Part shown: piece after piece, positions 1 through 64,000 of the stretch
Layout of the letters: each line of letters begins with the position of its first letter
How positions within the stretch are numbered: the first letter of the stretch is position 1
DNA from: Candidatus Scatocola faecigallinarum
GTDB taxonomy: Bacteria > Pseudomonadota > Alphaproteobacteria > RF32 > CAG-239
Assembly (NCBI GenBank): GCA_018713605.1
Contig: DVOM01000001.1
Coordinates: forward strand, 67,158-131,157
Direction: 5' to 3'
Length of the DNA: 64,000 nt
Notes under the pieces: model-generated
Database searches by the model: none
What the model saw: only the letters and a program-made list of their open reading frames with translations
Told to the model about the DNA's origin: nothing
Program-made: the position numbers and the translations under genes

Positions 1-943
1 AACGGTTCCAATTCATTATTTTGCGGAAGTTCTCCCGCACCAGATAAGCCTTACCCTTACGCCCCTCGGGGACAATTATCGAAACTTTCTCCTTCGCCGG
101 CAGGCTTATTTTTTTGTTGTCCGCGGTTTTTACGCCCATTTTGCGCCATTTTTCAACCTCCAGACGCGTATCGCGTCCGCTCAGCGCATAATCGAAATTC
201 CACGGCAGGCTGACTTCCAGCCCCCAGTCCTCCCCTGCTTTCCAGCCGATGGAAGACAGATAGTTGGCCGCCGAGGCAATCGCATCCTCAAACGAATGCC
301 AGATGTCTATTCGGCCGTCGCCGTTGTAGTCAACCGCATAGGCGTTGAAAGTCGACGGCATAAACTGAAAATGCCCCATGGCGCCGGCCCAGGAACCCTC
401 CATTTTGGTATGGTCTATTTTCCAGACATCGACAATTTTCAGCGCCTGATACAGTTCTTCCTTAAAAAACTTCGGCCGCCGTTTGTCATAACTCAGCGTC
501 GTCAGCGCGTCAATTACCTGATAATTGCCGAAATGCTGTCCGAAATTGGTTTCCATTCCCCAGAAGGCAATCAGATAATTAATCTGCACGCCGTACTTTT
601 TTTCCATATCCTTAAACAGCGGATAAAGCTCACGGTACTTCGCCTGCGCCGCCGCCGTTTTTTTGGCATTGACCACCCGGTTGAGATATTCGGTCGACGT
701 CAGCACAAACTCAATCTGCCGGCGGTCTATCTTTACCACTTCCGGATCCGGGTGGTAATAGTCGTTTTCGCCGTAAACCTTCTTGATCGTCTTTTTCGAT
801 ATGCCGCGGTCAATCATCTCGTCTTTAAGTTCTTCCAGCCACCGGGTATAGACTTCCGGCGTTTCCCTTCTTTCCGCCGCAGACAACGGCTGCGGCAGAC
901 AAAGTGCCGACGCCAACAGTAACATGCCCAGTTTTGCTCTCAT
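1..943 (-). CDS. Lytic murein transglycosylase of the MltB family. The gene start is inside the window and the C-terminal part runs off the window edge.
   Basis: The reverse-strand translation starts MRAKLGMLLLASALC, a signal or lipoprotein-like N-terminus. It contains GAMGHFQFMPSTFNAYAVDYNGDGRIDIW, which is typical of the MltB family. The ORF track misses it because no stop codon falls inside the window. Confidence 0.8.
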   Translation of the reverse strand, partial: MRAKLGMLLLASALCLPQPLSAAERRETPEVYTRWLEELKDEMIDRGISKKTIKKVYGENDYYHPDPEVVKIDRRQIEFVLTSTEYLNRVVNAKKTAAAQAKYRELYPLFKDMEKKYGVQINYLIAFWGMETNFGQHFGNYQVIDALTTLSYDKRRPKFFKEELYQALKIVDVWKIDHTKMEGSWAGAMGHFQFMPSTFNAYAVDYNGDGRIDIWHSFEDAIASAANYLSSIGWKAGEDWGLEVSLPWNFDYALSGRDTRLEVEKWRKMGVKTADNKKISLPAKEKVSIIVPEGRKGKAYLVRENFRKIMNWNR

Positions 944-1093
944 ATTTTTATCCCGCCCAATAACTGACTTTGCCATTCATTTTACCGTTCAGCCTTTTAA
1001 AAACAGTTAATGCCGCGCAATTTTCTGTAGATAATTTGAATAAGACGGTTATAATGAATATATTGTTTTGGAAATCTGACATAGGAGGCCGCC

Positions 1094-2485
1094 ATGAACA
1101 CTTCCGCCGTTTTCCGTTCCCGATTCCGCCGCCATTTCTGGCTTTACGTCATTGCCGCCGTCGCCTCGCTGGGCGGCCTGCTCGCCGGCTTTGACATGGG
1201 CGTCATCTCCGGCGCGCTGCTTTTCATCAACGACACATGGAACATGTCCGACTTTACCAAAGGCTGGGTAGTCAGTTCGGCCATTGTCGGCGCCGTTATC
1301 GGCGCTGCCGGCAACGGTTTTCTGTCCGACATCTACGGACGCAAAAAAGTCATCATTGCCACGGCGCTCATCTTCGCCGTCGGTTCAGTCATCTGCGCCG
1401 CGGCGCCGAGCATAGGCTGGCTGATTGCCGGCCGCGTCATTCTCGGGCTGGCCGTCGGCATGGTCAACTTCGTCATTCCGCTGTATCTCTCCGAAATTTC
1501 GCCGCAGAAAGTCCGCGGCATGCTGGTTTCGCTCTATCAGCTGGCCATTACCGCCGGCATCTTATTCTCATACCTCATCAACCGCGTCTTTGCGCTGAGC
1601 GAATGCAACTGGCGCTGGATGCTGCTCTCCGGCCTGTTCCCGGCTTTGGTCATGCTGATTGGCATCAGCTTCCTGGGCGACACGCCCCGATGGCTCATCA
1701 GCAAAAAGCGCGAAGACGAAGCCCGCAGAATCTTTCTGGACATTGACCCGGACTGTAACCCCGAACAACAGATTAAAGAAATCCGCCAAACCATCAAACG
1801 TGCGCAAAAAAACGACGGACATTCCGGTTTTCAGCGTTGGATGCTGATGCCCGTCTTCGTCGGCGTCGGCATGATGTTCATGCAGATATGCACCGGCATC
1901 AACACGATTATCTACTACACGACAACCATTTTCAAAGTCGCGGGCTTCTCGTCGGCCATCGGTGCGATCTATGCCACCATCGGCATCGGTTTCGTCAACT
2001 TCTTCATGACTTTTGTCGCTATCGCCTTTGCCGACCGTATCGGCCGGAAGCCCCTGCTCTACGCCGGCCTGAGCGGCGTTACCGTCAGCCTGTTCGCGCT
2101 GGGGGCTTCTTTCTGGTTTGCCGACGCGCTTGGCGACAATCTCAAATGGATGGCTGTTGGCAGCGTGGTTGTATATATCGCCTCTTTCGCCTTTTCTCTC
2201 GGCCCCATCGGCTGGATTGTCGTTTCCGAGATTCTGCCGCTGAAAATCCGCGGCCTTGCCATGAGCATCTGCACCGTTGCCAACATGGCGTTCAACTTCG
2301 TTGTCGTTCTTACATTTCTGCCGCTGATAAATTCCGTCGGCGAAGCGCGAACTTTCTGGATGTACGGCATTATCGGCATCTTCTGCCTGTTTTTTACCTA
2401 CCGGTATCTGCCCGAAACCAAAGGACGCTCGCTGGAGCAGATAGAAAAGAACTGGGCCGAAGGCGTCCCTGCCCGCAAGTTCTGA
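1094..2485 (+). CDS. MFS sugar porter (sugar:H+ symporter family)
   Basis: 463 aa. Twelve transmembrane segments are predicted. Sugar-porter signatures GRKKVIIATALIF and PETKGRSLEQIE are present. An SD-like GGAGG lies upstream of the ATG. Confidence 0.9.
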   Translation: MNTSAVFRSRFRRHFWLYVIAAVASLGGLLAGFDMGVISGALLFINDTWNMSDFTKGWVVSSAIVGAVIGAAGNGFLSDIYGRKKVIIATALIFAVGSVICAAAPSIGWLIAGRVILGLAVGMVNFVIPLYLSEISPQKVRGMLVSLYQLAITAGILFSYLINRVFALSECNWRWMLLSGLFPALVMLIGISFLGDTPRWLISKKREDEARRIFLDIDPDCNPEQQIKEIRQTIKRAQKNDGHSGFQRWMLMPVFVGVGMMFMQICTGINTIIYYTTTIFKVAGFSSAIGAIYATIGIGFVNFFMTFVAIAFADRIGRKPLLYAGLSGVTVSLFALGASFWFADALGDNLKWMAVGSVVVYIASFAFSLGPIGWIVVSEILPLKIRGLAMSICTVANMAFNFVVVLTFLPLINSVGEARTFWMYGIIGIFCLFFTYRYLPETKGRSLEQIEKNWAEGVPARKF

Positions 2486-2499
2486 GAATTCCGCTTTTC

Positions 2500-2528
2500 A
2501 AAGGTTCCGTTCCCGGAACCTTTTTTAT
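2500..2528 (+). terminator. Rho-independent terminator after the MFS transporter gene
   Basis: Hairpin ggttccg-ttcc-cggaacc followed by tttttt. Confidence 0.7.
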
Positions 2529-2676
2529 TTTCGGTCGAACCGTTTTGTGTTGACTTACTTTGTCCGTTATGCTAAAATTTTTGTCAATTTTCTGAATTAT
2601 TCTGTTGACGCTTCTTATTATACTCCAATATCGCTTCAGCAGATAATTCTATTGTGTAATTTAAAAAATTTTTTTT

Positions 2677-3348
2677 ATGAAAAACTTAGAAGACGTAAAA
2701 AAGATGATGCTGCAATGCGTTGTCATCAACTGGGACGGAACACTGGTTTCTTCGGCTGCCATGATTCATCAGGCCTATCTGAAAACCATGCAGGCGTTGC
2801 AAATTCATCCCGAATGGTCGCCGGAAGACACGATGAGACAAAACGGCAGACCTCCTGTTGAAATTTTCAATGACGCCGGCATCTGGGGAAGCAAGGCCAT
2901 CGGTTCCGTCGCCAAAGACTTTTTCTACCGCGGCCTGGAAGACATCCGCAAAACCAAACCGGAACTTCTGCGCCTCAAGGACGGAGCACTTGACCTGCTC
3001 AACTGGTTTGCAAACCACCCGGCCTTCCCGCGCATTGTCATCTGCGGCAACAAAACCCAGTCCATTTTGGAACTGGAAGTTAAAACATTCAAACTTAAAG
3101 GTCTGGTAGACATCGTCATCGGCAGTCGCATGGACAGCCTTGACAACAAACCGCAGCCGGAAATGTTTGAACGCGCTGTCGAAGGGTTAACGATTAAAAA
3201 CCCGGCCGAAGAAGTTTTGCATATCGGAGACAATCCCCGTGTCGATCCCTCTTTTGCAGGAGCCTACGGCGCTTCTTCGATACTGGTTGCCGACACGTCC
3301 TCCGCGGACGCCGCGTCGCTGACCGAACTGCTGACCAAGCTGAAGTAA
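2677..3348 (+). CDS. HAD-superfamily hydrolase (phosphatase-like)
   Basis: 223 aa. N-terminal DxD-type motif INWDGTL. C-terminal IGDNPRVD motif. Confidence 0.75.
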   Translation: MKNLEDVKKMMLQCVVINWDGTLVSSAAMIHQAYLKTMQALQIHPEWSPEDTMRQNGRPPVEIFNDAGIWGSKAIGSVAKDFFYRGLEDIRKTKPELLRLKDGALDLLNWFANHPAFPRIVICGNKTQSILELEVKTFKLKGLVDIVIGSRMDSLDNKPQPEMFERAVEGLTIKNPAEEVLHIGDNPRVDPSFAGAYGASSILVADTSSADAASLTELLTKLK

Positions 3349-3361
3349 AAACCTAAATCTT

Positions 3362-3399
3362 AAAAAAAGAGCCCTCCGAATGGAGCGCTCTTTTTTTTA
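3362..3399. terminator. Bidirectional hairpin terminator between convergent genes
   Basis: A-run, then imperfect stem agagccctcc/ggagcgctct, then a T-run. It serves the HAD gene on the + strand and the 3397..4341 gene on the - strand. Confidence 0.55.
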
Positions 3400-4341
3400 A
3401 CCCGCAGCAGCATAATAACGCTTTTTCGCCTTTTCTCCGTCTTTCAGACGCTTGTATTTGCGAAACTCGCACAAACTGTTTTGAATATCATGCAAAGCCA
3501 GATAGTCGCCGCCGCAATAAGCGGGATTACGCCAACGCACCGCATGCCAGTCTTTGCCCGTGCGCAGCTTCAGCCGCTCCGTTTCCCTGGCCTGTATTGA
3601 ATAAAGATATCGGCACTTTTCCTCCGCTTCCCTTTTGCTCAGCCTTTTGCCGAAAATAATGTTCAATCCCCAGTGAGCGCCCGGCCCCACAATCAGAAAA
3701 TCATTCGCCGTATAATCGACAATATTCCCTGCATAAGTCGCATCAAGCAAAATCTGTCCGGCAAGAAAAGGACCGGCCAGCGCAACATGCTTTTCCACAA
3801 CTGACAACCCTCCTGCGGCCGGCGTTTCCGCCAATTCCCGGCAAAAGTCTTTTATTTTCCCGGCCATATCCGCCAACATGAGCAAAACCTGCACATGCTT
3901 GTCTTTCGGCCGATAAGCCGCATTATACGGATGCGATGAAATCAGATAGGCGTTTGAAAACAAGCTCTCCTGATTTCTTTTGGCATCAAAACGCGCTTCA
4001 AAAGCCTCAAAGTCAAAATTCTCTGGATCCAGCAAACCGCCGAACAGGTTTTCAATCGTATCGCGACGGTTAAAAAAGCGGTATGCGACAATGTTAAACA
4101 GCTTTTTTCCGACACTTATGCTCTCATCCGTCAGATATTTCGTCAGTGCCAGCGTACCGCCGTCCAACTCACGATAAACGTTACAGAAACGATAATTTCG
4201 GAGTATCTCGTCCGTACTCCACGGCGCAGGCAGATTCAAAACGTTCCGCCGATGCCAGATTTCCTGTCGGTCATATATAAATTCAAAAAATTCCGCAATC
4301 CTGTCCAATTGATATTTTCCGTTTAACATTAAATAATCCAA
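3397..4341 (-). CDS. Conserved hypothetical protein (314 aa) with no confident family assignment
   Basis: Long clean ORF. Motif FCNVYRELDGGTLALTKYL. No transmembrane segment. Confidence 0.6.
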   Translation of the reverse strand: MDYLMLNGKYQLDRIAEFFEFIYDRQEIWHRRNVLNLPAPWSTDEILRNYRFCNVYRELDGGTLALTKYLTDESISVGKKLFNIVAYRFFNRRDTIENLFGGLLDPENFDFEAFEARFDAKRNQESLFSNAYLISSHPYNAAYRPKDKHVQVLLMLADMAGKIKDFCRELAETPAAGGLSVVEKHVALAGPFLAGQILLDATYAGNIVDYTANDFLIVGPGAHWGLNIIFGKRLSKREAEEKCRYLYSIQARETERLKLRTGKDWHAVRWRNPAYCGGDYLALHDIQNSLCEFRKYKRLKDGEKAKKRYYAAAG

Positions 4342-4671
4342 GATTTTGCCACATATTTAACAAAAGTAAAACGAAACAAATTATTTTTACATAAAAACCT
4401 GAACTTTTAAACAAAGAAGAGGCAGCGCATTTCTGCACCGCCTTTTATATGAAAAAAACTTTTACTGGGTCAAAAGATTTTACTTTACCTGAGTAAATCC
4501 GGTATTGGCGGAGAGAGTTGCTAAGCAAAAATGACCTTTAATGTCATTTTTGTCTGCAAAACCAATGATGTCCCGGCGGTAAGCCGCCGACAGGCGGCGA
4601 ACAAGCCCCGGACAAATTGAAAGCTCTGCCCCGCGAAAACAAGCCCGCGACGTTTGAGCGGCTCCGCCTAC

Positions 4672-4694
4672 AAAAAAACCCGGAATAACCGGGC
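4672..4694 (-). terminator. Short GC hairpin and T-run immediately 3' of tRNA-Ser
   Basis: cccgg-aataa-ccggg, followed on the minus strand by ttttttt. Confidence 0.5.
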
Positions 4695-4705
4695 TTCTTT
4701 ACAAT

Positions 4706-4795
4706 TGGCGGAGAGGCAGAGATTCGAACTCTGGGAGGGCTCGCACCCTCGACGGTTTTCAAGACCGCTGCATTAAACCACTCTGCCACCTCTCC
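4706..4795 (-). tRNA. tRNA-Ser (anticodon UGA), with CCA encoded
   Basis: Reverse complement GGAGAGGTGGCAGAGTGGTTTAATGCAGCGGTCTTGAAAACCGTCGAGGGTGCGAGCCCTCCCAGAGTTCGAATCTCTGCCTCTCCGCCA. Long variable arm. Anticodon loop CTTGAAA. Confidence 0.9.
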
Positions 4796-4866
4796 GTAAC
4801 ACAATGCGTTTTGTGTATGCTTTTAATCAATTTCGCCACTGTCGTCAAGCATTTTTTTACTCAGCC

Positions 4867-5841
4867 TCAGTATTTCTCCTTCAACATCTGCCGCAGATAA
4901 CAAACCGAAAGCAGGACTGCCGCCCGGGTCGGCTCGCTGGCGGCAATGCCGTTCAGCATCAAAAAGTCGTGAATTGTACCGTTAACCCGCAGCGATGCTG
5001 TTTTTACGCCGGCTGCGGACAATTTACGGGCATAGGCCTCCCCCTCATCGCGCAACACGTCATTTTCCGCCGTAATTACCAGCGCCGGCGGCAATCCTCT
5101 CAATTCTTCAGCCGTCGCGTTCAACGGCGAGGCATAAACCTCGTTGCGGCGCGCCATATCCGGCAGATAAGCGTCCCAAAACCATGCCATCGCCTTCGCC
5201 GTCAGCCATGGACCTTCGGCAAAATCAAGATAAGAATCCGTATCCATGGCAGCATCGGTTACCGGATAATAAAGCAACTGACAGGCAATTTCGGGAAAAC
5301 CCTTTTTCTTGGCCATCATCGCCAAAACCGTCGCCATGTTGCCGCCGACGCTGTCGCCGGCCAGTGCCACCCGGGAACTGAAATTATATTCCCGGCTATG
5401 CCGCGCAATATGTTCCAGAACCGTAAACATCATATTAAGCTGTTCGGGATACTGTGCCTCAGGCGCCGGTTCATAAACCGGAAAGACCACCGCCGCATTG
5501 GCACCGACGGCCAGTTCGCGAATAAGCCGGTCATGCGTATTTTCATCACCCATTACCCAGCCGCCGCCGTGAATATAAAAAATAACCGGCAACCGAATGC
5601 CTGCATCTTCCGGACAAATCAGGCGTATTCTGGCTGCACCGCCGTTCTCCAGCGGAATGTCAATGTCTTTGATGTCAACGATGCCCTTCTCGACGCAAAT
5701 GTCCTGAACATCTCTCAGAACCTTGCGCGCAGCGTCATAGCCGATTTCATGCAACGGCCGGCCGCCTTTTGCCGTCAAAGAACGGATAAAAGCCTCGACC
5801 TGAACGTCCAGATTAGGATTTTGTGAATTTGCCCTGCTCAT
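4867..5841 (-). CDS. Alpha/beta hydrolase, hormone-sensitive-lipase-like esterase (Aes family)
   Basis: HGGGW oxyanion motif. GDSVGG nucleophile elbow. Confidence 0.85.
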   Translation of the reverse strand: MSRANSQNPNLDVQVEAFIRSLTAKGGRPLHEIGYDAARKVLRDVQDICVEKGIVDIKDIDIPLENGGAARIRLICPEDAGIRLPVIFYIHGGGWVMGDENTHDRLIRELAVGANAAVVFPVYEPAPEAQYPEQLNMMFTVLEHIARHSREYNFSSRVALAGDSVGGNMATVLAMMAKKKGFPEIACQLLYYPVTDAAMDTDSYLDFAEGPWLTAKAMAWFWDAYLPDMARRNEVYASPLNATAEELRGLPPALVITAENDVLRDEGEAYARKLSAAGVKTASLRVNGTIHDFLMLNGIAASEPTRAAVLLSVCYLRQMLKEKY

Positions 5842-5881
5842 ATTTTTCTCCTTGCCAGTAAAAAAATATGAACTGCCGCAC

Positions 5882-6772
5882 TTATTTCAAGACCATAAAC
5901 ACACCTGCCGTAATAAAAACAAAACAAATGCTCTTGCGCAGCAGATGAACTGTCGAAACGTCCTCTTTGAACCTGTTGCCGAACAGGGCATACAAAGCGG
6001 CGCCGATTCCCAAAACAAACAGCGGCTGCGTGGAATTGATGCTTTCGACAGCGACCACCGGCAGCAACGACATGGCAAATATGGATGCAACCGTCCCGAC
6101 CTGATTCACAAACTCATTCAGACCGAAAACATAAAATTTCGTCTTATAACGCGGAAAATTCGCCTTAATGTTCAGCCGGACGATACGAGGCATCAAAAAA
6201 CCGAAAACCGTCAACGTCGAAAACAGTGCCGAATAGAAGACCGCGCTTATCCAGTCTATCTTTTCCAGCGCGTACTTGTACAAAACCGCCTGCAGCGAAA
6301 GCAAAAGCGACGACAGCAGCATCAGATAAAAGGCTTTGTTGATTTTTATTTTCCGCGGATTCTCAATATTCAGGACCACACTGGCAGCAATGATGATTCC
6401 GAAACCGGCATATTGGACAAAGCTCAGTTTTTCATCAACCATAAGGTAAGCCAGCACCGGCACCAGAACATAGCCAAGCGAGAACCAGGCCACAACGACC
6501 GAAGTATCGCCGCGGCGCAGTGCCTCATAATAGGGTATCTGGTAAAAAACGTCTATCATGCCGACAAGAGCCAGCAGCGGCATAATCTCCCATCCGTACC
6601 ATTGCGGCAGTCCGAAAACCAAAACCATCGGCGCCGCGAAAAAATTGGTCAGACAGTTGTAAAAAATCAACGTCGGCAGCTTTCGAAACACATTGTTCGA
6701 CAAATGCGCGTCAATAATGTTTGATACGGCATGAAACAACGGACATAAAAAAGCGGCAATAACGGCAGGCAT
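5882..6772 (-). CDS. DMT/EamA-like permease
   Basis: 296 aa, about 10 transmembrane segments. The start codon overlaps the stop of the upstream mpg gene (TAATG). Confidence 0.7.
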   Translation of the reverse strand: MPAVIAAFLCPLFHAVSNIIDAHLSNNVFRKLPTLIFYNCLTNFFAAPMVLVFGLPQWYGWEIMPLLALVGMIDVFYQIPYYEALRRGDTSVVVAWFSLGYVLVPVLAYLMVDEKLSFVQYAGFGIIIAASVVLNIENPRKIKINKAFYLMLLSSLLLSLQAVLYKYALEKIDWISAVFYSALFSTLTVFGFLMPRIVRLNIKANFPRYKTKFYVFGLNEFVNQVGTVASIFAMSLLPVVAVESINSTQPLFVLGIGAALYALFGNRFKEDVSTVHLLRKSICFVFITAGVFMVLK

Positions 6773-7434
6773 TATTCTTTTTTCCCCTTTTTCGGCATTT
6801 TACTTACGAACGGACTGCCTTTTATGACAAATCGCCAAGGCTTTTCAACATATTCTTCGGCATAATCAATACCGATTCTGGGAGTTGCCGCCCAGGCAAA
6901 ATCCCGGTCCCGCGGCGACAGCCACAACAGGTCGCCGCCCAAATCAACGCCGTTTTGCTCACGGCCAATCCCCAAAGCCTGACACAGTTTGCCCGGCCCC
7001 GTCGTCAGATTGTCCAGCCGGTCTGTTCCGCGCCTCTCCTGCATCGTTTCAATACCGGCAATCGGCTCTAAACCGCGGATAAGCGCGGCATTGGCCGTAC
7101 CTGCTTCGTTAAGGACAACATTAAACTGATTATACATTCCGTAAACAAAAAAAACATAAGCGCAGCCGCCCGTCTCAAACATTGCCGCGTTCCGCGGCGT
7201 CTTACGGTTCAGATACGCATGACAGGCCTTGTCTTCGGCGCCGATATAAACTTCCAGTTCGGTAATCCGCCCTGCCGTCAGCTTTCCTCCGATAGTGCTG
7301 CACAAATATGAACCGAGCAAGACTTCGGTCGCAGCTTCAAACGGATCGCGCAAAAACTCCTTTTTTCCAATTCGCTGTTCAAACATTTTCCACTCCGCCT
7401 TCAACTCTATCCGAACAGATGGAAATCGCAACAA
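6772..7434 (-). CDS. DNA-3-methyladenine glycosylase of the Mpg/AAG family
   Basis: 220 aa. TAGRITELEVYIG and the surrounding region match Mpg. Confidence 0.85.
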   Translation of the reverse strand: MLRFPSVRIELKAEWKMFEQRIGKKEFLRDPFEAATEVLLGSYLCSTIGGKLTAGRITELEVYIGAEDKACHAYLNRKTPRNAAMFETGGCAYVFFVYGMYNQFNVVLNEAGTANAALIRGLEPIAGIETMQERRGTDRLDNLTTGPGKLCQALGIGREQNGVDLGGDLLWLSPRDRDFAWAATPRIGIDYAEEYVEKPWRFVIKGSPFVSKMPKKGKKE

Positions 7435-7482
7435 AAAATCCCCTGTTTTACCAAAAACAGGGGATTTTTGCCAAACCGGCGG

Positions 7483-7689
7483 TTACGCCTTGGCCAAATT
7501 GCCGGCAGAAGTTTTTCCTTTTTCGGTAACCAGATCATAAGAAACCTTTTCATTTTCGTTTAAGGTTCTTAAACCGGCCTTTTCGACGGCAGAAATGTGT
7601 ACAAACACATCGGCGCCCCCGTTATCCGGCTGAATAAAACCATAACCTTTGGTGGTGTTGAACCATTTAACCGTACCTGTAGAAGACAT
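7483..7689 (-). CDS. Cold-shock protein, CspA family
   Basis: MSSTGTVKWFNTTKGYGFIQP and VFVHISA RNP motifs. Start taken at the internal ATG. A long 5' UTR region follows upstream. Confidence 0.9.
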   Translation of the reverse strand: MSSTGTVKWFNTTKGYGFIQPDNGGADVFVHISAVEKAGLRTLNENEKVSYDLVTEKGKTSAGNLAKA

Positions 7690-7982
7690 ATTCTTTTCCT
7701 TTACTTTAAAAACAGGTTGACACAACGAAGCTTTGCGCTTCTTTTTCAATAACTATGCAATGTGGGATTATTTTCTTTAAAGTAAGGATATCAAAATCGT
7801 CTATCAAAGATATAACTCTTGAACCACAGAGTTTCGCTATGTCTGTCATCGTACACGAATAAATTAATTAAGCAAGCAAATTCGTAAAATCTTTTCTGTC
7901 GGCCGACGCTGCGTTCGTCTTCTTTGCCAATCCTTCGGCTGCTCCGAATCTTGCGCTGTTTTCCCGCTGGAGCCGCTTTTCC

Positions 7983-9809
7983 TCAGCGACGCTCAAAAAG
8001 CTTCTCTATATCTTTCAGTTTCAGCTCGACATATGTCGGACGGCCATGGTTGCATTGTCCGGAATGTTCGGTTCTCTCCATGTCGCGCAGCAGCCGGTTC
8101 ATCTCGTCAATGTTCAGCCTGCGGCCGGCGCGCACCGAACCGTGACAGGCAATTGTCGCGCAAATCGTATGCAGTTTGTCGGTCAAAGAGAAACCCTTTC
8201 CCCACTCGGCCATTTCGCCGGCCAAATCGCGAATCAGCGCCTTTATGTCACAATCGCCGAGCAATGCCGGAATTTCACGGACAATAACCGCCGTCGAACC
8301 GAACTCCTCAACGGACAGGCCTAGCTTTTGCAGTTCTTCCGCGGCTTCGACAAGCCGTATTTTCTCGCTGGGACTCAAATCGACAATTTCCGGAATCAGC
8401 AATATCTGCGTCGCAACTTTATTTTCCGCCAGCAGCGAAGCCTTCAGGTTTTCCATGACAATCCGCTCGTGCGACGCATGCTGGTCAATAATGACAATGC
8501 TGTCCTCGGTCTGAGAAATGATATAGGTGTCATGAAACTGAGCTTTTGCCAGTCCCAGCGGACCTACTTCGCCGCTGTCATCCGCAGCGGAAACCGCAGA
8601 ATACGGCTCGTCTACCTTAACCGAAAAAACTTTTCGCTCCAGTTCCGGCAGTTCAGCCTGACGGCGCGGCTGGGACATAAACGGCCGAAATGCGGGAACA
8701 TTGCCGCCGCCGGGCTTATGTTCCTGCAAAACCGCAACTTCATTTTCACCAAAACCGGGAATGTTGTCATGCACAAATCCGGCCAAATCCAGATTATTCG
8801 CCGAACGATGGTCGCCAAGCGTCAGCGCCTGACGAACGGCGCTGACCAACAGCCCGCGAACCAGCGCGTTGTCATAAAACCGCACTTCTGCTTTGGCCGG
8901 ATGCACGTTTACGTCTACATACGCCGGATCAATGTCAAAATAAAGCGCCGCCATCGGATAACGGTTGTGTGCCAAAACGTCCTGATAGGCCCCTTTTATC
9001 GCGCCCAGCAGCAGTTTGTCGCGCACCGGACGGTTATTGACAAACAAATACTGATACAGCGAGTTTGATTTGTTTAAGGTCGGCAGCGACACATAACCGG
9101 TAATCGTCAGATTTTCGCGATGAGCATTAATCAGCAGCGAATTTTCGCTGAATTCCCGCCCCATCACATCGGCCAGCCGTTTCAGCCGCGCATCGAAAAG
9201 CTCTCCCTGACAGGCGTTCAAAGTTACTTTTTTCTTGTTTTCGTCACTCAGATAAAACGATATTGTCGGATTAGCCAATGCAATTCTGTTCAGAATGTCA
9301 ACGCATTGCGCCGTTTCCGACGGTGTTGTCTTTAAGAATTTAAGCCGTGCCGGCGCCGAATAGAACAAATCGCGCACCTCAATCCGGGTACCTTGCGGAT
9401 GCGCCGCAGGCATAACCTCGCTTTTTTCGCCGCCGTTGACTTCAATTTTCCAGGCATTCTCCGCTCCTTCCCGACGCGAAACAATCGTCATGCGGGATAC
9501 GGAAGAAATTGAAGGTAAAGCTTCACCTCGAAAGCCTAAGAAATTGATATTAAACAAATTATCATCAGGAAGTTTTGACGTCGCATGCCGTTCGACGGCC
9601 ACCGGAAGTTCGTCTTTGTCTATACCCCTGCCGTTGTCGGAAACCACAATCAGGCTTTTGCCGCCGTCAACCAACGTTACCTCAATCGACGTTGCTCCCG
9701 CGTCAATCGAGTTTTCCACCAGTTCCTTTACCACCGACGCCGGCCGTTCAATGACCTCGCCGGCGGCAATCTGATTAACCAGATTATTCGGTAAAATTCT
9801 GATCGTCAT
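7983..9809 (-). CDS. mutL: DNA mismatch repair protein MutL
   Basis: 608 aa. N-terminal GHKL ATPase motifs (ELVENSIDAGAT, DNGRGI). C-terminal dimerisation domain. Confidence 0.95.
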   Translation of the reverse strand: MTIRILPNNLVNQIAAGEVIERPASVVKELVENSIDAGATSIEVTLVDGGKSLIVVSDNGRGIDKDELPVAVERHATSKLPDDNLFNINFLGFRGEALPSISSVSRMTIVSRREGAENAWKIEVNGGEKSEVMPAAHPQGTRIEVRDLFYSAPARLKFLKTTPSETAQCVDILNRIALANPTISFYLSDENKKKVTLNACQGELFDARLKRLADVMGREFSENSLLINAHRENLTITGYVSLPTLNKSNSLYQYLFVNNRPVRDKLLLGAIKGAYQDVLAHNRYPMAALYFDIDPAYVDVNVHPAKAEVRFYDNALVRGLLVSAVRQALTLGDHRSANNLDLAGFVHDNIPGFGENEVAVLQEHKPGGGNVPAFRPFMSQPRRQAELPELERKVFSVKVDEPYSAVSAADDSGEVGPLGLAKAQFHDTYIISQTEDSIVIIDQHASHERIVMENLKASLLAENKVATQILLIPEIVDLSPSEKIRLVEAAEELQKLGLSVEEFGSTAVIVREIPALLGDCDIKALIRDLAGEMAEWGKGFSLTDKLHTICATIACHGSVRAGRRLNIDEMNRLLRDMERTEHSGQCNHGRPTYVELKLKDIEKLFERR

Positions 9810-9840
9810 CCGGTCCCTTTCGTCACATTTCTGCCGGCCG

Positions 9841-11490
9841 TTACTTGCGCAGCCGTTTAATCAGCCCGATCAGCGAATTGGTCGAACCGTCATGATTAAT
9901 GCCGGAAGCAGTTCCCTGCAACTCGGGAAGGATGCTCAGCGCCATCTGTTTGCCAAGCTCGACGCCGTACTGGTCAAACGAGTCGACGTTCCAAACCACG
10001 CCCTGAACAAAAACCTTGTGCTCATACATCGCAATCAGCATGCCCAGCGTATACGGATCCATTTTCTTAAACACAATGGTATTTGACGGCCTGTTTCCCT
10101 CGAAACTCTTAAATTTCTTCAGATAATTGATTTCTTCCCGGCTTTTTCCGGCCTTTTTCAGCTCGGCAGCAGCTTCTTTGACGGTCTTGCCGCGCATCAG
10201 AGCCTCGCCCTGCGCCAGCACGTTCGCCACCAAAATCTCATGGTGTTCGCCGATTTCGTTATGCGAAATTGCCGGAATGACAAAATCCATCGGCACAATT
10301 TCGGTTCCCTGATGAATCAGCTGGAAGAAAGAATGCTGAACGTTTGTTCCCGCGCCGCCGAACAACACCGGCCCGGTCGCATATTTCACATATTCGCCGT
10401 TCATGGCCACAAACTTGCCGTTGCTTTCCATATCCAGCTGCTGCAAATACATCGGCACATACTGCAAATACTGATCATAGGGAATAACCGCATAACGGTG
10501 CAGCCCGAAGAAATTATTGTACCAGATACCGAGCATGCCGAGAATAACCGGAATGTTATGTTCAAAATCGGTATTGTAAAAATGCTGATCCATCGCATAG
10601 GCGCCTTCAAGCATCCGTTCAAAATTCTCAAATCCGACCGCGATGGCAATAATCAGGCCGATGGCCGACCACATGGAATAGCGTCCGCCGACAAAATCCC
10701 AGAATTCAAACATGTTTTCGGGATTAATGCCGAACTTCTCCACCTCTTTTATATTCGTAGACAGCGCCACAAAATGCTTGGCAACCGCATGTTCGCCCAA
10801 GGCGTCAACCAGCCATTTACGGCAGGTTCTGGCATTGGTAAGCGTTTCAATGGTCGTAAAGGTCTTGGACGCAACGATAAACAGCGTCGTCTCGGGATCA
10901 ACCTTGTTCAGAACCTCGGCACAGGCCGTTCCGTCAATATTGGAAATGAAATAGCAGTTGATATCCTTGGCCCAGTATTTGCGCAGAGCCTCGCAGGCCA
11001 TAACCGGCCCCAAGTCAGAACCGCCGATGCCTATATTGACGATATTGGTCAGCTTTTTGCCGGTCTGCCCCTTAAACTCGCCGAAACGCACCGCGTCGGA
11101 AAATTTCTTCATCTTCGCCAAAACTTCGTTAATCTGCGGCATGACGTTTTTGCCGTCAACGTAAATCGGCGTATTGGCACGGTTTCGCAGTGCAATATGC
11201 AAAACGGGGCGGCGTTCGGTTACGTTGATTTTATCGCCTTTGAACATCGCCTTGATTTTATTTTCCAAATCGCACTCTCTGGCCAGATTCAGCAACAGTT
11301 TCATCGTCCGGTCGTTAATGCGGTTTTTGGAATAATCCACATACATTGCTTCCAGATTAACGCTGAATTTCTTTGCCCGATCCGCATCACAGGCAAACAA
11401 ATCTTTCATTTCCACCTTGCGAAAATGCTTATAGTGACTTTCCAGCTTTTTCCAGGCTTTGGTTTTATTTACGGTTTTCTCAAACATCAT
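9841..11490 (-). CDS. pgi: Glucose-6-phosphate isomerase
   Basis: 549 aa with full-length PGI-family similarity. Confidence 0.95.
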   Translation of the reverse strand: MMFEKTVNKTKAWKKLESHYKHFRKVEMKDLFACDADRAKKFSVNLEAMYVDYSKNRINDRTMKLLLNLARECDLENKIKAMFKGDKINVTERRPVLHIALRNRANTPIYVDGKNVMPQINEVLAKMKKFSDAVRFGEFKGQTGKKLTNIVNIGIGGSDLGPVMACEALRKYWAKDINCYFISNIDGTACAEVLNKVDPETTLFIVASKTFTTIETLTNARTCRKWLVDALGEHAVAKHFVALSTNIKEVEKFGINPENMFEFWDFVGGRYSMWSAIGLIIAIAVGFENFERMLEGAYAMDQHFYNTDFEHNIPVILGMLGIWYNNFFGLHRYAVIPYDQYLQYVPMYLQQLDMESNGKFVAMNGEYVKYATGPVLFGGAGTNVQHSFFQLIHQGTEIVPMDFVIPAISHNEIGEHHEILVANVLAQGEALMRGKTVKEAAAELKKAGKSREEINYLKKFKSFEGNRPSNTIVFKKMDPYTLGMLIAMYEHKVFVQGVVWNVDSFDQYGVELGKQMALSILPELQGTASGINHDGSTNSLIGLIKRLRK

Positions 11491-12908
11491 TGAACTCCCT
11501 GTTTCTCAAAACTGCCGACATTGACAAATATCATCTTCTCGGGATTGAAATATTCCCGGGCAACGCGGTTAACGTCCTTCAACTTGACCTGCCGCACATA
11601 ATCATTGCGCTTTTGCAAAAAATCAAGCCCCAAATTGTCTTTCTGCATATAAACCAATATGGCCGAAATCGTGTCAATTGACGCAAAACGCAGATTATAC
11701 GAAGCAATCAGATAATCCTTGGCTTCCGCAAGCTCCTCTTCGCTTACGCCCTTGCGTCCCATTTCCGCCCACTGCCGCCTGACGATTTCGACCACGCGCG
11801 CGAAATTGTCCGGGGTTGCAGAAAAGCCGCCGCGCAGCATCGGCGCTTTGTCCAGCAGGCTCAGATAGGTGTCAATCCCGTAAGTCAGTCCTTCCTTTTC
11901 GCGGGCAGCCATCGAAAGCCTGGAACTCAGTCCTGAACCGCCGAGAATATGATTGGCAATAAACAGCGGATAAAAATCGGGATGAGTCCGTCCGATTCCT
12001 TTCGCCGCAAAAGAAGAAACTACTTGTGCCGACGGGAGACTGATATTCCTGACGCGCCCGTCAAAATCAATTTCGGCCTCGCGTACAAAGACGATCCGCC
12101 CGCTTTCGGGCAGGCCGCCGAACAGCGCGTCGACGATTTTTCCCGCTTCTTCTTCGCTGACGTCACCGGCAATGCCGACCATCAGATTGCTCTTGCTCAA
12201 ATGATTTTTAACAAATTCCAACAGCTGCGGCCGGCCGATTTTCGCAATTGCTGCGGCATCGCCGACAGGATTGCGGGCATAAGGGTGCTTGCCGAATATT
12301 TCCTTTGCCGCCTCCAGGGCCAAAACCCCGGACGGGTGCTCGGTCTGCCGTTTGAGAGCCGCCAGCATCTGCGCTTTTGTGCGTCTGATGTCCTCTTCGT
12401 CGAAACGCGGCTGCGTCATTGCCATATTCAGCATTTTGAAGGCCGTATTCATATTTTCACGCGTTGTCAGCAGATGTCCCGAAAAATCGTCCATATCCGC
12501 GCTGAAACCCATGCCGACGGCTTTCTGTTCCAAAATTTCCTTAAACTGTTGACTGTCCAGATTGCCGGCGCCCTCAGTCAGCAGTGCAGCCGCCATTGTG
12601 CTGATGCCGCTTTGCTGCGTTTCGTCGGTCGAAAGCCCCGCGTTTTTAAACAGAAAATTAATGCTGATAATCGGATTGGTCCTGTCCTGAAACAAATAAG
12701 CCCTTATTTTGGCTTTTGGCGAAGTGATTTCCTTCACTTCCGTATCAAAGTTTTTTTCTTTCAGAATCGCGTCTTCCAAGATTGCCTGCGGATTAAATAC
12801 AAACCATCGGTTATACAGCCTCCAGCCGCCATAGACAAGCAGAGCCGTCAGCAGCAGCCACCACAGCCAGGCATAGGAACGGGTTTTATGATAATATCTG
12901 CGCGCCAT
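11487..12908 (-). CDS. M16-family peptidase, non-catalytic beta-like subunit with no HxxEH motif
   Basis: 473 aa. N-terminal transmembrane segment. M16 fold without the zinc motif. Its start overlaps the stop of the upstream M16 gene. Confidence 0.8.
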   Translation of the reverse strand: MARRYYHKTRSYAWLWWLLLTALLVYGGWRLYNRWFVFNPQAILEDAILKEKNFDTEVKEITSPKAKIRAYLFQDRTNPIISINFLFKNAGLSTDETQQSGISTMAAALLTEGAGNLDSQQFKEILEQKAVGMGFSADMDDFSGHLLTTRENMNTAFKMLNMAMTQPRFDEEDIRRTKAQMLAALKRQTEHPSGVLALEAAKEIFGKHPYARNPVGDAAAIAKIGRPQLLEFVKNHLSKSNLMVGIAGDVSEEEAGKIVDALFGGLPESGRIVFVREAEIDFDGRVRNISLPSAQVVSSFAAKGIGRTHPDFYPLFIANHILGGSGLSSRLSMAAREKEGLTYGIDTYLSLLDKAPMLRGGFSATPDNFARVVEIVRRQWAEMGRKGVSEEELAEAKDYLIASYNLRFASIDTISAILVYMQKDNLGLDFLQKRNDYVRQVKLKDVNRVAREYFNPEKMIFVNVGSFEKQGVQ

Positions 12909-14249
12909 TTACCGCCCCTCCTTCTCCGGCTTGATAACGCCGGTTACGTTAATTGCGCGGCCGAACAGATTTTTCGCCGCTTTGCGAACGTCGACAGCCG
13001 AAACCTTGCGGATATTGTCGGCATGATTTTCAATGTCTTCGACCGACATACCGACTGCCGCCATCGATCCGGCAATATAGGCCGCATCATTCGGATTGTC
13101 GCGCAGATAAACCTGCCCCGCAAGCATTTTGCCTTTGGTCTTTTCTATCTCTTCAACGCTTATTTCGGCCAAAGCCTCTTTTACGGCTTTATCCAGCGCC
13201 GTTTCAAAAGCCTTTGCGTCAACATCCTCCTTCGGCATGGCCGAAATGCTGAAACCACCGTAACTCCGCGATGCAAAATCATACGCAACCGAAACGCCCA
13301 AAGCGTTTTTTTCTTCCAAAACCAGTTTTTTATAAAGTTTAGAGGTTTCTCCCTCGCCCAGATAAGCCGACAGAACCAGCAGCGGATACACCGCCTCGCG
13401 GCTCGTATTAAACGACGGCGCAATATAGGACTTTGTCAGCCGCACAGTCTTAATCTGCGGCAGTTTCATTTCCAGACGTCCGGCAAAATGCCTGTCCAGT
13501 TTCGGAAAATCGGCCTTGGCGCCGACCGGCCGCGGTTTGACTTTGCCAAAATACTTTTCCGCCAGCAGCTTGGCCGTTTTCGGCTCAATATCGCCGGAAA
13601 GAACCAGTATCGCATTGTTCGGCGCATAATAGCGGCGATAAAAATCCATAACGTCGGCACGGCTGATGCTTTTGATTTCTTCCGGAGAACCGGAAATCGG
13701 CCGGCTGTAGGGATGCTGCTGCCACAAAACCCGCCGCAGCGACTCGCCGAAATAAGACGACGGATTGTTCTCCACGACCTGCATCCGCTCCTGAAACACG
13801 ACATCACGCTCCTTGTCAAAAGCCTTTTTGCCGAAATCCAGATTTTCCATCCGGTCGGCCTCCAGCGCCATGGCCAGTTCCAAACGGCTGACATCCGTTG
13901 TTTCGTAATAAGCGGTAAAATCCTGGGCGGTAAAGGCGTTGCTTTCGCCGCCGTTGCGGGCAATAATGGCGTTAAAGTCGGAATTCTTGACCTTTTTCGT
14001 TCCCCGGAACATCAGATGTTCAAGCAAATGAGCCGTACCGCCTTTTCCCAGCGCTTCGTCGACGCTGCCGACCTTATACCATACCATCTGGCGGACAATC
14101 GGCGCCTTGCGGTTTGGAATTACAATAACCTGCAGGCCGTTGTCGAGCCGAAATTCTTCCATGTCAAAAATTTTGGCACCGGCGGAACGGACGCCGAGAG
14201 CAAAGCAGCAAAAAACGGCCCAAACCAGATATTTCCTAACTGTTTGCAT
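12909..14249 (-). CDS. M16-family zinc peptidase (pitrilysin/PqqL-like), catalytic subunit
   Basis: Signal peptide. HLLEHLMF (HxxEH) zinc-binding motif. Confidence 0.85.
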   Translation of the reverse strand: MQTVRKYLVWAVFCCFALGVRSAGAKIFDMEEFRLDNGLQVIVIPNRKAPIVRQMVWYKVGSVDEALGKGGTAHLLEHLMFRGTKKVKNSDFNAIIARNGGESNAFTAQDFTAYYETTDVSRLELAMALEADRMENLDFGKKAFDKERDVVFQERMQVVENNPSSYFGESLRRVLWQQHPYSRPISGSPEEIKSISRADVMDFYRRYYAPNNAILVLSGDIEPKTAKLLAEKYFGKVKPRPVGAKADFPKLDRHFAGRLEMKLPQIKTVRLTKSYIAPSFNTSREAVYPLLVLSAYLGEGETSKLYKKLVLEEKNALGVSVAYDFASRSYGGFSISAMPKEDVDAKAFETALDKAVKEALAEISVEEIEKTKGKMLAGQVYLRDNPNDAAYIAGSMAAVGMSVEDIENHADNIRKVSAVDVRKAAKNLFGRAINVTGVIKPEKEGR

Positions 14250-14574
14250 TTAACTCCCTAAATTCCCGCTCGATCTTGGCCTTAATATCATCGTCGGTGT
14301 TCTGCGCCTCGATTTTGGACATCAGCTTCTGTTCGGACAAATCCATGCCCGACAACCTCTCGGTCATGTCTATTTCATTAAGGGCGCTCATATCGTTGAC
14401 CGGGCGCAGATCATAATCCGGCGGCAATGACAGCGGCGCTCTGGACATGACCATAAACTCATCCGGACCTTCGCTGACTAAACCAAGTTTCTTTTTCGTC
14501 GCCGTACTGCACGCGCCTAAAACTGAAACGGCCAGCACCGCACACATCAAAACCAAAGATTTCCTCATTTTCAC
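14236..14574 (-). CDS. Small lipoprotein of unknown function
   Basis: MKMRKSLVLMCAVLAVSVLGACS is a signal peptide with a lipobox. Confidence 0.5.
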   Translation of the reverse strand: MKMRKSLVLMCAVLAVSVLGACSTATKKKLGLVSEGPDEFMVMSRAPLSLPPDYDLRPVNDMSALNEIDMTERLSGMDLSEQKLMSKIEAQNTDDDIKAKIEREFRELNANS

Positions 14575-14594
14575 TCTCTTTCCTGCAACAATGT

Positions 14595-15107
14595 TTAAAT
14601 AGCAGACTTATCTTTGTTAAACAAGCTGTGAATAATAATTATTATGGCACCGATACAGATAAAGCTGTCCGATACGTTAAAAGCCGGCCAGTGCGCTTCG
14701 CCGATGTGAAAGTCCAGAAAATCAAAAACGGCACCCAGACGAATACGGTCGATCAGGTTGCCAACCGCGCCGCCGATGATAAAACCGAGCGCAACCTGCA
14801 ACAGACGGCTGGGCTCGCGACGCAGCCACCAAAGCAAAAAGGCGATGATACCGGCAGCCAGAGCCGAAAGCATTACGACGCCCCAAAACCCTTTGTCGTT
14901 AAACATCGAAAAACTGACGCCCGTATTCCAGGCTTTGACAAGATTAAACCAGGAGGTGTAAATAATCATCGCCCTGTCTTCCAGCACGGCGTTGAGAATA
15001 TAATATTTGGAAACCTGATCCGCAATCAGAACCGCGGCGGCCGTACATAAGCCCAAAAACACAATGCTCCTCCCGTTCGTTAAAACATTAGTCTGTATTA
15101 TAAGCAA
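14595..15107 (-). CDS. lspA: Lipoprotein signal peptidase II
   Basis: 170 aa. Four transmembrane segments. Conserved motifs NTGVSFSMF and FDFLDFHIG. Confidence 0.85.
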   Translation of the reverse strand: MLIIQTNVLTNGRSIVFLGLCTAAAVLIADQVSKYYILNAVLEDRAMIIYTSWFNLVKAWNTGVSFSMFNDKGFWGVVMLSALAAGIIAFLLWWLRREPSRLLQVALGFIIGGAVGNLIDRIRLGAVFDFLDFHIGEAHWPAFNVSDSFICIGAIIIIIHSLFNKDKSAI

Positions 15108-15151
15108 AATTTTGCAGATAAAAAGCCTATATTCGCAAATATACAGATATT

Positions 15152-16585
15152 TTAGAACAGAATCAGCCTGGCCAGTCCCAAAAAGATGAAATATCCGCCG
15201 GAATCGGTCATTGCAATCAGAAAAACGCCGGAGGAAATTGCCGGATCGACCTTAAAACGGTTCAGCGTCAGCGGAATAAGAATACCGGCCAGACTTGCCA
15301 GCGACAAATTACAAAGCATGGCAATGGCTATAATCGCGCTGAGCTCGTGCCGGGCCGGAAACATAAACCAGGTTATCAGACCGATCAGACAGGCAAACAA
15401 AAACCCGTTGACCACGCCGACCATAAATTCCTTGCCAATCATCCGCAGCGTATTGCGCGACGTCAGTTCCTTGGTTGCCAGCGCCCGCACCACTACCGCC
15501 AGCGTCTGGTTGCCGGTTGTTCCGCCCATGGAAGCCACAATCGGCATCAGTACCGCCAAAACCGAAATTTCGGCAATAATGTCCTGAAATTCCTTAACTA
15601 CCGTCGACGCCAGTATTGTAGCAAACAAATTGGTTATCAGCCAGACGGAACGCGAACGAAAAATGCCGAAAACCGATTTGTACACGTCGCCTTCTTCGGC
15701 GCCGGAGAGATGCATGATGTCCTCGCTGGCCTCCTCGTGGACAATGTCGACCACATCATCAATATTGATAACGCCGATTAGCCGCCCCTTATTGTCAACC
15801 ACCAGCGCCGACATCCAGCCGTATTCGCGAAACATATGCGCCACTTCTTCCTGATCCGTATAAACGTCAATCGGCACAATTTCGCAGTCCATAATATTGC
15901 AGAGTTTTTCATCGCCTTTGGCGCGCAGCAGCTTGTCCAGCGTAATTTCGCCGGTTGGCCGCAACGTTGAGGAATCAGTCAGAAATACCGTGTAAAATTC
16001 GTCCGGCAGCTCGGTATCCGAAAGCAGATACTGCTTGGCTTCCTTTACCGTCCAATCGTCGGGCATGCTCACAAAGTCGCGGGACATAATGCGTCCTGCC
16101 GAATCTTCAGGGTAATTCAGGGAGGATTCGACCTGATATTTCAGTTCCGGATCCAACTGTTCGATAATGGACTTCTGTTCCTTATCGTCCATGTGTTCCA
16201 GAATTTCGACCGCATCGTCGGAATCCAGCTCGTTAACGATATTGACAATCTGTCCTTCGTCCAGAGTTTCGATAACCTGTTCCTGAACAATCTCGTTCAA
16301 TTCCGGAAAAACTTCCGGATCAATATGATCGCCCAAAATTTCGACCAGACGCCGCCGATGGTTAAAATCCAAAGCTTCAATCAAACGGGCCAGATCATAC
16401 TCGTCCAACCCTTCGACAATCTTGCGGACATGGATTTTGTCGTCTTCGTCCAAAGCGATAACGACGGAATTAATCATCTTCTGACCGATACCGTACTGAA
16501 TTTGCTGACGCTGCTTTTTGCGGGTAAATTTTCTTTGTTTTTTAACTTTGGAGCCGGGTAAACGCTTTTTTGCTTTTTTCTTCAT
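15152..16585 (-). CDS. mgtE: Magnesium transporter MgtE
   Basis: 477 aa. Acidic N-domain, tandem CBS domains and a C-terminal 5-TM MgtE domain. Confidence 0.9.
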   Translation of the reverse strand: MKKKAKKRLPGSKVKKQRKFTRKKQRQQIQYGIGQKMINSVVIALDEDDKIHVRKIVEGLDEYDLARLIEALDFNHRRRLVEILGDHIDPEVFPELNEIVQEQVIETLDEGQIVNIVNELDSDDAVEILEHMDDKEQKSIIEQLDPELKYQVESSLNYPEDSAGRIMSRDFVSMPDDWTVKEAKQYLLSDTELPDEFYTVFLTDSSTLRPTGEITLDKLLRAKGDEKLCNIMDCEIVPIDVYTDQEEVAHMFREYGWMSALVVDNKGRLIGVINIDDVVDIVHEEASEDIMHLSGAEEGDVYKSVFGIFRSRSVWLITNLFATILASTVVKEFQDIIAEISVLAVLMPIVASMGGTTGNQTLAVVVRALATKELTSRNTLRMIGKEFMVGVVNGFLFACLIGLITWFMFPARHELSAIIAIAMLCNLSLASLAGILIPLTLNRFKVDPAISSGVFLIAMTDSGGYFIFLGLARLILF

Positions 16586-16768
16586 TTTCCCTCCCCTGAT
16601 TGAAAGACTTACTCTAAACCGATGTTTAAACGCGAGTGCTTTTCTGACGTGCCGATGGCAAAATCCCTGTTGTTAAAAAACAAAATTTCCTGATTGATAA
16701 ACTGAGTTTTGAATGGCGTGGGTCCAAGACCCTCTCCGCTATCCAAAATAATGACTTTGTCTTTATTT

Positions 16769-16854
16769 TGGTGCGGCCGAGAAGACTCGAACTTCCATGA
16801 GCTTAGCTCATAACGACCTCAACGTTACGCGTCTACCAATTTCGCCACGGCCGC
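16769..16854 (-). tRNA. tRNA-Leu (anticodon GAG), with CCA encoded
   Basis: Reverse complement GCGGCCGTGGCGAAATTGGTAGACGCGTAACGTTGAGGTCGTTATGAGCTAAGCTCATGGAAGTTCGAGTCTTCTCGGCCGCACCA. Long variable arm. Anticodon loop TTGAGGT. Confidence 0.9.
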
Positions 16855-16970
16855 ATCTTTATAAAGACAAGCAAACATTTATTCCGATTCCGTAAAATAA
16901 TCAAGCTTTTTTTGCAAAGGTGTTGAAAAATTTTACGTTTCCGCATTCGTTTCCCGTCGTACGGGTTCCG

Positions 16971-17285
16971 TTACATCGGCATGGACATTATTTCCTTATA
17001 GGCCTTAATGGCGGAATCGCGCACGGCAACAACCGTCTCCAAAGCCATCTGGGCGTTCGACACCGCCAGCACCACGTCCTGAATGTCAGCCTTTCCCGAA
17101 ATGCCGCTGATAGCCGTTTGCTCGCTTTTTCTGGAGACGTCGACGGTTGTGGTCAGAGCCTGCTCAACCATGTCCTGAAAACCGGACTTTGCCGCCGGCT
17201 GAGGCTCAGCGGCCGGAAGTTTGGCCCCTATTCTGCCAAGAGCCTGCTGATAAGCGTTAAGCGCACTGTTAATACTGTTTGTCAA
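16971..17285 (-). CDS. fliE: Flagellar hook-basal body protein FliE
   Basis: 104 aa. The C-terminal end (SNAQMALETVVAVRDSAIKAYKEIMSM) matches FliE. Confidence 0.85.
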   Translation of the reverse strand: MTNSINSALNAYQQALGRIGAKLPAAEPQPAAKSGFQDMVEQALTTTVDVSRKSEQTAISGISGKADIQDVVLAVSNAQMALETVVAVRDSAIKAYKEIMSMPM

Positions 17286-17302
17286 TGTCTTTCCCCTTTA
17301 TC

Positions 17303-17716
17303 CTACTTCAAAACATCAAGAATTTTGCTGTTCATGTCCCGCGCCGTCTGCATCATGCTCATATTGGCATCATAACTGCGCTGCGCCTCTTTCATATCCA
17401 TCATTTCCACCAGAGGATTAACGTTTGGCATGGCCACATAACCCTCGGCATTGGCCGCCGGATGATCCGGCATGTATTTCATCTGAAACGGCGAGCGGTC
17501 GGGCAAAACCTTGTCCACCTTGACCAGCTGCGCACCGGTCGCCTCGTCAACATAATTCTTAAACGTCACGACCTGGCGGCGGTACGGATCCTCGCCCGGA
17601 CGAATGCCGACGGAGTCCGCGTTGGCCATGTTCTCGGAAATAACGCGCAGACGCTCGGCCTGGGCTTTCATTCCCGAAACGGCAATATCCGCGCTTACCG
17701 ACAAATTTCCCGCCAT
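17303..17716 (-). CDS. flgC: Flagellar basal-body rod protein FlgC
   Basis: 137 aa. SGMKAQAERLRVISENMANADS N-terminus. C-terminal VNPLVEMMDMKEAQRSYDANM. Confidence 0.9.
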   Translation of the reverse strand: MAGNLSVSADIAVSGMKAQAERLRVISENMANADSVGIRPGEDPYRRQVVTFKNYVDEATGAQLVKVDKVLPDRSPFQMKYMPDHPAANAEGYVAMPNVNPLVEMMDMKEAQRSYDANMSMMQTARDMNSKILDVLK

Positions 17717-17731
17717 AATCCGTTATCCTCC

Positions 17732-18133
17732 CTATGAACCGGCCTGCGTATTGGCCGTTTTCAGCATATTGCGGTACGAAGTGTAAATCGTCAGCATCCG
17801 GTTATAATCGCCCTTGGTTTCGGCCACTTTGTTAAGCTGGTCTTCAATAATCACGCCGTTCCCGTCAATCGTTAAGGCATAATCGGGTTTGGGCGTATAA
17901 ACGCCGCCGGCAGCCGCATTGCCGGGCACCCCGGACATATGCTTCTCATTAGTACGCGCCAGACTTACCGTATTTTTGAGAACTTCGGCAAACTGAGGTT
18001 TTTCAAGGTCCTTGGCGACATATCCGGGCGTATTGGAATTGGCCAGATTCGCAGCCAGAACCTTCTGACGTTCGGTCAGATAGTTCAGCTCCTTGTTTGC
18101 CATTTGAAAAATGGTCAGATTGTTCAAATCCAT
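17732..18133 (-). CDS. flgB: Flagellar basal-body rod protein FlgB
   Basis: 133 aa. ANLANSNTPGY motif. Operon order flgB-flgC-fliE, as in Alphaproteobacteria. Confidence 0.9.
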   Translation of the reverse strand: MDLNNLTIFQMANKELNYLTERQKVLAANLANSNTPGYVAKDLEKPQFAEVLKNTVSLARTNEKHMSGVPGNAAAGGVYTPKPDYALTIDGNGVIIEDQLNKVAETKGDYNRMLTIYTSYRNMLKTANTQAGS

Positions 18134-18212
18134 GCTGTTTCCCCTTTATGCCCTGAGTTACGTTCCCCAACATAACTCTGCAAAATGCAAGAATTGTGCC
18201 AAATAAAAACCC

Positions 18213-18241
18213 TTGCCAAACCCAACGCCAGCCGTTACAAT
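18213..18241 (+). promoter_or_regulatory. Candidate sigma-70-type promoter TTGCCA-N17-TACAAT facing the flhB-C-like gene. A CtrA-like half-site pair TTAC-N7-TTAA overlaps it at 18235..18249.
   Basis: Read directly from the sequence. Spacing to the ATG at 18268 allows a short leader carrying AGGA. Confidence 0.35.
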
Positions 18242-18267
18242 TACATTAAAAAAAACAGGATGGCATC

Positions 18268-18591
18268 ATGTCTGAACAGGATGATAGCAGAAAACAAAAC
18301 AAAGACAACGGCGCAGACGCGTTGTCCACAGATTATGCCGTCGCGCTCGGCTATGATCATACCAAACAGGCCGCACCGAAAGTTCTGGCCAAAGGTCAGG
18401 GACCGATAGCGCAGAAAATCGTGCAGATAGCCATTGACGAAGGCATTGAAATCCGCCGGGACGCCGATCTGGTTCAGATTCTGAAAGCCGTGGACATTGA
18501 CGAGGAAATTCCGGTCGAAGCCTTTGCCGCCGTTGCCGAAATCATCTCCTACGTTTATCAGGTCAACAACAAACAGCTGCCCGAAACCTAA
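18268..18591 (+). CDS. Small protein homologous to the FlhB C-terminal domain (EscU/YscU/FlhB export-switch family)
   Basis: 107 aa. ALGYDHTKQAAPKVLAKGQGPIAQKIVQIAIDEGIEIRRDADLVQIL matches the FlhB C-terminal consensus. Divergent from flgB. Confidence 0.7.
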   Translation: MSEQDDSRKQNKDNGADALSTDYAVALGYDHTKQAAPKVLAKGQGPIAQKIVQIAIDEGIEIRRDADLVQILKAVDIDEEIPVEAFAAVAEIISYVYQVNNKQLPET

Positions 18592-19799
18592 GCCGTTTTT
18601 TCCAGCACCGTTACAAAAAAGCCGTCCGTATTCGTCGTCAACGGCGAAAAGCGCAGAAACCTGCCGTCTTTTCCCGGATACGGCGCTTCCAGCAGGCTTT
18701 GCCACAACCGCTTCAAATCAATATGTTTCACCTGCGGATTGCGCGCCGTAAAGGCATTGACGATATCTTCGTTTTCATCGCGCAAAATTGAGCAGGTTAT
18801 ATAAACGATTCGCCCGCCGGTTTTGGTACTTTTCAATGCGATATCAAGCAGTTCCGACTGGATTCTATTCAATTCGCTCAACTTTTGCGGCGTCAGGCGA
18901 AACTTTGCGTCCGGCGACCGCCGCCAGGTTCCGGTTCCCGAACAGGGCGCGTCGATGATGAACCGGTCATAATCGCGGCTTTTTAGCTCACGCACCGGCT
19001 CGACGTTTTTAATGTTCAAACGCTCCAAACGCGGCTTAATCTGTTCCAGACGGCGCCAGTCAACGTCATGAGCCTCGATTTTGCCGCGGCCGCCCGAAAG
19101 CGAGGCAATCGCCAGACTTTTCCCGCCGGCGCCGGCACAATAGTCCACAACCTTATGCTCTGGCCTGACGTCGCACAAAATCGCCGCCAGCTGCGAAGCT
19201 TCGTCCTGAACCTCAATTTCGCCCTCCCTGTAGGCGATACAGTTATTAAGATTAACGCGTTCGCTCGACCGGATACCGATTGGCGAATAAGGCGTCGGTG
19301 CAAAATACAGCCCCTCGCCCCGCAATTTCTGCAAAACGCTCTCCCTGCTGCCGCGGTTAACGCGCAAATCGGCGCTGGCAGGCTCGTTCAATGACTTTAA
19401 CAGCGCCATGTCTTCGACTTTGTCAAACAGCCAGCGCGGACATTCCGCCTCAACATCGGGCGGATAGACGCTCTCATTAATTTTTTTCAGCCAGTTTCTT
19501 TCTTCTTTGCTCAAGGCCGTCGGCGCATATTCTCCGGCGCCGAAAATCAAATCCAAATCTTCGTCTTTCAGATAAACCAGCAAAATCCGCCGCGGATCGG
19601 AAGACTGTGCCTCAAACTCCAGCCGCCGGCGGTGCCGGATAATTTTCCATACCGTTTCGGCAATAAAGCGGCGGTCGCCGGAACCGATATATTTCCGCTC
19701 GCGCAGATAAGCGTTGATAATCCCGTCTGCGGGGCTTTTGTCTTTGAATATTTCTTCCGTCAGTTCCAAAACCGCGTTATATCTGGCGCTTAGCTGCAT
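18588..19799 (-). CDS. rsmB: 16S rRNA (cytosine-C5) methyltransferase of the RsmB/Sun family
   Basis: 403 aa. SAM-binding DxCAAPGGK-like motif DYCAGAGGKS. PCSGTG and TCS catalytic cysteine motifs. Confidence 0.85.
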   Translation of the reverse strand: MQLSARYNAVLELTEEIFKDKSPADGIINAYLRERKYIGSGDRRFIAETVWKIIRHRRRLEFEAQSSDPRRILLVYLKDEDLDLIFGAGEYAPTALSKEERNWLKKINESVYPPDVEAECPRWLFDKVEDMALLKSLNEPASADLRVNRGSRESVLQKLRGEGLYFAPTPYSPIGIRSSERVNLNNCIAYREGEIEVQDEASQLAAILCDVRPEHKVVDYCAGAGGKSLAIASLSGGRGKIEAHDVDWRRLEQIKPRLERLNIKNVEPVRELKSRDYDRFIIDAPCSGTGTWRRSPDAKFRLTPQKLSELNRIQSELLDIALKSTKTGGRIVYITCSILRDENEDIVNAFTARNPQVKHIDLKRLWQSLLEAPYPGKDGRFLRFSPLTTNTDGFFVTVLEKTA

Positions 19800-19875
19800 T
19801 CTTTTCTCCTTTTTTCTCCCACTATAAACGCCAAAGGCCTTAAAAGCAATCCGCTTTTAAGGCCTTTGCAGCTTT

Positions 19876-20523
19876 TTACTCGTCTTCTACCGAACGAAAG
19901 TACATCGCCCGGTAGGAAATCAGGTTTTCGCTTTCGGAATCCAGATAAAAACCTTCTTCCAAAGACTGTCCGGAATAAACGACATCGCGCTCAACCAGCC
20001 TGTCTTCCCTGGCATAAAGCTGAAATTCCCGGCGAAACCAGCGCTTTTCAAACCTGAAACACCGCGAACGCCGCCTGATTCTGGTATAAATGCTGAACGG
20101 ACATTTAAACGAACCGTATCCCAGTGTAAACTGAACATACTCTCCGGCGGAAAAACCGCTGCGGTATATAACCTCTTCCGGCTCAAGCACATAAAGTTTT
20201 TGCGAAAAAGGCTGATACACGGCATAAGCCCTGACCTCGCCGGATATTTCCGCCAGATAAACCGCATGCAGATTATCCGCGCGCGGACTGTAAAAATCGC
20301 CGGCCGCGCCGCTGTCTTCCGCAAATTTTATCCACGTCAGTTCAATTCCGTCGATACAATACCCCTCGGCTCTCAAAACCGGCTCGAGAACCATCAGGAC
20401 ATGTTCATGGCGAATTATCCTGAGCAGCGTGAGCAACTCGTCGTCAACCGGATACATTTTTCTTTTTTTTACCTGCGGGCCGCCGGCATCGCCTTTCTCC
20501 CGCCATGAATTTTCTTTTGACAT
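19876..20523 (-). CDS. Hypothetical protein, tandem paralog A (215 aa)
   Basis: It shares an ordered motif series with the adjacent ORF (YAVYQPFSQKLYVLEPEE vs AAYAPYSSKIYLLKDSGD), plus a basic R/F-rich segment. No known domain recognised. Confidence 0.55.
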   Translation of the reverse strand: MSKENSWREKGDAGGPQVKKRKMYPVDDELLTLLRIIRHEHVLMVLEPVLRAEGYCIDGIELTWIKFAEDSGAAGDFYSPRADNLHAVYLAEISGEVRAYAVYQPFSQKLYVLEPEEVIYRSGFSAGEYVQFTLGYGSFKCPFSIYTRIRRRSRCFRFEKRWFRREFQLYAREDRLVERDVVYSGQSLEEGFYLDSESENLISYRAMYFRSVEDE

Positions 20524-20528
20524 AATAC

Positions 20529-21182
20529 TTACTTTTTTCCGGTTAAACTAAACAGGTCGCTGTTCCGGTAACATTCGGAAAACAGAAAACCGTGCGCAAA
20601 AGCTTCCAACTCGTCCTTATGCTCACGGCTGACGGTTTTTCGAATTGAAGAATCGCCGATGAGACGCAAAAACGGCCGCCGCAGAAAAAACGTTTTTTCA
20701 ATCCGCGCCGTCCGGAAATACAGATAAACATATTTGTAAACGCCGGAACCGTTTTCCTGAAAGGAATATTTTACATTCAGGCGTACAATTCCCTCTGACG
20801 CGCCGCAATCAACAAACTCGGCTTTCCCCGGCAATCCGTCGCCGGAATCTTTCAGAAGATAAATCTTCGACGAATAAGGCGCATACGCGGCCAAAAAATC
20901 TTCGCCGCCGCGGCTTGTTTTGAACACGAACAGAGACAATACGCCGCCGACGCAGTCGTAAAAATGCAACTCCCGGACAAACGGACAGTTTGCCAAAACG
21001 TTCACATTCCGAAAACCGATTTTTCCGACCGAATAACCGGCATCCTTAAGCACAGGCGTGCAAAGTTCTTCTACCTGACGAAAATAAATTTTTTTCAGAT
21101 TAAACAGCGCAGCGTCATCTACCGTAAGTTTCCGCATTGTAATATCTTCTTCCCAAACGCGGTCTTTCCTGTTATTTTCCAT
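20529..21182 (-). CDS. Hypothetical protein, tandem paralog B (217 aa)
   Basis: Paralogous to 19876..20523, with only a 5-nt intergenic gap. Confidence 0.55.
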   Translation of the reverse strand: MENNRKDRVWEEDITMRKLTVDDAALFNLKKIYFRQVEELCTPVLKDAGYSVGKIGFRNVNVLANCPFVRELHFYDCVGGVLSLFVFKTSRGGEDFLAAYAPYSSKIYLLKDSGDGLPGKAEFVDCGASEGIVRLNVKYSFQENGSGVYKYVYLYFRTARIEKTFFLRRPFLRLIGDSSIRKTVSREHKDELEAFAHGFLFSECYRNSDLFSLTGKK

Positions 21183-21257
21183 AATTCATACAATTTTATA
21201 AGGTTTGCTGCCTGTTAAAATATTCTATTTCGGAAAATTTGTCAAATTATATTCTTT

Positions 21258-22589
21258 TCAGGAATTGACGACCGTAATATTGTCCGCCAAAATCGACGGA
21301 GAGCCGAACGGCGAACAATAGAAGGTCAAATCGTTGCCTACGGCGCGGATGTCTTTGAGCAGCCGGTAAATATTGCCGGAAAAGGTAAACTGCTTCAGAG
21401 GCCGGCCGATTTTTCCGTTTTTGACTTCAAAGCCTTCCGCCGCAGCCGAAAAATCACCGGTTACCGTATTCAGGCCGACACGCAGCCCGTTAATTTTGTC
21501 AATATACACACCGTTGTCAAGTTCGCGGAGCAGCGTTTCGGGCGGCAGTACCCCTTTTTGAACGTAAAAATTAAAAATTTCGGCTTCCTGCATGCCGCTG
21601 CCGTTGCCGGTACTATCACAGCCATGCTTGTCCGCCATGCACAAACCGTACAGAAATGTCTGCAAAACGCCGTTTTTAACCACTTCCTTATATTTCGTCG
21701 GCACGCCTTCGCCGTCAAAGGGAACCGTGGCAAATCCGCCCTCAAGCCACGGATTGTCAATAATCGTCAGCAGCGGAGAGGCAATCTGTTCGCCGATCTT
21801 GCCTTTCAACCGCGAACGGCCGGTCTCAACCTCATACGCGTCGAAAATGCCCGCAATCGCTCCCAAAAACTCGGCAAACCGGCGGTTTTCAAAAATGACC
21901 GACATCTTTTGCGGCACAACGTCCGTCGGATTCAGATGCGCCAGAACCCTGTCGACGGCATTGCGTGCCAGACAGGCAGGATCAAAATCCGCTTCCTTGT
22001 CAAAACAGACGCTGGCTCCGTAAGAGCGGATACCGCCGTTGTCTTTGGCGCTCAACAAAATATAAGCGCCGGCCGCCGACGTTTCGTCTTCCAGATTCAA
22101 GCCGAGCGAATTTCGAATAAGCAGTTTCCGCTTTTTTTTGTAAAAAGAGGTGTAAATAACCTGATGAATACGCTTGTCTGCCGCATAAGCCAGCCTTTCC
22201 GCCTCTCTCAGATACGCTGCCGGATCAAGCGCGGCAAGCCTGTCATCCTGAGGACGGTACGGATGAACTGCCCGATATTCGCCATGTCCGTCATAAAAAA
22301 AGAATTTCTCGTCGCAATCCATCAGCGCGGCATTGGCCGCGGCTTCGCCGACGACAAACGCCGCCTCGGCAACATCAAAACATTCGGTTACAAAATGTCC
22401 GATTTTGTCTCCGGCCTTCACGGCCAGATTAAGACGCCGTACCGCCGAAGCACCCTGTTTGCTGACTTTTTGCTCAAAAACCTGAATATCAGAACTTTCG
22501 CTTTCAACATATTTGACCTGACACTCGTCCAATCCCCGCTTTCGGGCTTCAGCGAACAAAGCGTCGATAAAATCGTTGATTTCCGTCAT
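21258..22589 (-). CDS. pmbA: Metalloprotease PmbA (TldE)
   Basis: TldD/PmbA family. Start set at MTEINDF, which overlaps the tldD stop as ATGA. Confidence 0.85.
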   Translation of the reverse strand: MTEINDFIDALFAEARKRGLDECQVKYVESESSDIQVFEQKVSKQGASAVRRLNLAVKAGDKIGHFVTECFDVAEAAFVVGEAAANAALMDCDEKFFFYDGHGEYRAVHPYRPQDDRLAALDPAAYLREAERLAYAADKRIHQVIYTSFYKKKRKLLIRNSLGLNLEDETSAAGAYILLSAKDNGGIRSYGASVCFDKEADFDPACLARNAVDRVLAHLNPTDVVPQKMSVIFENRRFAEFLGAIAGIFDAYEVETGRSRLKGKIGEQIASPLLTIIDNPWLEGGFATVPFDGEGVPTKYKEVVKNGVLQTFLYGLCMADKHGCDSTGNGSGMQEAEIFNFYVQKGVLPPETLLRELDNGVYIDKINGLRVGLNTVTGDFSAAAEGFEVKNGKIGRPLKQFTFSGNIYRLLKDIRAVGNDLTFYCSPFGSPSILADNITVVNS

Positions 22590-23971
22590 TTCTGCCCTCC
22601 GACCGCAATTTCCGCCACCCGCAGAGTCGGCGTTCCGTGACAAACCGGCACCCAGCCGGATTTTGAACCGCATTGTCCGCCGCCGCGCATTCCCGGATTG
22701 TTGCCGACCATATCAATATTTCTGAGAATTTCGCTGCCGTTGCCGATAAGTTTGGCTCCCCGCAGCGGGCGCGTAATCCGGCCGTTTTCAATCAAATAGG
22801 CGCGGCTGACCGAAAAATTAAAGTCTCCGGTTTCCGTATTTACAGAACCGCCCCTTATCTGCGCCGCAAAGATTCCGTGTTCTGTCGCCGCAACAATGTC
22901 CTCCGGACGGTTCTCCCCGCCGAGGATAAACGTATTGTTCATGCGGGATGTCGGCACATACTCGTAAGATTCCCGCCGCGCACTGCCGGTCGGTTCCATT
23001 CGCATCCGCCGGCCGTTAAAACGGTCAACCAGATAACCTTTCAGAATGCCCTTTTCAATCAGAACGTTACGCCGTGTGGGAATACCCTCGTCGTCAATAT
23101 TGGTTGCCCCCCATTGATTCGGCAGCGTTCCGTCGTCAACCATCGTTACCAGCGGACTGGCAATCTGTTCGCCGAGCCGGTCGCAGAAAACCGAGGCATT
23201 GCGAGCAACAGCCGTCGCTTCCAGCGAATGCCCGCACGCCTCGTGAAAAAGCACGCCGCCGATTTCCCGAGCCAGAACCACCGGCATTTTGCCTGCCGGA
23301 CAATTATCTGCCGCCAACATTTCCACCGCCTGGCGCACGGTTTCCTCCGCGACCTCGTACAGATCGGTTTCATCAATCATTTCAAGACCTTGCAACATTC
23401 CCTTCGTCCAGAAGTTTTCAAAACGGCGGCCGCCGTCCTCAACCTTGACACTGAAACCGAGCCGGGTTCTGACACGCCGGTCTTCCGCCAGCAAACCGTC
23501 GCTGTTGGCAATGAATATTTCTTGAATCTTACTGCTTTGAGTGACGTCTACCCGGGAAACTTCACGGGCCGCGGCATAACCGTAATAGGAAAACTTTTTA
23601 AGCAGCGCCGCCTTTTCTTTCGATGGCACGGACATCGGACTTATCTGAATTTTATGCCTGTTTTCAATATCCTGCCGAACCAGATTCACCGAGTTAATCA
23701 GCTTTTCGCCGTCGATGGCGACTGAAGCCGCTGCCGCCGCTTTCATCAGTCCCGCTTCGCTGAGATCGTTTGTATAGGCATAGCCGCAGAAATTATCCTT
23801 AAAAACCCGTATTCCGGCACCCAGCCGCAGCCCTGAAGACAAACCGTCAATTTTGCCGGCCCCGGCCGTAAGGGAAGAATAACGCAGTTTCTCGGCAAAA
23901 ATCTCGGCAAAATCGGCACCGCTTTCCGAAGCCTTCAGCAAAACCCGTTCCGTCAGATTTTTCTCAAGCAT
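22586..23971 (-). CDS. tldD: Metalloprotease TldD
   Basis: 461 aa. HEACGHSLEA (HExxxH) motif. GxC-rich C-terminus. Confidence 0.9.
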   Translation of the reverse strand: MLEKNLTERVLLKASESGADFAEIFAEKLRYSSLTAGAGKIDGLSSGLRLGAGIRVFKDNFCGYAYTNDLSEAGLMKAAAAASVAIDGEKLINSVNLVRQDIENRHKIQISPMSVPSKEKAALLKKFSYYGYAAAREVSRVDVTQSSKIQEIFIANSDGLLAEDRRVRTRLGFSVKVEDGGRRFENFWTKGMLQGLEMIDETDLYEVAEETVRQAVEMLAADNCPAGKMPVVLAREIGGVLFHEACGHSLEATAVARNASVFCDRLGEQIASPLVTMVDDGTLPNQWGATNIDDEGIPTRRNVLIEKGILKGYLVDRFNGRRMRMEPTGSARRESYEYVPTSRMNNTFILGGENRPEDIVAATEHGIFAAQIRGGSVNTETGDFNFSVSRAYLIENGRITRPLRGAKLIGNGSEILRNIDMVGNNPGMRGGGQCGSKSGWVPVCHGTPTLRVAEIAVGGQK

Positions 23972-24019
23972 AACTTTCCCTTTAAGCGGATTAAAACAAA
24001 GATTATTTACAAACTCGCC

Positions 24020-24748
24020 TTACGCTTCTTCACGCAAACTGCCGCGAAAACCCTGACAGACGAGATACGTTTCCGGCGAACCCTGTCGGCTGGCGTCAGG
24101 CTTGCAGTGCCCGACCTTTTTAAAGTTTTTCTTCGCGTCGGCCAGCAGCGAACCTTCCGCCCCGCCTTGAAAAACCTTGGCAATAAAAATGCCGTCGTCG
24201 GCCAAAACCTCTTTGGCGAACTCATAAGCGGCCTCCACCAGCCCGATGGTGCGCAAATGGTCCGTCTGCTGGTGTCCGGTCGTGTTTGCGGCCATGTCGC
24301 TCATCACAATGTCCGCCTTGCCGTTTAAAAGCGCCTTAAGCCTGTCTGCGGCGTCAGCCTCGGTAAAGTCCTGCTGAATCAGTGTCGCGCCTTCAATCGG
24401 CTGCGTTTCCAGAATATCCATACCGACCACCTGCCCGGTTCCCTTGTTGCGCATGACCGCAACCTGCGTCCAGCCGCCCGGCGCACAGCCGAGATCGACA
24501 ATCGTCCGGCCCTTGCCGAGAAAACGGTATTTTTCGTCAAGTTGAATCAGCTTGAACGCCGCCCGCGAACGATACCCCAGACGTTTTGATTCCGCAACGT
24601 ACGGATCGTTCAACTGACGTTCCAGCCAGCGATTGGACGACTTGTCGCGATATTTCGAGGTCTTGACCCGCACCGTCAGTTGATGACGGCCGCGAACCTC
24701 TTTAGCCGATTTCGTGAGTTTTGCCATTTTCTTCCACCAGTTCGTCAA
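24020..24748 (-). CDS. rlmE: 23S rRNA (uridine2552-2'-O) methyltransferase RlmE/FtsJ
   Basis: RSRAAFKLIQLDEKYRF and DLGCAPGGW SAM motif. The start may be the internal MAKLTKS at 24727. Confidence 0.85.
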   Translation of the reverse strand: MTNWWKKMAKLTKSAKEVRGRHQLTVRVKTSKYRDKSSNRWLERQLNDPYVAESKRLGYRSRAAFKLIQLDEKYRFLGKGRTIVDLGCAPGGWTQVAVMRNKGTGQVVGMDILETQPIEGATLIQQDFTEADAADRLKALLNGKADIVMSDMAANTTGHQQTDHLRTIGLVEAAYEFAKEVLADDGIFIAKVFQGGAEGSLLADAKKNFKKVGHCKPDASRQGSPETYLVCQGFRGSLREEA

Positions 24749-25667
24749 TAATTCCGTCTTTGGCGCTTTTCAGCGAAGCCGTCAGCTTCCGTACGCCAAG
24801 ACCGTCATAAATCGTCTTAAATATAATGCTGGCCGCCTGAAAAATAAAGGAACGCTTTTCGCCCACATAAGGAACTTTCGCCAGTTTCTCTCGCGGCAGG
24901 GCATTAATTTCGCCGATAACCCGGTCCATCTCGTCAACCCCGACTTCCTCGCCGTCTGCACGGTCGCGGTCATATTCGCCGTACTGCCTTATCCACGACG
25001 TAAGCCTGAGCGGCGTGCTCGACGTTGCCACGCAGCAGACTTTCCCTTCATATTCCTTCAGCTTGCAGCCGATACAGAAACTGCCGACCTGTTGCCGAAT
25101 CTCGTTGCGAAGCTTTTCGGCCTTTTCCGGTTCGTAATTTTCCAGTCCGAAAGCTTCCGTGGCGTTGCGCGCCCCCCAGGGAATGGAAACCGTATACAGA
25201 ATTTCGGGCTTGTCATTATTGGTTGCCAGCGTAATCTCGGTCGAACCGCCGCCCAAATCATAAACCAGAACATAAGGCGCCTTGCCTTTTACATTTACCA
25301 GAGCGCCTTTCAGATTGAGCCGCGCCTCTTCGTAACCGTCCACAACTTCGATTCCGATACCGGTCTCCGCCCGCACCTTTTCGACAAAAGCCGCGCCGTT
25401 AGACGCCATGCGGCAGCCGGCGGTTGCAATCGCACGATATTTCGTGACTCCGAACTTTTTCATCTGCTCGGAAAATTTCCTAAAACATTTCAGCCCGCGT
25501 TCAAATGCTTCTTCCGTAAACCTCATTTCCGGATACATGCCTTCGCCCAACCGCGTCGTAACAATATCCTTATACAGCTCCCGGCCCTTTTCATCGGCAA
25601 TCAGCAGCCGACAGGAGTTCGTTCCCAGGTCAATGGCGGCAAAAACATCTTTGGTCATGGTTTTCAT
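24702..25667 (-). CDS. Ppx/GppA-family phosphatase, copy 1
   Basis: AAIDLGTNSCRLLIA N-terminal actin-like ATPase motif. Confidence 0.85.
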   Translation of the reverse strand: MKTMTKDVFAAIDLGTNSCRLLIADEKGRELYKDIVTTRLGEGMYPEMRFTEEAFERGLKCFRKFSEQMKKFGVTKYRAIATAGCRMASNGAAFVEKVRAETGIGIEVVDGYEEARLNLKGALVNVKGKAPYVLVYDLGGGSTEITLATNNDKPEILYTVSIPWGARNATEAFGLENYEPEKAEKLRNEIRQQVGSFCIGCKLKEYEGKVCCVATSSTPLRLTSWIRQYGEYDRDRADGEEVGVDEMDRVIGEINALPREKLAKVPYVGEKRSFIFQAASIIFKTIYDGLGVRKLTASLKSAKDGIIDELVEENGKTHEIG

Positions 25668-26794
25668 TCCTGTTTGGTTTTAGAGGGATTTCCGTTTTCG
25701 GGGCGGGCACTGCGGCGCCGGAAAGGCGGATGAAACTTTTTCCTTTTGTTGTAAAAATTTTTGCTTCTGTTGCTGTGCATCATGTCCAGCAGAATTCCCT
25801 CGCGAATGCCGCGGTCAGCCACCGTAATTTCCTCAATCGGCCAAAACGAACACAGCCCTTCGATAATCGCACAGCCGGCCATCGTCAAATCGGCTTTCTG
25901 CGCACCGATGCACGGATGCTTTTTGCGGCCTTCGTCTCCAAGCCGCTTGATTTTTGCAATCGCCCGGTCAATGTCCTGCCGGGTAATGGAAATACCGTCA
26001 ACCGCCGAGCGGTTATAGCGCGGCAGATTCAAATGCACGGCTCCCAGCACCGTAACCGTGCCTGAAGTGCCGATAATCTGAATCTCCTGATTTTTAATCG
26101 CTTCACGGATGTTGTATTTTTCGTCAAACTCCTTCAGCAGCTTATGCGTCCGCTCAATAATCGTATCATAGGCCAGCGCCGTCATGTCCTGCGACGGAAA
26201 CGCTTCCGAAATCGTAACCACGCCGTACGGCAGCGAAACAAACCCCTCAATAAACGTCTTGCCGCTGTTGGTAACCCTTGCCAGCGAAATCTCCGTCGAA
26301 CCGCCGCCTATGTCAAAGACCAAAGCCCGCCTGATGTTGCGGTTCAAAAGCGGAATACAGCCGACCACAGCCAGCCGGGACTCTTCCTTGGAAGAAATCG
26401 TTTCAATCGTCAGGCCGGTTTCCTTTTTGACCAAATCAAGAAATTCCTTGCAGTTTTTGGCCCGGCGGCAAGCTGCCGTCGCCACGAAACGGGAACGGTA
26501 AATCGGCGCATATTCCTCAATAACGCCGGCACAAACCTTCAGTGCGTTAATTGTCCGGCGCATGGCCGGACGCGACAATTCGTTGTCATTGATAATCCCC
26601 TCTCCCAACCGCGTAATTTTGGAAAAAGTCTCAACGATGCGGAAGGAAGCCGGGGTCGGACTGGCAATTACCAGCCGGCAGGAATTGGTTCCCAAGTCGA
26701 TGGCGGCAAAATTTTTCTGCGCCTGAGAGGCGCCTTTGTTCGGAACCGTGACATTTCCGGGCTTGTTATTGTTTTTCTTGTACCATTTTTGCAT
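25664..26794 (-). CDS. Ppx/GppA-family phosphatase, copy 2
   Basis: AAIDLGTNSCRLVIA. Tandem paralog of the previous gene, overlapping it by 4 nt. Confidence 0.85.
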   Translation of the reverse strand: MQKWYKKNNNKPGNVTVPNKGASQAQKNFAAIDLGTNSCRLVIASPTPASFRIVETFSKITRLGEGIINDNELSRPAMRRTINALKVCAGVIEEYAPIYRSRFVATAACRRAKNCKEFLDLVKKETGLTIETISSKEESRLAVVGCIPLLNRNIRRALVFDIGGGSTEISLARVTNSGKTFIEGFVSLPYGVVTISEAFPSQDMTALAYDTIIERTHKLLKEFDEKYNIREAIKNQEIQIIGTSGTVTVLGAVHLNLPRYNRSAVDGISITRQDIDRAIAKIKRLGDEGRKKHPCIGAQKADLTMAGCAIIEGLCSFWPIEEITVADRGIREGILLDMMHSNRSKNFYNKRKKFHPPFRRRSARPENGNPSKTKQE

Positions 26795-26934
26795 TAATAT
26801 TGTTCAATTCTTCGTAAAATTCCGCATTTCGTAAAAATATAAACCATAAATTCTTCCGGCACAATAATTTTATCGGTTTTTTTTAACAAAAAAACCCGGC
26901 ATTGCCGCCGGGTTCAAAGCATTGAAGAACAAAG

Positions 26935-28047
<1,113 letters not shown>

Positions 28048-28092
28048 CTAAGGTTACATTATCACTCTGCAGCCAGTATGATAGACAGATGG

Positions 28093-28135
28093 TTATAAAT
28101 TTATTAACGGGAATCAAAAAAAACTCCCGGGAATC
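28093..28135. promoter_or_regulatory. ccrM upstream region with two GAATC (GANTC) sites 20 bp apart (28111..28115 and 28131..28135) and a CtrA-box-like TTAT-N7-TTAAC (28093..28108)
   Basis: Read from the sequence. It lies 60-100 bp upstream of the ccrM ATG. Confidence 0.35.
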
Positions 28136-28231
28136 TGCTCCTTTCGGTAAGCTTTTATTTTTTCAGGCAAAATATATTTAAACGCCGCAGCGGCTCCGCA
28201 TAGTCAATGCGGAACCGCTGCAAATTCGCAT

Positions 28232-28825
28232 TCAGGCCGACGGAAGTTTTCCGGCAAAGCCCGTCAGAACCCTCATCAGTTCGTCGTCGGAAGGCATCAG
28301 CGCCGCCTCCGCTTCGTCAAACAAAGCTTTCAGCCGTGGTATCTTCCGCAACTGTCCGATACATTTGTTCTCAATCAGAAAAATGCCGGCCATTTCCTCC
28401 AAATCCTTGTCGGGGATTTTCTCGTCCCAGACAATCAGCACGTCGGCAACAGCCCGTGCTGCCGTAATTCCGTCCAGATACCGGCTTTCGATTTTGCTTA
28501 CCAGCCCGAACAGATGTCCGAAAACCGGCGGATACTCTTCGGTCAAAGTCGGATTCATCAGTATCCATGAACAGATGTCCTTGAAGTGACCGATGCATTG
28601 GTACATAATCGAATAGTTCCAAATCGAAAACTCTCTGCTGTCCGTCCGCTGCCGCTCGCGTTTTTCGTCATCAAGCTGTTGTCCCATAAGCGTCAGGATG
28701 CTTTCCCGCATCAGCGCCTTGTTCTCCCAGTCGTCGCCATGCTCTATTTGGGCATGAACGCTTTCGGAAAGCTCCAAAACCAGATAAATCCGGTTAAGTG
28801 CCTTAACCATCTCCCGTTTATCCAT
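28232..28825 (-). CDS. Hypothetical protein, member 1 of a tandem paralog pair
   Basis: 197 aa. Its N-terminus MDKREMVKALNRIYLVLE and the central block EEYPPVFGHLFGL match the adjacent ORF. Confidence 0.5.
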   Translation of the reverse strand: MDKREMVKALNRIYLVLELSESVHAQIEHGDDWENKALMRESILTLMGQQLDDEKRERQRTDSREFSIWNYSIMYQCIGHFKDICSWILMNPTLTEEYPPVFGHLFGLVSKIESRYLDGITAARAVADVLIVWDEKIPDKDLEEMAGIFLIENKCIGQLRKIPRLKALFDEAEAALMPSDDELMRVLTGFAGKLPSA

Positions 28826-28851
28826 AATTCAACATGTTAAAAAGTTAAACA

Positions 28852-29418
28852 TCAGGCTTCGGGAAGCCCGTCGCCGTTTTTGAAAAATCCCAGCCGCTTA
28901 TGCGTTTCGGCAGCCATTTCCTCTTCCGCCATTTTTATCACTCGCGGAATTTTTGCCGCCGCCTCCCAGGGCTTGTCAAAATTAAGCGCTTCAAACCAGT
29001 AGATAAAGTTGAGAAAAGTGTCTTCCGTCAAAAACTTGTCAGCCGCAGCCATCATTCTGGCTGTTTCCGTCATCACCATTTCCGTTTCGGTCTGCGACAG
29101 ATATTTATAAGAACTGCGCAGCAAAACGTTAAACAACACCGGAAACATCGGCGGATTGGGTTTTACGGCCGTCGGCGAACGTCTTACCTTCCGGCACACT
29201 CCGACATAATCGTCCAACAGAGCGCCGAGTTTTTCCAGACACCATTGTTCGCTGAAATCGTCAAAACTCATACCCGGACACGCTTCCGCCAGAACACTCG
29301 CCAAAACTCTTATGTTGGCTTCGTCCGCAAGCGCTCTGTACTGGCATAACAGGGCTTCGATAACACTGGCTTCGAGATGAATCTGATTCAGGGCTCGAAC
29401 TAATTCTGCATTCGTCAT
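28852..29418 (-). CDS. Hypothetical protein, member 2 of a tandem paralog pair
   Basis: 188 aa. N-terminus MTNAELVRALNQIHLEAS and central block PNPPMFPVLFNVL. Confidence 0.5.
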   Translation of the reverse strand: MTNAELVRALNQIHLEASVIEALLCQYRALADEANIRVLASVLAEACPGMSFDDFSEQWCLEKLGALLDDYVGVCRKVRRSPTAVKPNPPMFPVLFNVLLRSSYKYLSQTETEMVMTETARMMAAADKFLTEDTFLNFIYWFEALNFDKPWEAAAKIPRVIKMAEEEMAAETHKRLGFFKNGDGLPEA

Positions 29419-29501
29419 AATATATTAATTTTTAAAAAGTAAATAATTCGGTTTTAAGCAACCGAATTATTGCCTGTTTTTAAAATTTTGTCAATTTTTC
29501 T

Positions 29502-30128
29502 TTAGGCTGAATGCAAAAATTCCTGAATCGGACGATACGACTTGCGGTGCTCGGGAGTCACACCGTGCCGTTTCAGCCCGTCGATATGCGCTTTCGTACC
29601 ATAGCCGGCATTTTTTTCAAAAGCATAATAAGGGTATTTCTGTGCCAGCTCCCGCATCAGATGATCCCGGTAAACCTTGGCCGCAATTGACGCTGCGGCA
29701 ATTGACATACAGCGCGCGTCTCCCTTGACAACGGTTCGGGTACGGCAGGGAAAATCCTTCGGCGTCTGATTGCCGTCAATAATCGCAAATTCCGGTTTTT
29801 CCTTCAATGCTTCAACGGCTCTTTTCATTGCTGCAAAAGTGGCCTGAAGAATGTTGCAGCGGTCAATTTCCTCAGCGCTTGCCTGTCCGATGCCGATAAA
29901 CAGACGGCCGTTTTTCTCCTCTTCCCGCAGTTTTTCATACAACAGCTCGCGTTTTTTGGCCGAAATCTTTTTGGAGTCGTCCAAACCCTTCAGCAATTCG
30001 TCGCCAAGATTACGGTCACGAATAATCACGGCTCCGGCCACCACCGGTCCGGCCCATGGCCCCCGCCCCGCTTCGTCGACGCCGGCCACCATACAGTTCA
30101 GACTGTCTTCTATTTCAAAATCAGGCAT
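29502..30128 (-). CDS. rnhB: Ribonuclease HII
   Basis: GVDEAGRGPWAGPVVAGAV and DDSKKIS motifs. Confidence 0.9.
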   Translation of the reverse strand: MPDFEIEDSLNCMVAGVDEAGRGPWAGPVVAGAVIIRDRNLGDELLKGLDDSKKISAKKRELLYEKLREEEKNGRLFIGIGQASAEEIDRCNILQATFAAMKRAVEALKEKPEFAIIDGNQTPKDFPCRTRTVVKGDARCMSIAAASIAAKVYRDHLMRELAQKYPYYAFEKNAGYGTKAHIDGLKRHGVTPEHRKSYRPIQEFLHSA

Positions 30129-30187
30129 TTCAGGCTCCTTTGCTATACGGCTAATCTAGATTAATCCACCGCGGCTGTCAACCGGCA

Positions 30188-30218
30188 CAAAAAAAAGAGG
30201 TTCATAAAAGAACCCCTT
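30188..30218 (-). terminator. Hairpin terminator downstream of rdgB
   Basis: aagaggttc-ataaaa-gaacccctt with one mismatch, followed on the minus strand by tttttttt. Confidence 0.5.
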
Positions 30219-30239
30219 TGCTTTCCGGAACCGGTCCGT

Positions 30240-30848
30240 CTATTCGTGCACCAAATAAGCGGCCAGTTTGTACAACGCTTTTCCGACATGGGAAATATTG
30301 TTTTTTTCCTCAATCGGAAACTGCGCCAATGTCAGGCCATATCCCTCCGGCATAAATATCCGTTCAAAGTCGCATCCCGCTTCCGAACACTTATCAGACG
30401 CAATGCTTCCGCGGACTTCGCCCAGAAACATCTCCGCCTCCTGTTTTTTGTCTCCGCCGGAAGGACGGGCAAAAACCAGAACACAGGTCATCAGCGCGTT
30501 GCGCTCGCCTTCCGCCGTCTGTTTCAGTGCCAGCAGAATATCATCCATGGCTTCGTCCGAAGTTCTGCCGCCGGTCAAAATATTGGCCGCAAATCCCGGA
30601 CGTCCGCCCAAAGCGTTTACGGACAGCATACAGTCGTCGCAAATGCAGCATTCTCCAGTCAGATTGGCAACTTCCAAAGCAACCAGAGCGCCTATATTTT
30701 CGGCAGCCTCTCTGATTTTGTTCAAATTCCCGATTTCCGCGTTTTCAACCGAAACAACCTCGATTCCGAATTTTTTCAACACTTCTTCAGCCTCAGCTGT
30801 TTTTTCCTGGCTGCGGCTGCACACAATAATCTTTTTTACCATAATCAA
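30240..30848 (-). CDS. rdgB: Non-canonical purine NTP pyrophosphatase, RdgB/Ham1 family (divergent)
   Basis: The C-terminus FMPEGYGLTLAQFPIEEKNNISHVGKAL matches the RdgB consensus (FxPxGYxxTxAE...K..ISHRGxAL). SVNALGGRPGFAA resembles the RdgB DALGGAPG motif. Confidence 0.7.
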   Translation of the reverse strand: MIMVKKIIVCSRSQEKTAEAEEVLKKFGIEVVSVENAEIGNLNKIREAAENIGALVALEVANLTGECCICDDCMLSVNALGGRPGFAANILTGGRTSDEAMDDILLALKQTAEGERNALMTCVLVFARPSGGDKKQEAEMFLGEVRGSIASDKCSEAGCDFERIFMPEGYGLTLAQFPIEEKNNISHVGKALYKLAAYLVHE

Positions 30849-31018
30849 TCTATCAGTTTAATTTTACCGCGAAACTTTTACCCTTTTTCTTTCCGCGCCG
30901 CAACTGTTTTTTGTCAAATTCAACATATTTTCGAAACTTTCCCTCCAATAAGCCTTGACAAAAACTTTTTCCGGAACTACAACATTACCCGTGTTTAACA
31001 TATTAATTTAAATATTTT

Positions 31019-32194
31019 ATGGAATCTAAAATTAAATTGGAAAACGGAGTCACTCTGATTACACATCTCAGCACTCCACGCGAAAAAAATGTAAACTTCT
31101 GCTTGGCAGTAGGTGTAGGACACAATCACGAGACCAAAGAAAATCTTGGTATCTCGGCGCTTTTTGAAAAGCTGCTCCTCAGTCGTACCAAAGGCATAGT
31201 CGCAGATTACGCCGGCACAATGACCTACTACTATCTGGAAGTACCCGTTGAAAAAGTGCCCGACGCCATTGCCGCTCTGGCCGAAATGGTAACCAAAACT
31301 TCTTTCTCTGACAAGGAAATCGAAGCTGCCAAAGCCGACATTATCCAACACACGAAAGATATGTTCCCGATTCCGCGCCGCCAGCTGAAACTGCTCTACA
31401 AACACACCGCTTACGGTGTTGCAGACATCAACTGGGACATGGAAGGCTACATAAACTCGGTATCCCGTTTCACCAACGAAGACCTGCAGGCTTTTGCCAG
31501 ACAGTTCTACGTAACGCACAACATGGCGCTTCTGGTTGGCGGAAACATCAACGCGGACGAAATCGCCGCCCGTGTTGAAAAAGCCTTTGTCGACCTGCCG
31601 AAAGGCAAGAAAAACAAAGTGCAGAAAGATATCTATACCGGCGGTTTTGCAACGATTCCCGCACAGCAGCAGTCGTTGTTCTACTTCGGTTTTGACATCT
31701 CCGGCATCCGCAACGCCGATCTTGCCGTACTTATCAAACTGTTGAACGGCCGTCTGGAACGCTCTTTCATCGGTACCGACGTTTTAAGCGATGTCCGCAT
31801 TGCCGGCTACTATGGCCGCCGCACACTGCAGATATCAATTAAGACTCAGCAGAAAAACATTGGCGAAATTCTCGACACCGTCTGCCGAAACATCATTCGC
31901 ATCAAAACCGAAAAGGCCAGCCCGCGCCGCATGGAACGCTCGCGCAATCTGGCAATGACCGGTTACATGGAAATGTTCGGTTCCGAAATTGCCCGCAGCC
32001 GCGAGGTCAGCTGGCAGATTTTCTCGCAAGGCGAAATGTTCGACATTCAGGAACTGATGTTCGCAATTCCTGAAGTTTCCGCCCGCAACATCCGCGAAGC
32101 TGCAGAAAAAATCTTCAGCACGCCGATGACTTTGGTTTGCAGCAGCGACCAGCCGGTTGACTATCAGGCTCTTTGCGCTCAAATCAGACAGTAA
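31019..32194 (+). CDS. M16-family peptidase-like protein lacking the HxxEH zinc motif (probable pseudo-peptidase)
   Basis: 391 aa. The M16 N-domain architecture is present, but the motif position reads GISALFEKLLL. Confidence 0.65.
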   Translation: MESKIKLENGVTLITHLSTPREKNVNFCLAVGVGHNHETKENLGISALFEKLLLSRTKGIVADYAGTMTYYYLEVPVEKVPDAIAALAEMVTKTSFSDKEIEAAKADIIQHTKDMFPIPRRQLKLLYKHTAYGVADINWDMEGYINSVSRFTNEDLQAFARQFYVTHNMALLVGGNINADEIAARVEKAFVDLPKGKKNKVQKDIYTGGFATIPAQQQSLFYFGFDISGIRNADLAVLIKLLNGRLERSFIGTDVLSDVRIAGYYGRRTLQISIKTQQKNIGEILDTVCRNIIRIKTEKASPRRMERSRNLAMTGYMEMFGSEIARSREVSWQIFSQGEMFDIQELMFAIPEVSARNIREAAEKIFSTPMTLVCSSDQPVDYQALCAQIRQ

Positions 32195-32213
32195 AAAATT
32201 ATTAACCCTAAAC

Positions 32214-32246
32214 AAAGCCCTCATTTATGAGGGCTTTGCCTTTTTA
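32214..32246. terminator. Bidirectional terminator (10-bp stem)
   Basis: aaagccctca-ttta-tgagggcttt followed by gcctttttaaa. Lies between the convergent M16-like and rhodanese genes. Confidence 0.7.
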
Positions 32247-32249
32247 AAT

Positions 32250-32561
32250 TCAATGGCGGACAATGCGCAGCCCTTCCCGTTCGGCTTCGACCAAACCGCC
32301 GTCGACAACCGCCACGTTGAAAAAGCCGTTTTTCTCAAACAGCTCGGCCGCCCGCTGCGAACGTGATCCGGAATGGCAAATGATATTCAGCGTTTTGCTG
32401 CCGTCCAGATTATGTTCATAAACAAAGTCTCTGGGATTAAGTTTGCTCAGCTCTTCGTTAAAAAAAGGCAGCGACAACGCCTCTTCCCTGATTTCATCCG
32501 GCGTCCGCACGTCCAGAATCAGCGACTGCTCGGTCAGCCGCTCCGGTTTTACATATTTCAT
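32250..32561 (-). CDS. Single-domain rhodanese sulfurtransferase
   Basis: 103 aa. Active-site loop CHSGSRS. Confidence 0.8.
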   Translation of the reverse strand: MKYVKPERLTEQSLILDVRTPDEIREEALSLPFFNEELSKLNPRDFVYEHNLDGSKTLNIICHSGSRSQRAAELFEKNGFFNVAVVDGGLVEAEREGLRIVRH

Positions 32562-32704
32562 AGTTCCTCCTTGTCTGCAAGAATAACACCGTCAATATAT
32601 AAAACTTTGCGATACGGCTTTTAAGCTCGACTTTCTTTTTAAATTGCAAAAAAACAAAATCTGTGTTATCCGAAAAATGAACTTGAACTATCGGAGACTG
32701 CAAA

Positions 32705-32899
32705 ATGAAAAAACTTATTGCCGCCGCGCTGCTTGCGCTCGGGCTCTCGGCCTGCACCAACGCCGGACCTTTCGTCACTTCGATTTCGTCCGACGGCAAC
32801 AACGGCCTCATTGTCGAAAAATGCCAGCTGCACATGAACGCCTTTATGGGAACGGTTTCCAACGAAAACTGCACCAATACGCAGATCAGACTGCACTGA
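32705..32899 (+). CDS. Small lipoprotein of unknown function
   Basis: MKKLIAAALLALGLSAC lipobox. Followed by a terminator. Confidence 0.5.
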   Translation: MKKLIAAALLALGLSACTNAGPFVTSISSDGNNGLIVEKCQLHMNAFMGTVSNENCTNTQIRLH

Positions 32900-32902
32900 A
32901 AT

Positions 32903-32933
32903 AAAAAAAGGCCGTAACAACGGCCTTTTTTTA
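32903..32933. terminator. Bidirectional rho-independent terminator
   Basis: aaaaaaa-ggccgt-aaca-acggcc-ttttttt. Confidence 0.8.
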
Positions 32934-34715
32934 TTTCAACTGCGTCCGATACAAAGAAGCGTAAATGCTCCCTTCTTTTGCCATCAGCTCGTCATGGCTG
33001 CCGGTTTCGACGATCTCACCGTAATTTACCACCACGATTTTGTCCGCGTTGCGAACCGTCGACAGCCTGTGCGCAATAATAAACACCGTGCGGTCTTTCA
33101 TCAAATTGTCAATCGCTTCCTGAACCACGGCTTCCGATTTGTTGTCCAGAGCCGACGTCGCCTCGTCCAGCACGACAATCGGCGCATTTTTGATAAACGC
33201 CCGCGCTATTGCAATCCGCTGTTTCTGTCCGCCGGAAAGCAATACGCCGCGCTCGCCGATCTGTGTGTCCAACCCCTGATCAAGCGAACGGATAAACTCT
33301 TCCAGACAGGCGCTTTTTACTGCTGCGTCAATCTGCGCCTGCGTTGCCGTCTCGTCGCCGAGCAGAATGTTTTCACGGATAGAACCGTCAAACAGAAAAT
33401 TATCCTGAAAAACGACGGCAATTCTGTCCCGCAGCGAGTTAAGTTCCAAATCGCGGACATCGACGCCGTCAATTGTCAGCGAGCCGGAAGTAATGTCGTA
33501 AAAACGCGGAAGAAGGTTGACCAGCGTCGTTTTGCCGCCGCCCGAGTTGCCCACCAGCGCAATCGTCTGTCCGACTTCAACCGCCAGATTGACATGTTTC
33601 AAAACCGGTTTTCCCTTCACATACTCGAAACAGACGTCTTTATATTCTATGCCCTTTTTAATTTTATCCAGTTTTTTCGCGTTCGGTTTGCTCACAATCC
33701 GCGGCGAACTCTCCAGCAGCCCGAACACGCGCTCCATTGCCATCAACGCCATCTGCACGTTGTTATAATTGTTGCCGATGGACTTAATCGGATTGTACAG
33801 CATAACCAGCGCCGTAATGAACGATACGAAATTGCCCGCCGAAATCTGGTGCGTCACAATCAGATAACTGCCCAGCCAGATAACGCAGGCAATACCCAGC
33901 GAAACGATAAAGTGCATCAGCGGCGACATCATTCCCGTCCGCTGAATCATCTTAATCCCGAGCTTGAACACGGAACGCAGCGTCTCGCGAAAACGCTGCC
34001 CCTGATATTGATACAGGTTATATGAGGTAATAATGCGGTTGCCGCTGAAAGTTTCATTGTAATATTTCATTACCGCGGCACCCGAAAAAATCGTCTTGTC
34101 CATAACCGACTTAATTTTGCGACGCACCGTCGTCAGCGGGTACAGCGCGCCGAACAGCACGATAACCGCCACAATCGCCAGCTGCCATGAATTGTAAAAC
34201 AACACGGCAATCAGCGACAAAGACGAAAAGACGCGGGTCGTAAACAGTTTGAGATTGGATAACAGCCCGTTGCAGGCCAAATCGACGTCATTGTTAAACC
34301 GGAACAGCACGTCGCCCGAGTTCGTCTTGTCAAAATACGCGGCGTCATAAGTCATCAGCTTGTCAAACAGGTCAGTCTTCACATCATTGGCTATTTTACG
34401 CCCGACCCAGGTATTCATATAAGTCGCCGCATAGTTGAGCAGGCTCTGCAACAGGCTGAAAAGAATAATCAAAATCGGAATATACGCCGTCGACGCCGTG
34501 CTTTTTTCCACCATTACCACGTCCATATACGGTTTCAGCGACCAGGCGATTACCGCGTCCATTGAACCGATGGGAATGGTAATCAGCACGGCCAGCAGCG
34601 CCCTTATCCAGTAAGGGCGCACATACGGCAGAATCTTCCGGTAGTTCTGCACGGCATAAAGAGAATTGATTTTATCGCTGAGTTTCTTGAAAATGTTCAT
34701 CTTATCTTTCTTCAA
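32931..34715 (-). CDS. ABC transporter, fused permease/ATPase of the MsbA-like exporter family
   Basis: 594 aa. Six transmembrane segments. Walker A GNSGGGKTT, LSGGQKQR signature and Walker B VVLDEATSALD. Confidence 0.9.
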   Translation of the reverse strand: MKKDKMNIFKKLSDKINSLYAVQNYRKILPYVRPYWIRALLAVLITIPIGSMDAVIAWSLKPYMDVVMVEKSTASTAYIPILIILFSLLQSLLNYAATYMNTWVGRKIANDVKTDLFDKLMTYDAAYFDKTNSGDVLFRFNNDVDLACNGLLSNLKLFTTRVFSSLSLIAVLFYNSWQLAIVAVIVLFGALYPLTTVRRKIKSVMDKTIFSGAAVMKYYNETFSGNRIITSYNLYQYQGQRFRETLRSVFKLGIKMIQRTGMMSPLMHFIVSLGIACVIWLGSYLIVTHQISAGNFVSFITALVMLYNPIKSIGNNYNNVQMALMAMERVFGLLESSPRIVSKPNAKKLDKIKKGIEYKDVCFEYVKGKPVLKHVNLAVEVGQTIALVGNSGGGKTTLVNLLPRFYDITSGSLTIDGVDVRDLELNSLRDRIAVVFQDNFLFDGSIRENILLGDETATQAQIDAAVKSACLEEFIRSLDQGLDTQIGERGVLLSGGQKQRIAIARAFIKNAPIVVLDEATSALDNKSEAVVQEAIDNLMKDRTVFIIAHRLSTVRNADKIVVVNYGEIVETGSHDELMAKEGSIYASLYRTQLK

Positions 34716-34723
34716 ACGGCTGA

Positions 34724-35395
34724 CTATTCGAAATTATATTTGTATTTTTCATAATCGGCAAGGAGTTCTTCCGCATTAATGTCTTTTTTAATCCGAAAAA
34801 CGCACAAACTGTCCGCCCTCTCAACCTTGTCCAGATATTTCACGATCGGATGATATTTCCCGCGGAACCGGAAGTCATGGACGGCGATGAGCGGATTGTT
34901 CCCGCGCTGATGAATAATCGAAGCCAACACGCAGGCAACCCGGAAACGCCCGTCGGCCAGTATCAGGTCAAATTTTTGCGCCGTCTGCCTGAAAACCGCC
35001 TGCGAATAATCCGGAAACTTTTCACGCGCGCTTTCGTTGACCGGATATCCGCATTCTCCGAGCGGACCGATATCGGCCTGACAGATTTTAAGGCGGCCGC
35101 AGGCTTCGGCTTTGGCTATCACGTTTTTCCGGCGCAAGAACTCAAGCCAGCGGCTGTTGGCCTCCACGCTGCATACTTTTCCGCCCGAATTGCGCAAATA
35201 AAAAATCGTGCTGCCGCCCATGCCGAACTCCAGATAATTCCGGCTTTTCAGCACATATTTTTCAAAACATTTGCGCTCACGCCCGGTCATGATAAAATCA
35301 TAATCGGGAGCCGACTTGTTGCGAATGCTGATTTTAAGCCCAAGTACGACAAAAACCGTATGTTTTATCCGCTTGATTCTGTAAAACGGCCTCAC
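34724..35395 (-). CDS. Putative class I SAM-dependent methyltransferase-like protein (TylF/O-methyltransferase-like)
   Basis: 223 aa. LEFGMGGSTIF glycine-rich motif and downstream acidic residues. Weak assignment. Confidence 0.4.
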   Translation of the reverse strand: MRPFYRIKRIKHTVFVVLGLKISIRNKSAPDYDFIMTGRERKCFEKYVLKSRNYLEFGMGGSTIFYLRNSGGKVCSVEANSRWLEFLRRKNVIAKAEACGRLKICQADIGPLGECGYPVNESAREKFPDYSQAVFRQTAQKFDLILADGRFRVACVLASIIHQRGNNPLIAVHDFRFRGKYHPIVKYLDKVERADSLCVFRIKKDINAEELLADYEKYKYNFE

Positions 35396-36393
35396 TTTTT
35401 ATACTCCTCAATCTCTTCAAGAGTCAAATAAGACTTGGTTTCCTTCATGATTTTGTAACGTTGGCAGTTCACACAGGGGTTGTCCGTTTCCGGCCCGAAG
35501 TTAAGCAGCATTTTCTGCGCCTCTCTGAACCGGCGCGAATCGAGCGCTTTTTCCAGTCCGCATTCAAAAACATTAACTCCGAAATCGTCCTTATACATAT
35601 TGCAGCAGCCGAGCAGACGTCCGTCCCAGTTTATGGCCGGCGCTTTCCACAAAGCCATGCACATGCTCCGGCTGTATGACTTTCCTTCATGCTCCAGATA
35701 TTCGGCGCGCGACACATATTTAAGCCCAGTTTCCCTTTTAACAAATTCGACGTCTTCAACCGGCGAAAAATTTCCGTCATAGTTCAGCTTAAAAAACACA
35801 TTTGAAAAACCAAGCTCCGGCGCCATTTTCTTTACCAGAGGAATCTCCCTTTCATTATGCCCGAAAATAATAAACTGCCACGAAAGTTTCGGATACGGAC
35901 TGTTGTATTTTCGCTTGAGTTCATTCAGCTTCCTTACGTTTTCAAAAACCCTGTCCAGACAACCGCCGACCCGGTATTTTTCATAGGCGGCCTGCGTAGC
36001 GGCGTCAATCGACAGCGTCAGTCCCTTGAACCGAAAACGAACCAGAGCATCCAGCGCCTCATCGGAAACATTGTTAAAATTTGCGCCGCTCCAGGCCGTC
36101 AGCGCCACACGTTTATGAAAGGCATACTCCATGATTGCAGGCAAATCCTTATTCAGAAAAATTTCCCCGCTGTTGGAAATCTCAATCTCCTTAACATACG
36201 GATGCCGATCCACAAAGCGCATAAAATCGGCAAACCTGAGATACCCGATGCCAACCGTATTAACATCATTACGCATATAACAGCATTTGCACTTCAGCTG
36301 ACAGAGCGTACAACTCTCCAAACGGACTTTGGACGGCAGATAAACGGCATCCGCATATTTTCCGTACAAATCGCCCGTTCCGCCTGAATTCAT
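35392..36393 (-). CDS. Radical SAM protein, possibly with a SPASM-like C-terminal Cys cluster
   Basis: CQLKCKCC gives CxxxCxxC at the N-terminus. NPCVNCQRY lies near the C-terminus. Confidence 0.8.
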   Translation of the reverse strand: MNSGGTGDLYGKYADAVYLPSKVRLESCTLCQLKCKCCYMRNDVNTVGIGYLRFADFMRFVDRHPYVKEIEISNSGEIFLNKDLPAIMEYAFHKRVALTAWSGANFNNVSDEALDALVRFRFKGLTLSIDAATQAAYEKYRVGGCLDRVFENVRKLNELKRKYNSPYPKLSWQFIIFGHNEREIPLVKKMAPELGFSNVFFKLNYDGNFSPVEDVEFVKRETGLKYVSRAEYLEHEGKSYSRSMCMALWKAPAINWDGRLLGCCNMYKDDFGVNVFECGLEKALDSRRFREAQKMLLNFGPETDNPCVNCQRYKIMKETKSYLTLEEIEEYKK

Positions 36394-36400
36394 AGCTTTC

Positions 36401-37549
36401 CTACCGTTTCAGCGTCAGCAAAGGCAAAAGATTAAACAGTTTAATCCAGGTTTTGTCTTTCTTGGAGCGCAGCGTAAGAAACGGAATAATTCCGAACAAA
36501 CTGATTTTCCTGATTTCCGTAATTTTGTACAACTCGGGAAAAAGCCCGCGATGTTCACGATACGTCCGGCATCCGGCCGCCGTTATCATGTACTTTATTT
36601 CGTCCTGAGTAAAGTTTTTGTATTCCAGACCGTCGCCGAGTATAACCCCATACAGTTTGACCATTTCGGCAAACATTTCCTCCTTGTACTCGTCGGCAAT
36701 CTTGTCAAAAAACGAACGCGAAGCAACATAAGCCTGTTTGCTCCAGGCTTCCCTGACCCCCTGCCCGTATGCCTTGTTGGCAATCAGAATATCACGGGCG
36801 CACAAAGCCTGATGAATGATTTTAATCAACTTGCGGCTTCTGACCTGCGACGACGAATTGGTGTTGTCGGTGTCGTTGCGGTAATAAACGAAAGGCTCAG
36901 GCAGCATGGTAATGCTCTCTGCTGCCGAATAGACGTCGGCACAGAACGGCCAGTCCTGATAGCAGGCTTCCGCCGATTCCTGAAAACGGATATGGTGCTT
37001 TTCCAAAAAATCCCGCCGATACAGCGCCGACCACAGGGAAGAATGATCCATGAACAAATTCGGCTTTTCTTCAAGCGTAAACACTTCGCCGCGTTTGGCC
37101 AGCTCCGTCCAGGGCTTGAACAAAAACATCTCGCCCTTCGCCGAATTTGTTACCCAGTAAAAATTGCCCTTGGTAATTTCGGCACCGGTTTTCTCCGCCT
37201 GCGCAAAGAGTTTCTCATACATGTCCGGCGCAATCCAGTCGTCAGATTCAATAATCCCGATATATTTTCCCCGTGCCCGGGCGATTCCGGCGTTTACTGC
37301 TTTTCCGTAGCCGCCGTTTGGCTGATGAATTGCCACGACGCGCGCGTCCTGCGCCGCATATTCGTCAACCATCTGCGGACAACGGTCCCGGGAACCGTCG
37401 TCTACCAAAATGACTTCCATGTTTTTGAAAGTCTGATTCAGAATGCTGTCCACGCACTGCTTCAGATACTTTTCCACCCCGTAAATCGGAACCACAACCG
37501 AAATATCAGGCTGCATTATTTTTCTCCTTTTTGGCAAAAACCTCGTCAA
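36401..37549 (-). CDS. Glycosyltransferase family 2
   Basis: ISVVVPIYGVEKYL...ILVDDGS (DxD), a typical GT-A N-domain. Confidence 0.85.
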   Translation of the reverse strand: MTRFLPKRRKIMQPDISVVVPIYGVEKYLKQCVDSILNQTFKNMEVILVDDGSRDRCPQMVDEYAAQDARVVAIHQPNGGYGKAVNAGIARARGKYIGIIESDDWIAPDMYEKLFAQAEKTGAEITKGNFYWVTNSAKGEMFLFKPWTELAKRGEVFTLEEKPNLFMDHSSLWSALYRRDFLEKHHIRFQESAEACYQDWPFCADVYSAAESITMLPEPFVYYRNDTDNTNSSSQVRSRKLIKIIHQALCARDILIANKAYGQGVREAWSKQAYVASRSFFDKIADEYKEEMFAEMVKLYGVILGDGLEYKNFTQDEIKYMITAAGCRTYREHRGLFPELYKITEIRKISLFGIIPFLTLRSKKDKTWIKLFNLLPLLTLKR

Positions 37550-38648
37550 ACAAAGCCAGAGCGCGGTTTACTGCCTTGTCCATGTCATAATACTTATAAT
37601 CGCCCAGCCGTCCCAGAAAATAAACGTTTTTGAGCTCTTTCGCCTTTTCCAGATAACGGTTGTACAAATTCTGGTTCTCGTCGCGGACAATCGGATAATA
37701 ACGGTCGTTTCTGCCGCGTTCAAAAGCCTCCGGATACTCAAACGAAACCACCGTATTTTCCGACTTGTCGTTCAAAAAGTACTTATATTCGCCGATACGC
37801 GTAAAATCGTGGTTTTCCGGATAGTTAATGACCGAATTGGACTGAAAATGCTCCCGCTCGTATTCGACAAAGTCAAAACGCAGGCTGCGGTAAGGCAGTT
37901 CGCCGAGCTCATAACCGAAATATTCGTCAATCGGCCCGCTGTAAAACACCCTCTCAAAGCTTTCCTTGTTCTCAAGCGAAGCATAATCCGTGTTCAACAA
38001 AACCTTAATCTTCGGATGGTCGAGCATTTCGGCAATCAGCGCCGAATAACCTTTCATCGGAATTCCCTGATACTTGTCCTGAAAATAGCGGTTGTCCTTG
38101 CTGACGTAAACCGGAACCCTGCCGGTAACCGCCGGATCCAGATCTTCGGGTTTCATTCCCCATTGCTTAAGCGTATAGCCGAGAAAAACCTTCTGATAAA
38201 CATATTCGGCCAGAAATTCAAGATCTTTGTCATTGGCCTTGCGCAGTTCCAAAATCGGCACCTTGACGTTAAAACCGAACTTTTCGATAAGCTTGTCCTC
38301 AAGCTTGTCGGCAATCGACTTCGGAAAAACCTTGCGGATGGAGTTCAGGTTAAACGGAATCGGTACTTCCTGCCCGTCGATTTTTCCTTTGACTTCGTGC
38401 ATATACGGATGCCATCTGGTAAAACGGCTCAGATATTTCCACACATGCTCCAGATTGGTGTGGAAAATATGCGTACCGTATTTATGGATACAGATGTTGT
38501 TCTTGTCATAATAGTCGTAAGAATTGCCGCCGATATGGTTTTTGGCGTCAATAACCAGAACTTCCTCGCCGAAATCCTCGGCAATTTTCCGAGCCATCGT
38601 CGCTCCGGAAAAACCGCAGCCGACAATCAGATTTTTTATGTTATGCAT
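37506..38648 (-). CDS. glf: UDP-galactopyranose mutase, copy 1
   Basis: 380 aa. FAD-binding LIVGCGFSGATMA. IHKYGTHIFHT and YYPI motifs. Confidence 0.9.
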   Translation of the reverse strand: MHNIKNLIVGCGFSGATMARKIAEDFGEEVLVIDAKNHIGGNSYDYYDKNNICIHKYGTHIFHTNLEHVWKYLSRFTRWHPYMHEVKGKIDGQEVPIPFNLNSIRKVFPKSIADKLEDKLIEKFGFNVKVPILELRKANDKDLEFLAEYVYQKVFLGYTLKQWGMKPEDLDPAVTGRVPVYVSKDNRYFQDKYQGIPMKGYSALIAEMLDHPKIKVLLNTDYASLENKESFERVFYSGPIDEYFGYELGELPYRSLRFDFVEYEREHFQSNSVINYPENHDFTRIGEYKYFLNDKSENTVVSFEYPEAFERGRNDRYYPIVRDENQNLYNRYLEKAKELKNVYFLGRLGDYKYYDMDKAVNRALALFDEVFAKKEKNNAA

Positions 38649-39489
38649 CCTGAACCTTCCATTTTTTCTTACCCAGACCCAAAGCCGTCAAAATTTTGCG
38701 CTTCAGCATCTTGTTTTTATACTTTCGCCATTCCTTTTCGTCCTCTTCCCAGAACAAAAGCGGCAGCTCCTTGATTTTAATGTTTTCCGTCTTCCGCAGA
38801 AATTCAATGTAAACGTTCATCAGACGCTCGGCGACAAAGCCGTAGACCCGCTTCTGATAATCGCTGCGTCTGACGACATCGTCCTGAATACGGCGTTCCA
38901 GTTCGCCCAAGACATCAAAAAGCCAAGCGCTGTAACGGTCAAAAAACGTTTTTGACGTTACCAGAATATTCATAAAATATCCCTCATTGGATTTTCTTAA
39001 AACCTCTTCCGCCGTTTCCGCCATGGCCGGGTATTTTTCTCCGATAATCTCAACCGCAGCGTCCAAATCGGCCGCAATGTGCTCATTGTTGTAATTCTCA
39101 TACAGAGAAACGCCTTTCGGACATTTCCTCGGCAGGATAACGTCATAGTTTCGACACAGAGCCAAAACGCCGGCTTCGGTCAGGCCGAACTTTTCGGCAA
39201 AATTGTCACCGAAAGTATGAAAAACCTTTTCCTTGGTTTTAAAATTCAGAAAACGACGATAATGAAACAGCCCCACATAGTTGGAACGGCAGTTTTTCCA
39301 AATCCAGTATTGGGCCGTCAGCTCGCAGTAAAAACGGTTTTTGCCCGAAATGTTCTCGCCTTCGCTGTCGCCTATCATATCAAGCTTTTCCGTACCGAGC
39401 GCACTGCCGACCTGAATGGGAACCAGAACGCTGCTCTTCTTTATCGGAGCAGGTCTGTGGCAGCAAACAAATATACTCACATCATTCAT
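38641..39489 (-). CDS. DUF4422-like protein, putative galactofuranosyltransferase, copy 1
   Basis: 282 aa. FVCCHRP...CELTAQYWIWKN motif. Linked to glf. Paralog of 54456..55493. Confidence 0.55.
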   Translation of the reverse strand: MNDVSIFVCCHRPAPIKKSSVLVPIQVGSALGTEKLDMIGDSEGENISGKNRFYCELTAQYWIWKNCRSNYVGLFHYRRFLNFKTKEKVFHTFGDNFAEKFGLTEAGVLALCRNYDVILPRKCPKGVSLYENYNNEHIAADLDAAVEIIGEKYPAMAETAEEVLRKSNEGYFMNILVTSKTFFDRYSAWLFDVLGELERRIQDDVVRRSDYQKRVYGFVAERLMNVYIEFLRKTENIKIKELPLLFWEEDEKEWRKYKNKMLKRKILTALGLGKKKWKVQDA

Positions 39490-39712
39490 CTGTTTTCCTT
39501 ATCTCGGACACAACCTTGGATTGCCGACCAAAACACTAAAGACAAAAAAATTCCGGCCTAAGTAAATTTCTACTATAATAAATAATTTTTGCAAGGAGTT
39601 TCTTTCAAACGGAGGAAAACTCCGTCAAAAACTCGTTCAGCTTCCGGCTGCGGAAAATCCGCTTCAGGCCGGAGAAGTCCCGCCCGGTGCATATAACGTA
39701 AAAGTAGAAAGG

Positions 39713-40738
39713 CTAAAGCCTGAAAAATTTTCCGCCAAAAAGCAGAACCACACCGGCACAAAAGACCCAAACCGAAAAGAAATTGATGTCTTCGTCAACC
39801 AGGGCGCTGCTCATAAACGCCTCCCAATGTTCCATATCGTCCCCCGCGTCCACATAAACCGGCCTGATTTTGACAATGCCGTCCCTGTCTGCCTTAAACA
39901 TAACGTAACCGAATTTTTTAATCTCCGAACGGATGGGCTGCCCGGAAGACGGCAGCGTTATCAGCGGCACGCCGGCAAACTCGCTTTCCGAATAATAGTG
40001 CACATGTCCCGAAATCAACAGGTTGACGCCCCGGTTTCGGATAACCTCGGCAAACCTGTCGCGGGATTCGTCAAACAGACGATGGTCATTCGGAACCTTG
40101 ACGTTGACGGGCGGCACATGTGAAAAAATCACGCAGTACTTGAATTGCGGCCGAATTTTTGCCAGCGTCTTGTCCAGCCACTGCAATTGTTCGTCATCAT
40201 AAGCAGAGGTCGACGAATCAAGCCCGACAAACAGCACCTCGCCATAACTGAACCAGTAATATCCCGGTCCGAAAACCTCATTATAAAGAGAGCGGTCGAC
40301 CACCCCGTTGACTGATAAGATTTCATGATTGCCGGGCACGGCATATAACGGCGTTTTTCCGAGCTTTTCGTCAATCTCTTCGGCCATCCATTGAAAATGG
40401 CTCGGATTCCGGTAACGCACCAAATCGCCGACATAAAGCACAAACCTGGCCTTGCTTTTGCGGATTTCGTTCATAATTCTTTCGACCGGCTCATTGCGCG
40501 CGCCGGTATCGCTCACGGCGGCAAAATAAAAATGTCCGGCATCGGGAGCAAACATCTTCCCGGCCGGAGCCATAAAACTTTTATGCCGCGCATCGTTGAA
40601 AGATTCCACGACAAAACTGCGCATCGACACCACGACCAAAGCGCCGAAAATCAGAACGATTCCAAGAATATTCAACCGTCTGGCCCAAACCGAGCGCCGG
40701 CGTTTTCCGCCGCCTGTGCTGTTTTGCGAACTATTCAT
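39713..40738 (-). CDS. Membrane-anchored metallophosphoesterase (calcineurin-like)
   Basis: GDLV...GNHE metallophosphatase motifs. Start taken at MNSS, which gives an 8-nt overlap with the upstream GNAT gene. Confidence 0.7.
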   Translation of the reverse strand: MNSSQNSTGGGKRRRSVWARRLNILGIVLIFGALVVVSMRSFVVESFNDARHKSFMAPAGKMFAPDAGHFYFAAVSDTGARNEPVERIMNEIRKSKARFVLYVGDLVRYRNPSHFQWMAEEIDEKLGKTPLYAVPGNHEILSVNGVVDRSLYNEVFGPGYYWFSYGEVLFVGLDSSTSAYDDEQLQWLDKTLAKIRPQFKYCVIFSHVPPVNVKVPNDHRLFDESRDRFAEVIRNRGVNLLISGHVHYYSESEFAGVPLITLPSSGQPIRSEIKKFGYVMFKADRDGIVKIRPVYVDAGDDMEHWEAFMSSALVDEDINFFSVWVFCAGVVLLFGGKFFRL

Positions 40739-41198
40739 CGTTAAGCGGCAAAGCATACATGACAAAATTTTCCAAAGCATGCGCACCAAGCTTCTGGGAA
40801 AGTTTCTTGGGAATGTTGTTGCCGATGTCGGTTGCCCAGCAGATATAAGCCCAGCCCTTTTCCTGCGCAATCTTAATCAACTCCGACATCAGCGCCGGAG
40901 CAATCCATTGCTTGCGGTTGCGGAAACGCGGTTCGACATACATCTGGCTTACCCACATCAGCTCGCCTTCATTGGCAAAATAGGTCGTCGCATACAAAGC
41001 CATGCCCACGGCCTGCCCCTCGACCTCGGCAATAATTACCGCCGCCCGGGCCGTTTTTCCGAACAGGTCTTTTTTCAGTCTTTCGGTGTCTTTGAGAACC
41101 GTATTGGAACCTTTTTCCGAAACAGCCGCGTTGGCCTCGAGAATAAATTCGAAATCAGCTTCGCAGGCCTTTCTAATCACTACCTCGTTTCCGACCAT
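40731..41198 (-). CDS. GNAT-family N-acetyltransferase
   Basis: 155 aa. The acetyl-CoA-binding region around QAVGMALY and PRFRNRKQWIAP fits the GNAT pattern. Confidence 0.8.
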   Translation of the reverse strand: MVGNEVVIRKACEADFEFILEANAAVSEKGSNTVLKDTERLKKDLFGKTARAAVIIAEVEGQAVGMALYATTYFANEGELMWVSQMYVEPRFRNRKQWIAPALMSELIKIAQEKGWAYICWATDIGNNIPKKLSQKLGAHALENFVMYALPLNDE

Positions 41199-41299
41199 TA
41201 TCCAAATCTTTCATTAAAAAATTAACAAACGACACCTGATTTATAACATACATTTCCCCGCGGAATCAACGCCAACTTTACGGTTATACCATCTTAAAG

Positions 41300-41336
41300 C
41301 AAAAAAGCGTTTTCCCCGAAAGGAAAACGCTTTTCC
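41300..41336 (-). terminator. Rho-independent terminator (9-bp stem)
   Basis: gcgttttcc-ccgaaa-ggaaaacgc flanked by A- and T-runs. Lies downstream of the gene ending at 41358. Confidence 0.7.
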
Positions 41337-41357
41337 GACTTATACGGCAGACAAAGC

Positions 41358-42542
41358 CTACAGTTCCGTCGCAAAGCGGATTTTTTGCGCGGGCTTGTTG
41401 CCGTAAGAAGGCGGATTGGTAAGATAATTTCCCTCGAACAAATCGCCTCCGACTTTTTTAATAACCTCGTTCAGCTCGATTTTTACCGCCTTGCAGCTTT
41501 CTTTTTGCTGCGGCGTCAGAAGCATCCACGGCTTGTCGCCAATTCTTTCCAGTTTTTTGGCACAAGCGGCAGCTTCCTTTGCCGAAAGTACTTCCGCCTC
41601 TTCAAAAATCCGTAGTACGAAAAATCTGCCGCTGATTCTGTATGGAACAACGACTCCTTCGGGATTAAGACTGTTTAAAACCCGTTCGGACAAATACGGA
41701 CCTTCCTTGGTTTTATACAACAGCTTGAACGGCAGAGCCTTGCCCATTTCCAAAGCGGCGGCTTCGGCCTGCGTCGGCAGCACCATTTGCCGGCGGCTTT
41801 CCAACCGTTGTTCTTTTTTGCTCTTAAAAGCCGGCTCTTCCTGAACTTCCGTTTCGGCAGAATTTTCCAGAACCGTCTCAGAAACGGCAGCACCGTCTTC
41901 TTTCTCCAAAGGCATTTCCGTCGGGAACGGCGTTTCGAAAGCAGTCGTTCCGACGACCTCCGCTTTTGCTTCTTCGGTTACGGCGTCTTTGCCTTCAATT
42001 TTCGCCGACGCATTCCCTTCTTTCAGCAAAACCGCGTTCGGAGCATAGGCCTCCATCTCGTTTACGGAATTGACCTTGCGGGGACGGCCGAGTTTTCTGC
42101 CGTTTACGCTGTATCCTTTCGGATGAACGGACTTTTTCTCCGTCTTTTTTTCAACGCCTTTCCGCCGCGTATACTTTCGCTTCGGCTTGGCTTCCGCAAT
42201 GGTTTCCACGCTTTCTTCGGATGTCGGAAGTAACGCTGCTTCTTCAACGGCGGGCGCTTGTTCCGTTTCCCCGGCTGCCGTTTTTTCCGTCCTGCTACCC
42301 GTATCGGTTCCGATATTCTCGGCATCCGCTTCTTTTCCGATTGTCTCCAACAAACGCTGCAAAAATTCATTTTGCACTTGCATCAAATCTTTAATTGAAG
42401 ACATGCCCTCTCTGACCGCCGGAAAATCAAAAAACGAAACTCCGCTCTGCGCCGTAATAAACACAATCACTTCCAGAGCTTCTTCTTTACTGAGGTCCAG
42501 ACCCGTAATCAGATCTTTGACCAGTTTTGTTTTAGCTTCCAT
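41358..42542 (-). CDS. Hypothetical protein with an acidic low-complexity core and an AT-hook-like GRKLGRPRK motif
   Basis: 394 aa. Composition-biased E/A/T-rich middle. Basic KRKYTRRKG...GRPRKV. Conserved-looking C-terminal domain. Confidence 0.55.
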   Translation of the reverse strand: MEAKTKLVKDLITGLDLSKEEALEVIVFITAQSGVSFFDFPAVREGMSSIKDLMQVQNEFLQRLLETIGKEADAENIGTDTGSRTEKTAAGETEQAPAVEEAALLPTSEESVETIAEAKPKRKYTRRKGVEKKTEKKSVHPKGYSVNGRKLGRPRKVNSVNEMEAYAPNAVLLKEGNASAKIEGKDAVTEEAKAEVVGTTAFETPFPTEMPLEKEDGAAVSETVLENSAETEVQEEPAFKSKKEQRLESRRQMVLPTQAEAAALEMGKALPFKLLYKTKEGPYLSERVLNSLNPEGVVVPYRISGRFFVLRIFEEAEVLSAKEAAACAKKLERIGDKPWMLLTPQQKESCKAVKIELNEVIKKVGGDLFEGNYLTNPPSYGNKPAQKIRFATEL

Positions 42543-42665
42543 AAAATAGAAATTAAAAGGTTATTGTATAACGTTAATTATATCTCAATCCATCTAAAAT
42601 TCGTAAGTGAACAGACCAGCTATAACATACCGCGTTTTAAATGTCCATTTTTTTGTCAATTATAC

Positions 42666-42700
42666 AAAAACAAAAGGGAACATTTCCGAGAATGTTCCCC
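42666..42700 (-). terminator. Terminator downstream of the PfkB kinase gene
   Basis: gggaacatt-tccgag-aatgttccc, then a minus-strand T-run. Confidence 0.65.
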
Positions 42701-42715
42701 TTCGCAAAATTTCGT

Positions 42716-43735
42716 TTATCTCTGCACGCCGCAGACTCTGCCGCGGACATTATCCGTCAGAGCCAGAACATCTGCCGGTTTAACCAGCAGATAATCGCCC
42801 TTGATCCGATGCTTGAGCGCGCAGGCTGCCGAAGCAAACTCAACCGTTTCCTGATTTTCCGCAATTTCTGCTTTCAGAAAACAGTAAAGCAGCGCCGCCG
42901 CAAAAGCGTCACCGGCACCAAGCGGATCGACAACACTTTCCAACGGATACCTCCGGGAACGGCAAATTCCGTTCCGATCCCACAGCATTCCCTGCACGGC
43001 CAGTCCGTTTTCCGACGGCACGCGGGCAACCGAGGCTATTTTGCCGAAATCAAACTTCTTGTTAAGCTGCTCGGCCATTTGAGCATAAACCTCGGCATTC
43101 ATAGCCTCTTCCACGCAAATGTCGGCACCCAGAACCGCCGCCTCCTCTTCATTGACAATCGCCACATCGACATATCTGCCGATTTCAGACATAACTTCCC
43201 TGGCCTTGTCCATGCTCCAGAGCTTGGAGCGATAGTTGACGTCACAACTGACTCCGATACCCAGCTCCCGAGCCGTCTGGCAGGCCTGTAGGCAGATTTC
43301 CGCGGCTTCGTCGCTCAATGCCGGCGTAATTCCGCTGAAATGAAACCATCCGGCTTCTTCAAAAATCCGCTTCCAGTCAAATTCTTCCGGTTTTGCTTCC
43401 GCTATCGCGCTGTGTGCGCGGTCATAGGTGCAAATGCTGCTGCAGGAAGAAAAACCCTTTTCCAGAAAATAAATTCCCAGACGCTTTCCGCCCCTGATTA
43501 CCGCACTTGTATCCACGCCGTAACGGCGCAAAACCTGTAAAGCCATTTCGCCGACCACATTGTCGGGAAGCTTGGTAACAAAAGCCGCCGGCTGCCCAAG
43601 CTGACTCAAAGCAACCGCAACATTCGCCTCGCTTCCGCCAAACACAGCATCCAGACACTCCGTTTGCAAAAAACGCAAATCATTTGCAGGCGACAAACGC
43701 AACATAATCTCGCCCAGACTAATAACTTTTTTCAT
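42716..43735 (-). CDS. PfkB-family carbohydrate kinase (2-dehydro-3-deoxygluconokinase-like)
   Basis: 339 aa. N-terminal GEIMLRLSP...GGSEANVAVA. C-terminal GAGDAF motif. Confidence 0.85.
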   Translation of the reverse strand: MKKVISLGEIMLRLSPANDLRFLQTECLDAVFGGSEANVAVALSQLGQPAAFVTKLPDNVVGEMALQVLRRYGVDTSAVIRGGKRLGIYFLEKGFSSCSSICTYDRAHSAIAEAKPEEFDWKRIFEEAGWFHFSGITPALSDEAAEICLQACQTARELGIGVSCDVNYRSKLWSMDKAREVMSEIGRYVDVAIVNEEEAAVLGADICVEEAMNAEVYAQMAEQLNKKFDFGKIASVARVPSENGLAVQGMLWDRNGICRSRRYPLESVVDPLGAGDAFAAALLYCFLKAEIAENQETVEFASAACALKHRIKGDYLLVKPADVLALTDNVRGRVCGVQR

Positions 43736-43879
43736 ACTATAATATATTTGGTTCGGGCGGAGTATAAAAACAAAGACGCCCCTTGTCCAGAAAAAATTTC
43801 AGCCGCAACGCGGCACTCCTGCAAAAAAACAAACGACGGCATAAGAGAATATGTCCCCAAAACGCGGGATAAGAAACGG

Positions 43880-44467
43880 TTATTTTCCGGAAATTTTGTT
43901 CTTGATGTTGGCAATCATCATCAAAGCCTTGTCCGACGTCGGGACAAAGACTTCATCCCAGGCATCTTCTCTGGCCGTCAGCAGTTCGGGATGCGAACAA
44001 ATATGCAAAGCTTTCGGATCTTTCGGCAGTTCGCGCTTAATCGGAATCAGCTCCATGCCGTTATGGCGCAGAAGCGGCGCGCCTTCAATCCGCTCATAGC
44101 CGCACTCACGCCAGCGGTTAAGCAGTTCTTTTTTGCACATGCCGTAAACCTGACGATAACCCTTGCGCGACACGAATTCAAATCCTTTGTTCATTATGTC
44201 GCTGGAAACGCTGGTCTTGCGAAAACCCCGCAAAACCGCCATGCGCTCAAATTTTGTAAAATCGGCAAAATAACGGATGCGCATCGTCCCGACGCCCACA
44301 CCGTCAACCTTGGCCAGAATATGCGTGGAAACGAAATCATTTCCGTCGAACTCCTGTTCCGCCGGAATTTTCTGCTCGTCGACAAAAACCGCACGGCGGA
44401 TTTTCATAACTTCGTCAAAATCGGCCTGGTTTTGTACAACAACTATTTCTATAGATTTATTTTCCAT
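43880..44467 (-). CDS. GNAT-family acetyltransferase with a C-terminal extension
   Basis: IRRAVFVDEQKIPAEQEFDGND...GVGVGTMRI resembles ElaA/YjcF-like GNATs. Confidence 0.75.
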   Translation of the reverse strand: MENKSIEIVVVQNQADFDEVMKIRRAVFVDEQKIPAEQEFDGNDFVSTHILAKVDGVGVGTMRIRYFADFTKFERMAVLRGFRKTSVSSDIMNKGFEFVSRKGYRQVYGMCKKELLNRWRECGYERIEGAPLLRHNGMELIPIKRELPKDPKALHICSHPELLTAREDAWDEVFVPTSDKALMMIANIKNKISGK

Positions 44468-44562
44468 AAAACTATTATATGCTTGACCGGGCTTAAATTA
44501 AAATATACTAATATTATAAAGAGGTATATATTTTGAGTCACATTTAATCGAGATTTCACAAA

Positions 44563-45114
44563 ATGAACATCAAGCAAAAATTGGCACTAATCAGGGTAAT
44601 GCTTTATTTTAACGCCATTTTACGGAAAGGAAAAATTTCAAAAGCCGCCGAAGAAAACGGAATAAAACAAGGAAATCTGAGCCATTTGATAACCGATTTT
44701 GAGAAGTCTTCGGGCATTCTTCTGCTGCAACGCAGCAATCAGGGCGTAGTCCCGACACCGCGGGGATTGAAAATCAGCCGGCTGACCGAACAGCTTGAGC
44801 AAAGCCTCAGGGAACTGGAAAAAGCCGTAAATCCCGAACCGCGCGGAAGCATCAAATTCTGTCTGGCGCCGGATTTGAACCTGAAAAACCTGTCGCAGTT
44901 CCAAAAACAGCACCCTTCCTGGGAAATAAGCCCCTGCCCGGTTCCCGAAAACGCCGATCTTGCCGTTTTGACCCGTACGCCGGACTGGGAATGCGAATAC
45001 ACGACTTTCTCGACCGGAGGCAATGTTTCTCAGAAATTATGGATAGTCTGTCGGATGGACAAAACCGAAGCCGTCGCCTTGTACGATTTTATAATACAGC
45101 AGTTGCTTTCTTGA
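44563..45114 (+). CDS. LysR-like regulator, short (183 aa), possibly truncated
   Basis: LysR HTH ISKAAEENGIKQGNLSHLITDFEKSSGILLLQR. Only part of the effector domain is present. Its 3' end overlaps the convergent LysR gene by 26 nt. Confidence 0.5.
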   Translation: MNIKQKLALIRVMLYFNAILRKGKISKAAEENGIKQGNLSHLITDFEKSSGILLLQRSNQGVVPTPRGLKISRLTEQLEQSLRELEKAVNPEPRGSIKFCLAPDLNLKNLSQFQKQHPSWEISPCPVPENADLAVLTRTPDWECEYTTFSTGGNVSQKLWIVCRMDKTEAVALYDFIIQQLLS

Positions 45115-45970
45115 TATAGTCGATCAGAACCCTGATTTTCTTTTGGTCTTTGACGTCTTTGTAAGAAACAATCCAGAACGGATGCGAAAGCTCAAACTTA
45201 ATCTTGTCCAGACAAACCAGATTTTTTTCTTTCAGACCGACGCTGAACGGATGCAAGGCTATGCCTATGCCGTCCTTGGTCAACTGCATCAGCATTGAAG
45301 ACGAATTCGTTTCCGCGGCCACATAACTGCAGTTGTCAACAAAATTGCACCATTCGCCCCATACTTCGCGATAATTTGACCGTACGCAGATACGGTGGTT
45401 TTTCTGAATGTCCTCAATATCTTTCGGATAACCGAAACTTGCCAGATAATCCATGGAAGCAAACAGACCGAAACGCAAATTGTGCTTAAACAAAATAACG
45501 GCGTCGGGATGTACCGGCTTTTCATAAACTACGGACAGATCCGCGTCATACAAAACCGACGGCGCCTCTATGGAACAGAGTATCTCAATCTTAACATCGG
45601 GATAAAGCTGATAAAACCCCGGCAGACAAGACGACAGATATGCGGCGGCCAAACCGTCGCTGGTCCATAATCGCACTGCTCCCGAAACATTATTGTTCTG
45701 CTGTTTGTAAGAATTGATTTTATAAACCGACTTTTCAATGCTGCAGCTTATTTCATACAGGTTTTTGCCGACTTCGGTCAGAATCATGCGCCTGTCGCCA
45801 TGCTCAAACAGCTTGGCGCCGACCTTTTCTTCCAGTTCTTTCACATACCCAGAAAGGTTAGACTGTTTCATGCCGTTTTCCAACGCGGCGGCGGTTACGT
45901 TTCCGGTTTTGGCAATGGCCGCAAAACTCAAAATTTTTCTAAGCAAAATCAGTTGGTCGCCAATTCTCAT
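45089..45970 (-). CDS. LysR-family transcriptional regulator
   Basis: 293 aa. HTH NVTAAALENGMKQSNLSGYVKELEEKVGAKLF plus a full substrate-binding domain. Confidence 0.85.
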   Translation of the reverse strand: MRIGDQLILLRKILSFAAIAKTGNVTAAALENGMKQSNLSGYVKELEEKVGAKLFEHGDRRMILTEVGKNLYEISCSIEKSVYKINSYKQQNNNVSGAVRLWTSDGLAAAYLSSCLPGFYQLYPDVKIEILCSIEAPSVLYDADLSVVYEKPVHPDAVILFKHNLRFGLFASMDYLASFGYPKDIEDIQKNHRICVRSNYREVWGEWCNFVDNCSYVAAETNSSSMLMQLTKDGIGIALHPFSVGLKEKNLVCLDKIKFELSHPFWIVSYKDVKDQKKIRVLIDYIKKATAVL

Positions 45971-45979
45971 GCTTTCTTT

Positions 45980-46327
45980 TTATGCTCCAAAATACTTGAA
46001 TACCACGTTCAGCTGTTCGACAACGAAATCAAGCGTCGGATCGTCAATCGTCTTAATCCGTTCAATCAGCAAATTCTCGGTGGCAATCCTGGACATTGAC
46101 TTGCGCCGCTGAACTTCAATGTTGAGCAGGTCGTCCAAACCGACGTTAAATTTTTTGGAAATTTTGCAGATCATAACCAAATCAGGCGTCACGCAGCCTC
46201 GTTCCAGGTTGGAAATCGTGCGCCAGCTCACATCGCAGACATTAGCCAGTTCTTCCTGTGTCATCTGCGCATTTTCGCGCAAAGACCGAACTCTCAGACC
46301 AAGATATTTATTCAGATCGTTTTCCAT
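45980..46327 (-). CDS. XRE-family HTH transcriptional regulator
   Basis: LRENAQMTQEELANVCDVSWRTISNLERG helix-turn-helix. Start taken at the internal MENDL. Confidence 0.7.
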   Translation of the reverse strand: MENDLNKYLGLRVRSLRENAQMTQEELANVCDVSWRTISNLERGCVTPDLVMICKISKKFNVGLDDLLNIEVQRRKSMSRIATENLLIERIKTIDDPTLDFVVEQLNVVFKYFGA

Positions 46328-46417
46328 ATCGCACTCTATACCATGAAATAAATTGTTTATCCATGAACCAAATTTCATATCAGCTGCGATAAGATGAAGC
46401 AAAGTTCATTGAGAATT

Positions 46418-46589
46418 AAGGCTGTTTTTGCGTAATTTCCCTGAATACGTCATGCGTATAAGCTTCATAGGCAACGCTTAGAAAATAATATGTATCGCGA
46501 AAGCCGCGCTTTTTCAACTTGGAAAACAAATCGCCAAAAGCCTCTGTAATCAACTTTGTTTCTTCCAGATATTCCTCATTTTCCGACAT
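46418..46589 (-). CDS. Possible small ORF (57 aa) immediately upstream of the XRE regulator
   Basis: MSENEEYLEETKLITEAFGDLFSKLKKRGFRDTYYFLSVAYEAYTHDVFREITQKQP. It is below the 60-aa cutoff of the ORF track. No homology recognised. Confidence 0.25.
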
Positions 46590-46846
46590 TCAACTGCTCC
46601 TTTTTGTCGATTGGTGGCAAACAAACTGCTAAACATTTTATGGCAACATCTGAAAATAAACAGCGGATAATATTAGATAGTTCTTATATAATTTAAAAAA
46701 AGCCATATTTTACAGACAGTTGCCAGAACAAAATTACAACAGCGGAATAATCTTGCCGAACCGGACGGCAGCCGCCGGCACAATACAAAAAAGCAGCCCC
46801 GGCTAAGGGACTGCTTCTTGCTGCAATGGCTGCCTACTATCTCCGC

Positions 46847-48442
46847 CTATCCGGCAAAATCATAATAGGCTTTTATTTTCATACATGCGCCTTTTTTCTT
46901 GAATTTGTAGTGTCGAACCTGCTCTCCGGACGTGTCGAAACAATTAAAGCCGATAGCCGAAAAATGCTCATACGCCTCACGAACGGCACCTTTCTCAAAA
47001 AGAGAATGCCCCAGAAAATGATTAGCCTCTCCCCGAAAGCCCAGCATGTCCAAGATTGTCGGCGTCAGCGCCAGAGAGTTCAGTCCTCCGGCGTCCTTCT
47101 TTGCCGGCATTATAAATCTATTATAGAAAATCAGCGGCATTTCTCCGACAAAATAATCACATTCTCCAAACAATTCCGTAAAGTCACGTCCCGGATAGGT
47201 AGCATGATCGGAGGTAAAGACCAGTATCGTGTCTTTCGCAAAAGCTGACGCGTCAAACTTTTGCAGAAACGCTCCCAACCAGTAGTCCTGATTATAAAAC
47301 TTGTTCAGAAAACTGTTTTTGCCGTCATCATATTTTACATCGGGCGAATCAAGCCCGACATGTGTTCCCAGAACATAAGTCGCCAGAAAAAACGGACGCT
47401 TTCGTTCAGCAAGCCGCTGCGCCTCGGCAAAGAGATTTTCATACAGGCGCCTGTCCGACCAATTTTGCGCCGTTTTGCTACCAATAACCTCATCAAAGCC
47501 TATCCCCTTAACAAAAGTCTGAAAATTGTCACTTTCCGGATGCGGCGAAAGAAAAACCGTCTGATATCCGTTCTTTCTCAAAATCAACGGCAGACTTTCC
47601 GTCCTGCCCTTAAAATGTTCGTCGACAGCCTTCTTGTTTATTTCGGCAATACCCTGACCGCCGTAACTTCCGCCCAGCAGCTGAAAACCGGAAATCAACT
47701 GCCCGCGAATACCTCTGAACGTCGCCGCGGTATGATTGTAATAGTTTTCAAAACTGACACTTCTGTCGCGCAATTTAAAAGTGTGCGGCGTCAGTTTCTC
47801 AGATATGACTTCCGACGACATGCCCTCCGCAAATATCAAAATGACGTTTTTATTTTTTGTCATTTCATTTTGCCACAACGATTTTCCTTCTTCCACAACA
47901 TTTTTTCGATAAAACCGGCTGCCGTCGTCATATACCGGATTATAAGCCAGCTGATTATACACCTGCCCGACCGTCGCCGCGGCTGCCCGCAAAGGAAAAT
48001 TGTCAAAGCATAATTCCCCGGCACCCCATATTGCCATAATCCAGGCAAAGGTCCGAACTTTTTGAATCCGGAACCTGTGCGGCGGCAGACTTACCGCCAG
48101 AAACAACACGGCAACAAATGTCAGCTTCACTTGCGTTCCCGCCCCGACCGAAGACGCCGACGATAAATTCCAGAGCGTAAGCGGCTCAATATAACGCCCG
48201 GTAACAAAAACGCTACACAATTGCGCCGCCTGAACAAAAATCAACGGATACAACAGCAAAAACCTGAACCACTCGTTTTTTAAATGGCCGTTTAACAACA
48301 GAAGAAAAAACGCCTCAAACGTAAACAAAAAGGCAAATGATAAGTCAAAACCGAGCAACAGCGTAAAAATAAAGATAAAAATAATTCTAAACAATAAACC
48401 GGCCCATGCCGTAACCGGTTTCGGACAAATACAAACAGACAT
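46847..48442 (-). CDS. LTA-synthase/sulfatase-family membrane protein (phosphoglycerol or phosphoethanolamine transferase-like)
   Basis: 531 aa. N-terminal multi-TM domain, then an alkaline-phosphatase-like domain (ILIFAEGMSSE...FENYYNH). Confidence 0.75.
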   Translation of the reverse strand: MSVCICPKPVTAWAGLLFRIIFIFIFTLLLGFDLSFAFLFTFEAFFLLLLNGHLKNEWFRFLLLYPLIFVQAAQLCSVFVTGRYIEPLTLWNLSSASSVGAGTQVKLTFVAVLFLAVSLPPHRFRIQKVRTFAWIMAIWGAGELCFDNFPLRAAAATVGQVYNQLAYNPVYDDGSRFYRKNVVEEGKSLWQNEMTKNKNVILIFAEGMSSEVISEKLTPHTFKLRDRSVSFENYYNHTAATFRGIRGQLISGFQLLGGSYGGQGIAEINKKAVDEHFKGRTESLPLILRKNGYQTVFLSPHPESDNFQTFVKGIGFDEVIGSKTAQNWSDRRLYENLFAEAQRLAERKRPFFLATYVLGTHVGLDSPDVKYDDGKNSFLNKFYNQDYWLGAFLQKFDASAFAKDTILVFTSDHATYPGRDFTELFGECDYFVGEMPLIFYNRFIMPAKKDAGGLNSLALTPTILDMLGFRGEANHFLGHSLFEKGAVREAYEHFSAIGFNCFDTSGEQVRHYKFKKKGACMKIKAYYDFAG

Positions 48443-48630
48443 ATCTCCCCGCAGTAAAATTTTTACAGTTCACAAAATCACGAGGTTATATAACTTATTT
48501 TTCTGCAAAAGTAAATACTTATAAAAACAACATTTTTTTGTGTCTATTTTCCTGGCGCGAGACAAAACAAAGAACTTTCTTTTTATTGAACCTTGTGATA
48601 AAATTGTCCAAAAACGACAAGGAAAAAATC

Positions 48631-49806
48631 ATGCCCGCTCAGCTTATTATCGGCCGCAGATGTCCGAAAACGCCAGAAAATCCCGTCGGTTGGGAAGATG
48701 TCCCGCTCCAGGACATAAAATTTGACAAACCGACGGTTCTTTGCCTGAGCGGAGACGGAACCCTGACCGCCAGAGATGCAAATGCTATGGCCAAATATGC
48801 CGAACGCCTGCTGGGCAGAATTGGCCTTGAGGGACAAAGGGACATTCAAATTCTGTCCGCTTACTATCAAAACGCCAATGCCCGCGAAATGACCAACAGC
48901 CGTCTCTGCCATACCGAAGCGGACAAAAGCCGCTTTTCGGAAGAAGAGCGAAACCCCTCCTACATTTTTGATTTCTACGAACAATGTCTCAGAAAGATCA
49001 CACGGCAGAAAAACGGACGGAAAAGAGAAATTTCAGAAGCATGCAGGCTCATGCGAAATCTAAACGTTCTGGCCTTTTGTCACGGCGATTACGTTACCTG
49101 CAAACTGAATGAAATAATGAACGAAGACATGAAACGGCTTGGCTACACATCCGGCGAAACGGATGCCGTTGCCAGACAGGCTGCCGTCATTTCGGTCGTT
49201 CCGCAGGACAACCTGAAAAAATCATCTTTTACCAAAATCGGCTTTGTCTCGCTCGACGACTATCACTATGCCTCGGAAGACGCGTCAAACCTGACCGATT
49301 ATTACGAACTCGACTGCTGTGAAACGTCCTGTTTCGGCATTATTGAGCGAGAAAAAGAAGCCAGGAAAGGACGTTCGCGCCTGTTTTACATCGACAACCT
49401 GCTGGATTACAATTCCATTGAAGACAAATTTGCCGTTTGGATGGGCAAGACCGAAAAACTGCACCAGATGGACGCTTATATTGATTTAGATTATAAAAAC
49501 GAATTCGGAACCAAATCGGAAAACGGCCGCAATTTCGGACGCATGATTTCCCGCGCATTGCAAAACGCCGTATCAAACTCTTGCCGCAATTACCGTTCCC
49601 GGGAATTGATCGAATTGAAAACCGATGACATTTTCATAACCGAACCCGCAGGTTTTCGTCAGGGAAACGGGCAGCAAAATCAGGGCTATATTTCTCCGCA
49701 GGTTGAAAATGCCGTGGCCGAAGCACAGCGCCGGGGAACAAAAACGGACAGCAGCCTCTGCCCCTCCCAAACGCAATTCAGCATATTTCCTCATACGCGG
49801 GATTAA
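48631..49806 (+). CDS. Hypothetical protein (391 aa) with no recognisable domain
   Basis: Good SD AAGGA 8 nt upstream of the ATG. Sequence MPAQLIIGRRCPKTPENPVGWEDV.... Confidence 0.55.
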   Translation: MPAQLIIGRRCPKTPENPVGWEDVPLQDIKFDKPTVLCLSGDGTLTARDANAMAKYAERLLGRIGLEGQRDIQILSAYYQNANAREMTNSRLCHTEADKSRFSEEERNPSYIFDFYEQCLRKITRQKNGRKREISEACRLMRNLNVLAFCHGDYVTCKLNEIMNEDMKRLGYTSGETDAVARQAAVISVVPQDNLKKSSFTKIGFVSLDDYHYASEDASNLTDYYELDCCETSCFGIIEREKEARKGRSRLFYIDNLLDYNSIEDKFAVWMGKTEKLHQMDAYIDLDYKNEFGTKSENGRNFGRMISRALQNAVSNSCRNYRSRELIELKTDDIFITEPAGFRQGNGQQNQGYISPQVENAVAEAQRRGTKTDSSLCPSQTQFSIFPHTRD

Positions 49807-49847
49807 AAACCGGCGCCTTTACCCGTTTCCGCAATACGAATGCTGTC

Positions 49848-50375
49848 TCATCCTTCTTCAATACGGGCAAAGACAGCGTCATAGTCACTGAAACTGCGGC
49901 ACTTAACGACAGGAACCCGGCTTTGCGCCAAAAACTCGGCAATTTCCGCGTTGATTTCCCGTCCGATGAAGTCATAATCTCTGATTTTCTCCAATGTAAT
50001 CCGGCGATAATGATATGCCTGAACCGGCAAATCCTTGTCAATTTCCTTGCCTATTAGCTTTTTCGCCTTCCAAAAACGACAGGTAAAACGCCATATGGCA
50101 ACCAGACGGTTAATCCGCATGTCAACGATTAAATCCGGCTGCATTTTTTCGTACAGATAACGCTGGCACCCCTCGGAAACCCAGCTGTCCTTATGTTTTT
50201 TCAGAAAATCGTCCAGCTTGGCAAACTGTTCCTCCCGCGGATAATAACTGCCGCCGTCTGCGGTATTCCGGCAGATTTCATCTAAATTAAGCCGCGGCAG
50301 ATTAAATTTCCGGTTTATCGCATAGGCCAGCGAAGATTTCCCTGCGCCCAGCGGCCCGATTATAAGTACCTTCAT
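49848..50375 (-). CDS. P-loop NTPase, adenylate-kinase/FlaR-like small kinase
   Basis: MKVLIIGPLGAGKSSLA Walker A motif. 175 aa. Confidence 0.6.
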   Translation of the reverse strand: MKVLIIGPLGAGKSSLAYAINRKFNLPRLNLDEICRNTADGGSYYPREEQFAKLDDFLKKHKDSWVSEGCQRYLYEKMQPDLIVDMRINRLVAIWRFTCRFWKAKKLIGKEIDKDLPVQAYHYRRITLEKIRDYDFIGREINAEIAEFLAQSRVPVVKCRSFSDYDAVFARIEEG

Positions 50376-50462
50376 CAGACGTTTCCCCTCATAATCCGTC
50401 CAGCAAAACGAACCCAGAAAATTTTGCCGACAGAATATCTTTATATTAGTTATATCAATAAC

Positions 50463-52541
50463 TCACAAGGTATATTTGTGCCTGTTGAGAACATGACGCT
50501 GATACTCGGGCGCCAATTCGGTAAAATATCCGCTCCAGCCCCAAACACGTACAATCAAATTCCTGTGATTTTCCGGATGAGCCATCGCGTCTTCCAGAAC
50601 AGCGGCATCAAGCACATTTAGCTGCAATTGCTGGTTTCCGACATGAACAAAATATTTAATCAGATTAACCAGTTTTGAAATTCCTTCGTCATACTTGAAA
50701 ATTGTCGGCGAAAGTTCAATCGTAATCGGACCGCCGTTGACAATTCTGGAATAGTCTATCCCCGCAAAGGACTTTAAAACACTTAAAACCCCATTAATTT
50801 TAACACCATGTGCCGGTGCCAGACTGGCAGACAGCGGCTCCCCGGCTCCGCGCCCGTCTTCAGAAGCGCCTATATAAGGCAAATCGGCAGAAACGGGCTG
50901 CGTCAGCAGGATATAAAACATCGCGGAACCTGAACCGGGACGGATACGGCTCCGGCGCGTAGAAATCATCTCGGCAGCCAGCGCAAATGAATCAAACAAA
51001 AATTTCAAATTTCGATTGGAAACCGCATCATTGTTTCCCAGTTTCGGCAGTTTTGTTTTCAAAAACGCCTTCAGTTCCTCATAACCGCAAAAATTCTTTT
51101 TCGTCGCCCTGTACAGTTCCTTCAATTTCGCATGAGGATAATTATCGGCAAAATATTCAATCGCTGTCATCATATCCGCGGCATTGGAACTTCCCGCTCC
51201 GTGAATGCCTACATGATGATATTTGCTGGCAAATTCCACTTCTCTTGCTTGCTCCAAAGCGCCATCAACAAAAAGACACCCCAATGGACATGGCAAAAAA
51301 TGTATATCGCACACTTTTTGAATATGCCTGATTTGACGCCACATATCCCATTTAATCAGCTGTCGAAACAAAAATTTTGAAAAAAGCGGCAGTTTGACAG
51401 CCAGTTTAAAAGCCCTGTGCACGGCATAAGGAAAAGACACGGCGCTTTTATTGACAATTTCCACGCCCTTGCTCGGAATAACAAATTCCCAACAGGCCGC
51501 GACAGTATAGTTACGTGCATCTTCCAACGAATAGCCGTTTTTTACCAAAGCAGGTATAACGACCTCATCATTCGAATATTGCGGAAACCCCAAACCGCAT
51601 TCGGTCAGCATACAGGCCGTTTTCAGCAAATCATCGGGCGTGTTCCGATCAATTCGCAAATTTATTTTCGGATCTATCAGCTTTAAGTCTTTCGAAACCT
51701 CCATCATCAGATAGGTCAGTTCATTAACGGCAGGGTTCCCCTCCCCGTCACAGCCGCCCAGCATAACCGTCTGTCCGTTGTCTCCCTGCTGGACGCCAAA
51801 GTATGTATCGCTGTCACGGTTAAAAGAAATGAAAAATTCAGCAAACAAATCCCGCGCCTGTTCTTTGGTCAGCGTTTTTCTCTGCAAGTCTCTCAGATAA
51901 AAAGGATACAGATACTGATCCATGCGCCCCAAACCAATATGCGCGCAACCGGCATAATACAGCAACGCACTCATTAATCGAATAGACTGCATTGCCTCCT
52001 GCAGCGTCTTGGCACCGTACAGAGGAACCCGACGAAAACTTTCCGCCACCGAATGATTTCCGGCGGCTTCGGCTGCTGCCTCATAACGTTCGGCAAGGTT
52101 GGCAACAGCCTCGATGACGATGACAGCCGCTTCCAAAAAATCACGTTTTTGTTTATCTTTGGTTTTTGACAGTTTTTCTCGACAGAGTTCCAAACGGCCG
52201 GATAAGCCCTCGTTCAGGAGCTTTTCCCAATTTATGGTCAGATTGTTCAACGGGTGCAGTACTGCATCCTTTTCCACACCCAACGCTTTTTTTGCCTCCT
52301 TCGGCTCGTAATATGCCGGAACATTGTTGACGGTTCGGACAAAGGAAATCTTTTCGTCAGGAAAGACAATCGGCTCCAAAGCCTCACAGGAAATTTTAAA
52401 AGCAAGAGCGGCCCTTTTTTCCAAAGACAGATTTTTGCCCTTGAACTCGCCGACAAAATCAAATGTCCAGTCATGCCTGTATTTTTTGAACAGACGCTGC
52501 TGCGTAAAATCTCTCAACTCGCGAAGTCTTTTATTTAACAC
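50463..52541 (-). CDS. Glycyl radical enzyme (PFL2/glycerol-dehydratase-like family), substrate unknown
   Basis: C-terminal glycyl-radical motif VRVWGWSGYFTELAPEYQRHVLNR, which aligns with RVAGYSAFFVEL...PEMQRE. Cys loop AACWEF (C-x-E). Start set at the GTG at 52541, preceded by AAGGAG with a 6-nt spacer. Overlaps the activase stop. Confidence 0.85.
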   Translation of the reverse strand: MLNKRLRELRDFTQQRLFKKYRHDWTFDFVGEFKGKNLSLEKRAALAFKISCEALEPIVFPDEKISFVRTVNNVPAYYEPKEAKKALGVEKDAVLHPLNNLTINWEKLLNEGLSGRLELCREKLSKTKDKQKRDFLEAAVIVIEAVANLAERYEAAAEAAGNHSVAESFRRVPLYGAKTLQEAMQSIRLMSALLYYAGCAHIGLGRMDQYLYPFYLRDLQRKTLTKEQARDLFAEFFISFNRDSDTYFGVQQGDNGQTVMLGGCDGEGNPAVNELTYLMMEVSKDLKLIDPKINLRIDRNTPDDLLKTACMLTECGLGFPQYSNDEVVIPALVKNGYSLEDARNYTVAACWEFVIPSKGVEIVNKSAVSFPYAVHRAFKLAVKLPLFSKFLFRQLIKWDMWRQIRHIQKVCDIHFLPCPLGCLFVDGALEQAREVEFASKYHHVGIHGAGSSNAADMMTAIEYFADNYPHAKLKELYRATKKNFCGYEELKAFLKTKLPKLGNNDAVSNRNLKFLFDSFALAAEMISTRRSRIRPGSGSAMFYILLTQPVSADLPYIGASEDGRGAGEPLSASLAPAHGVKINGVLSVLKSFAGIDYSRIVNGGPITIELSPTIFKYDEGISKLVNLIKYFVHVGNQQLQLNVLDAAVLEDAMAHPENHRNLIVRVWGWSGYFTELAPEYQRHVLNRHKYTL

Positions 52542-53310
52542 GTTTTTCTCCTTCCATATGAACCCGATACCCTTTTTCCTCTGCCGTTTTTTTAAAACGG
52601 CGGATAATATCCATATCGTTTCTGATACCTTTGTGAAGCTGAAACCTTTTACCGAAAGTTTCATATTTTGCCCCGGCCAGTTCATTGTAGGGCAACAAAT
52701 CTATACTTTCCGGCCTGTTAGGAAGTTTCTCTAAAATACGGCCGATTCGATTTAAATTATCTTCTGTATCGGTTATTTGCGGAATCAGCGGAATTCGGAC
52801 ATGGAAAGGAATTGCCCTTTCGGACAAAGCCATCAGGTTATCCAGAATTATGCGGTTGGACTCCCCCGTATATTTCCGATGTTCCTCATCATCGGCAAGC
52901 TTTACGTCAAAATAGACCTTACTGAACATTGCTGCCAGTTTTAAAAACTTTTCGGCATCGCAATACCCCGAAGTGTCCAGTATCGTATGTATATCGGTCA
53001 GCTTTGGCAGCAGTTCCGTCAGAAAATCAGCCTGGCAGGACGGTTCTCCTCCCGAAAAAGTCACGCCGCCGCCGGAAAGTTCAAATACGTCGCGAAAAGA
53101 ATTTAACCTTTCCGCCAACCTGTCCGCCGTCCAGTTTTCTCCGCAGATTTCTCTGGTTTTCAAATTAAGTTCGGGAAAAAATTCCTGAGTTTCCGGATTA
53201 TGACACCACCGGCAGCGTAACGGGCACCCTTTCAGAAATACGGTAACCCGAATACCCTCCCCGTCATGAATGGTAAATTCCTTTATGTCACAAATACAGG
53301 CCGTTTTCAT
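52531..53310 (-). CDS. Glycyl-radical-enzyme activating protein (radical SAM)
   Basis: CPLRCRWCHNPE gives the CxxxCxxC cluster. 259 aa, typical size. Immediately upstream of the GRE. Confidence 0.85.
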   Translation of the reverse strand: MKTACICDIKEFTIHDGEGIRVTVFLKGCPLRCRWCHNPETQEFFPELNLKTREICGENWTADRLAERLNSFRDVFELSGGGVTFSGGEPSCQADFLTELLPKLTDIHTILDTSGYCDAEKFLKLAAMFSKVYFDVKLADDEEHRKYTGESNRIILDNLMALSERAIPFHVRIPLIPQITDTEDNLNRIGRILEKLPNRPESIDLLPYNELAGAKYETFGKRFQLHKGIRNDMDIIRRFKKTAEEKGYRVHMEGEKRVK

Positions 53311-54446
53311 TTATAGCTTTTATATTTCTTCTTATACTTCTGCTTAACTTTTCCCAAAGTCGCACAATACAGCATTCTGAAAAACAGATATTTCAGAAAA
53401 CTCTTTTTACCGGATTGCATCTGTTCTATGCGGACAATGCCGCTTTCCACCTGAGACAAACGGTTTTCCAGCCACCGGAGACGATTTTCGTTCTCATATT
53501 CCTTCAACGGACACATCGCTATCGGAAAAGGCAGCTTAAGAAACCGCTCATACGCCAAACGCATCTGCGGCAGCAAATCTCTGTTCTCTTCGCGCTGGGT
53601 AAAGAAACAGATGTGAACCATCGGCACGCTCAAATCCGCTACAATTTTCTTATTGTTTTTCCGACAATAGGAATAAGTCTGATATTCGTCGTCCGTATGC
53701 CCGATGTTAATGTCCGTCCAAAAAGACTTCTTAAAAAGCATACAGTTTATCGAATACCTCTCCCTGTTGTCGACTTCCCGATACGGCAGTTTCTGAACTG
53801 CCCGGACGTAGTCTTCCGGATGCAGCGTCGTCTGATTGTGAATCCATCTGGCGTAAAAAGGCAAAGCCCAAACGCTTCCGCCGCCGCCCGGATGTATTCT
53901 CCCCTTTTCCACAAAACGATACTTCAGGGAATCATTATCGTTCTTCACACCAATGTAATGCGCTACCGATATTTTCTGAAACTCGCCATCCAGCCCCATC
54001 GCTTCGACAACCTGTTTAAATCCCCAGGGGTTGTTGTTGACTAAGGACGTAACATACCCAAGTTTCCGCCCATACTTACGATACGAATTCTCGTAACAGG
54101 CAATCAGTTTTTCAAGCCAGTCGGACGTCAGCGGAAAAACGTCGTCGTCAACTTTGCAGATATAGTCATAGGACTTCATCTCGTCGCTTTCAAGCAATGT
54201 CTTAATACTGACAAAGGGCGCGCCGGGCTGAATCCAATCGACAACCGTAATCTGTTTCGGAAACATCTTCTGATACCGCAGACAAACCCTGTATGTCCTT
54301 TCCGTATCATATGTTCCCCGTCCGTTTTGCAGCAGATAAATATGAACATTCGGATTGGTCAGCTTCGTATAGGCTGCCAACGCAATTTCCAGGGCTTCAT
54401 AATCAGCATAACATAACTGAACAATCGCAATTTTCTTCAAGTTCAT
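53307..54446 (-). CDS. Putative glycosyltransferase (DxD-containing), unknown family
   Basis: 379 aa. KVDDDVFP motif. ATGA overlap with the activase start. Sits in a glycan operon. Confidence 0.4.
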   Translation of the reverse strand: MNLKKIAIVQLCYADYEALEIALAAYTKLTNPNVHIYLLQNGRGTYDTERTYRVCLRYQKMFPKQITVVDWIQPGAPFVSIKTLLESDEMKSYDYICKVDDDVFPLTSDWLEKLIACYENSYRKYGRKLGYVTSLVNNNPWGFKQVVEAMGLDGEFQKISVAHYIGVKNDNDSLKYRFVEKGRIHPGGGGSVWALPFYARWIHNQTTLHPEDYVRAVQKLPYREVDNRERYSINCMLFKKSFWTDINIGHTDDEYQTYSYCRKNNKKIVADLSVPMVHICFFTQREENRDLLPQMRLAYERFLKLPFPIAMCPLKEYENENRLRWLENRLSQVESGIVRIEQMQSGKKSFLKYLFFRMLYCATLGKVKQKYKKKYKSYK

Positions 54447-54455
54447 TTTACTTTC

Positions 54456-55493
54456 CTATATTTTCTTACCGTTAACCGTCATCGGCAAACTGTTTTTCAG
54501 TTTCTGCCGGTACGCTTTTCGCATTTGTTTAAACTGCCGCCTTTTTTCGCCCGCACACACTTTTGACAAAAGATAATATCCGAAATACCGGCAGCGCATT
54601 TTCCAGAGGCTTTCCTGATCAACGTCCGTATTCTGAACCATCATCACATCGGCTTCATAAGCTCTCATTCCCTTCTTCTCAATCATATACTGGAAATAGG
54701 CCGAATACAGCAGCTCGCCCAAATATGCAATTGTCCGCTTTCCGTTCGGCGAATATTCAGACACATCAAGAATCCGGTTAAAACCGGACAAAATCGGAAA
54801 TACAAAACCGGCATATTCCATAAATATCTTTTTGGAAGTTATCATCGACATATAAAGATATTTTTTCGGCTTGTATGAAAGCTGCTCCATAAAATTGCCA
54901 AAATCTTCATCTGCGGTTTTCACGTAAGCGATAAAATTTTCATAATCTTTCAGTTTGGTCCCTTCGATTCTGGCTGTAAAATCTTCTCTGATATCTTTCA
55001 GATTAATCAAAGAAAAATCCGAAAGACGCGGTAGCACCACGTCATATTTCTGCAACAGGGACAAAACGTTTTTTTCCGAAAGTCCCATTAAATCCAAATA
55101 CCGCTTGTCCGGGCTGCTCATCGTAAACATTGAATAACACCGGTCATGATTGTTTCTTTCAATATCTTTTCCCAAGGAACTCAAAATCAACTGCCGCCGA
55201 TACTGCATAAATCCGATAAAATCAGGATTTCCGACCGCGTCAAAATTCTTCCACGCCCAGTATTGAACCGTCATTTCGCAAAAATTTCGATTCAAACGGG
55301 AAATATTGTCACCACTATCATCGCCAATCGTATTCTTTTGCATCCACTTAATCTGTTCCGGCGTCAAAAAACCGTCCCGGGACTCTGACATTGCCACTGC
55401 ACGGCCGGCATGTACAGGAATCAACAAATCGTTTTTAAACAAATAAGTCGGCTTAAAATACGCCAACAGAATTTTGACTTTAGGTTTTACCAT
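54456..55493 (-). CDS. DUF4422-like protein, putative galactofuranosyltransferase, copy 2
   Basis: CEMTVQYWAWKN and the N-terminal pattern are paralogous to 38641..39489. Confidence 0.55.
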   Translation of the reverse strand: MVKPKVKILLAYFKPTYLFKNDLLIPVHAGRAVAMSESRDGFLTPEQIKWMQKNTIGDDSGDNISRLNRNFCEMTVQYWAWKNFDAVGNPDFIGFMQYRRQLILSSLGKDIERNNHDRCYSMFTMSSPDKRYLDLMGLSEKNVLSLLQKYDVVLPRLSDFSLINLKDIREDFTARIEGTKLKDYENFIAYVKTADEDFGNFMEQLSYKPKKYLYMSMITSKKIFMEYAGFVFPILSGFNRILDVSEYSPNGKRTIAYLGELLYSAYFQYMIEKKGMRAYEADVMMVQNTDVDQESLWKMRCRYFGYYLLSKVCAGEKRRQFKQMRKAYRQKLKNSLPMTVNGKKI

Positions 55494-56602
55494 TAATACA
55501 ACTCCTTAAACAAAGCCAATGCTCTCGCAACGGCAACATCCATATTGTAATATCTGTAATCGCCCAACCGGCCGAAGAAATGAACATTCTTGCAATTTTC
55601 GGCCAGAAGCAGATACCGATTGTACAATTCAAGATTTTTATCTTGCGGAACGGGATAATACCGCTCATTTTTTCCGCGTTCGAAAGCCGCCGGATATTCC
55701 AGCGAAATAACCGTCCTGTCGGACTTGTCGTTGAGAAAATACTTATGCTCGCAAATACGCGTAAAGTCATAATTGTTCGGATAACTTACCACAACGCCGT
55801 TCTGAAAATAAGGCGTATTCTCCTCTCTGATGTCAAACTCCAAACTCCGGTAAGGAAGTTCTCCCAGCTCATAGTTAAAAAACTCGTCAATCGGCCCCGT
55901 ATAATAGACATTCTCCGCTTCAAAATTCTCCGCGTCATAAGGCGTATTCAACCTTACCTCAATAAGCGGATGAGCCAGAATATTCCCAATCATTTTGGTG
56001 TATCCGTCCTGCGGAATGGCCTGATAGCGGTCGACAAAATAGTCGTCATTGGTGGACACGCTCACGGGAACGCGTTCGGCAACCGCCGGATCCAGTTCTT
56101 CCGGCGTTACGCCCCACTGCTTTTTATAATAATTCAGAAAACCTTTCCGGTAGATGTAATCCGCCAGAAAAGACAGGTCGGCGTCATCCTGCTCTCTGAG
56201 TTTCAAAATGGACAGCCGGTTGCCGTATCCGACAATATTGATAAGTTTTTGGCTGATTCTCTGCGCCATGTCTTCGGGAAAGCATTTCTTCAAACTGTTC
56301 AGATTAAACGAAAACGGAACCGTCTTCCCGTCAATGTAAGCCTGTACTTTCAGAAAAAACGGATGCCATTTGGTAAAACGCGACAAATAATGCCAGACCT
56401 CTCCGTTTGAGGTATGAAAAATATGCGGTCCGTATTTATGAATGCAAATGCCGTTTTTATCCCGATAATCAAAACAGTTTCCGCCGATATGTCCTCTGGC
56501 GTCAATAACCAGAACCGGCTCATTCAAAACGCCTGCAATCCGTTCGGCCATAACCGCGCCGGACAAACCGGCGCCGACGACCAGATGTTTAATCTTGCGC
56601 AT
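55493..56602 (-). CDS. glf: UDP-galactopyranose mutase, copy 2
   Basis: 369 aa. LVVGAGLSGAVMA FAD motif. Roughly 60% identical to copy 1 over its length. Confidence 0.9.
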   Translation of the reverse strand: MRKIKHLVVGAGLSGAVMAERIAGVLNEPVLVIDARGHIGGNCFDYRDKNGICIHKYGPHIFHTSNGEVWHYLSRFTKWHPFFLKVQAYIDGKTVPFSFNLNSLKKCFPEDMAQRISQKLINIVGYGNRLSILKLREQDDADLSFLADYIYRKGFLNYYKKQWGVTPEELDPAVAERVPVSVSTNDDYFVDRYQAIPQDGYTKMIGNILAHPLIEVRLNTPYDAENFEAENVYYTGPIDEFFNYELGELPYRSLEFDIREENTPYFQNGVVVSYPNNYDFTRICEHKYFLNDKSDRTVISLEYPAAFERGKNERYYPVPQDKNLELYNRYLLLAENCKNVHFFGRLGDYRYYNMDVAVARALALFKELY

Positions 56603-57425
56603 AGGCTTTTTCCTTATGAAGTTTCAGATAATTCATCAACACCGACCTGTTGCGGCGACAGCTGTCAGACAGTTCCTGAGGTGTAAACGGCGATACGAAC
56701 CGGTGCAGTTTGTCCACGTTCAGAACAAACTGATCCCGCGGCGGAACGTTTCCCTCAAAGAAAATATGTTCTTCGCCGACAATGTCTGTCAGAAGTCTTT
56801 CCAAAGACAGGGCAAAACCGGCTCCGACATTGATTATCCCGGACACTTTCTTATGAATGAGAACACTAAGCGCCTTTTGCAGATAATCTCTGGTAATAAA
56901 ATCTTTCCTTGTTTCCGGATTCTCCGTAACAATCAGCTTGCCACGGGTTAAAATGCTTTCGCTGATCCACCCCATAAAGGTCTTATATCCCGTCCTGTTG
57001 ACCGGTTCACCCAAAACGTTAGCCACCCGTACAATCAGAGATTGTCCCGGAATTATCCCCTGAATAGCCTTTTCGGCTGCCGCCTTGTTTTTGGCATAAG
57101 CGTCAAGCGGCTGCAACGGCGCTGTCTCGGCAATCTCGTCAGCCAAATTCCGGGAACCGTAAACTTTGCGGGAAGAAATCATTACCAGTTTTGTCTCCGA
57201 ACCTTTTATCATCCGAGCCAGTTTTACGTCCAATAACTCGTCCTGCGACAACGTTTTACAGCTAAACTCCGGCTGTATCGTAAAATTAATAACAGCGTCA
57301 AAACGCTTTATTTCCTCTTTGTCGACATAATCCAGCCTTGGAAAACTCATAACGTCGTCCGATATGAACACGTTTTGCAAATTCCGAGCTAAATAGGCGT
57401 CATTACCGATTACAGCCACTTTCAT
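56589..57425 (-). CDS. NAD-dependent epimerase/dehydratase (SDR) family protein
   Basis: N-terminal KVAVIGNDAYLARNL Rossmann motif. 278 aa. Confidence 0.7.
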   Translation of the reverse strand: MKVAVIGNDAYLARNLQNVFISDDVMSFPRLDYVDKEEIKRFDAVINFTIQPEFSCKTLSQDELLDVKLARMIKGSETKLVMISSRKVYGSRNLADEIAETAPLQPLDAYAKNKAAAEKAIQGIIPGQSLIVRVANVLGEPVNRTGYKTFMGWISESILTRGKLIVTENPETRKDFITRDYLQKALSVLIHKKVSGIINVGAGFALSLERLLTDIVGEEHIFFEGNVPPRDQFVLNVDKLHRFVSPFTPQELSDSCRRNRSVLMNYLKLHKEKAYAQD

Positions 57426-57546
57426 TTTGTTACCTTTTCAAACAACGCCCAAATATTCCGCGTCGGTTTGGTCACAGACAGAACCGGAACCAGCCCCCGT
57501 TTTCTGTCTCTCTTTGTTTTCAGCCTTTTAGCCAAACTGCCGCACC

Positions 57547-58173
57547 TCACGAATATTGAGTATGGTCGCGGTTTTCGGCATTTTTACTCTGCAACAAACG
57601 TCCGACTTCGGGATTTTGAGCCAGAAAGTTATAAAGCGACACGACGGAAATACCGGCTTCCTGTGCTGCCCTCTTTCGCGAAACGCCGGACAGCAGCCTG
57701 GAAACGATAAGCTCTTTCTTCCCGTCCCAAACACGCTTTTTATTCTTGCTGCCCAAACAGCGCCCGAGTTTGCAGCCGCTCGCCTTTTTCTCGTCAAGAG
57801 AGTTTTTGGTAATCGTCGAAACCATGCTGTTGCGTATTTCAATAGACAAAGCCAGCCCCTTCAGCAGCAAATCGGTTTCCGAAGACGGCTTTAGAACCAG
57901 CTTTTCCTTAACACAGACCAGATTCAGCCCTTTTCCGAGAAACGCCTTCAGATTTTCAACAATCACCGCCAGAGAATTTCCCAAACTGGCAACATTGGCG
58001 CACAAAACCGTATGCCCGGTCGTTTGAAAACCGGCTTCCATATTCCGTATATCCGTTTCCGAAACATACATGTCGACGGCAAAATCATTGTCTGCGGCAT
58101 ATTGTTCAATTACCCGCCGCTGTTTCTCAACCGCAATGTTTTTTCCGCCAATGTCCAAATACCCGATAACCAT
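57547..58173 (-). CDS. Serine-recombinase paralog with degenerate catalytic residues but a retained C-terminal HTH; putative regulatory pseudo-recombinase. It is the first gene of glycan operon 2.
   Basis: MVIGYLDIGGKNIAVEKQ in place of the MxxGYxRVSTxxQ nucleophile motif. ASLGNS in place of SRLGRN. The HTH RKRAAQEAGISVVSLYNFL is retained. It is co-linear with the adjacent intact invertase. Start set at the ATG preceded by GAAGG. Confidence 0.7.
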   Translation of the reverse strand: MVIGYLDIGGKNIAVEKQRRVIEQYAADNDFAVDMYVSETDIRNMEAGFQTTGHTVLCANVASLGNSLAVIVENLKAFLGKGLNLVCVKEKLVLKPSSETDLLLKGLALSIEIRNSMVSTITKNSLDEKKASGCKLGRCLGSKNKKRVWDGKKELIVSRLLSGVSRKRAAQEAGISVVSLYNFLAQNPEVGRLLQSKNAENRDHTQYS

Positions 58174-58197
58174 ACAAACCTTCGCCATCATACCATC

Positions 58198-58214
58198 TAA
58201 CGAACGATATTTTT
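58198..58214. repeat. Left 17-bp inverted repeat taacgaacgatattttt
   Basis: Perfect reverse complement of 58326..58342. Confidence 0.9.
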
Positions 58215-58325
58215 TCTTGTACTTTATGTGGGTAATTTTTGCAATACCTTTTTATAAGAAATCACAATAATTTTCTACCTTTTTTATAGGTTAACACATT
58301 TTTCTCTACCGGTAACGCCTTGGGC

Positions 58326-58342
58326 AAAAATATCGTTCGTTA
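58326..58342. repeat. Right 17-bp inverted repeat aaaaatatcgttcgtta
   Basis: Perfect reverse complement of 58198..58214. Its core CGTTCGT resembles a recombinase half-site. Confidence 0.9.
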
Positions 58343-58391
58343 AATTTACAAACATCAATTATTGCTGTTTTTCTATATGAAATACAACCTG

Positions 58392-58991
58392 TTAAGCTTT
58401 AGGTATACCTGCAAGAAAATTATAAATCGTTTTACTGCTTACCTTCATAATGCGGGCAATCTGCGCCTTTTTCATTCCACCCTGATATAAACTGATTATC
58501 TCATCCTCTCTGCCGTCAAGAATATGCCTTTTGTTCTTCGTGCCGAATTCGCGCCCCAGTTTGCGTCCGCTGGCCTTGATTCTGGCCAGAGCCTCTTTGG
58601 TTCTCTGTGAAATAAGATTACGTTCAATTTCCGCCGAAAGCGAAAACGCAAAAGCCAGAACCTTGCTTTGAATATCAGCTCCGAGCCGATAGCGATCTTT
58701 AATTGTCCAAACCTGAACTTCTTTGTTCATACAGATGTTAAGCATTGTCATAATCTGCAAAATATTGCGCCCCAGACGGGAAATTTCCGTACAAATCAGC
58801 ACATCGCCCTTTTTAAGTTTCCTGATCATTTTTCCAAGTTTCCTCTCTTCAAAATCCTTGGTTCCGCTGATTGTCTCCGTTATCCATCTGTCAATTTGTA
58901 TTTTTTCCCCAGTACAAAAATTATTGATTTCAAATTTCTGATTCTCAAGTGTCTGCCTGTCCGTACTCACTCTGACATATCCGTATATCAT
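58392..58991 (-). CDS. Small serine recombinase (DNA invertase, Hin/Gin/Mpi-like) with intact catalytic residues
   Basis: MIYGYVRVSTDRQ carries the catalytic Ser. SRLGRN and AEIERNLISQRT are present. C-terminal HTH KAQIARIMKVSSKTIYNFL. 199 aa from the internal ATG. Confidence 0.85.
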   Translation of the reverse strand: MIYGYVRVSTDRQTLENQKFEINNFCTGEKIQIDRWITETISGTKDFEERKLGKMIRKLKKGDVLICTEISRLGRNILQIMTMLNICMNKEVQVWTIKDRYRLGADIQSKVLAFAFSLSAEIERNLISQRTKEALARIKASGRKLGREFGTKNKRHILDGREDEIISLYQGGMKKAQIARIMKVSSKTIYNFLAGIPKA

Positions 58992-59034
58992 TTTAATCTC
59001 CGTAAAAAGCTTAAGTATATTTCCGCCGTGCAAT

Positions 59035-59067
59035 AAAGAAACGCCCCGCAGATTGTATCTGCGGGGC
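59035..59067 (-). terminator. Strong hairpin terminator (10-bp stem) downstream of the GNAT gene
   Basis: gccccgcaga-ttgta-tctgcggggc. Confidence 0.7.
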
Positions 59068-59095
59068 AAAAACACCAAATGTTACCTACGAAAAA

Positions 59096-59731
59096 CTATT
59101 CGATGAAAGAACGGCTCATAATGTAAAATTCTTCCTGACTCGGCAGCACCTTCTTTTCCATCGGTTTCCAGGTATCATCGTATGCCCTGGCATCTTCCTC
59201 GGAAACTTTCATAACCGGGCTGCAGAAATAAACCTGTTTTCTACCGTCCAGAGCGCCGGGGACAAGTTCTTTGGCCATCATTGCCGCCGGATATCTTCCT
59301 TCTTCCGAACAGATGTTATACTTTTTACAGCTTTTGAATCCCCTGCCGACATAATTCGCGGGACTTCCGAACAAAACAATAACTTCATAACCAAGCGCCG
59401 ACGCTCTTTCAAATGAATGTTCCATCAGCTTTCTGCCATACCCTTTTCGCTGAAATTCGGGCGCGACGCAAATCGGCCCCAACGTCAGAATTTCCTTTTC
59501 CCGTCCGTTTTCGTCAACCAATCTGGCCCGCGTGTACATAACGCTCCCGACAATCTGTCCGTCCTCTTCAATAACCAAAGACAGTTCCGGCACAAAATCG
59601 GCATGCGAACGCATAACATGCACCAGATAATGTTCGACGCAACCGGGAACATAAATGTTATAAAAGGCCTTTCTGGTCAGTTCCTCAACAATCCCATAAT
59701 CCTTTTCCGTCTCGTTCCGTATAACTGCCAT
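59096..59731 (-). CDS. GNAT-family N-acetyltransferase
   Basis: 211 aa. QIVGSVMY...VAPEFQRKGYGRKLM acetyl-CoA motif. Confidence 0.8.
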   Translation of the reverse strand: MAVIRNETEKDYGIVEELTRKAFYNIYVPGCVEHYLVHVMRSHADFVPELSLVIEEDGQIVGSVMYTRARLVDENGREKEILTLGPICVAPEFQRKGYGRKLMEHSFERASALGYEVIVLFGSPANYVGRGFKSCKKYNICSEEGRYPAAMMAKELVPGALDGRKQVYFCSPVMKVSEEDARAYDDTWKPMEKKVLPSQEEFYIMSRSFIE

Positions 59732-59890
59732 TTCAAAATTTCTCCGATAGTCTCAAAATATTCCCACTATTATAAGCAAATAAACTAAAATCATCAACGC
59801 ATATCATTTACCGACAAAAAACCTGTTCCATTTTTCCTTTTTTCTTTTTAATATTAAACAAATAAAATTCACATGCGACGGAGCAGACAA

Positions 59891-60424
59891 ATGCAATATA
59901 CAGGGAAATATAAATCACCTTTAGGCAACATTCTCCTGGCGGCCGACGAAAAAGGACTGACCGGCCTGTGGTTTGAGGGACAGAAATATTTCGCCCGCTG
60001 CCTCGATAAAGAGCATGAAGAGAAAAACCTGCCCGTTTTCAGAGACGCCAAACGATGGCTTGACATATATTTTACGGGAAAAGAACCGAACTTCAAACTG
60101 CCGCTCCATTTTACGGGAACATCCTTCCAAAACGAAGTATGGGAAATCTTATATACAATCCCTTACGGAAAAACAACAACCTACGGCGAAATAGCCCGGC
60201 TTCTCGCCCAAAAGAAAGGACTTGCGCAAATGTCGGCTCAGGCCGTCGGCGGCGCCGTCGGACATAACGAAATATCAATTATCGTTCCCTGCCACAGAGT
60301 CGTCGGCGCTTCCGGCAGCCTTACCGGATACGCCGGCGGAATTGACAGAAAGATAAAGCTTCTCAAACTGGAAGGGGCGTTACAAGATGGCTTTTTTGTT
60401 CCGAAAAAAAGCACTGCTCCCTGA
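59891..60424 (+). CDS. ogt: Methylated-DNA-protein-cysteine methyltransferase (Ogt/MGMT)
   Basis: IPCHRVV active-site motif. TTTYGEIA. Start set at the ATG that has GGAG upstream. Confidence 0.9.
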   Translation: MQYTGKYKSPLGNILLAADEKGLTGLWFEGQKYFARCLDKEHEEKNLPVFRDAKRWLDIYFTGKEPNFKLPLHFTGTSFQNEVWEILYTIPYGKTTTYGEIARLLAQKKGLAQMSAQAVGGAVGHNEISIIVPCHRVVGASGSLTGYAGGIDRKIKLLKLEGALQDGFFVPKKSTAP

Positions 60425-60466
60425 ATATAGGCAACCGGCAGATAAAAACGACTTCAAGGAGGAACA

Positions 60467-61072
60467 ATGGGATACTGCGGATGGAACTCGGCTTCGGAAA
60501 TCGACCGGCATTACCATGATACGGAATGGGGTATCCCTGTTCACAATGACCAGAAACAGTTTGAATATCTCATGATGGAAGTCATGCAATGCGGACTGAG
60601 CTGGGAATTAATGCTCCGCAAAAGGGAAATATTCCGCCAATGTTTTGACAACTTTGATTTTGACAAAGTTGCGGCTTACGATGACCGGAACCTCGAACGC
60701 ATTATGAATACGGATGGCATGATCCGTTCGCCGCGTAAAATCAGGGCAATTATTAACAATGCGCGCTGTTTTCAAAAAGTCCGCGATTTATACGGCAGCT
60801 TTTCAAATTATTTATGGGCCTACTCTGACGGAAAAACCATTATCTATTCCAGTCACGGCGGCGGACGCATCCCCGTAAGCAACGGCTTGTCAGCAAGGAT
60901 CAGCAAGGACTTGAAAAGCAAGGGCTTTAAATATCTGGGAGCCGTAACAGTCTATTCTCATCTGCAGGCTTGCGGCATAATCAACGACCACGACACAGAC
61001 TGCCCTTGTTACAAAAAAATAAACGGCAGCTTTCCGACAATAACCAAACTTGACGATCAAGACAAATTTTAG
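60467..61072 (+). CDS. tag: DNA-3-methyladenine glycosylase I (Tag)
   Basis: CGWNSASEIDRHYHDTEWGIP. C-terminal Cys/His zinc ligands. 201 aa. Confidence 0.9.
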   Translation: MGYCGWNSASEIDRHYHDTEWGIPVHNDQKQFEYLMMEVMQCGLSWELMLRKREIFRQCFDNFDFDKVAAYDDRNLERIMNTDGMIRSPRKIRAIINNARCFQKVRDLYGSFSNYLWAYSDGKTIIYSSHGGGRIPVSNGLSARISKDLKSKGFKYLGAVTVYSHLQACGIINDHDTDCPCYKKINGSFPTITKLDDQDKF

Positions 61073-61110
61073 AAGCGCATAAGATTTCAACAATGCAACA
61101 TACTGAACTT

Positions 61111-61155
61111 ATAAAAGAAAATCAGCTCCCATGATAGGAGCTGTTAACTATGGTG
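61111..61155. repeat. 45-bp direct repeat, copy 1 (ataaaagaaaatcagctcccatgataggagctgttaactatggtg)
   Basis: 41 of 45 positions match 61998..62042. Confidence 0.85.
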
Positions 61156-61254
61156 AGCATGAGCTGGCAATTCACGAATAATTTACATAAACTTAAGAAA
61201 GACTATTTTATATTTACAATAGATGTTAATTTTAATAATTATCTGGGATTAATA

Positions 61255-61746
61255 ATGAAGTTGGAACTATTTACAAACAGCCTCGAACTTGAAGAATATT
61301 TGCGCGTTGCTACACTTTCAGTCATTTTCGATTCTGAAGAAGTGCATATAAGCAAAAAATTTAGAGAAGAAATAACTACGGCTCTAAAATACACCCAATC
61401 ATTGCCCAAAAATTTCCAGTTTAAATATTCCCCTTGGGTTCTTTATGCTTTCAGAAATGAACAAAATGAAATAGTTGGAACAGTTGTTGTCGGACAAGAA
61501 AGTCACATGGATAAAGCCGGGCAACTGGAATATGTCGCAATAAGACGGGACCAACAAAGAAAAGGATATGGAAAATGCCTGATTAAAACAATAATTGATG
61601 AGATTAAACTACACTCTAAATATAAATGTGTTACCTTAAGTACAAATAAAAAAAATGTAGGCTTTTATGAAAAATGCGGACTGACTCTTGCCGGTAAATT
61701 GAAATTTAACAAAACTTATCGCTATTTTTTAACGAAAACTATCTAG
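61255..61746 (+). CDS. GNAT-family acetyltransferase encoded in a low-GC islet
   Basis: YVAIRRDQQRKGYGKCLI is the Q/RxxGxG/A acetyl-CoA motif. Codon usage is AT-rich relative to the flanks. Confidence 0.7.
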   Translation: MKLELFTNSLELEEYLRVATLSVIFDSEEVHISKKFREEITTALKYTQSLPKNFQFKYSPWVLYAFRNEQNEIVGTVVVGQESHMDKAGQLEYVAIRRDQQRKGYGKCLIKTIIDEIKLHSKYKCVTLSTNKKNVGFYEKCGLTLAGKLKFNKTYRYFLTKTI

Positions 61747-61997
61747 TTGCAATTAAAGCAGCATGACCATTAGGATAGATATACCTATTCCAAAACTACA
61801 AAACAAGAATCTCCCTCGAACCAAATCGGAAGCCCTTATATAGCAATATCCCAAAAACACGTCCCCAAGACCCTACTGGACTCAAACTATATTAAATCAT
61901 TGAAAAATAAAGGAATATAAACAAACGAGTTCGGAAATCCCTCCCAAAATATGATTTTAAAATTTACAACATCCGAACTCGGTTAAGCCATTGATTT

Positions 61998-62042
61998 ATA
62001 AAAGAAAAACAGCTCCCGTGATGGAAGCTGTTAACTATGGTG
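61998..62042. repeat. 45-bp direct repeat, copy 2, overlapping the 3' end of tRNA-Met
   Basis: ataaaagaaaaacagctcccgtgatggaagctgttaactatggtg. Its last 5 nt are the tRNA CCA end. Confidence 0.85.
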
Positions 62043-62114
62043 GGCCCTGCCGGACTCGAACCTGCGACCAGACCGTTATGAGCGGCCTGCTCTAACCAAC
62101 TGAGCTAAGGGCCC
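62038..62114 (-). tRNA. tRNA-Met (anticodon CAU, elongator-type acceptor stem). tRNA-Ile2 (lysidine) is not excluded.
   Basis: Reverse complement GGGCCCTTAGCTCAGTTGGTTAGAGCAGGCCGCTCATAACGGTCTGGTCGCAGGTTCGAGTCCGGCAGGGCCCACCA. The G1-C72 pair is present. Confidence 0.85.
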
Positions 62115-62215
62115 GATGACAAAATGAAGATATGAAATTCATTCGCCGGAGTCAAGCATAATTAAAAAAATAATCCTTGCAAAATTTAAATTTTGCAAGG
62201 ATCAAAAAAATCACT

Positions 62216-62668
62216 TTACAACTTCAAAATCTCTCCGCCCCGGTAAACAAATCTTTCTTCAGAAAAACGCCCGGCTTCATCAGACATAGTAAATTCCTCG
62301 CCGTCTCGTATTTCCGTCCATTCAAGTTCCCCGTTGAGGTGCATTTTGCAATTATGCAAAGCCTTTGTTGAAAACGCTTTTACATAAACTTGTGTGTCGA
62401 CTTTTGTCCCGTCCGGCAATGTTCCGTTAAACGGACAAACAAAACACGGACACCCCACAAGGTCATCATCACCACGTTTCAGCCATACCAGTTTCAGATG
62501 ATACCAGGCCTTAACATTGTCATCATAAACGTCTCCGGCAACGGCCTCATCTCCAACTTCTCGATTTTTTTCTACCAGCTCGTTATCAACCATATTGGCA
62601 ACAAGCATACTCTTCATTAACGCGAAAGCCTGCTGAGCAGTTTTCACGGCTAATACTCTTTTTTCCAT
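62216..62668 (-). CDS. Hypothetical Cys-containing protein (150 aa from the internal start)
   Basis: CPCFVCPF cluster. No family recognised. Confidence 0.45.
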   Translation of the reverse strand: MEKRVLAVKTAQQAFALMKSMLVANMVDNELVEKNREVGDEAVAGDVYDDNVKAWYHLKLVWLKRGDDDLVGCPCFVCPFNGTLPDGTKVDTQVYVKAFSTKALHNCKMHLNGELEWTEIRDGEEFTMSDEAGRFSEERFVYRGGEILKL

Positions 62669-62734
62669 AATAAATTTATTTTTATAATTTGCCTGAACAG
62701 GACTATACCTTTTAAAACCTCCTGTCAATAAATA

Positions 62735-63181
62735 TTATGCCATCAAACTTTCAACAACATTGTGATTATGAGCAAAATCTTTTACCAAAAACGTCGTTAC
62801 CGGTACTTTCGAATATTTTTGAAACAATAAGCCATGTCCCAGACAAAGGCCGAAATTGACATTGAAATCCGTCCCCTGTCCGTTCAGAAAAACCGCCTGT
62901 GAAATCGGATCACAACAGGGACCTTTCATCTCGTCACAAATTTCGCAGCCGTCCAATCCGCTTTCCTTACAGTTTACGGAAACGACTTCCAACCCCTGCT
63001 CTCGCAGCAGTGCAATAAATCTGTCGGCCAGTTCCTGCACGCCTTTGCAATTTGCCACACCGATTTTCTTAAATCCAGAAATCTTTGCAAAATCAATCAG
63101 TTCCTGTAAACGCGATTTGTTTTTCGCCTGAGCGGAAACTCTCATAACATTTTTATCTTCAGCGGTATAATTACAAGTCAT
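62735..63181 (-). CDS. Cys-rich putative metal-binding protein (DUF1847-like)
   Basis: GVANCKG...CKESGLDGCEICDEMKGPCCDP...GLCLGHG cysteine pattern. Confidence 0.4.
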   Translation of the reverse strand: MTCNYTAEDKNVMRVSAQAKNKSRLQELIDFAKISGFKKIGVANCKGVQELADRFIALLREQGLEVVSVNCKESGLDGCEICDEMKGPCCDPISQAVFLNGQGTDFNVNFGLCLGHGLLFQKYSKVPVTTFLVKDFAHNHNVVESLMA

Positions 63182-63265
63182 TGGTTCAATACTCCTTTTT
63201 TATCCGTCTACATAACGCAAAAAAGCATTTGAGTCAAAACCCAAATGCTTTTTCTTGAGGGAACC

Positions 63266-63673
63266 TCATTCAACAAGCGCAAAATGTCTCAAAGCCGGCG
63301 ACAAATTTTCGTCTCCGGAACATTGTCCGAGAAACAAAGCGACGACGTCCCGCTGTTCACGGCTTATATCACTTTTTTTCATGTTTTTCAACCAACGGAC
63401 AATTTCCGTTTCAAAATCAAAAAAAATGTCATGAAAAGCTTCCAATACCGGATTAAAAGCGTTAACCCAGCGTGATGCTTCGGCCCTGACAAAATCATCT
63501 CTTACTTCGTCAAATTCGCGGCGATACGCCTCATATTGTCTGAAAACGAGAGCAAAAGCCTCCAACATTCGGCCAATCGGCAGCTCAATTTCGCCGTCCT
63601 TGATTAAAATTCCCAAACGCAGCGCGGATACCGGACTTCGGCGCGCTTCTGCAAATAATTTCTCAATATCCAT
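63266..63673 (-). CDS. Hypothetical protein (135 aa)
   Basis: Clean ORF co-directional with the neighbouring genes. No motif recognised. Confidence 0.45.
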   Translation of the reverse strand: MDIEKLFAEARRSPVSALRLGILIKDGEIELPIGRMLEAFALVFRQYEAYRREFDEVRDDFVRAEASRWVNAFNPVLEAFHDIFFDFETEIVRWLKNMKKSDISREQRDVVALFLGQCSGDENLSPALRHFALVE

Positions 63674-63744
63674 AATTTATCTAGTATTATAAATTTTTAA
63701 GAACCGTAATATACGTTTGCAAACGCTTTCTGTCAAACGTTTCC

Positions 63745-63771
63745 TGAAAAAAAGCCCCTCGGTTGAGGGGC
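63745..63771 (-). terminator. Rho-independent terminator downstream of the sigma-factor gene
   Basis: gcccctc-ggtt-gaggggc, preceded on the + strand by aaaaaaa, which is a minus-strand T-run. Confidence 0.75.
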
Positions 63772-63777
63772 TTTCGG

Positions 63778-64000
63778 CTAATTGTCCAGGAATGAACGCA
63801 ACTTGCGCGACCGAGACGGATGCTTCAGTTTTCGCAAAGCCTTGGCCTCAATCTGACGAATACGCTCGCGCGTAACGTTAAACTGCTGTCCAACCTCTTC
63901 CAGCGTATGATCGGTATTCATACCGATACCGAAACGCATACGCAGAACACGTTCCTCACGCGGCGTCAGCGAAGACAAAATACGCGTGCAGGTTTCCTTC
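63778..64000 (-). CDS. rpoD: RNA polymerase sigma-70 family factor (RpoD-like), C-terminal region 4 only; the gene continues beyond the window
   Basis: [40 protein letters not shown] matches the RpoD C-terminus. Confidence 0.65.

Follow-up and report, generated by a model that had tools for sequence, protein, structure and literature searches.

The window analyzed here, a 64,000-nucleotide stretch of DNA from an alphaproteobacterial metagenome-assembled genome (MAG) of Candidatus Scatocola faecigallinarum, encodes an oxygen-sensitive glycyl radical enzyme (GRE) and an activase in one operon with the UDP-galactopyranose mutase Glf and glycosyltransferases. By their sequences, the two proteins are a genuine GRE–activase pair, and the GRE is a member of a distinct, highly conserved, uncharacterized family. 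The likeliest role that we infer for it, as to both substrate and reaction, is the radical modification of a galacto-configured sugar. On balance the locus is probably, though far from certainly, a working GRE system whose sugar chemistry is devoted to making a phase-variable, galactofuranose (Galf)-containing surface glycan, and the recurring pairing of such GREs with glycan genes points to a sugar-directed radical step that has yet to be described.

The operon lies on the minus strand in the order SDR-like protein, Glf, DUF4422 protein, GT-A transferase, activase, GRE, with tightly overlapping genes. Its first biosynthetic gene (56589..57425) encodes a short SDR/epimerase-like protein of 278 residues (PF01370, 39.5 bits) with a degenerate-looking N-terminal glycine-rich motif and only weak NCBIfam matches; a counterpart is kept in L001, a relative's locus that is syntenic with the window. 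This gene, that of Glf (369 residues; 55493..56602; TIGR00031, 413 bits versus a cut-off of 304) and that of a 345-residue DUF4422 protein (54456..55493; PF14393, 135 bits), a presumed glycosyltransferase, overlap or abut. A predicted GT-A-fold glycosyltransferase of 379 residues follows (53307..54446), and its stop overlaps the ATG of the 259-residue radical SAM activase (52531..53310) in an ATGA at 53307–53310. The 692-residue GRE (50463..52541) starts at a GTG, and an 11-nt overlap (52531–52541) joins this start to the activase stop. This GTG at 52541 lies in frame within a minus-strand open reading frame (50463..52685) and is preceded by the Shine–Dalgarno sequence AAGGAG. This start is supported by the homologs, whose N-termini (MLxxRLxxLRDF) all coincide with it, and by ten metagenome assemblies in which the gene was called independently with the same 692-residue product. 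Across independent gut assemblies the locus itself never varies (10 of 10 identical).

A preliminary description of this DNA had proposed both junctions, the glycosyltransferase identity of the gene before the activase and the coupling of the GRE–activase pair into a Glf/glycosyltransferase operon; the overlaps and the modeled fold agree with each of these points. Its view of the GRE as the terminal gene needs qualification. The GRE is the last conserved gene, but a gene for a 175-residue P-loop NMP-kinase-like protein (49848..50375) starts 87 nt downstream on the same strand, and the first terminator-like hairpin past the GRE comes only after it, so the transcript may extend beyond the GRE. 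The P-loop gene is not kept beside the GRE in L001 and may close the operon as a non-conserved gene. Elsewhere the window has a second Glf (37506–38648), and a phosphoglycerol-transferase-like gene is present nearby.

The GRE combines a PFL-like ten-stranded barrel (PF02901, 261 bits), whose catalytic cysteine sits on a finger loop, with a C-terminal glycine-radical domain (PF01228, 76 bits versus a cut-off of 22) bearing the RVxG[FWY] motif, and a radical SAM activase is encoded nearby, as is typical of the superfamily. The radical Gly668 sits in RVWGWSGYF, and the thiyl Cys350 and Glu352 lie in AACWEF. Both loops align with those of glycerol dehydratase, where Gly763 corresponds to Gly668 (RVAGY opposite RVWGW) and Cys433 and Glu435 to Cys350 and Glu352. 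An AF2 model (pLDDT 89.9) matches glycerol dehydratase, CutC and PflD with Foldseek TM-scores of 0.79–0.86. At 692 residues, the protein is short beside the 764–837 residues of the closest solved structures. Trp667, Gly668, Trp669, Cys350, Trp351 and Glu352 are invariant among 84 family members, as are Asn364, the loop G253-D-N-G-Q257 and RVWGWSGYF, while Asn100 is found in 83 of the 84. The same 84 sequences share a single conserved cysteine, that of the AACWE loop. Asn100, Asn364 and the Q251-Q-G-D-N-G-Q257 loop are family-specific. The radical-glycine motif, the C-x-E loop and the short length had all been recognized before. The tryptophan pair flanking the radical glycine, also singled out as unusual, proves to be invariant, yet only the −1 position is uncommon: Archaeoglobus fulgidus PFL2 has a tryptophan at +1 as well (RVAGWSAYF).

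The activase exceeds the threshold of the glycyl-radical-activase model TIGR02494 (219 bits versus 174) and carries a C29-x3-C33-x2-C36 motif. Its TIGR02494 match falls into two stretches that skip profile positions ~45–95, and the CxxCxxCxxxC motif is absent from its sequence. By these features it is a short-type activase that lacks the ferredoxin-like auxiliary-cluster insert, unlike those of glycerol and propanediol dehydratase systems. An activase is present in 48 of 65 relatives' loci. In L081, L089 and L102 it is adjoined by additional radical SAM genes, which form one homologous set that excludes the rSAM-SPASM gene of the window (35392–36393).

Neither of the two findings that would have counted against the preliminary description is seen: the GRE does not group with any characterized metabolic GRE, and, as described below, its linkage to glycan genes is kept in relatives. 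The protein passes no NCBIfam equivalog or subfamily cut-off among the curated functional GRE models and is 20–23% identical to any solved GRE, versus 38–71% (best-aligned segment) within its family. It scores 305.6 bits against TIGR01774 (PFL2/glycerol dehydratase subfamily; cut-off 678.2), 72 bits against TIGR01255 (pyruvate formate-lyase, whose Cys–Cys pair it lacks; cut-off 994) and 234 bits against NF007437 (YbiW/PflD sugar isomerase; cut-off 1109), with identities of 21% to PflD and 20% to YbiW. Models for CutC, HypD, HpsG/HpfG, indoleacetate decarboxylase and HPAD give 140–233 bits versus cut-offs of 1000–1150.

We compared the pocket with those of solved GREs through sequence alignment rather than model coordinates. 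B12-independent glycerol dehydratase (1R8W) and propanediol dehydratase (5I2G), C–O-cleaving GRE 1,2-eliminases, are top structural matches (TM-scores of 0.82–0.84). In glycerol dehydratase, His164 and Asp447 act in handling the leaving hydroxyl. The window GRE keeps the CxE motif but has Asn100 and Asn364 at these positions, and its QQGDNGQ loop, which replaces the Tyr339 loop, is two residues longer. It is also ~90 residues shorter than the two dehydratases and lacks a microcompartment context. The preliminary description had suggested dehydration, C–C cleavage or decarboxylation. A diol dehydratase of the classical kind is disfavored by this mapping, as the His164 and Asp447 equivalents are asparagines, and so is PFL-type C–C cleavage, as there is a single cysteine.

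The best sequence match among solved structures is A. fulgidus PFL2 (2F3O; 227 bits, Foldseek TM-score of 0.79), which shares the tryptophan after the radical glycine, a CxE-type cysteine loop (GCVE) and the barrel. It differs in its low identity (~23%), its length (776 residues), the alanine before the glycine, a histidine at the Asn100 position and the absence of the QQGDNGQ loop. We know of no substrate for PFL2 and of no link between it and glycan genes. The highest TM-score (0.86) belongs to Escherichia coli PflD. According to PMC13450708, YbiW and PflD open the rings of 1,5-anhydroglucitol-6-phosphate and 1,5-anhydromannitol-6-phosphate through a CxE motif and a redox-neutral C–O cleavage mechanism, and they are the only sugar-acting GREs named in the searched sections of a June 2026 GRE review. 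The CxE motif is common to both and to the window GRE. YbiW and PflD, however, keep the His and Asp that are asparagines in the window GRE, are catabolic enzymes of 6-phosphates and are not linked to Glf or to glycosyltransferases, whereas the window GRE belongs to a Glf operon. By that review, characterized GREs take part in catabolism, in nucleotide reduction or in activating hydrocarbons, none of them in building a cell-surface glycan. Our full-text literature searches returned no paper tying a GRE to galactofuranose, glycan loci or glycan biosynthesis.

The patterns LIVRVWGW and QQGDNGQ[ST] retrieve at least 578 species genomes, and the family is common in human gut metagenomes. Besides this breadth, it is notable for its own active-site signature and for being tied, by clade, to Galf synthesis or to galactose and arabinose use. 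In the glycan clade, which includes the window's GRE, the enzyme lies beside a dedicated glycosyltransferase in every relative examined, so that the glycan linkage noted at the outset is conserved. Apart from L001, this linkage is seen in L003, L004, L005, the gut cluster P0028 and Parablautia muri, as well as in Planctomycetaceae, P0071, a Desulfovibrio MAG, P0067, P0036 and P0014. The adjacency recurs in MAGs and genomes labeled as about seven phyla, although MAG labels of this kind may mislead. In our neighbor-joining tree, which is rough and carries no support values, planctomycete GREs from a GlfT2/Glf context branch outside the main glycan clade. Glf is encoded within the same locus in 8 of ~14 distinct glycan-type loci, immediately beside the GRE in the window, L087, L100, L086 and L089; in roughly half of the loci of the glycan clade no Glf occurs within 9–10 kb.

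The glycosyltransferase next to the GRE and activase is either an orthologous GlfT2-like protein of ~600 residues or a GT-A protein of 380 residues. The GlfT2-like partners are 29–71% identical to one another, and relatives have such Glft2_N/GlfT2_domain3 proteins instead of the window's transferases. The window's 379-residue protein has no Pfam or NCBIfam match; its D100-D-D102 is invariant, and the top Foldseek PDB matches of its AF2 model (pLDDT 86.5) are nearly all GT-A glycosyltransferases (E ~1e-6). Homologs immediately precede the activase gene in both L001 and L003. A profile comparison of this family with the ~600-residue partner gave a probability of 4.9%, which does not support orthology. 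L003 and L087 each carry a fusion of DUF4422 with GT8; a role of DUF4422 as a Galf-transferase is presumed, as an annotation-level assumption.

The sister clade is set in loci for galactose and L-arabinose uptake and catabolism, which make up the majority of the 80 retrieved species loci. They encode a CUT2 sugar ABC or MFS transporter, LacI, true galactokinase, GalM, AraA and AraD, along with GH51, GH127, GH2 and GH36 hydrolases. A Pfam census of 73 unannotated same-strand neighbors in this clade detected no further universal partner, only regulators, Zn-dependent dehydrogenases and assorted hydrolases. When its binding proteins are compared with YtfQ, the galactofuranose binder of E. coli, the best PDB matches are uncharacterized, glucose, ribose or arabinose binders, and the NCBIfam matches, to many sugar systems, are all below threshold. 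A strict furanose-only theme is not supported, as GH2 neighbors match β-galactopyranosidases and GH51 neighbors are distant arabinofuranosidase relatives; "galacto-configured sugars" is thus the safer reading, and the galactose/arabinose context of most loci narrows the substrate accordingly. The two contexts do not mix: among 65 loci, 5 are of the glycan type, 43 are catabolic and none is both. Across both clades 171 alignment columns are conserved and identical and only 5 tell the clades apart, which suggests one chemistry on related substrates. From these exclusive but chemically related contexts, together with the near-identical conserved residues, we infer the substrate class.

In the mechanism we propose, the short activase would use S-adenosylmethionine to generate a radical on Gly668, from which it would move to Cys350. 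The Cys350 thiyl would then attack a galacto-configured sugar, removing a hydrogen from a carbon that carries a hydroxyl, with Glu352 acting as base on this hydroxyl. The substrate would most likely be the Galf unit made by Glf, either as UDP-Galf or as a residue newly added by the partner glycosyltransferase; gene neighborhood is what suggests this choice. The substrate radical would undergo a redox-neutral change, in which either a neighboring C–O bond might be cleaved to give a deoxy-keto sugar or the center might be inverted, and the hydrogen would be given back at the end of the cycle. A dehydratase mechanism that eliminates water is poorly supported, because the His164 and Asp447 equivalents are Asn, and a two-donor epimerase mechanism is awkward, because only one cysteine is conserved.

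Several accounts of the GRE's place in these loci can be weighed. Our preferred one is the modification of a galacto-configured sugar described above. A bolder form of it, to which we give rather less than even odds, is that this would be the first GRE in glycan biosynthesis, acting on galactofuranose together with its GlfT2-like or GT-A partner. In UDP-Galf, or in the Galf residue at the end of a growing galactofuran, the enzyme might convert a ring carbinol or else the 5,6-diol outside the ring, and the deoxy-keto or epimerized product might serve as a new antigenic residue or as a chain cap before ABC-transporter export; the sister clade would apply the same radical chemistry to galactose/arabinose-type sugars in anaerobic catabolism. 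What is hard to reconcile with the preferred account is that a UDP-sugar or polymer in one clade and a free monosaccharide in the other would be handled by nearly identical conserved residues. The enzyme might instead supply precursors as a radical counterpart of GalE/GalT, interconverting gluco- and galacto-sugars or converting a sugar or sugar-1-phosphate, by isomerization, to or from a member of the galactose/L-arabinose series, so that it feeds Glf in glycan loci, drains galactose in catabolic ones and leaves Galf itself unmodified. In all contexts galacto-configured sugars are central (Glf, GlfT2, GalM, AraA, AraD), GalK directly follows the GRE in L024, L031 and L062, with neither GalT nor GalE seen beside GalK in these loci, NTP_transferase genes adjoin the operon in L004 and L102, and asparagines for general-acid residues suit a reaction without a leaving group. 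We nevertheless think it unlikely: there is one invariant cysteine and no obvious second hydrogen donor, GalE is cheap and ubiquitous, which leaves little rationale for a radical replacement, and the constant pairing with one particular glycosyltransferase goes unexplained.

That pairing, and the Glf linkage, would also be unexplained if the substrate were a small molecule, either a diol or polyol such as glycerol or propanediol or else an ether of the glyceryl or methyl type, which the GRE dehydrated or cleaved to yield a glycan decoration or fermentation intermediate. The nearest folds (glycerol dehydratase, CutC, propanediol dehydratase) and the retained CxE motif speak for such an eliminase, as do the Zn-dependent alcohol dehydrogenases and GFO/IDH/MocA oxidoreductases near some catabolic-clade members, the MtaA-like methyltransferases and corrinoid protein flanking activase and GRE in Anaerolineae, and the phosphoglycerol-transferase-like gene of the window. 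The failure against TIGR01774 and the other models, the replaced His164, Asp447 and Tyr339 equivalents, and the absence of microcompartment shell genes or a conserved aldehyde dehydrogenase nearby make it decidedly improbable. A flavin-independent pyranose–furanose mutase, making or using up furanose donors, would fit the co-occurrence with furanosyltransferase-like genes, the furanosidase families of the other clade (GH51, GH127, GH32) and the glycan-clade loci that lack Glf. We consider it very doubtful, since Glf directly beside the GRE in several operons suggests that the two act one after the other instead of duplicating each other, the catabolic clade has no need of a mutase for free sugars, which interconvert on their own, the GH2 neighbors resemble β-galactopyranosidases, and a C2 radical of a UDP-sugar would, judging from GRE eliminase chemistry, expel UDP rather than contract the ring. 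GRE–activase pairs are mobile modules and the gene following the GRE varies among relatives, as expected if a metabolic pair had landed at the operon's end by chance. The start/stop overlaps, the adjacency to orthologous glycosyltransferases in genomes with such diverse phylum labels and the constancy of the locus across gut assemblies make chance the least credible account of all.

Knowledge of the reaction would bring a radical chemistry of sugars that is new. The formation or breakdown of unusual galacto-configured sugars in strict anaerobes could then be explained, and a surface antigen that varies by phase could come to light in a common, uncultured gut alphaproteobacterium. To our knowledge, Galf metabolism is absent from mammals, which makes Galf-linked enzymes of interest as selective targets.

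Upstream of the operon lies an invertible DNA switch (58195..58345), in which 20-nt inverted repeats (58195–58214 and 58326–58345) surround a 111-nt segment. The interior is present as the exact reverse complement (99–100% identity) in nine of ten independent metagenome assemblies and in the window orientation in the remaining one, with identical repeat arms. Inverted repeats, an adjacent recombinase and both orientations in natural populations are thus found together, and the two orientations lend independent support to the variable glycan proposed in the preliminary description. The probable invertase is a serine recombinase of the resolvase/invertase type with an HTH_7 domain (58392..59078, minus strand; PF00239, 114 bits), whose likely start is the ATG giving MIYGYVRVSTDRQ. 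A scan for one promoter type detected no consensus sigma-70 promoter in the switch in either orientation. Phase-variable polysaccharide loci of gut Bacteroides have invertible promoters flipped by site-specific recombinases. The window resembles them in its short inverted repeats, the small invertible segment upstream of a glycan operon, the adjacent recombinase and the occurrence of both orientations in populations; it differs in its alphaproteobacterial host, in the lack of a detectable sigma-70-like promoter in the segment and in the degenerate recombinase paralog that heads the operon. This paralog, a 214-residue resolvase-like protein (57547..58191, minus strand; PF00239, only 24.5 bits) without the catalytic YxRVST motif, is placed between the switch and the operon and clusters with the neighboring serine recombinase.

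The glycyl radical enzyme (GRE, 692 aa; 50463-52541, minus strand; Pfam PFL-like, 261 bits, and Gly_radical, 76 bits) closes a packed set of six minus-strand genes that overlap or abut end to end. The set opens with an SDR/epimerase-like gene (56589-57425) and continues with genes for UDP-galactopyranose mutase (Glf; 55493-56602), which passes TIGR00031, a DUF4422 protein (54456-55493), a 379-aa ORF with a predicted GT-A fold (53307-54446), and a 259-aa radical SAM activase (52531-53310), which passes TIGR02494, the model for glycyl-radical activases. The activase ATG and the stop codon before it share the sequence ATGA, and the GTG start of the GRE, with AAGGAG ahead of it, overlaps the activase stop by 11 nt. 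This start position is the same in homologues, and the genes called in ten independent metagenome assemblies encode an identical 692-aa product. The Pfam, TIGR02494 and TIGR00031 matches and this gene layout confirm the GRE-activase pair that the preliminary description had placed in a Glf operon, and the GRE is translationally coupled into this Glf/glycosyltransferase operon. The preliminary description had also called the GRE and activase the terminal genes; a 175-aa P-loop gene follows on the same strand 87 nt 3′ of the GRE and the first terminator-like hairpin lies only beyond it, so a further cistron may come after the GRE. Just downstream of the operon are a membrane protein with an LtaS-like sulfatase/phosphoglycerol-transferase domain (46847-48442, minus strand) and an opposite-strand ORF of ~392-422 aa without a family match (48538-49806, plus strand), both of which are kept in all ten assemblies.

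The 379-aa ORF has no match in Pfam or NCBIfam and belongs to a family of ~380-aa proteins with an invariant DDD motif. Its predicted structure (pLDDT 86.5) has almost only GT-A glycosyltransferases as top structural matches, and these justify, at the level of the modeled fold, its earlier naming as a glycosyltransferase. The activase carries a CX3CX2C motif and is of the short type: it lacks a ferredoxin-like auxiliary-cluster insert, its matches to eliminase-activase models jump over approximately positions 45-95, and a second cluster motif was not found in its sequence. Such an insert is typical of the activases of eliminase-type GREs, and the short form is here paired with a GRE that has an eliminase-like CxE loop.

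The GRE belongs to the GRE superfamily but reaches none of its curated functional models. It scores 306 bits against the generic PFL2/glycerol-dehydratase subfamily TIGR01774 (cut-off 678) and 140-234 bits against the PflD, HypD, HpsG/HpfG, CutC, indoleacetate decarboxylase and HPAD equivalogs (cut-offs 1000-1150), and it lies outside the diol-dehydratase, formate-lyase, isomerase, CutC, HypD, sulfonate-lyase and decarboxylase groups. Many proteins of ~690 aa, 46-71% identical to it, came up in a protein search; when 24 sequences were aligned, LIVRVWGWSGYF, the core A348-x-C-W-E-F353, QQGDNG, LIDPK and NLR proved invariant. When a single genome from each species was scanned for the peptides LIVRVWGW and QQGDNGQ[ST], at least 599 stretches matched; 578 of them encode relatives, labeled as Chloroflexota, Planctomycetota, Verrucomicrobiota, Lentisphaerota, Melainabacteria, Bacillota, Acidobacteriota, Spirochaetota and gut Alphaproteobacteria, though the labels taken from metagenome-assembled genomes (MAGs) may be wrong. 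All 84 full-length sequences have C350-W351-E352, N364 and G253-D-N-G-Q257, with C350 the sole invariant cysteine; R665-V-W-G668-W-S is kept with one exception at V666, and N100 is present in 83 of the 84. These proteins form a distinct, uncharacterised GRE family with a new signature. The index lists the window's own protein in 395 assembly blocks, and the only named member of its cluster is a "pyruvate formate lyase family protein" from an Alphaproteobacteria MAG.

An AlphaFold2 model of the GRE (pLDDT 89.9, pTM 0.90) superposes with TM-scores of 0.79-0.86 on glycerol dehydratase (GDH), choline TMA-lyase, propanediol dehydratase, A. fulgidus PFL2, HypD and PflD, at only 20-23% sequence identity; the nearest solved chain by sequence is A. 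fulgidus PFL2 (227 bits). The GRE thus stands apart from the characterised metabolic enzymes, tight grouping with one of which would have spoken against the preliminary description. In the searched sections of a review (PMC13450708), the GREs named as acting on sugars are YbiW and PflD; by model scores and identity, the window's enzyme lies outside their group. Our literature search found no publication tying a GRE to galactofuranose (Galf), arabinofuranosidase loci or polysaccharide gene clusters, and the window therefore places a known catalytic platform in a functional setting undescribed so far.

Alignment to the solved structures provides a tentative view of the active site. GDH Cys433 and Glu435 correspond to C350 and E352, and the Gly763 loop to that of G668. 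GDH His164 and Asp447 align with N100 and N364, and the loop bearing Tyr339 aligns with Q251-Q-G-D-N-G-Q257, which is two residues longer and whose region (residues 250-255) is the sole low-confidence segment inside the model. The family thus appears to keep the radical relay and base of the eliminase and isomerase classes. In GDH, His164 and Asp447 assist the departure of the hydroxyl group. This pair is absent from the family, as is the Cys-Cys pair of the formate lyases, whereas PflD and A. fulgidus PFL2 have His in place of N100 and PflD has Asp in place of N364.

Every examined relative of the window's GRE clade also sits in a glycan locus, which bears out the proposed glycan linkage. The locus of an Alphaproteobacteria MAG (L001, 71% identity) is syntenic with the window. 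An uncultured bacterium (L003) has epimerases, a flavoprotein, an FrhB-pyruvyltransferase fusion, a DUF4422-GT8 protein and a 385-aa GT-A homologue with activase and GRE, and a Melainabacteria locus (L004) has Glf, GT2, DUF4422, two GlfT2-like proteins, activase, GRE and an NTP-transferase. Activase and GRE are accompanied by a GlfT2-like protein, an FrhB-pyruvyltransferase and an extra radical SAM protein in a gut cluster of 570 member sequences (P0028); by three GT2, a Wzm/Wzt-like ABC system, a Glft2_N protein, a ricin lectin and an MBOAT protein in Parablautia muri (P0083); by three DUF4422, GT2, GlfT2-like and GLF proteins in P0071, a locus without a source label; and by two GT2, GLF, GlfT2, radical SAM and GlfT2-like proteins in a Desulfovibrio MAG (P0111). 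The Planctomycetaceae locus (P0112) contains GlfT2, GLF, a GlfT2-like protein, a methyltransferase and GRE, and arrangements in gut metagenomes (P0067, P0036 and P0014) are comparable. The GlfT2-like proteins next to activase and GRE, each ~600 aa long, are orthologues of one another (29-71% identity) and separate from the canonical GlfT2-like paralogues that these loci also encode. A dedicated glycosyltransferase is thus a conserved partner of the GRE. Those transport genes that can be seen in the glycan loci are ABC-type and no Wzx or Wzy was seen, which fits completion of the glycan in the cytoplasm, within reach of an oxygen-sensitive enzyme.

Other genes recur in these neighborhoods. Fusions of an FrhB-like Fe-S/flavin domain to a polysaccharide pyruvyltransferase lie beside activase and GRE in four loci (L081, 4827-8232; L102, 4841-8228; L003, 3671-6145; L101, 11237-13513), and a second conserved radical SAM protein of 319-358 aa recurs there in L081, L102 and L089 (5174-6250). 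The window has a second Galf operon on the same strand, 11-17 kb from the GRE operon (32931-39489, minus strand), comprising DUF4422, a second Glf, GT2, a radical SAM-SPASM protein, a 223-aa ORF and an ABC_membrane/ABC_tran exporter; its radical SAM-SPASM protein has no homology to the extra radical SAM proteins beside the GRE in other taxa. Compared with L091-L098, L090 (13955-18079) is rearranged at the strain level on the downstream side of the GRE locus: the LysR/PfkB block is replaced, and an acetyltransferase gene, the metallophosphatase gene and the second DUF4422/Glf pair come to lie much nearer the GRE.

Most family members among the 80 species loci retrieved, each viewed 10 kb either side of the GRE gene, lie instead in sugar-utilisation loci. 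Neighbors in this catabolic clade include CUT2-type ABC transporters (binding protein, ATPase and permease) or MFS sugar transporters, LacI, AraC or XylR regulators, and GH51, GH127, GH2 and GH32 hydrolases. A true galactokinase lies directly 3′ of the GRE in L024, L031 and L062, L073 encodes an aldose 1-epimerase and a GH36 α-galactosidase, and Anaerolineae loci encode L-arabinose isomerase (827 bits), L-ribulose-5-P 4-epimerase and an FGGY kinase. Immediately ahead of the activase, ~3-10 kb 5′ of the GRE, eight of the Anaerolineae loci (L007, L009, L014, L016, L019, L022, L040 and L043) also have up to four MtaA/CmuA-like methyltransferases (URO-D fold) and an MtgC-like corrinoid protein; L-arabinose isomerase lies downstream in L009, L014, L022, L040 and L043, with other arabinose-catabolism genes in some, and methyl transfer, GRE and arabinose catabolism may be linked there. 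In L048 (17033-20843), two ADP-ribosylglycohydrolase-family proteins, one with CBM4_9, lie beside the GRE in a LacI-regulated sugar-transport locus, an unusual family for a carbohydrate locus.

Of the 65 loci with a length of 8 kb or more, 5 have glycan markers only, 43 catabolic markers only, none both and 17 neither, counts that are approximate given longest-ORF gene calls and single-sequence BLAST markers. Because only 10 kb was viewed on either side, a locus that lacks Glf, galE or galT may still belong to a genome that has them. A rough neighbor-joining tree, without support values, groups the glycan-locus GREs together, Planctomycete sequences excepted. Across the alignment, 171 columns are conserved and identical in both clades and only five discriminate.

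The two contexts thus appear mutually exclusive, yet both center on galacto-configured sugars, Galf in one and D-galactose or L-arabinose in the other. Given this shared theme and the nearly identical conserved residues, the GRE most likely acts on a galacto-configured sugar by a single kind of thiyl-radical chemistry. In the window, the candidate substrate would be the Galf unit that Glf produces, as UDP-Galf or after its transfer by the partner enzyme. Because Cys and Glu are kept, the reaction probably begins with removal of hydrogen from a carbinol carbon and deprotonation of its hydroxyl, and the missing His/Asp pair speaks against simple elimination of water. The reaction could instead be cleavage of a C-O bond whose leaving group does not have to be protonated, opening of a ring or ether, or inversion of the center. 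An attractive idea is that the GRE alters the exocyclic 5,6-diol of a terminal Galf, which would remove the acceptor hydroxyls of a GlfT2-type polymerase and cap the chain. The main rival is precursor supply, in which the GRE would interconvert its substrate with the gluco series; this would account for all the genomic contexts equally well but would leave the dedicated transferase unexplained.

Upstream of the operon, a 151-bp element (58195-58345) with 20-nt inverted repeats around a 111-nt core is positioned between the operon and an intact serine recombinase gene (58392-59078). In nine of the ten independent assemblies with an identical GRE the core is the exact reverse complement of that in the window, and in one it has the window's orientation; the repeat arms are identical in all ten. 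One further contig (L099) stops just upstream of the element. A sigma-70-like promoter was not found in the element in either orientation. The element is a genuine invertible switch and undergoes phase variation. The first ORF downstream of the switch (57547-58191, minus strand) encodes a degenerate resolvase paralogue (PF00239, only 24.5 bits) that reads GYLDIGGKN in place of the catalytic YxRVST serine motif and may act as a regulator or accessory factor of inversion.

Follow-up and report, generated by a model that had tools for sequence, protein, structure and literature searches.

Does a short segment lying between a serine invertase gene and a glycan operon in an uncultured gut alphaproteobacterium work as an invertible promoter? 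Mpi-driven phase-variable surface glycans are a hallmark of gut Bacteroidales, and a preliminary description of this DNA had proposed a switch of that type here, within a window (the whole stretch of DNA that was analyzed) of 64,000 nucleotides. The placement of the host in the Alphaproteobacteria holds: the titles of related MAGs agree with it, and RpoD is 87-91% identical to that of three of them, two of which are titled Alphaproteobacteria. The elements of the proposed switch are as follows.

58195..58214, unstranded: operon-proximal recombination site, predicted (repeat arm, exact 17-mer at 58198-58214)
58215..58325, unstranded: invertible interior, 111 bp (exact reverse complement in 16 of 21 other same-species assemblies)
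58326..58345, unstranded: mpi-proximal recombination site, predicted (repeat arm, exact 17-mer at 58326-58342)
58216..58244, minus strand: predicted outward-facing promoter (-35 TTGCAA at 58244..58239, N17, -10 TACAAG at 58221..58216)
58392..58991, minus strand: mpi, encoding an intact 199-aa small serine invertase (Pfam Resolvase 4.3e-33 plus HTH_7; NCBIfam NF009949)
59042..59068, minus strand: intrinsic terminator of the upstream GNAT gene (12-bp stem with 8 GC pairs, then a T-run)

The 17-nt sequence TAACGAACGATATTTTT occurs at 58198-58214 on the plus strand and again, as its exact reverse complement, at 58326-58342. A sequence search thus confirmed the 17-bp inverted repeats reported in the preliminary description; it also lengthened the arms to 20 nt at 95% identity (58195-58214 and 58326-58345), with an interior of 111 nt (58215-58325) between them. 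This pair, positioned between the intact Mpi-family invertase gene and the glycan operon, is the sole case in the 64-kb window of exact inverted repeats of at least 15 nt spaced by 30-500 nt, and first-order Markov simulations (n = 60) produced no 17-nt exact inverted repeat. Only one predicted site pair is present within the window (the genome is about 1.9 Mb). Read off the sequence, the mpi-proximal arm contains a dyad, TAACG-AA-CGATA, centered on the dinucleotide AA/TT; the 26-bp site sequence is GTAAATTTAACGAACGATATTTTTTC. Mpi-type invertible promoters of Bacteroides fragilis have the repeat core ARACGTWCGT, and one strand of the site, TATCGTTCGT, matches 8 of the 10 positions of this Bacteroides consensus. 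A search of positions 57000-59500 against Rfam returned no credible match to a known RNA family.

The mpi gene lies outside the invertible segment, 47 nt from the inverton. Its product had been described as an intact serine recombinase, and this is what we find: it matches Pfam Resolvase and, at its C terminus, HTH_7 (6.7e-7), and its motifs YVRVSTDRQ, SRLGRN, and EIERN place the catalytic Ser/Arg/Arg/Glu in alignment with S10, R68, R71, and E124 of gamma-delta resolvase. Both the fold and the catalytic residues align to Gin and gamma-delta structures. The proposed Mpi-type assignment is supported by a score of 303 bits (cutoff 272) against NF009949, the "master DNA invertase Mpi family," over residues 1-194 of 199. 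Across 20 assemblies, polymorphism in mpi is synonymous only, with no nonsynonymous change. The assembly collection indexes the product in 4,493 blocks. In a search of genome contigs, which returned none from the source species itself, the best match to Mpi was 81% identical; for L092 and L100, two MAG loci titled Bacteroidales, the best segments were 58% identical. A transposon resolvase/res system was also considered and ruled out: there is no transposase, and synteny is conserved across strains. Adjacency and family membership together suggest that Mpi is the recombinase that acts on the segment, and the constant mpi-inverton adjacency in relatives suggests that it acts locally. On the upstream side, the GNAT-gene terminator is predicted to shield mpi and the switch against read-through.

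The preliminary description had also placed a promoter within the invertible segment. A generic scan for sigma-70 consensus found no site in the segment matching at least 9 of 12 positions, TTGCAA-N17-TACAAG falling below that threshold, and the promoter was recognized only through comparison with related loci. Its presence is predicted from a conserved outward-facing promoter in the homologous segments of relatives: 11 related loci, from alphaproteobacterial gut MAGs, carry TTGACT-N18-TATAAG with its -10 element 6-8 nt from the repeat core. This sequence is specific: of its 12 occurrences in 1.23 Mb of related loci, 11 lie in invertons and one drives a tRNA gene in one of these MAGs. The promoter of the window is positionally homologous to it, and we infer that it is active. 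It departs from the consensus of its relatives in having TTGCAA for TTGACT and TACAAG for TATAAG; the closest relative, L106, likewise has TTGCAA at -35, and the tRNA promoters in the window combine a strong -35 (GCTTGAC/T) with a weak -10 (TAxxxx). Inspection by eye revealed no second promoter at the other end of the segment. In the orientation found in the window, the predicted promoter faces the operon, with a predicted start at about 58209, within the repeat arm. This direction implies that the window would represent the ON state.

The related loci fit the same scheme. Among 80 related mpi loci, about 21 carry a pair of inverted repeats whose core is A(C/G)G-NN-CG and whose start lies 20-65 nt past the mpi stop, and in two additional pairs this distance is -9 and 15 nt; the spacing between the arms is about 60-190 nt, mostly 100-145 nt. 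Glycan genes lie downstream of the inverton in every related locus examined. Moreover, the conserved promoter points toward the operon in 5 of the 11 loci and toward mpi in 6, and homologous loci with opposite promoter orientation include L041 versus L042 and L034/L038 versus L036/L037, among others. As for invertons specifically in gut Alphaproteobacteria, our literature search turned up nothing beyond broad computational surveys in which the class is listed.

These features suggest a mechanism. Mpi would bind the two sites of about 20 bp, 58195-58214 and 58326-58345, each an imperfect dyad with the dinucleotide AA/TT at its center, and would exchange strands at AA/TT, flipping the 111-bp segment. 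In the orientation of the window, the promoter would transcribe the first gene of the operon, a catalytically dead Mpi paralog, and then the epimerase, glf, DUF4422, 379-aa, GRE activase, and GRE genes (ON). In the other orientation, which is that of most assemblies, it would fire into the 3' end of mpi and leave the operon silent (OFF). The genes that would be switched are listed here.

57547..58173, minus strand: catalytically dead Mpi paralog, 208 aa (NF009949 81 bits, below cutoff)
56589..57425, minus strand: gene of the NAD-dependent epimerase/dehydratase family (Pfam Epimerase 5.6e-10)
55493..56602, minus strand: glf, UDP-galactopyranose mutase (TIGR00031 413 bits, cutoff 304; Pfam GLF 1.5e-67)
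54456..55493, minus strand: DUF4422 protein (Pfam DUF4422 4e-39)
53307..54446, minus strand: 379-aa protein without a family match (Pfam and NCBIfam searches)
52531..53310, minus strand: glycyl-radical enzyme (GRE) activase, radical SAM (TIGR02494 219 bits, cutoff 174)
50463..52541, minus strand: PFL-like GRE (Pfam PFL-like 4e-77, Gly_radical 4e-21; start taken from the L001 gene calls)

This order is the one originally described. The 379-aa protein had been called a glycosyltransferase, a label left unsupported by searches of Pfam and NCBIfam, in which it has no match. Its gene is probably cotranscribed with its neighbors, since their ends nearly abut or overlap. The GRE, with whose gene the tight packing of the operon ends, scores far under the cutoffs of all NCBIfam equivalogs, and its subfamily is left unassigned. 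UDP-galactopyranose mutase makes the galactofuranose donor, and the operon probably makes or decorates a surface glycan that contains galactofuranose.

The first switched gene had been noted merely as recombinase-like. Its position and its likeness to recombinases stand, but it has lost its catalytic residues and is therefore better described as a dead paralog. In an alignment from eight species, the family lacks the Arg and Ser of RVS, has lost both arginines of SRLGR, and shows a 10-aa deletion, whereas the E-helix, GxKLGR, and the HTH are retained; the recognition helix is very similar to that of Mpi. An AF2 model (pLDDT 76) matches the Sin, gamma-delta, and Tn3 resolvases; the protein keeps the recombinase fold as well as the HTH. 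With a dN/dS of 0.12-0.20, the paralog is under selection. Translation can be assigned to the ATG at 58173, which follows the SD sequence GAAGG by 5 nt; an alternative upstream ATG at 58191 would give 214 aa. The only family matches of the product are to Resolvase and NF009949, with none to NusG or KOW, and neither Pfam nor NCBIfam has a model of its own for this family, which is unnamed in the protein database. A word-indexed protein search recovered nine clusters; the family is in fact sizeable, but this is visible only by exhaustive profile search. Our search of the open-access literature for dead serine-recombinase paralogs in phase variation found nothing relevant, and we know of no described inverton that has a dead recombinase as its first switched gene.

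What might such a protein do? The retained E-helix, GxKLGR arm, and similar recognition helix raise the possibility that the paralog, which would be made in the ON state only, binds Mpi's sites or forms mixed oligomers and thereby feeds back on the switch, an idea that we put forward tentatively and regard as rather less than an even chance. Such feedback may lock the switch ON or bias it in that direction, or may repress promoters that start inside such sites, either here or at other glycan loci. If it were true, this would be a self-sensing inverton, and the paralogs would represent a new family of recombinase-derived regulators heading glycan operons in gut Alphaproteobacteria.

The existence of the paralog also bears on what the switch controls. 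It is separated from the epimerase gene by a gap of 121 nt containing a hairpin (57485-57499), and for this reason it is the gene order and the conserved arrangement that argue for coupling between the glycan genes and the switch. A different reading accepts the switch but takes its main output to be regulatory, the ON state yielding the dead paralog as a DNA-binding regulator and the OFF state an antisense RNA to mpi, with the glycan genes served by a promoter of their own in the 121-nt gap. Consistent with this, the paralog is the sole gene directly abutting the switch, the gap and its hairpin follow immediately after it, the OFF promoter would face the mpi 3' end, and in L102 and L105 a dead paralog immediately precedes glycan genes with neither an invertase nor inverted repeats beside it, which suggests a separate role of its own. 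However, the hairpin has no T-run, and a scan of the gap turned up no promoter-like site. Furthermore, in L025, L101, and L106 the paralog overlaps or abuts the next gene, and in L027, L030, L033, L054, and L074 the inverton feeds the glycan genes directly, with no paralog between them. We consider a mainly regulatory output unlikely and favor a promoter that drives the paralog and the glycan genes together.

Evidence that the promoter segment actually flips comes from other members of the species. Both orientations exist among 21 independent public assemblies: 16 are inverted relative to the window and 5 have its orientation, and the flanks across these assemblies are 97-100% identical. A junction search in metagenomes (JGI) added one further contig. 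Each assembly reports one orientation, as it would if the two forms were an old inversion polymorphism fixed between strain lineages. Nevertheless, L007 and L011 have opposite orientations with 0 differences over about 9.3 kb of flank, and L001 and L015 with a single difference over the same length, implying active switching rather than a fixed polymorphism. Orientation is also scattered across the strain tree; a G/A SNP inside the segment is present in both orientations, with all four SNP/orientation combinations occurring; the invertase is intact and varies only synonymously; and the pattern of segments facing both ways extends to other species. A fixed polymorphism is accordingly very improbable. 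Misassembly at a short inverted repeat is scarcely credible as the origin of the inverted copies: although assemblers can mis-join at repeats, and five related contigs (L026, L042, L044, L081, and L051) end at the mpi match or within about 220 nt past it, the 17-20 nt arms are shorter than the k-mers given in several record names (k113-k141), so that a flip would presumably have needed spanning reads, both states occur in records from several sources with differing naming styles (k127/k141_, NODE_, scaffold, Logan), the interior is inverted without a single base change, and a mixed population would itself cause contigs to break at the switch.

In summary, the public assemblies lead us to conclude that switching in this species is recurrent and fast. 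We regard the 111-bp segment as a true inverton of the type known for Mpi in Bacteroides, occurring here in a new lineage and with a new component. The locus as a whole is very probably a working invertible-promoter phase-variation switch. An important implication is that the Mpi-type strategy of glycan switching extends to an uncultured lineage of Alphaproteobacteria that is very prevalent in the gut of humans and animals, where the dead paralog suggests an extra layer of control, through feedback on switching or cross-locus repression. In addition, the two junction sequences provide an orientation marker with which existing metagenomes can be scored for surface variation in vivo.

How does this switch compare with those already known? 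Its closest parallel is the Mpi system of the Bacteroides fragilis capsular loci. As there, the invertase passes the Mpi-family model, short inverted repeats flank a promoter segment upstream of a glycan operon, and most assemblies are in what would be the OFF state; the core ACG-NN-CG bears some resemblance to the Bacteroides ARACGTWCGT (8 of 10 positions). There are clear differences, however. The promoters of this host, an uncultured alphaproteobacterium of the gut, are of the sigma-70 type (TTGAC.. at -35), whereas Bacteroides promoters have a TAnnTTTG -7 element (PMC4747536). Unlike in Bacteroides, the invertase adjoins its own inverton, at 47 nt here and similarly in about 20 related loci, and there is one site pair in the 64-kb window. 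In place of the UpxY/UpxZ leaders (a NusG-like antiterminator and its inhibitor) of the Bacteroides capsule layout, the operon here is headed by a dead recombinase paralog.

Salmonella Hin/hix and phage Gin/Cin share with this locus a small serine invertase (about 190-200 aa, HTH at the C terminus) and dyad-symmetric sites with a 2-bp crossover, the crossover point here being a predicted one. Hin too has an outward-facing promoter in its invertible segment, as predicted here, but its recombinase gene is carried inside a segment of about 1 kb, whereas mpi lies outside one of 111 bp. Escherichia coli fimS, with FimB and FimE, is likewise a short invertible promoter beside a recombinase gene. It resembles the present switch in logic only, in that the state of the switch alters a recombinase-family product: FimE in one case and, in the other, potentially the dead paralog when ON and transcription antisense to mpi when OFF. 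FimB and FimE are tyrosine recombinases and both are active, whereas feedback by the dead paralog is hypothetical. Finally, TnpR of Tn3 and gamma-delta, acting at res, offers a precedent for the serine-recombinase fold as a site-specific DNA-binding regulator. The parallel extends to the predicted ON start, which would lie inside a recombination site where a bound dimer could repress. Unlike TnpR, which is catalytically active, the dead paralog has neither the nucleophile nor the catalytic arginines and forms a conserved family of its own.

The 17-mer TAACGAACGATATTTTT lies at 58198-58214 and recurs as its exact reverse complement at 58326-58342, reproducing both the coordinates of the perfect inverted repeats and the 111-bp interior of the preliminary description. 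With one mismatch allowed, the arms grow to 20 nt (58195-58214 and 58326-58345), with 111 nt between them. Nowhere else in the 64-kb window is there an exact inverted repeat of at least 15 nt whose arms are 30-500 nt apart, and 60 first-order Markov simulations produced no 17-nt inverted repeat by chance. The described gene layout, from minus-strand recombinase through repeat segment, recombinase-like ORF, epimerase, glf and DUF4422 to the glycyl-radical enzyme (GRE) activase and GRE, was likewise recovered:

minus strand: GNAT gene, then a strong terminator at 59068..59042
58392-58991, minus strand: serine recombinase, 199 aa (Pfam and NCBIfam)
between the serine recombinase and the recombinase-like ORF: repeat-bounded segment
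57547-58173/58191, minus strand: recombinase-like ORF, 208/214 aa
after the recombinase-like ORF, minus strand: epimerase-family gene, glf and DUF4422 gene, in that order
after the DUF4422 gene, minus strand: 379-aa ORF without family assignment
50463-53310, minus strand: GRE activase and PFL-like GRE

GC skew is negative in all 2-kb bins of window 1-64000, with cumulative skew steadily falling, and the majority of long ORFs there are on the minus strand; the window probably sits inside a single replichore whose leading strand is the minus strand.

Comparison of public assemblies indicates that the segment inverts recurrently among natural strains. We compared 20 independent assemblies with identical Mpi (the 199-aa recombinase) or an identical downstream protein, plus one JGI contig. 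Repeats and flanks were 97-100% identical throughout the 21, and both orientations of the segment, which had been proposed to be invertible, were found: in 16 the interior was reverse-complemented relative to the window, exactly or nearly so, and in five it had the window orientation. When about 9.3 kb of flank was aligned with the switch masked, contigs L007 and L011 showed no flank differences and L001 and L015 only one, yet each pair had opposite orientations. Orientation was scattered over the strain clustering, and a G/A SNP within the segment occurs with both orientations. Together, these observations imply that inversion recurs, and does so quickly compared with point mutation. It is unlikely that the inverted copies are an assembly artefact, because the arms, at 17-20 nt, fall below the k-mer sizes that several record names give (k113-k141), and because both states recur across records of several sources with differing naming styles. 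A fixed inversion polymorphism is excluded by the pairs with zero and one flank differences and by the SNP found in both orientations. Five of 80 related contigs (L026, L042, L044, L081 and L051) stop at or within about 220 nt past the mpi match, at or near the inverton; an assembly-graph break there is what mixed orientations in a sample would cause.

The enzyme had been described as an intact serine invertase with catalytic motifs and an HTH. Indeed, its score of 303 bits with NCBIfam NF009949 ('master DNA invertase Mpi family serine-type recombinase') exceeds the curated cutoff of 272; it contains Pfam Resolvase and HTH_7 domains, and aligns over its full length to gamma-delta resolvase, Tn3 resolvase and Gin, with the nucleophilic serine, both SRLGR arginines and the E-helix glutamate conserved. 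One related contig carries a pair of Mpi homologs (L040:10001-11443) that stand face-to-face about 280 nt apart, with 75% and 60% identity to the query.

Exact Mpi appears in 4,493 indexed blocks of the assembly collection; two of the contigs measure 1.89 and 1.95 Mb, and wherever a source label gives an environment, it is human gut. Among species-representative genomes, the relatives of Mpi (57-81% identity) belong overwhelmingly to MAGs titled Alphaproteobacteria, sampled from human, rabbit, deer and sheep guts; in two Bacteroidales-titled MAG loci (L092, L100), the best-matching segments are 58% identical. For the nearby housekeeping gene rpoD, identity to its counterparts in three such MAGs, two of them titled Alphaproteobacteria, is 87-91%. 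The claimed alphaproteobacterial host agrees with these titles and with the proteobacterial-type RpoD architecture. Although NCBI has a genome of the window species (GCA_047014165.1), no Mpi match in the species-representative collection exceeded 81% identity, the species' own copy being either masked or missing from the matches.

A generic sigma-70 scan of the segment gave no match. The preliminary description had proposed looking in related genomes for the repeats beside glycan loci, and inverted-repeat pairs do occur in relatives: in about 21 of 80 related mpi loci a pair begins 20-65 nt past the mpi stop, and two further related pairs begin at -9 and 15 nt. They share a core, A(C/G)G-NN-CG, and about 60-190 nt separate the arms, in most cases 100-145 nt. 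Inside the segment of 11 of these loci is an outward-facing TTGACT-N18-TATAAG, with just 6-8 nt between its -10 and the repeat core. Across 1.23 Mb of related loci the motif was found 12 times, in those 11 invertons and one tRNA gene promoter, a distribution marking it, at the level of sequence, as a housekeeping-grade promoter in these bacteria. Similarly, the window's three tRNA genes carry GCTTGAC/T in the -35 position and, at -10, a loose TAxxxx. The promoter faces the operon in five of the 11 loci and mpi in six, with opposite states at homologous loci (L041 versus L042; L034/L038 versus L036/L037). The claim of a promoter inside the window's segment holds at this level too: TTGCAA-N17-TACAAG (-35 58244..58239, -10 58221..58216, minus strand) is homologous in position to the relatives' motif, and its TTGCAA -35 also occurs in the closest relative, L106. 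Because this putative promoter faces the operon, the window is predicted to be ON and 16 of the 21 other assemblies OFF, with transcription predicted to start near 58209, inside the operon-proximal recombination site. Past an mpi homolog in another contig (L053:837-1055), the repeat GTTCGTTAAAATTTA occurs three times, once in forward orientation and, 104 and 181 nt away, twice in reverse, and may form a nested or two-state shufflon-like inverton.

Glycan biosynthesis genes lie downstream of the inverton in all related loci examined, although gene sets vary (GT2, GT8/GT9, RmlA-D, DegT aminotransferase, Polysacc_synt_2, RgpF). Because the window genes from epimerase to GRE overlap or nearly abut, and because glf encodes a genuine UDP-galactopyranose mutase (413 bits; cutoff 304), the output is most likely a phase-variable surface glycan with galactofuranose. 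The 121-nt gap at 57426-57546 (minus strand), between recombinase-like ORF and epimerase, contains a GC-rich hairpin (57499..57485) without a T-run that could be a processing or attenuation element. The GRE and its activase are embedded at the operon's end (50463-53310, minus strand). The GRE scored far below cutoff against all NCBIfam equivalogs, matching no characterised subfamily; a role in glycan or sugar modification, if true, would be unusual. Strain L012 has different genes in place of this part, including a zinc-type alcohol dehydrogenase.

The first gene past the switch is a catalytically dead Mpi paralog (NF009949, 81 bits; about 27% identity to Mpi). It has lost the RVS Arg and Ser, both SRLGR Arg and a 10-residue loop; it retains the E-helix, the GxKLGR arm and an HTH with a recognition helix like Mpi's. 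In at least eight loci from other species, paralogs with identical losses occupy the identical position, with dN/dS of 0.12-0.20 (unsaturated pairs), and the AlphaFold model (pLDDT 76) shows full-length matches to Sin, gamma-delta and Tn3 resolvases. An exhaustive profile search gave 1,422 matches at E <= 1e-3; catalytic motifs are absent in nearly all of the best 60 clusters (50% identity), the sole exception being P0062. No source name was found among the dead-paralog clusters of the word-indexed protein search. Among more distant members, arrangements differ between contigs: mpi, inverton, dead paralog and glycan genes in order (L101); with a divergent mpi and inverton (L106/L107); directly upstream of glycan genes with a fixed TTGACT promoter and no invertase nearby (L102); or within a prophage-like element (L105). 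In the last (L105:266-4723), the paralog, GT2 and rmlACDB stand beside a tyrosine integrase and an S24 repressor-like gene, resembling a phage serotype-conversion cassette. About half of invertons lack the paralog, which is therefore an optional accessory. Our leading hypothesis is that it may be a DNA-binding or Mpi-binding regulator, exerting feedback on switching or repressing transcription from such sites. A 330-340-aa protein of many tandem HTH motifs follows it in two contigs (L025:5380-6378, L101:4596-5615) and may add a second regulator to some such switched operons.

General computational surveys already list Alphaproteobacteria, as a class, with invertons (PMC11602134). In the open-access literature searched, we found neither the Mpi module of this gut alphaproteobacterial lineage nor the dead paralog described, and these appear to be what is new beside the known Bacteroides switch. 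By its sequence, the window switch would work as the Mpi-controlled capsule promoters of Bacteroides do, its enzyme belonging to the Mpi family by NCBI model. It differs in host lineage and promoter type, and in that the invertase gene constantly adjoins its target. The leader gene differs too: here it is a dead recombinase, whereas in Bacteroides the leader genes are UpxY/UpxZ. Those proteins are regulators of Bacteroides CPS expression (PMC10403206).

Follow-up and report, generated by a model that had tools for sequence, protein, structure and literature searches.

A predicted catalytically dead serine-recombinase homologue heads phase-variable glycan operons in gut alphaproteobacteria and might act back on their DNA switches

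In the window, the whole 64,000-nucleotide stretch of DNA analysed here, the minus strand carries, from high to low coordinates, a DNA invertase gene, a 200-bp spacer that holds a pair of inverted repeats (IRs), an open reading frame (ORF) of 208 amino acids, a series of sugar genes and a radical-SAM/glycyl-radical pair (Table 1). The product of the 208-codon ORF is a homologue of the invertase that is predicted to be catalytically dead, and it is called the dead protein below. The mechanical ORF of the invertase reaches 59078. Among the sugar genes, the DUF4422 protein belongs to a family that we take to be glycosyltransferase-like. The radical-SAM activase and the glycyl-radical enzyme are co-directional and contiguous, and may thus extend the same transcription unit at its distal end. 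Between the dead gene and the next gene, a search for an intrinsic terminator, an attenuator or a known RNA gave nothing significant (fold z-score -1.19, no Rfam match). Loci from other assemblies that were compared with the window are numbered with the prefix L.

Table 1 Features of the invertible switch and of the genes downstream of it, in the order in which they are read on the minus strand
Feature	Coordinates	Strand	Basis or remark
Mpi-family serine DNA invertase, predicted active, 199 aa, MIYGYVRVSTDRQ...	58392..58991	-	Pfam, NCBIfam and catalytic residues
IR arm, invertase side, AAAAATATCGTTCGTTAAAT	58326..58345	.	20 nt, 95% complementary
Invertible interior, 111 nt, putatively promoter-bearing	58215..58325	.	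Flipped in L023, L028-L037 and L008
Candidate outward promoter TTGCAA-N17-TACAAG	58216..58244	-	Analogy with L012, L017, L018, L006 and L038
IR arm, operon side	58195..58214	.	Ends 21 nt ahead of the start codon of the dead gene
Mpi-like serine-recombinase paralog, predicted catalytically dead, 208 aa, first operon gene	57547..58173	-	
NAD-dependent epimerase/dehydratase-like gene, second in operon	56589..57425	-	Pfam PF01370
UDP-galactopyranose mutase (Glf)	55493..56602	-	Pfam PF03275, 1.5e-67
DUF4422 protein	54456..55493	-	Pfam PF14393, 4e-39
379-aa protein	53307..54446	-	Without a family match; runs in the same direction as its neighbours, closely packed with them
Radical-SAM activase and glycyl-radical enzyme	50463..53310	-	Pfam PF04055; PF02901 and PF01228

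Judged by its sequence, the window invertase is a true Mpi-family enzyme. It matches Pfam Resolvase (4e-33) and HTH_7, scores 303 bits on the NCBIfam model NF009949, 'master DNA invertase Mpi family' (cut-off 272), and carries all of the catalytic residues R7, S9, R72 and R75. The two 20-nt IR arms that lie between it and the dead gene are 95% complementary and 111 nt apart, and within the 64 kb their pattern is confined to these two places, with a chance expectation of 0.13. The IR core TCGTTCGT resembles ARACGTWCGT, the presumed Mpi IR consensus.

The orientation of the segment was compared with that in eleven other assemblies of the same species, namely JGI contig L023, which is collinear with the window and 99-100% identical to it in the flanks, and the ten ENA/NCBI assemblies L028-L037, which have the same gene order. 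The interior is reverse-complemented relative to the window in all 11, with an identity of 98-100% when flipped and about 30% when unflipped, and the window therefore has the minority orientation (1 of 12 assemblies). The segment is also flipped relative to the window in the related locus L008, whose dead protein is 79% identical, and a 151-bp segment is inverted between L014 and L022. The L015 contig begins inside the proximal IR arm, as expected of a mixed population. The segment of ~150 bp occurs in both orientations in nature, and the switch is real.

A strict sigma-70 scan of the window segment reported no promoter. The candidate promoter in Table 1 is a weak match, below the threshold of that scan, which abuts the proximal IR and is directed at the dead gene. 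Outward promoters were found in sister loci at one end of the segment, reading out across the repeat: TTGACT-N18-TATAAG in L012, TTGCAT or TTGCAA-N17-TATGAA in L017 and L018, TTGAAA-N17-TAGAAA in L006 and TTGACT-N17-TATGTT in L038. As the window candidate sits as it does in these sister loci and points at the dead gene, we infer the ON state for the window and the OFF state for the other eleven assemblies. The -35 hexamer TTGCAA is palindromic and could serve either direction, and a TTGCAA-N18-CACAAT match exists on the opposite heading. By analogy with the sister loci, the segment would carry an outward promoter, and the dead protein would be made only when the switch is ON. The dead gene starts 21 nt past the proximal IR. 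An initial annotation of this DNA had placed it at the head of a switched operon, and the analysis supports this placement, the operon being under a putative invertible promoter.

The dead protein and the window invertase align from end to end (27% identity over 198 aa, E 3e-26 in BLASTP), as the initial annotation had stated. The strings that it had set against each other were all found, namely YVRVSTDRQ and YLDIGGKNI, EISRLGRN and NVASLGNS, and TIYNFL and SLYNFL, the second of each pair being that of the dead protein. The nucleophile motif of the dead protein, YLDIGGKNI, departs from Y-x-R-x-S-[ST]-x-x-Q. Substitutions were read from an alignment that set the window protein beside 21 active relatives and 89 relatives that lack the motif. 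In gamma-delta numbering, R8 is replaced by D, the nucleophile S10 by G, Q14 by I, D67 by A, R68 by S, R71 by N and R125 by I, and the E-R pair of the E-helix has become R and N. The nucleophilic serine and at least one of the conserved arginines had been described as lost, with S10, R68 and R71 as the positions to check, and G, S and N indeed stand in their place. Y6 and Q19 are unchanged, as are the glycine in the S-R-L-G-R box and, in the E-helix, the S and T. The dead protein is barely above the gathering score of Pfam Resolvase (24.5 bits against 23.3), and this match begins at profile position 16, with the nucleophile motif outside it. Its sole NCBIfam match is the Mpi model NF009949, on which it scores 81 bits against a cut-off of 272 and is not a member. 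From its sequence, the dead protein is a catalytically dead serine-recombinase homologue in which all the residues needed for DNA cleavage are replaced. It has a recombinase fold, yet it should not be filed as a recombinase, because it lacks the nucleophile and the arginines and stays below the Mpi cut-off.

Some copies of the gene are damaged, which could suggest a pseudogene in decay, or else a second active invertase disfigured by errors of sequencing or assembly: the database variants P0002 and P0003 have frameshifted C-termini, and the L016 copy is broken into two ORFs. However, the dead gene is nucleotide-identical across 11 independent assemblies of the same species, and no R-x-S-[ST] motif was found in any reading frame between 57400 and 58400. 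A frameshift or a misplaced start, either of which might have restored an RVST-like motif, is ruled out by these two results, and the loss is real, as had been claimed. The start codon given in the initial annotation, at 58173 (MVIGYLD...), is favoured by the family alignment and has an AAGG ribosome-binding site ahead of it. Among pairs of diverged family members with estimable dS, dN/dS is 0.08-0.26, which points to purifying selection, in keeping with the earlier view of a gene that is retained, and rules out a pseudogene. In addition, the same catalytic substitutions are common to ~80 clusters at 50% identity. Refuted by dN/dS, by these common substitutions and by the identical assemblies, the pseudogene or artefact explanation is excluded, and we assign it a negligible probability.

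Structure prediction suggests that the loss of catalysis did not extend to the architecture of the protein. An AlphaFold2 model of the dead protein, built on six family members (mean pLDDT 80.6), has a beta-alpha catalytic domain followed by a 34-residue helix (residues 98-131) and a disordered arm, and then three short helices (residues 153-186) and a longer C-terminal helix. The best Foldseek matches of this model are full-length Sin (2r0q), gamma-delta resolvase and Tn3 resolvase, with 5cy1 and 1gdt among these best structures (probability 1.0, E ~1e-7). When a profile was built from 18 family members, it matched Sin from end to end (E 0.005) and, separately, the Hin DNA-binding domain (1hcr, E 0.005). 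The fold with its long E-helix and the arm with its helix-turn-helix (HTH) are both features of small serine recombinases, and the G-R arm ahead of the HTH is conserved in the dead family as KLGR..GSKNKK. Thus, the model and the profiles indicate that the complete small serine recombinase architecture is kept, with the catalytic-domain fold, the E-helix, the arm and a Hin-like HTH. The retention of the DNA-binding part, which had been proposed from the letters of the sequence, is supported by the 1hcr match and by the three helices at 153-186, and the dead protein very probably binds DNA. In a Pfam search with E up to 1, it gives only Resolvase and HTH_28, and no NusG or KOW domain.

The dead protein is a member of a large family. 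A word-indexed search returned eight clusters only; an exhaustive profile search brought the number of 50%-identity cluster representatives to 34 at E <= 1e-30 and to 341 at E <= 1e-10. The best 150 matches include 89 full-length library representatives without Y-x-R-x-S, or 90 with the window protein, and of the residues R8, S10, R68 and R71 none is kept in 57 of these 90 and one is kept in 22. Across 18 members, the block at the start of the E-helix, LSI[DEG]IRNSMVS, varies at a single position, and the HTH, too, is well conserved. Catalytic domains of dead proteins are 39-93% identical within the family and 21-31% identical to any active invertase. Since they are nearer to one another than to active invertases, the dead proteins form, on sequence comparison, a large family of their own, an ancient sister to the invertases that derives from Mpi-type enzymes and is conserved and diversified. 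The initial annotation had called the dead protein a paralog of the adjacent invertase; this holds in so far as the two are homologous, and fails if a recent copy is meant. A recent tandem duplication of the neighbouring gene is ruled out by the 21-31% identity of the catalytic domains and by a family that is monophyletic and old.

Where members of the family have a recorded name, it is 'hypothetical protein' only, and their source organisms are given as Alphaproteobacteria bacterium, Azospirillum sp. and Pseudomonadota bacterium. The window dead protein is indexed in 2438 blocks of an assembly collection, and the contigs read for those blocks are from human-gut or other metagenome assemblies, some of them over 1 Mb. 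In a collection of species-representative genomes, 13 of the 13 loci are in metagenome-assembled genomes (MAGs) of 'Alphaproteobacteria bacterium', with 2-3 loci per MAG, and a scan of JGI metagenomes added three further loci only. A phage origin was considered and rejected: IMG/VR contains no relatives of the dead protein, and matches in annotated phages and plasmids are only 24-29% identical, the annotated ones among those listed being labelled recombinase or resolvase.

The association of dead genes with switches recurs. IR pairs of 13-23 nt, with arms 84-154 nt apart, lie ahead of the dead gene and end 13-48 nt short of its start codon in the window and in L006, L008, L011, L013, L014, L016-L022, L025, L027 and L038, and a shorter IR pair was read by eye in L012. 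An intact invertase is found directly upstream in 11 loci (the window, L006, L008, L010-L013, L019, L021, L022 and L027). The family pairs with two types of invertase: type I enzymes are on the same strand and have the IR core AACGAACG (the window, L008, L010 and L012), and type II enzymes are divergent and have the IR core AAACCACCGTTT. L018 and L020 have IRs but lack a neighbouring invertase, so that one supplied in trans is implied. In L016, the locus with the split dead gene, the intact invertase has been lost as well.

The dead gene stands first in a glycan operon at nearly all loci; these operons include GT2, RgpF, RmlA, DegT and TupA types of genes, and stop and start codons often overlap. 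One branch of the family (L038/L039) is an exception to this position and is CRISPR-adjacent. Some members have no nearby invertase or IR. No inverton-type IR pair was found upstream of the dead gene in L001-L005, L009 (whose contig ends 94 nt upstream) and L024. Where upstream sequence exists for these members, the neighbour is a Peptidase_S24 repressor-like gene and not an invertase, and L005 and L024 lie inside an apparent integrated element, with an integrase in L005 and DUF6291 in both. These IR-less members are still at the head of glycan operons.

What might such a protein do at a switch? The reading that we tentatively favour, with a confidence that stays somewhat short of even, is that the dead protein, produced in the ON state alone, would serve as a DNA-binding subunit without catalytic activity and feed back on inversion. 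The promoter in the segment would drive its synthesis only in the ON orientation. A dimer of the dead protein would then bind recombinase-type sites, either the IRs or related sites at this and sister loci, or, alternatively, the dead protein would assemble with the active invertase into mixed oligomers. Lacking the Ser and Arg residues, a dead subunit would be incapable of cleavage, and inversion would become orientation-dependent. The simplest outcome would be a latch that slows ON-to-OFF inversion, and the protein may also freeze sister switches. As the proximal IR sits between the promoter and the dead gene, the same binding could also damp transcription of the dead gene's own operon. We favour feedback on inversion because a dead copy that dimerises and binds sites would be at once a dominant-negative subunit, and because the whole recombinase architecture appears to be kept, including an E-helix block that varies at one position. 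The dead gene also abuts the repeat in most loci, and in the type I locus of the window the DNA-binding part is the most enzyme-like region; both speak for such feedback. Extended to the whole family, the proposal is held with a little less confidence: dead proteins may be built-in feedback elements, in which an ON-only pseudo-enzyme occupies recombination sites or poisons invertase tetramers and so latches and coordinates several glycan invertons and, in one branch, a CRISPR adaptation module.

Several observations speak against feedback on inversion. The inverton-less members listed above are one of them, and the divergence of paralogs within one genome, which a simple global freeze would not require, is another. 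The third comes from the C-terminal part of the family. Arm and HTH occur in two types, A and B, which are ~26-45% identical to each other. The window protein has type A, which is 37-49% identical to type I invertases, so that this part is nearer to those enzymes than the catalytic domain is. Type B is 25-37% identical to type II invertases and 28-37% identical to type I, and hence no closer to type II. Type A also adjoins type II invertases, whose DNA-binding domains differ strongly. L014 (type A) and L022 (type B) have the same IRs and segment, and their dead proteins are 93% identical in the N-terminal part and 34% identical in their C-termini, with the breakpoint at the end of the E-helix. 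Given this distribution and the pair L014/L022, the DNA-binding domain of the dead protein was not found to track the domain of the neighbouring enzyme or the type of IR. A simple recognition of the IRs by the HTH is spoken against by these sequences, because the domain types swap at the same IRs and because some members have no inverton.

A second reading is a locus-specific transcription regulator, a recombinase re-used for DNA binding alone, that would repress or activate promoters of its own or sister glycan operons, coordinate several phase-variable loci in this way and have no effect on inversion. It would be similar in role to UpxZ/UpxY of Bacteroides, and in mechanism to Tn3 resolvase (TnpR) as a repressor at res. 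This reading is nearly as likely as feedback, and it accounts better for the members without an inverton and for DNA-binding domains that shuffle independently of IR sequence. It also fits the place of the dead gene, which is the first gene of a glycan operon everywhere but in the CRISPR-adjacent branch, loci without IR or invertase included, and the presence of 2-3 divergent copies per MAG, one for each glycan locus. In L012, L015 and L022, moreover, a second protein, made of many HTH repeats, is encoded directly after the dead gene. However, a whole catalytic fold and a near-invariant E-helix block exceed what an HTH repressor needs, although they could serve as a dimerisation module. A conserved operator beyond the IRs was not found, and most members lie tightly against an inverton, at 13-48 nt; both points speak against this reading.

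A third reading keeps the action on inversion and reverses its sign. The dead protein could be an accessory or architectural subunit, similar to a directionality factor, that stimulates inversion from the ON state and makes this state short-lived, in the manner of the resolvase dimers at res sites II/III or of the Fis enhancer for Hin. We consider this improbable. The retained recombinase fold with its E-helix would suit such a role, the ~150-bp segment seems to leave no room for a classical Fis-type enhancer, and 11 of the 12 same-species assemblies are in the inferred OFF orientation. At other loci, however, the presumed ON and presumed OFF orientations occur with similar frequency. Furthermore, Mpi inverts its promoters in B. 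fragilis, where, to our knowledge, no dead partner protein has been described.

Compared with known systems, switch and enzyme belong to the established Mpi kind, here outside Bacteroidales, and the new part is the conserved pseudo-recombinase component. In B. fragilis, Mpi flips 13 regions, of which seven are PS promoters, and is the single PS-promoter invertase (PMC4747536). The window shares with that system an invertase that passes the Mpi-family cut-off of NCBIfam, short IRs around a putative promoter segment of ~150 bp upstream of a glycan operon, and loci with IRs and no local invertase, such that one enzyme probably serves several promoters. It differs in its host, a gut alphaproteobacterium, in its promoters, which appear to be of the sigma-70 type (TTGnnn-N17-TAnnAn), and in the first switched gene, which here encodes the dead protein and there UpxY/UpxZ.

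The initial annotation had likened the role of the dead gene to that of UpxY/UpxZ, the first two genes of Bacteroides PS operons. Both stand at the head of several phase-variable glycan operons, with one divergent copy per locus, and a role in coordinating loci is plausible for the dead family as well. The likeness is one of gene position, and there is no relationship of sequence or fold; the dead protein is without the NusG and KOW domains and hence not a UpxY, and it probably binds DNA as its ligand in place of RNA polymerase or an antiterminator. A closer parallel in fold is offered by the Tn3 and gamma-delta resolvases, with res sites II/III and a resolvase that represses tnpA/tnpR, and by Sin at its site II (2r0q, 5cy1 and 1gdt). 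The idea of recombinase dimers placed on DNA for regulation or architecture and not for cleavage is the same, but there one active protein does both jobs, whereas here a separate and, as predicted, permanently dead gene would be expressed from the switch itself. The fim switch of E. coli is similar in that a recombinase-family protein is expressed, or acts, according to orientation, which biases switching. However, FimB and FimE are active tyrosine recombinases, whereas the state-dependent protein here would be a dead serine recombinase. The pairing of an active and an inactive serine recombinase at an invertible element had been thought to be undescribed, and a search of full-text literature yielded no account in which a dead serine recombinase accompanies an inverton.

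From a biological perspective, phase variation of surface glycans in gut bacteria affects resistance to phages, immune recognition and colonisation, and the coordination of several stochastic DNA switches is understood only for Bacteroides, with UpxY/UpxZ. The host in this study is a very common and barely studied alphaproteobacterium of the human gut, in whose lineage each switched glycan operon starts with a conserved dead relative of the switch enzyme. If the dead protein does act back on inversion or on sister loci, it would represent a new design principle for bistable DNA switches, and a regulatory layer without counterpart in the Bacteroides, Hin/Gin or fim paradigms. It could then also provide a natural and portable orientation-dependent inhibitor for synthetic recombinase memory circuits. 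A family of ~80 or more clusters of 'hypothetical protein' thereby gains a name and a testable role. Finally, at type II loci, where the invertase is divergent, the OFF orientation may aim the promoter at the invertase gene, and the switch would then alternate between expression of the enzyme and expression of its dead relative.

At the type II loci, those in which the active invertase gene diverges from that of its catalytically degenerate relative, the switch may serve two outputs. In the OFF orientation, that is, opposite to the one inferred to face the dead gene and the glycan genes (ON), the invertible promoter of L011, L013, L019, L021, and L022 is aimed at the divergent active invertase gene. 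Therefore, a single promoter may alternately drive the enzyme (OFF) or the dead relative together with the glycan genes (ON). A conserved box, CCTATATAAAATAGACACTC, is located just outside the distal repeat.

The switched operon would also encode a second predicted DNA-binding protein, the approximately 332-aa product of the gene that directly follows the dead recombinase at three loci (see table). In L012, repeats of a resolvase-type HTH unit make up nearly the whole of this protein, with many weak matches to HTH_7, HTH_38, and HTH_23. The L015 and L022 genes were assigned through a weak match to the invertase, and the L022 gene is also 78% identical to that of L012 at the DNA level.

Several loci may carry damaged or rearranged switches. 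The invertase of L014 is reduced to a C-terminal remnant and its segment lies in the inferred ON orientation; this switch may therefore be fixed in the ON state. L016 has a truncated invertase, and its dead gene is broken into two ORFs. L010 retains a same-strand, type I invertase and the dead gene, and no clear inverted repeat was seen at positions 5786-6041 of this locus, where TTAATGATCG occurs in two direct copies and one imperfect inverted copy; these repeats may represent a degenerate or rearranged switch.

Locations of the features discussed in this part
Feature	Locus	Positions	Strand
CRISPR-adjacent candidate inverton module	L038	4858-7700	
CRISPR-adjacent candidate inverton module	L039	4858-7700	
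~332-aa protein gene directly after dead recombinase	L012	5380-6378	
~332-aa protein gene directly after dead recombinase	L015	639-1637	
~332-aa protein gene directly after dead recombinase	L022	7614-8618	
Invertase remnant	L014	7500-7740	-
Truncated invertase and broken dead gene	L016	7299-8711	
Region with inverton-less family member	L005	266-4723	
Region with inverton-less family member	L024	1358-4006	
Region with inverton-less family member	L001	5606-6501	
Region around the end of similarity to the window	L023	3265-6904	
Glycyl-radical enzyme (PFL-like, 740 aa) and radical-SAM activase	window	50463-53310	-

A distant dead-like member of the family, P0206 (186 aa), is found next to a CRISPR system in two assemblies (L038 and L039). 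Its gene starts 23 nt behind a pair of perfect 15-nt inverted repeats, and the 84 nt between the arms carry an outward promoter (TTGACT-N17-TATGTT). Downstream lie cas1 and then a CRISPR array in which some 15 repeats recur with a 66-nt period; cas2 and cas9, encoded on the other strand, are convergent. This arrangement may constitute a phase-variable CRISPR adaptation/array module; the orientation of the segment is identical in both assemblies.

Another set of family members lacks an inverton; here, a Peptidase_S24 (LexA/CI-like) gene precedes each member at a distance of 68-70 nt. The DUF6291 genes adjoining those of L005 and L024, with a phage integrase also present in L005, suggest a glycan-modifying module borne by an integrated element.

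Near the C-terminus, two database variants of the window's protein, P0002 and P0003, shift into the frame of window ORF 57528-57842, after ...FLAQ and ...GSKNK, respectively. The change in P0003 would remove the HTH. Sequencing errors may account for these variants, or they may be loss-of-function alleles that occur naturally. The likeness of L023, a contig of the same species, to the window ends within the epimerase-like gene (window position ~57190), and beyond it are unrelated genes (one for a C-terminal UvrD fragment, the other for a class IV aminotransferase). Either the glycan operon was deleted or replaced, or the contig is chimeric.

In the window itself, a glycyl-radical enzyme and its activase directly follow the glycosyl-transfer genes in the same direction, a pair not normally associated with surface-glycan operons. 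Most long ORFs lie on the minus strand, and GC skew is negative in 32 of 32 2-kb windows (-0.04 to -0.24), reaching -0.09 or lower in all but one.
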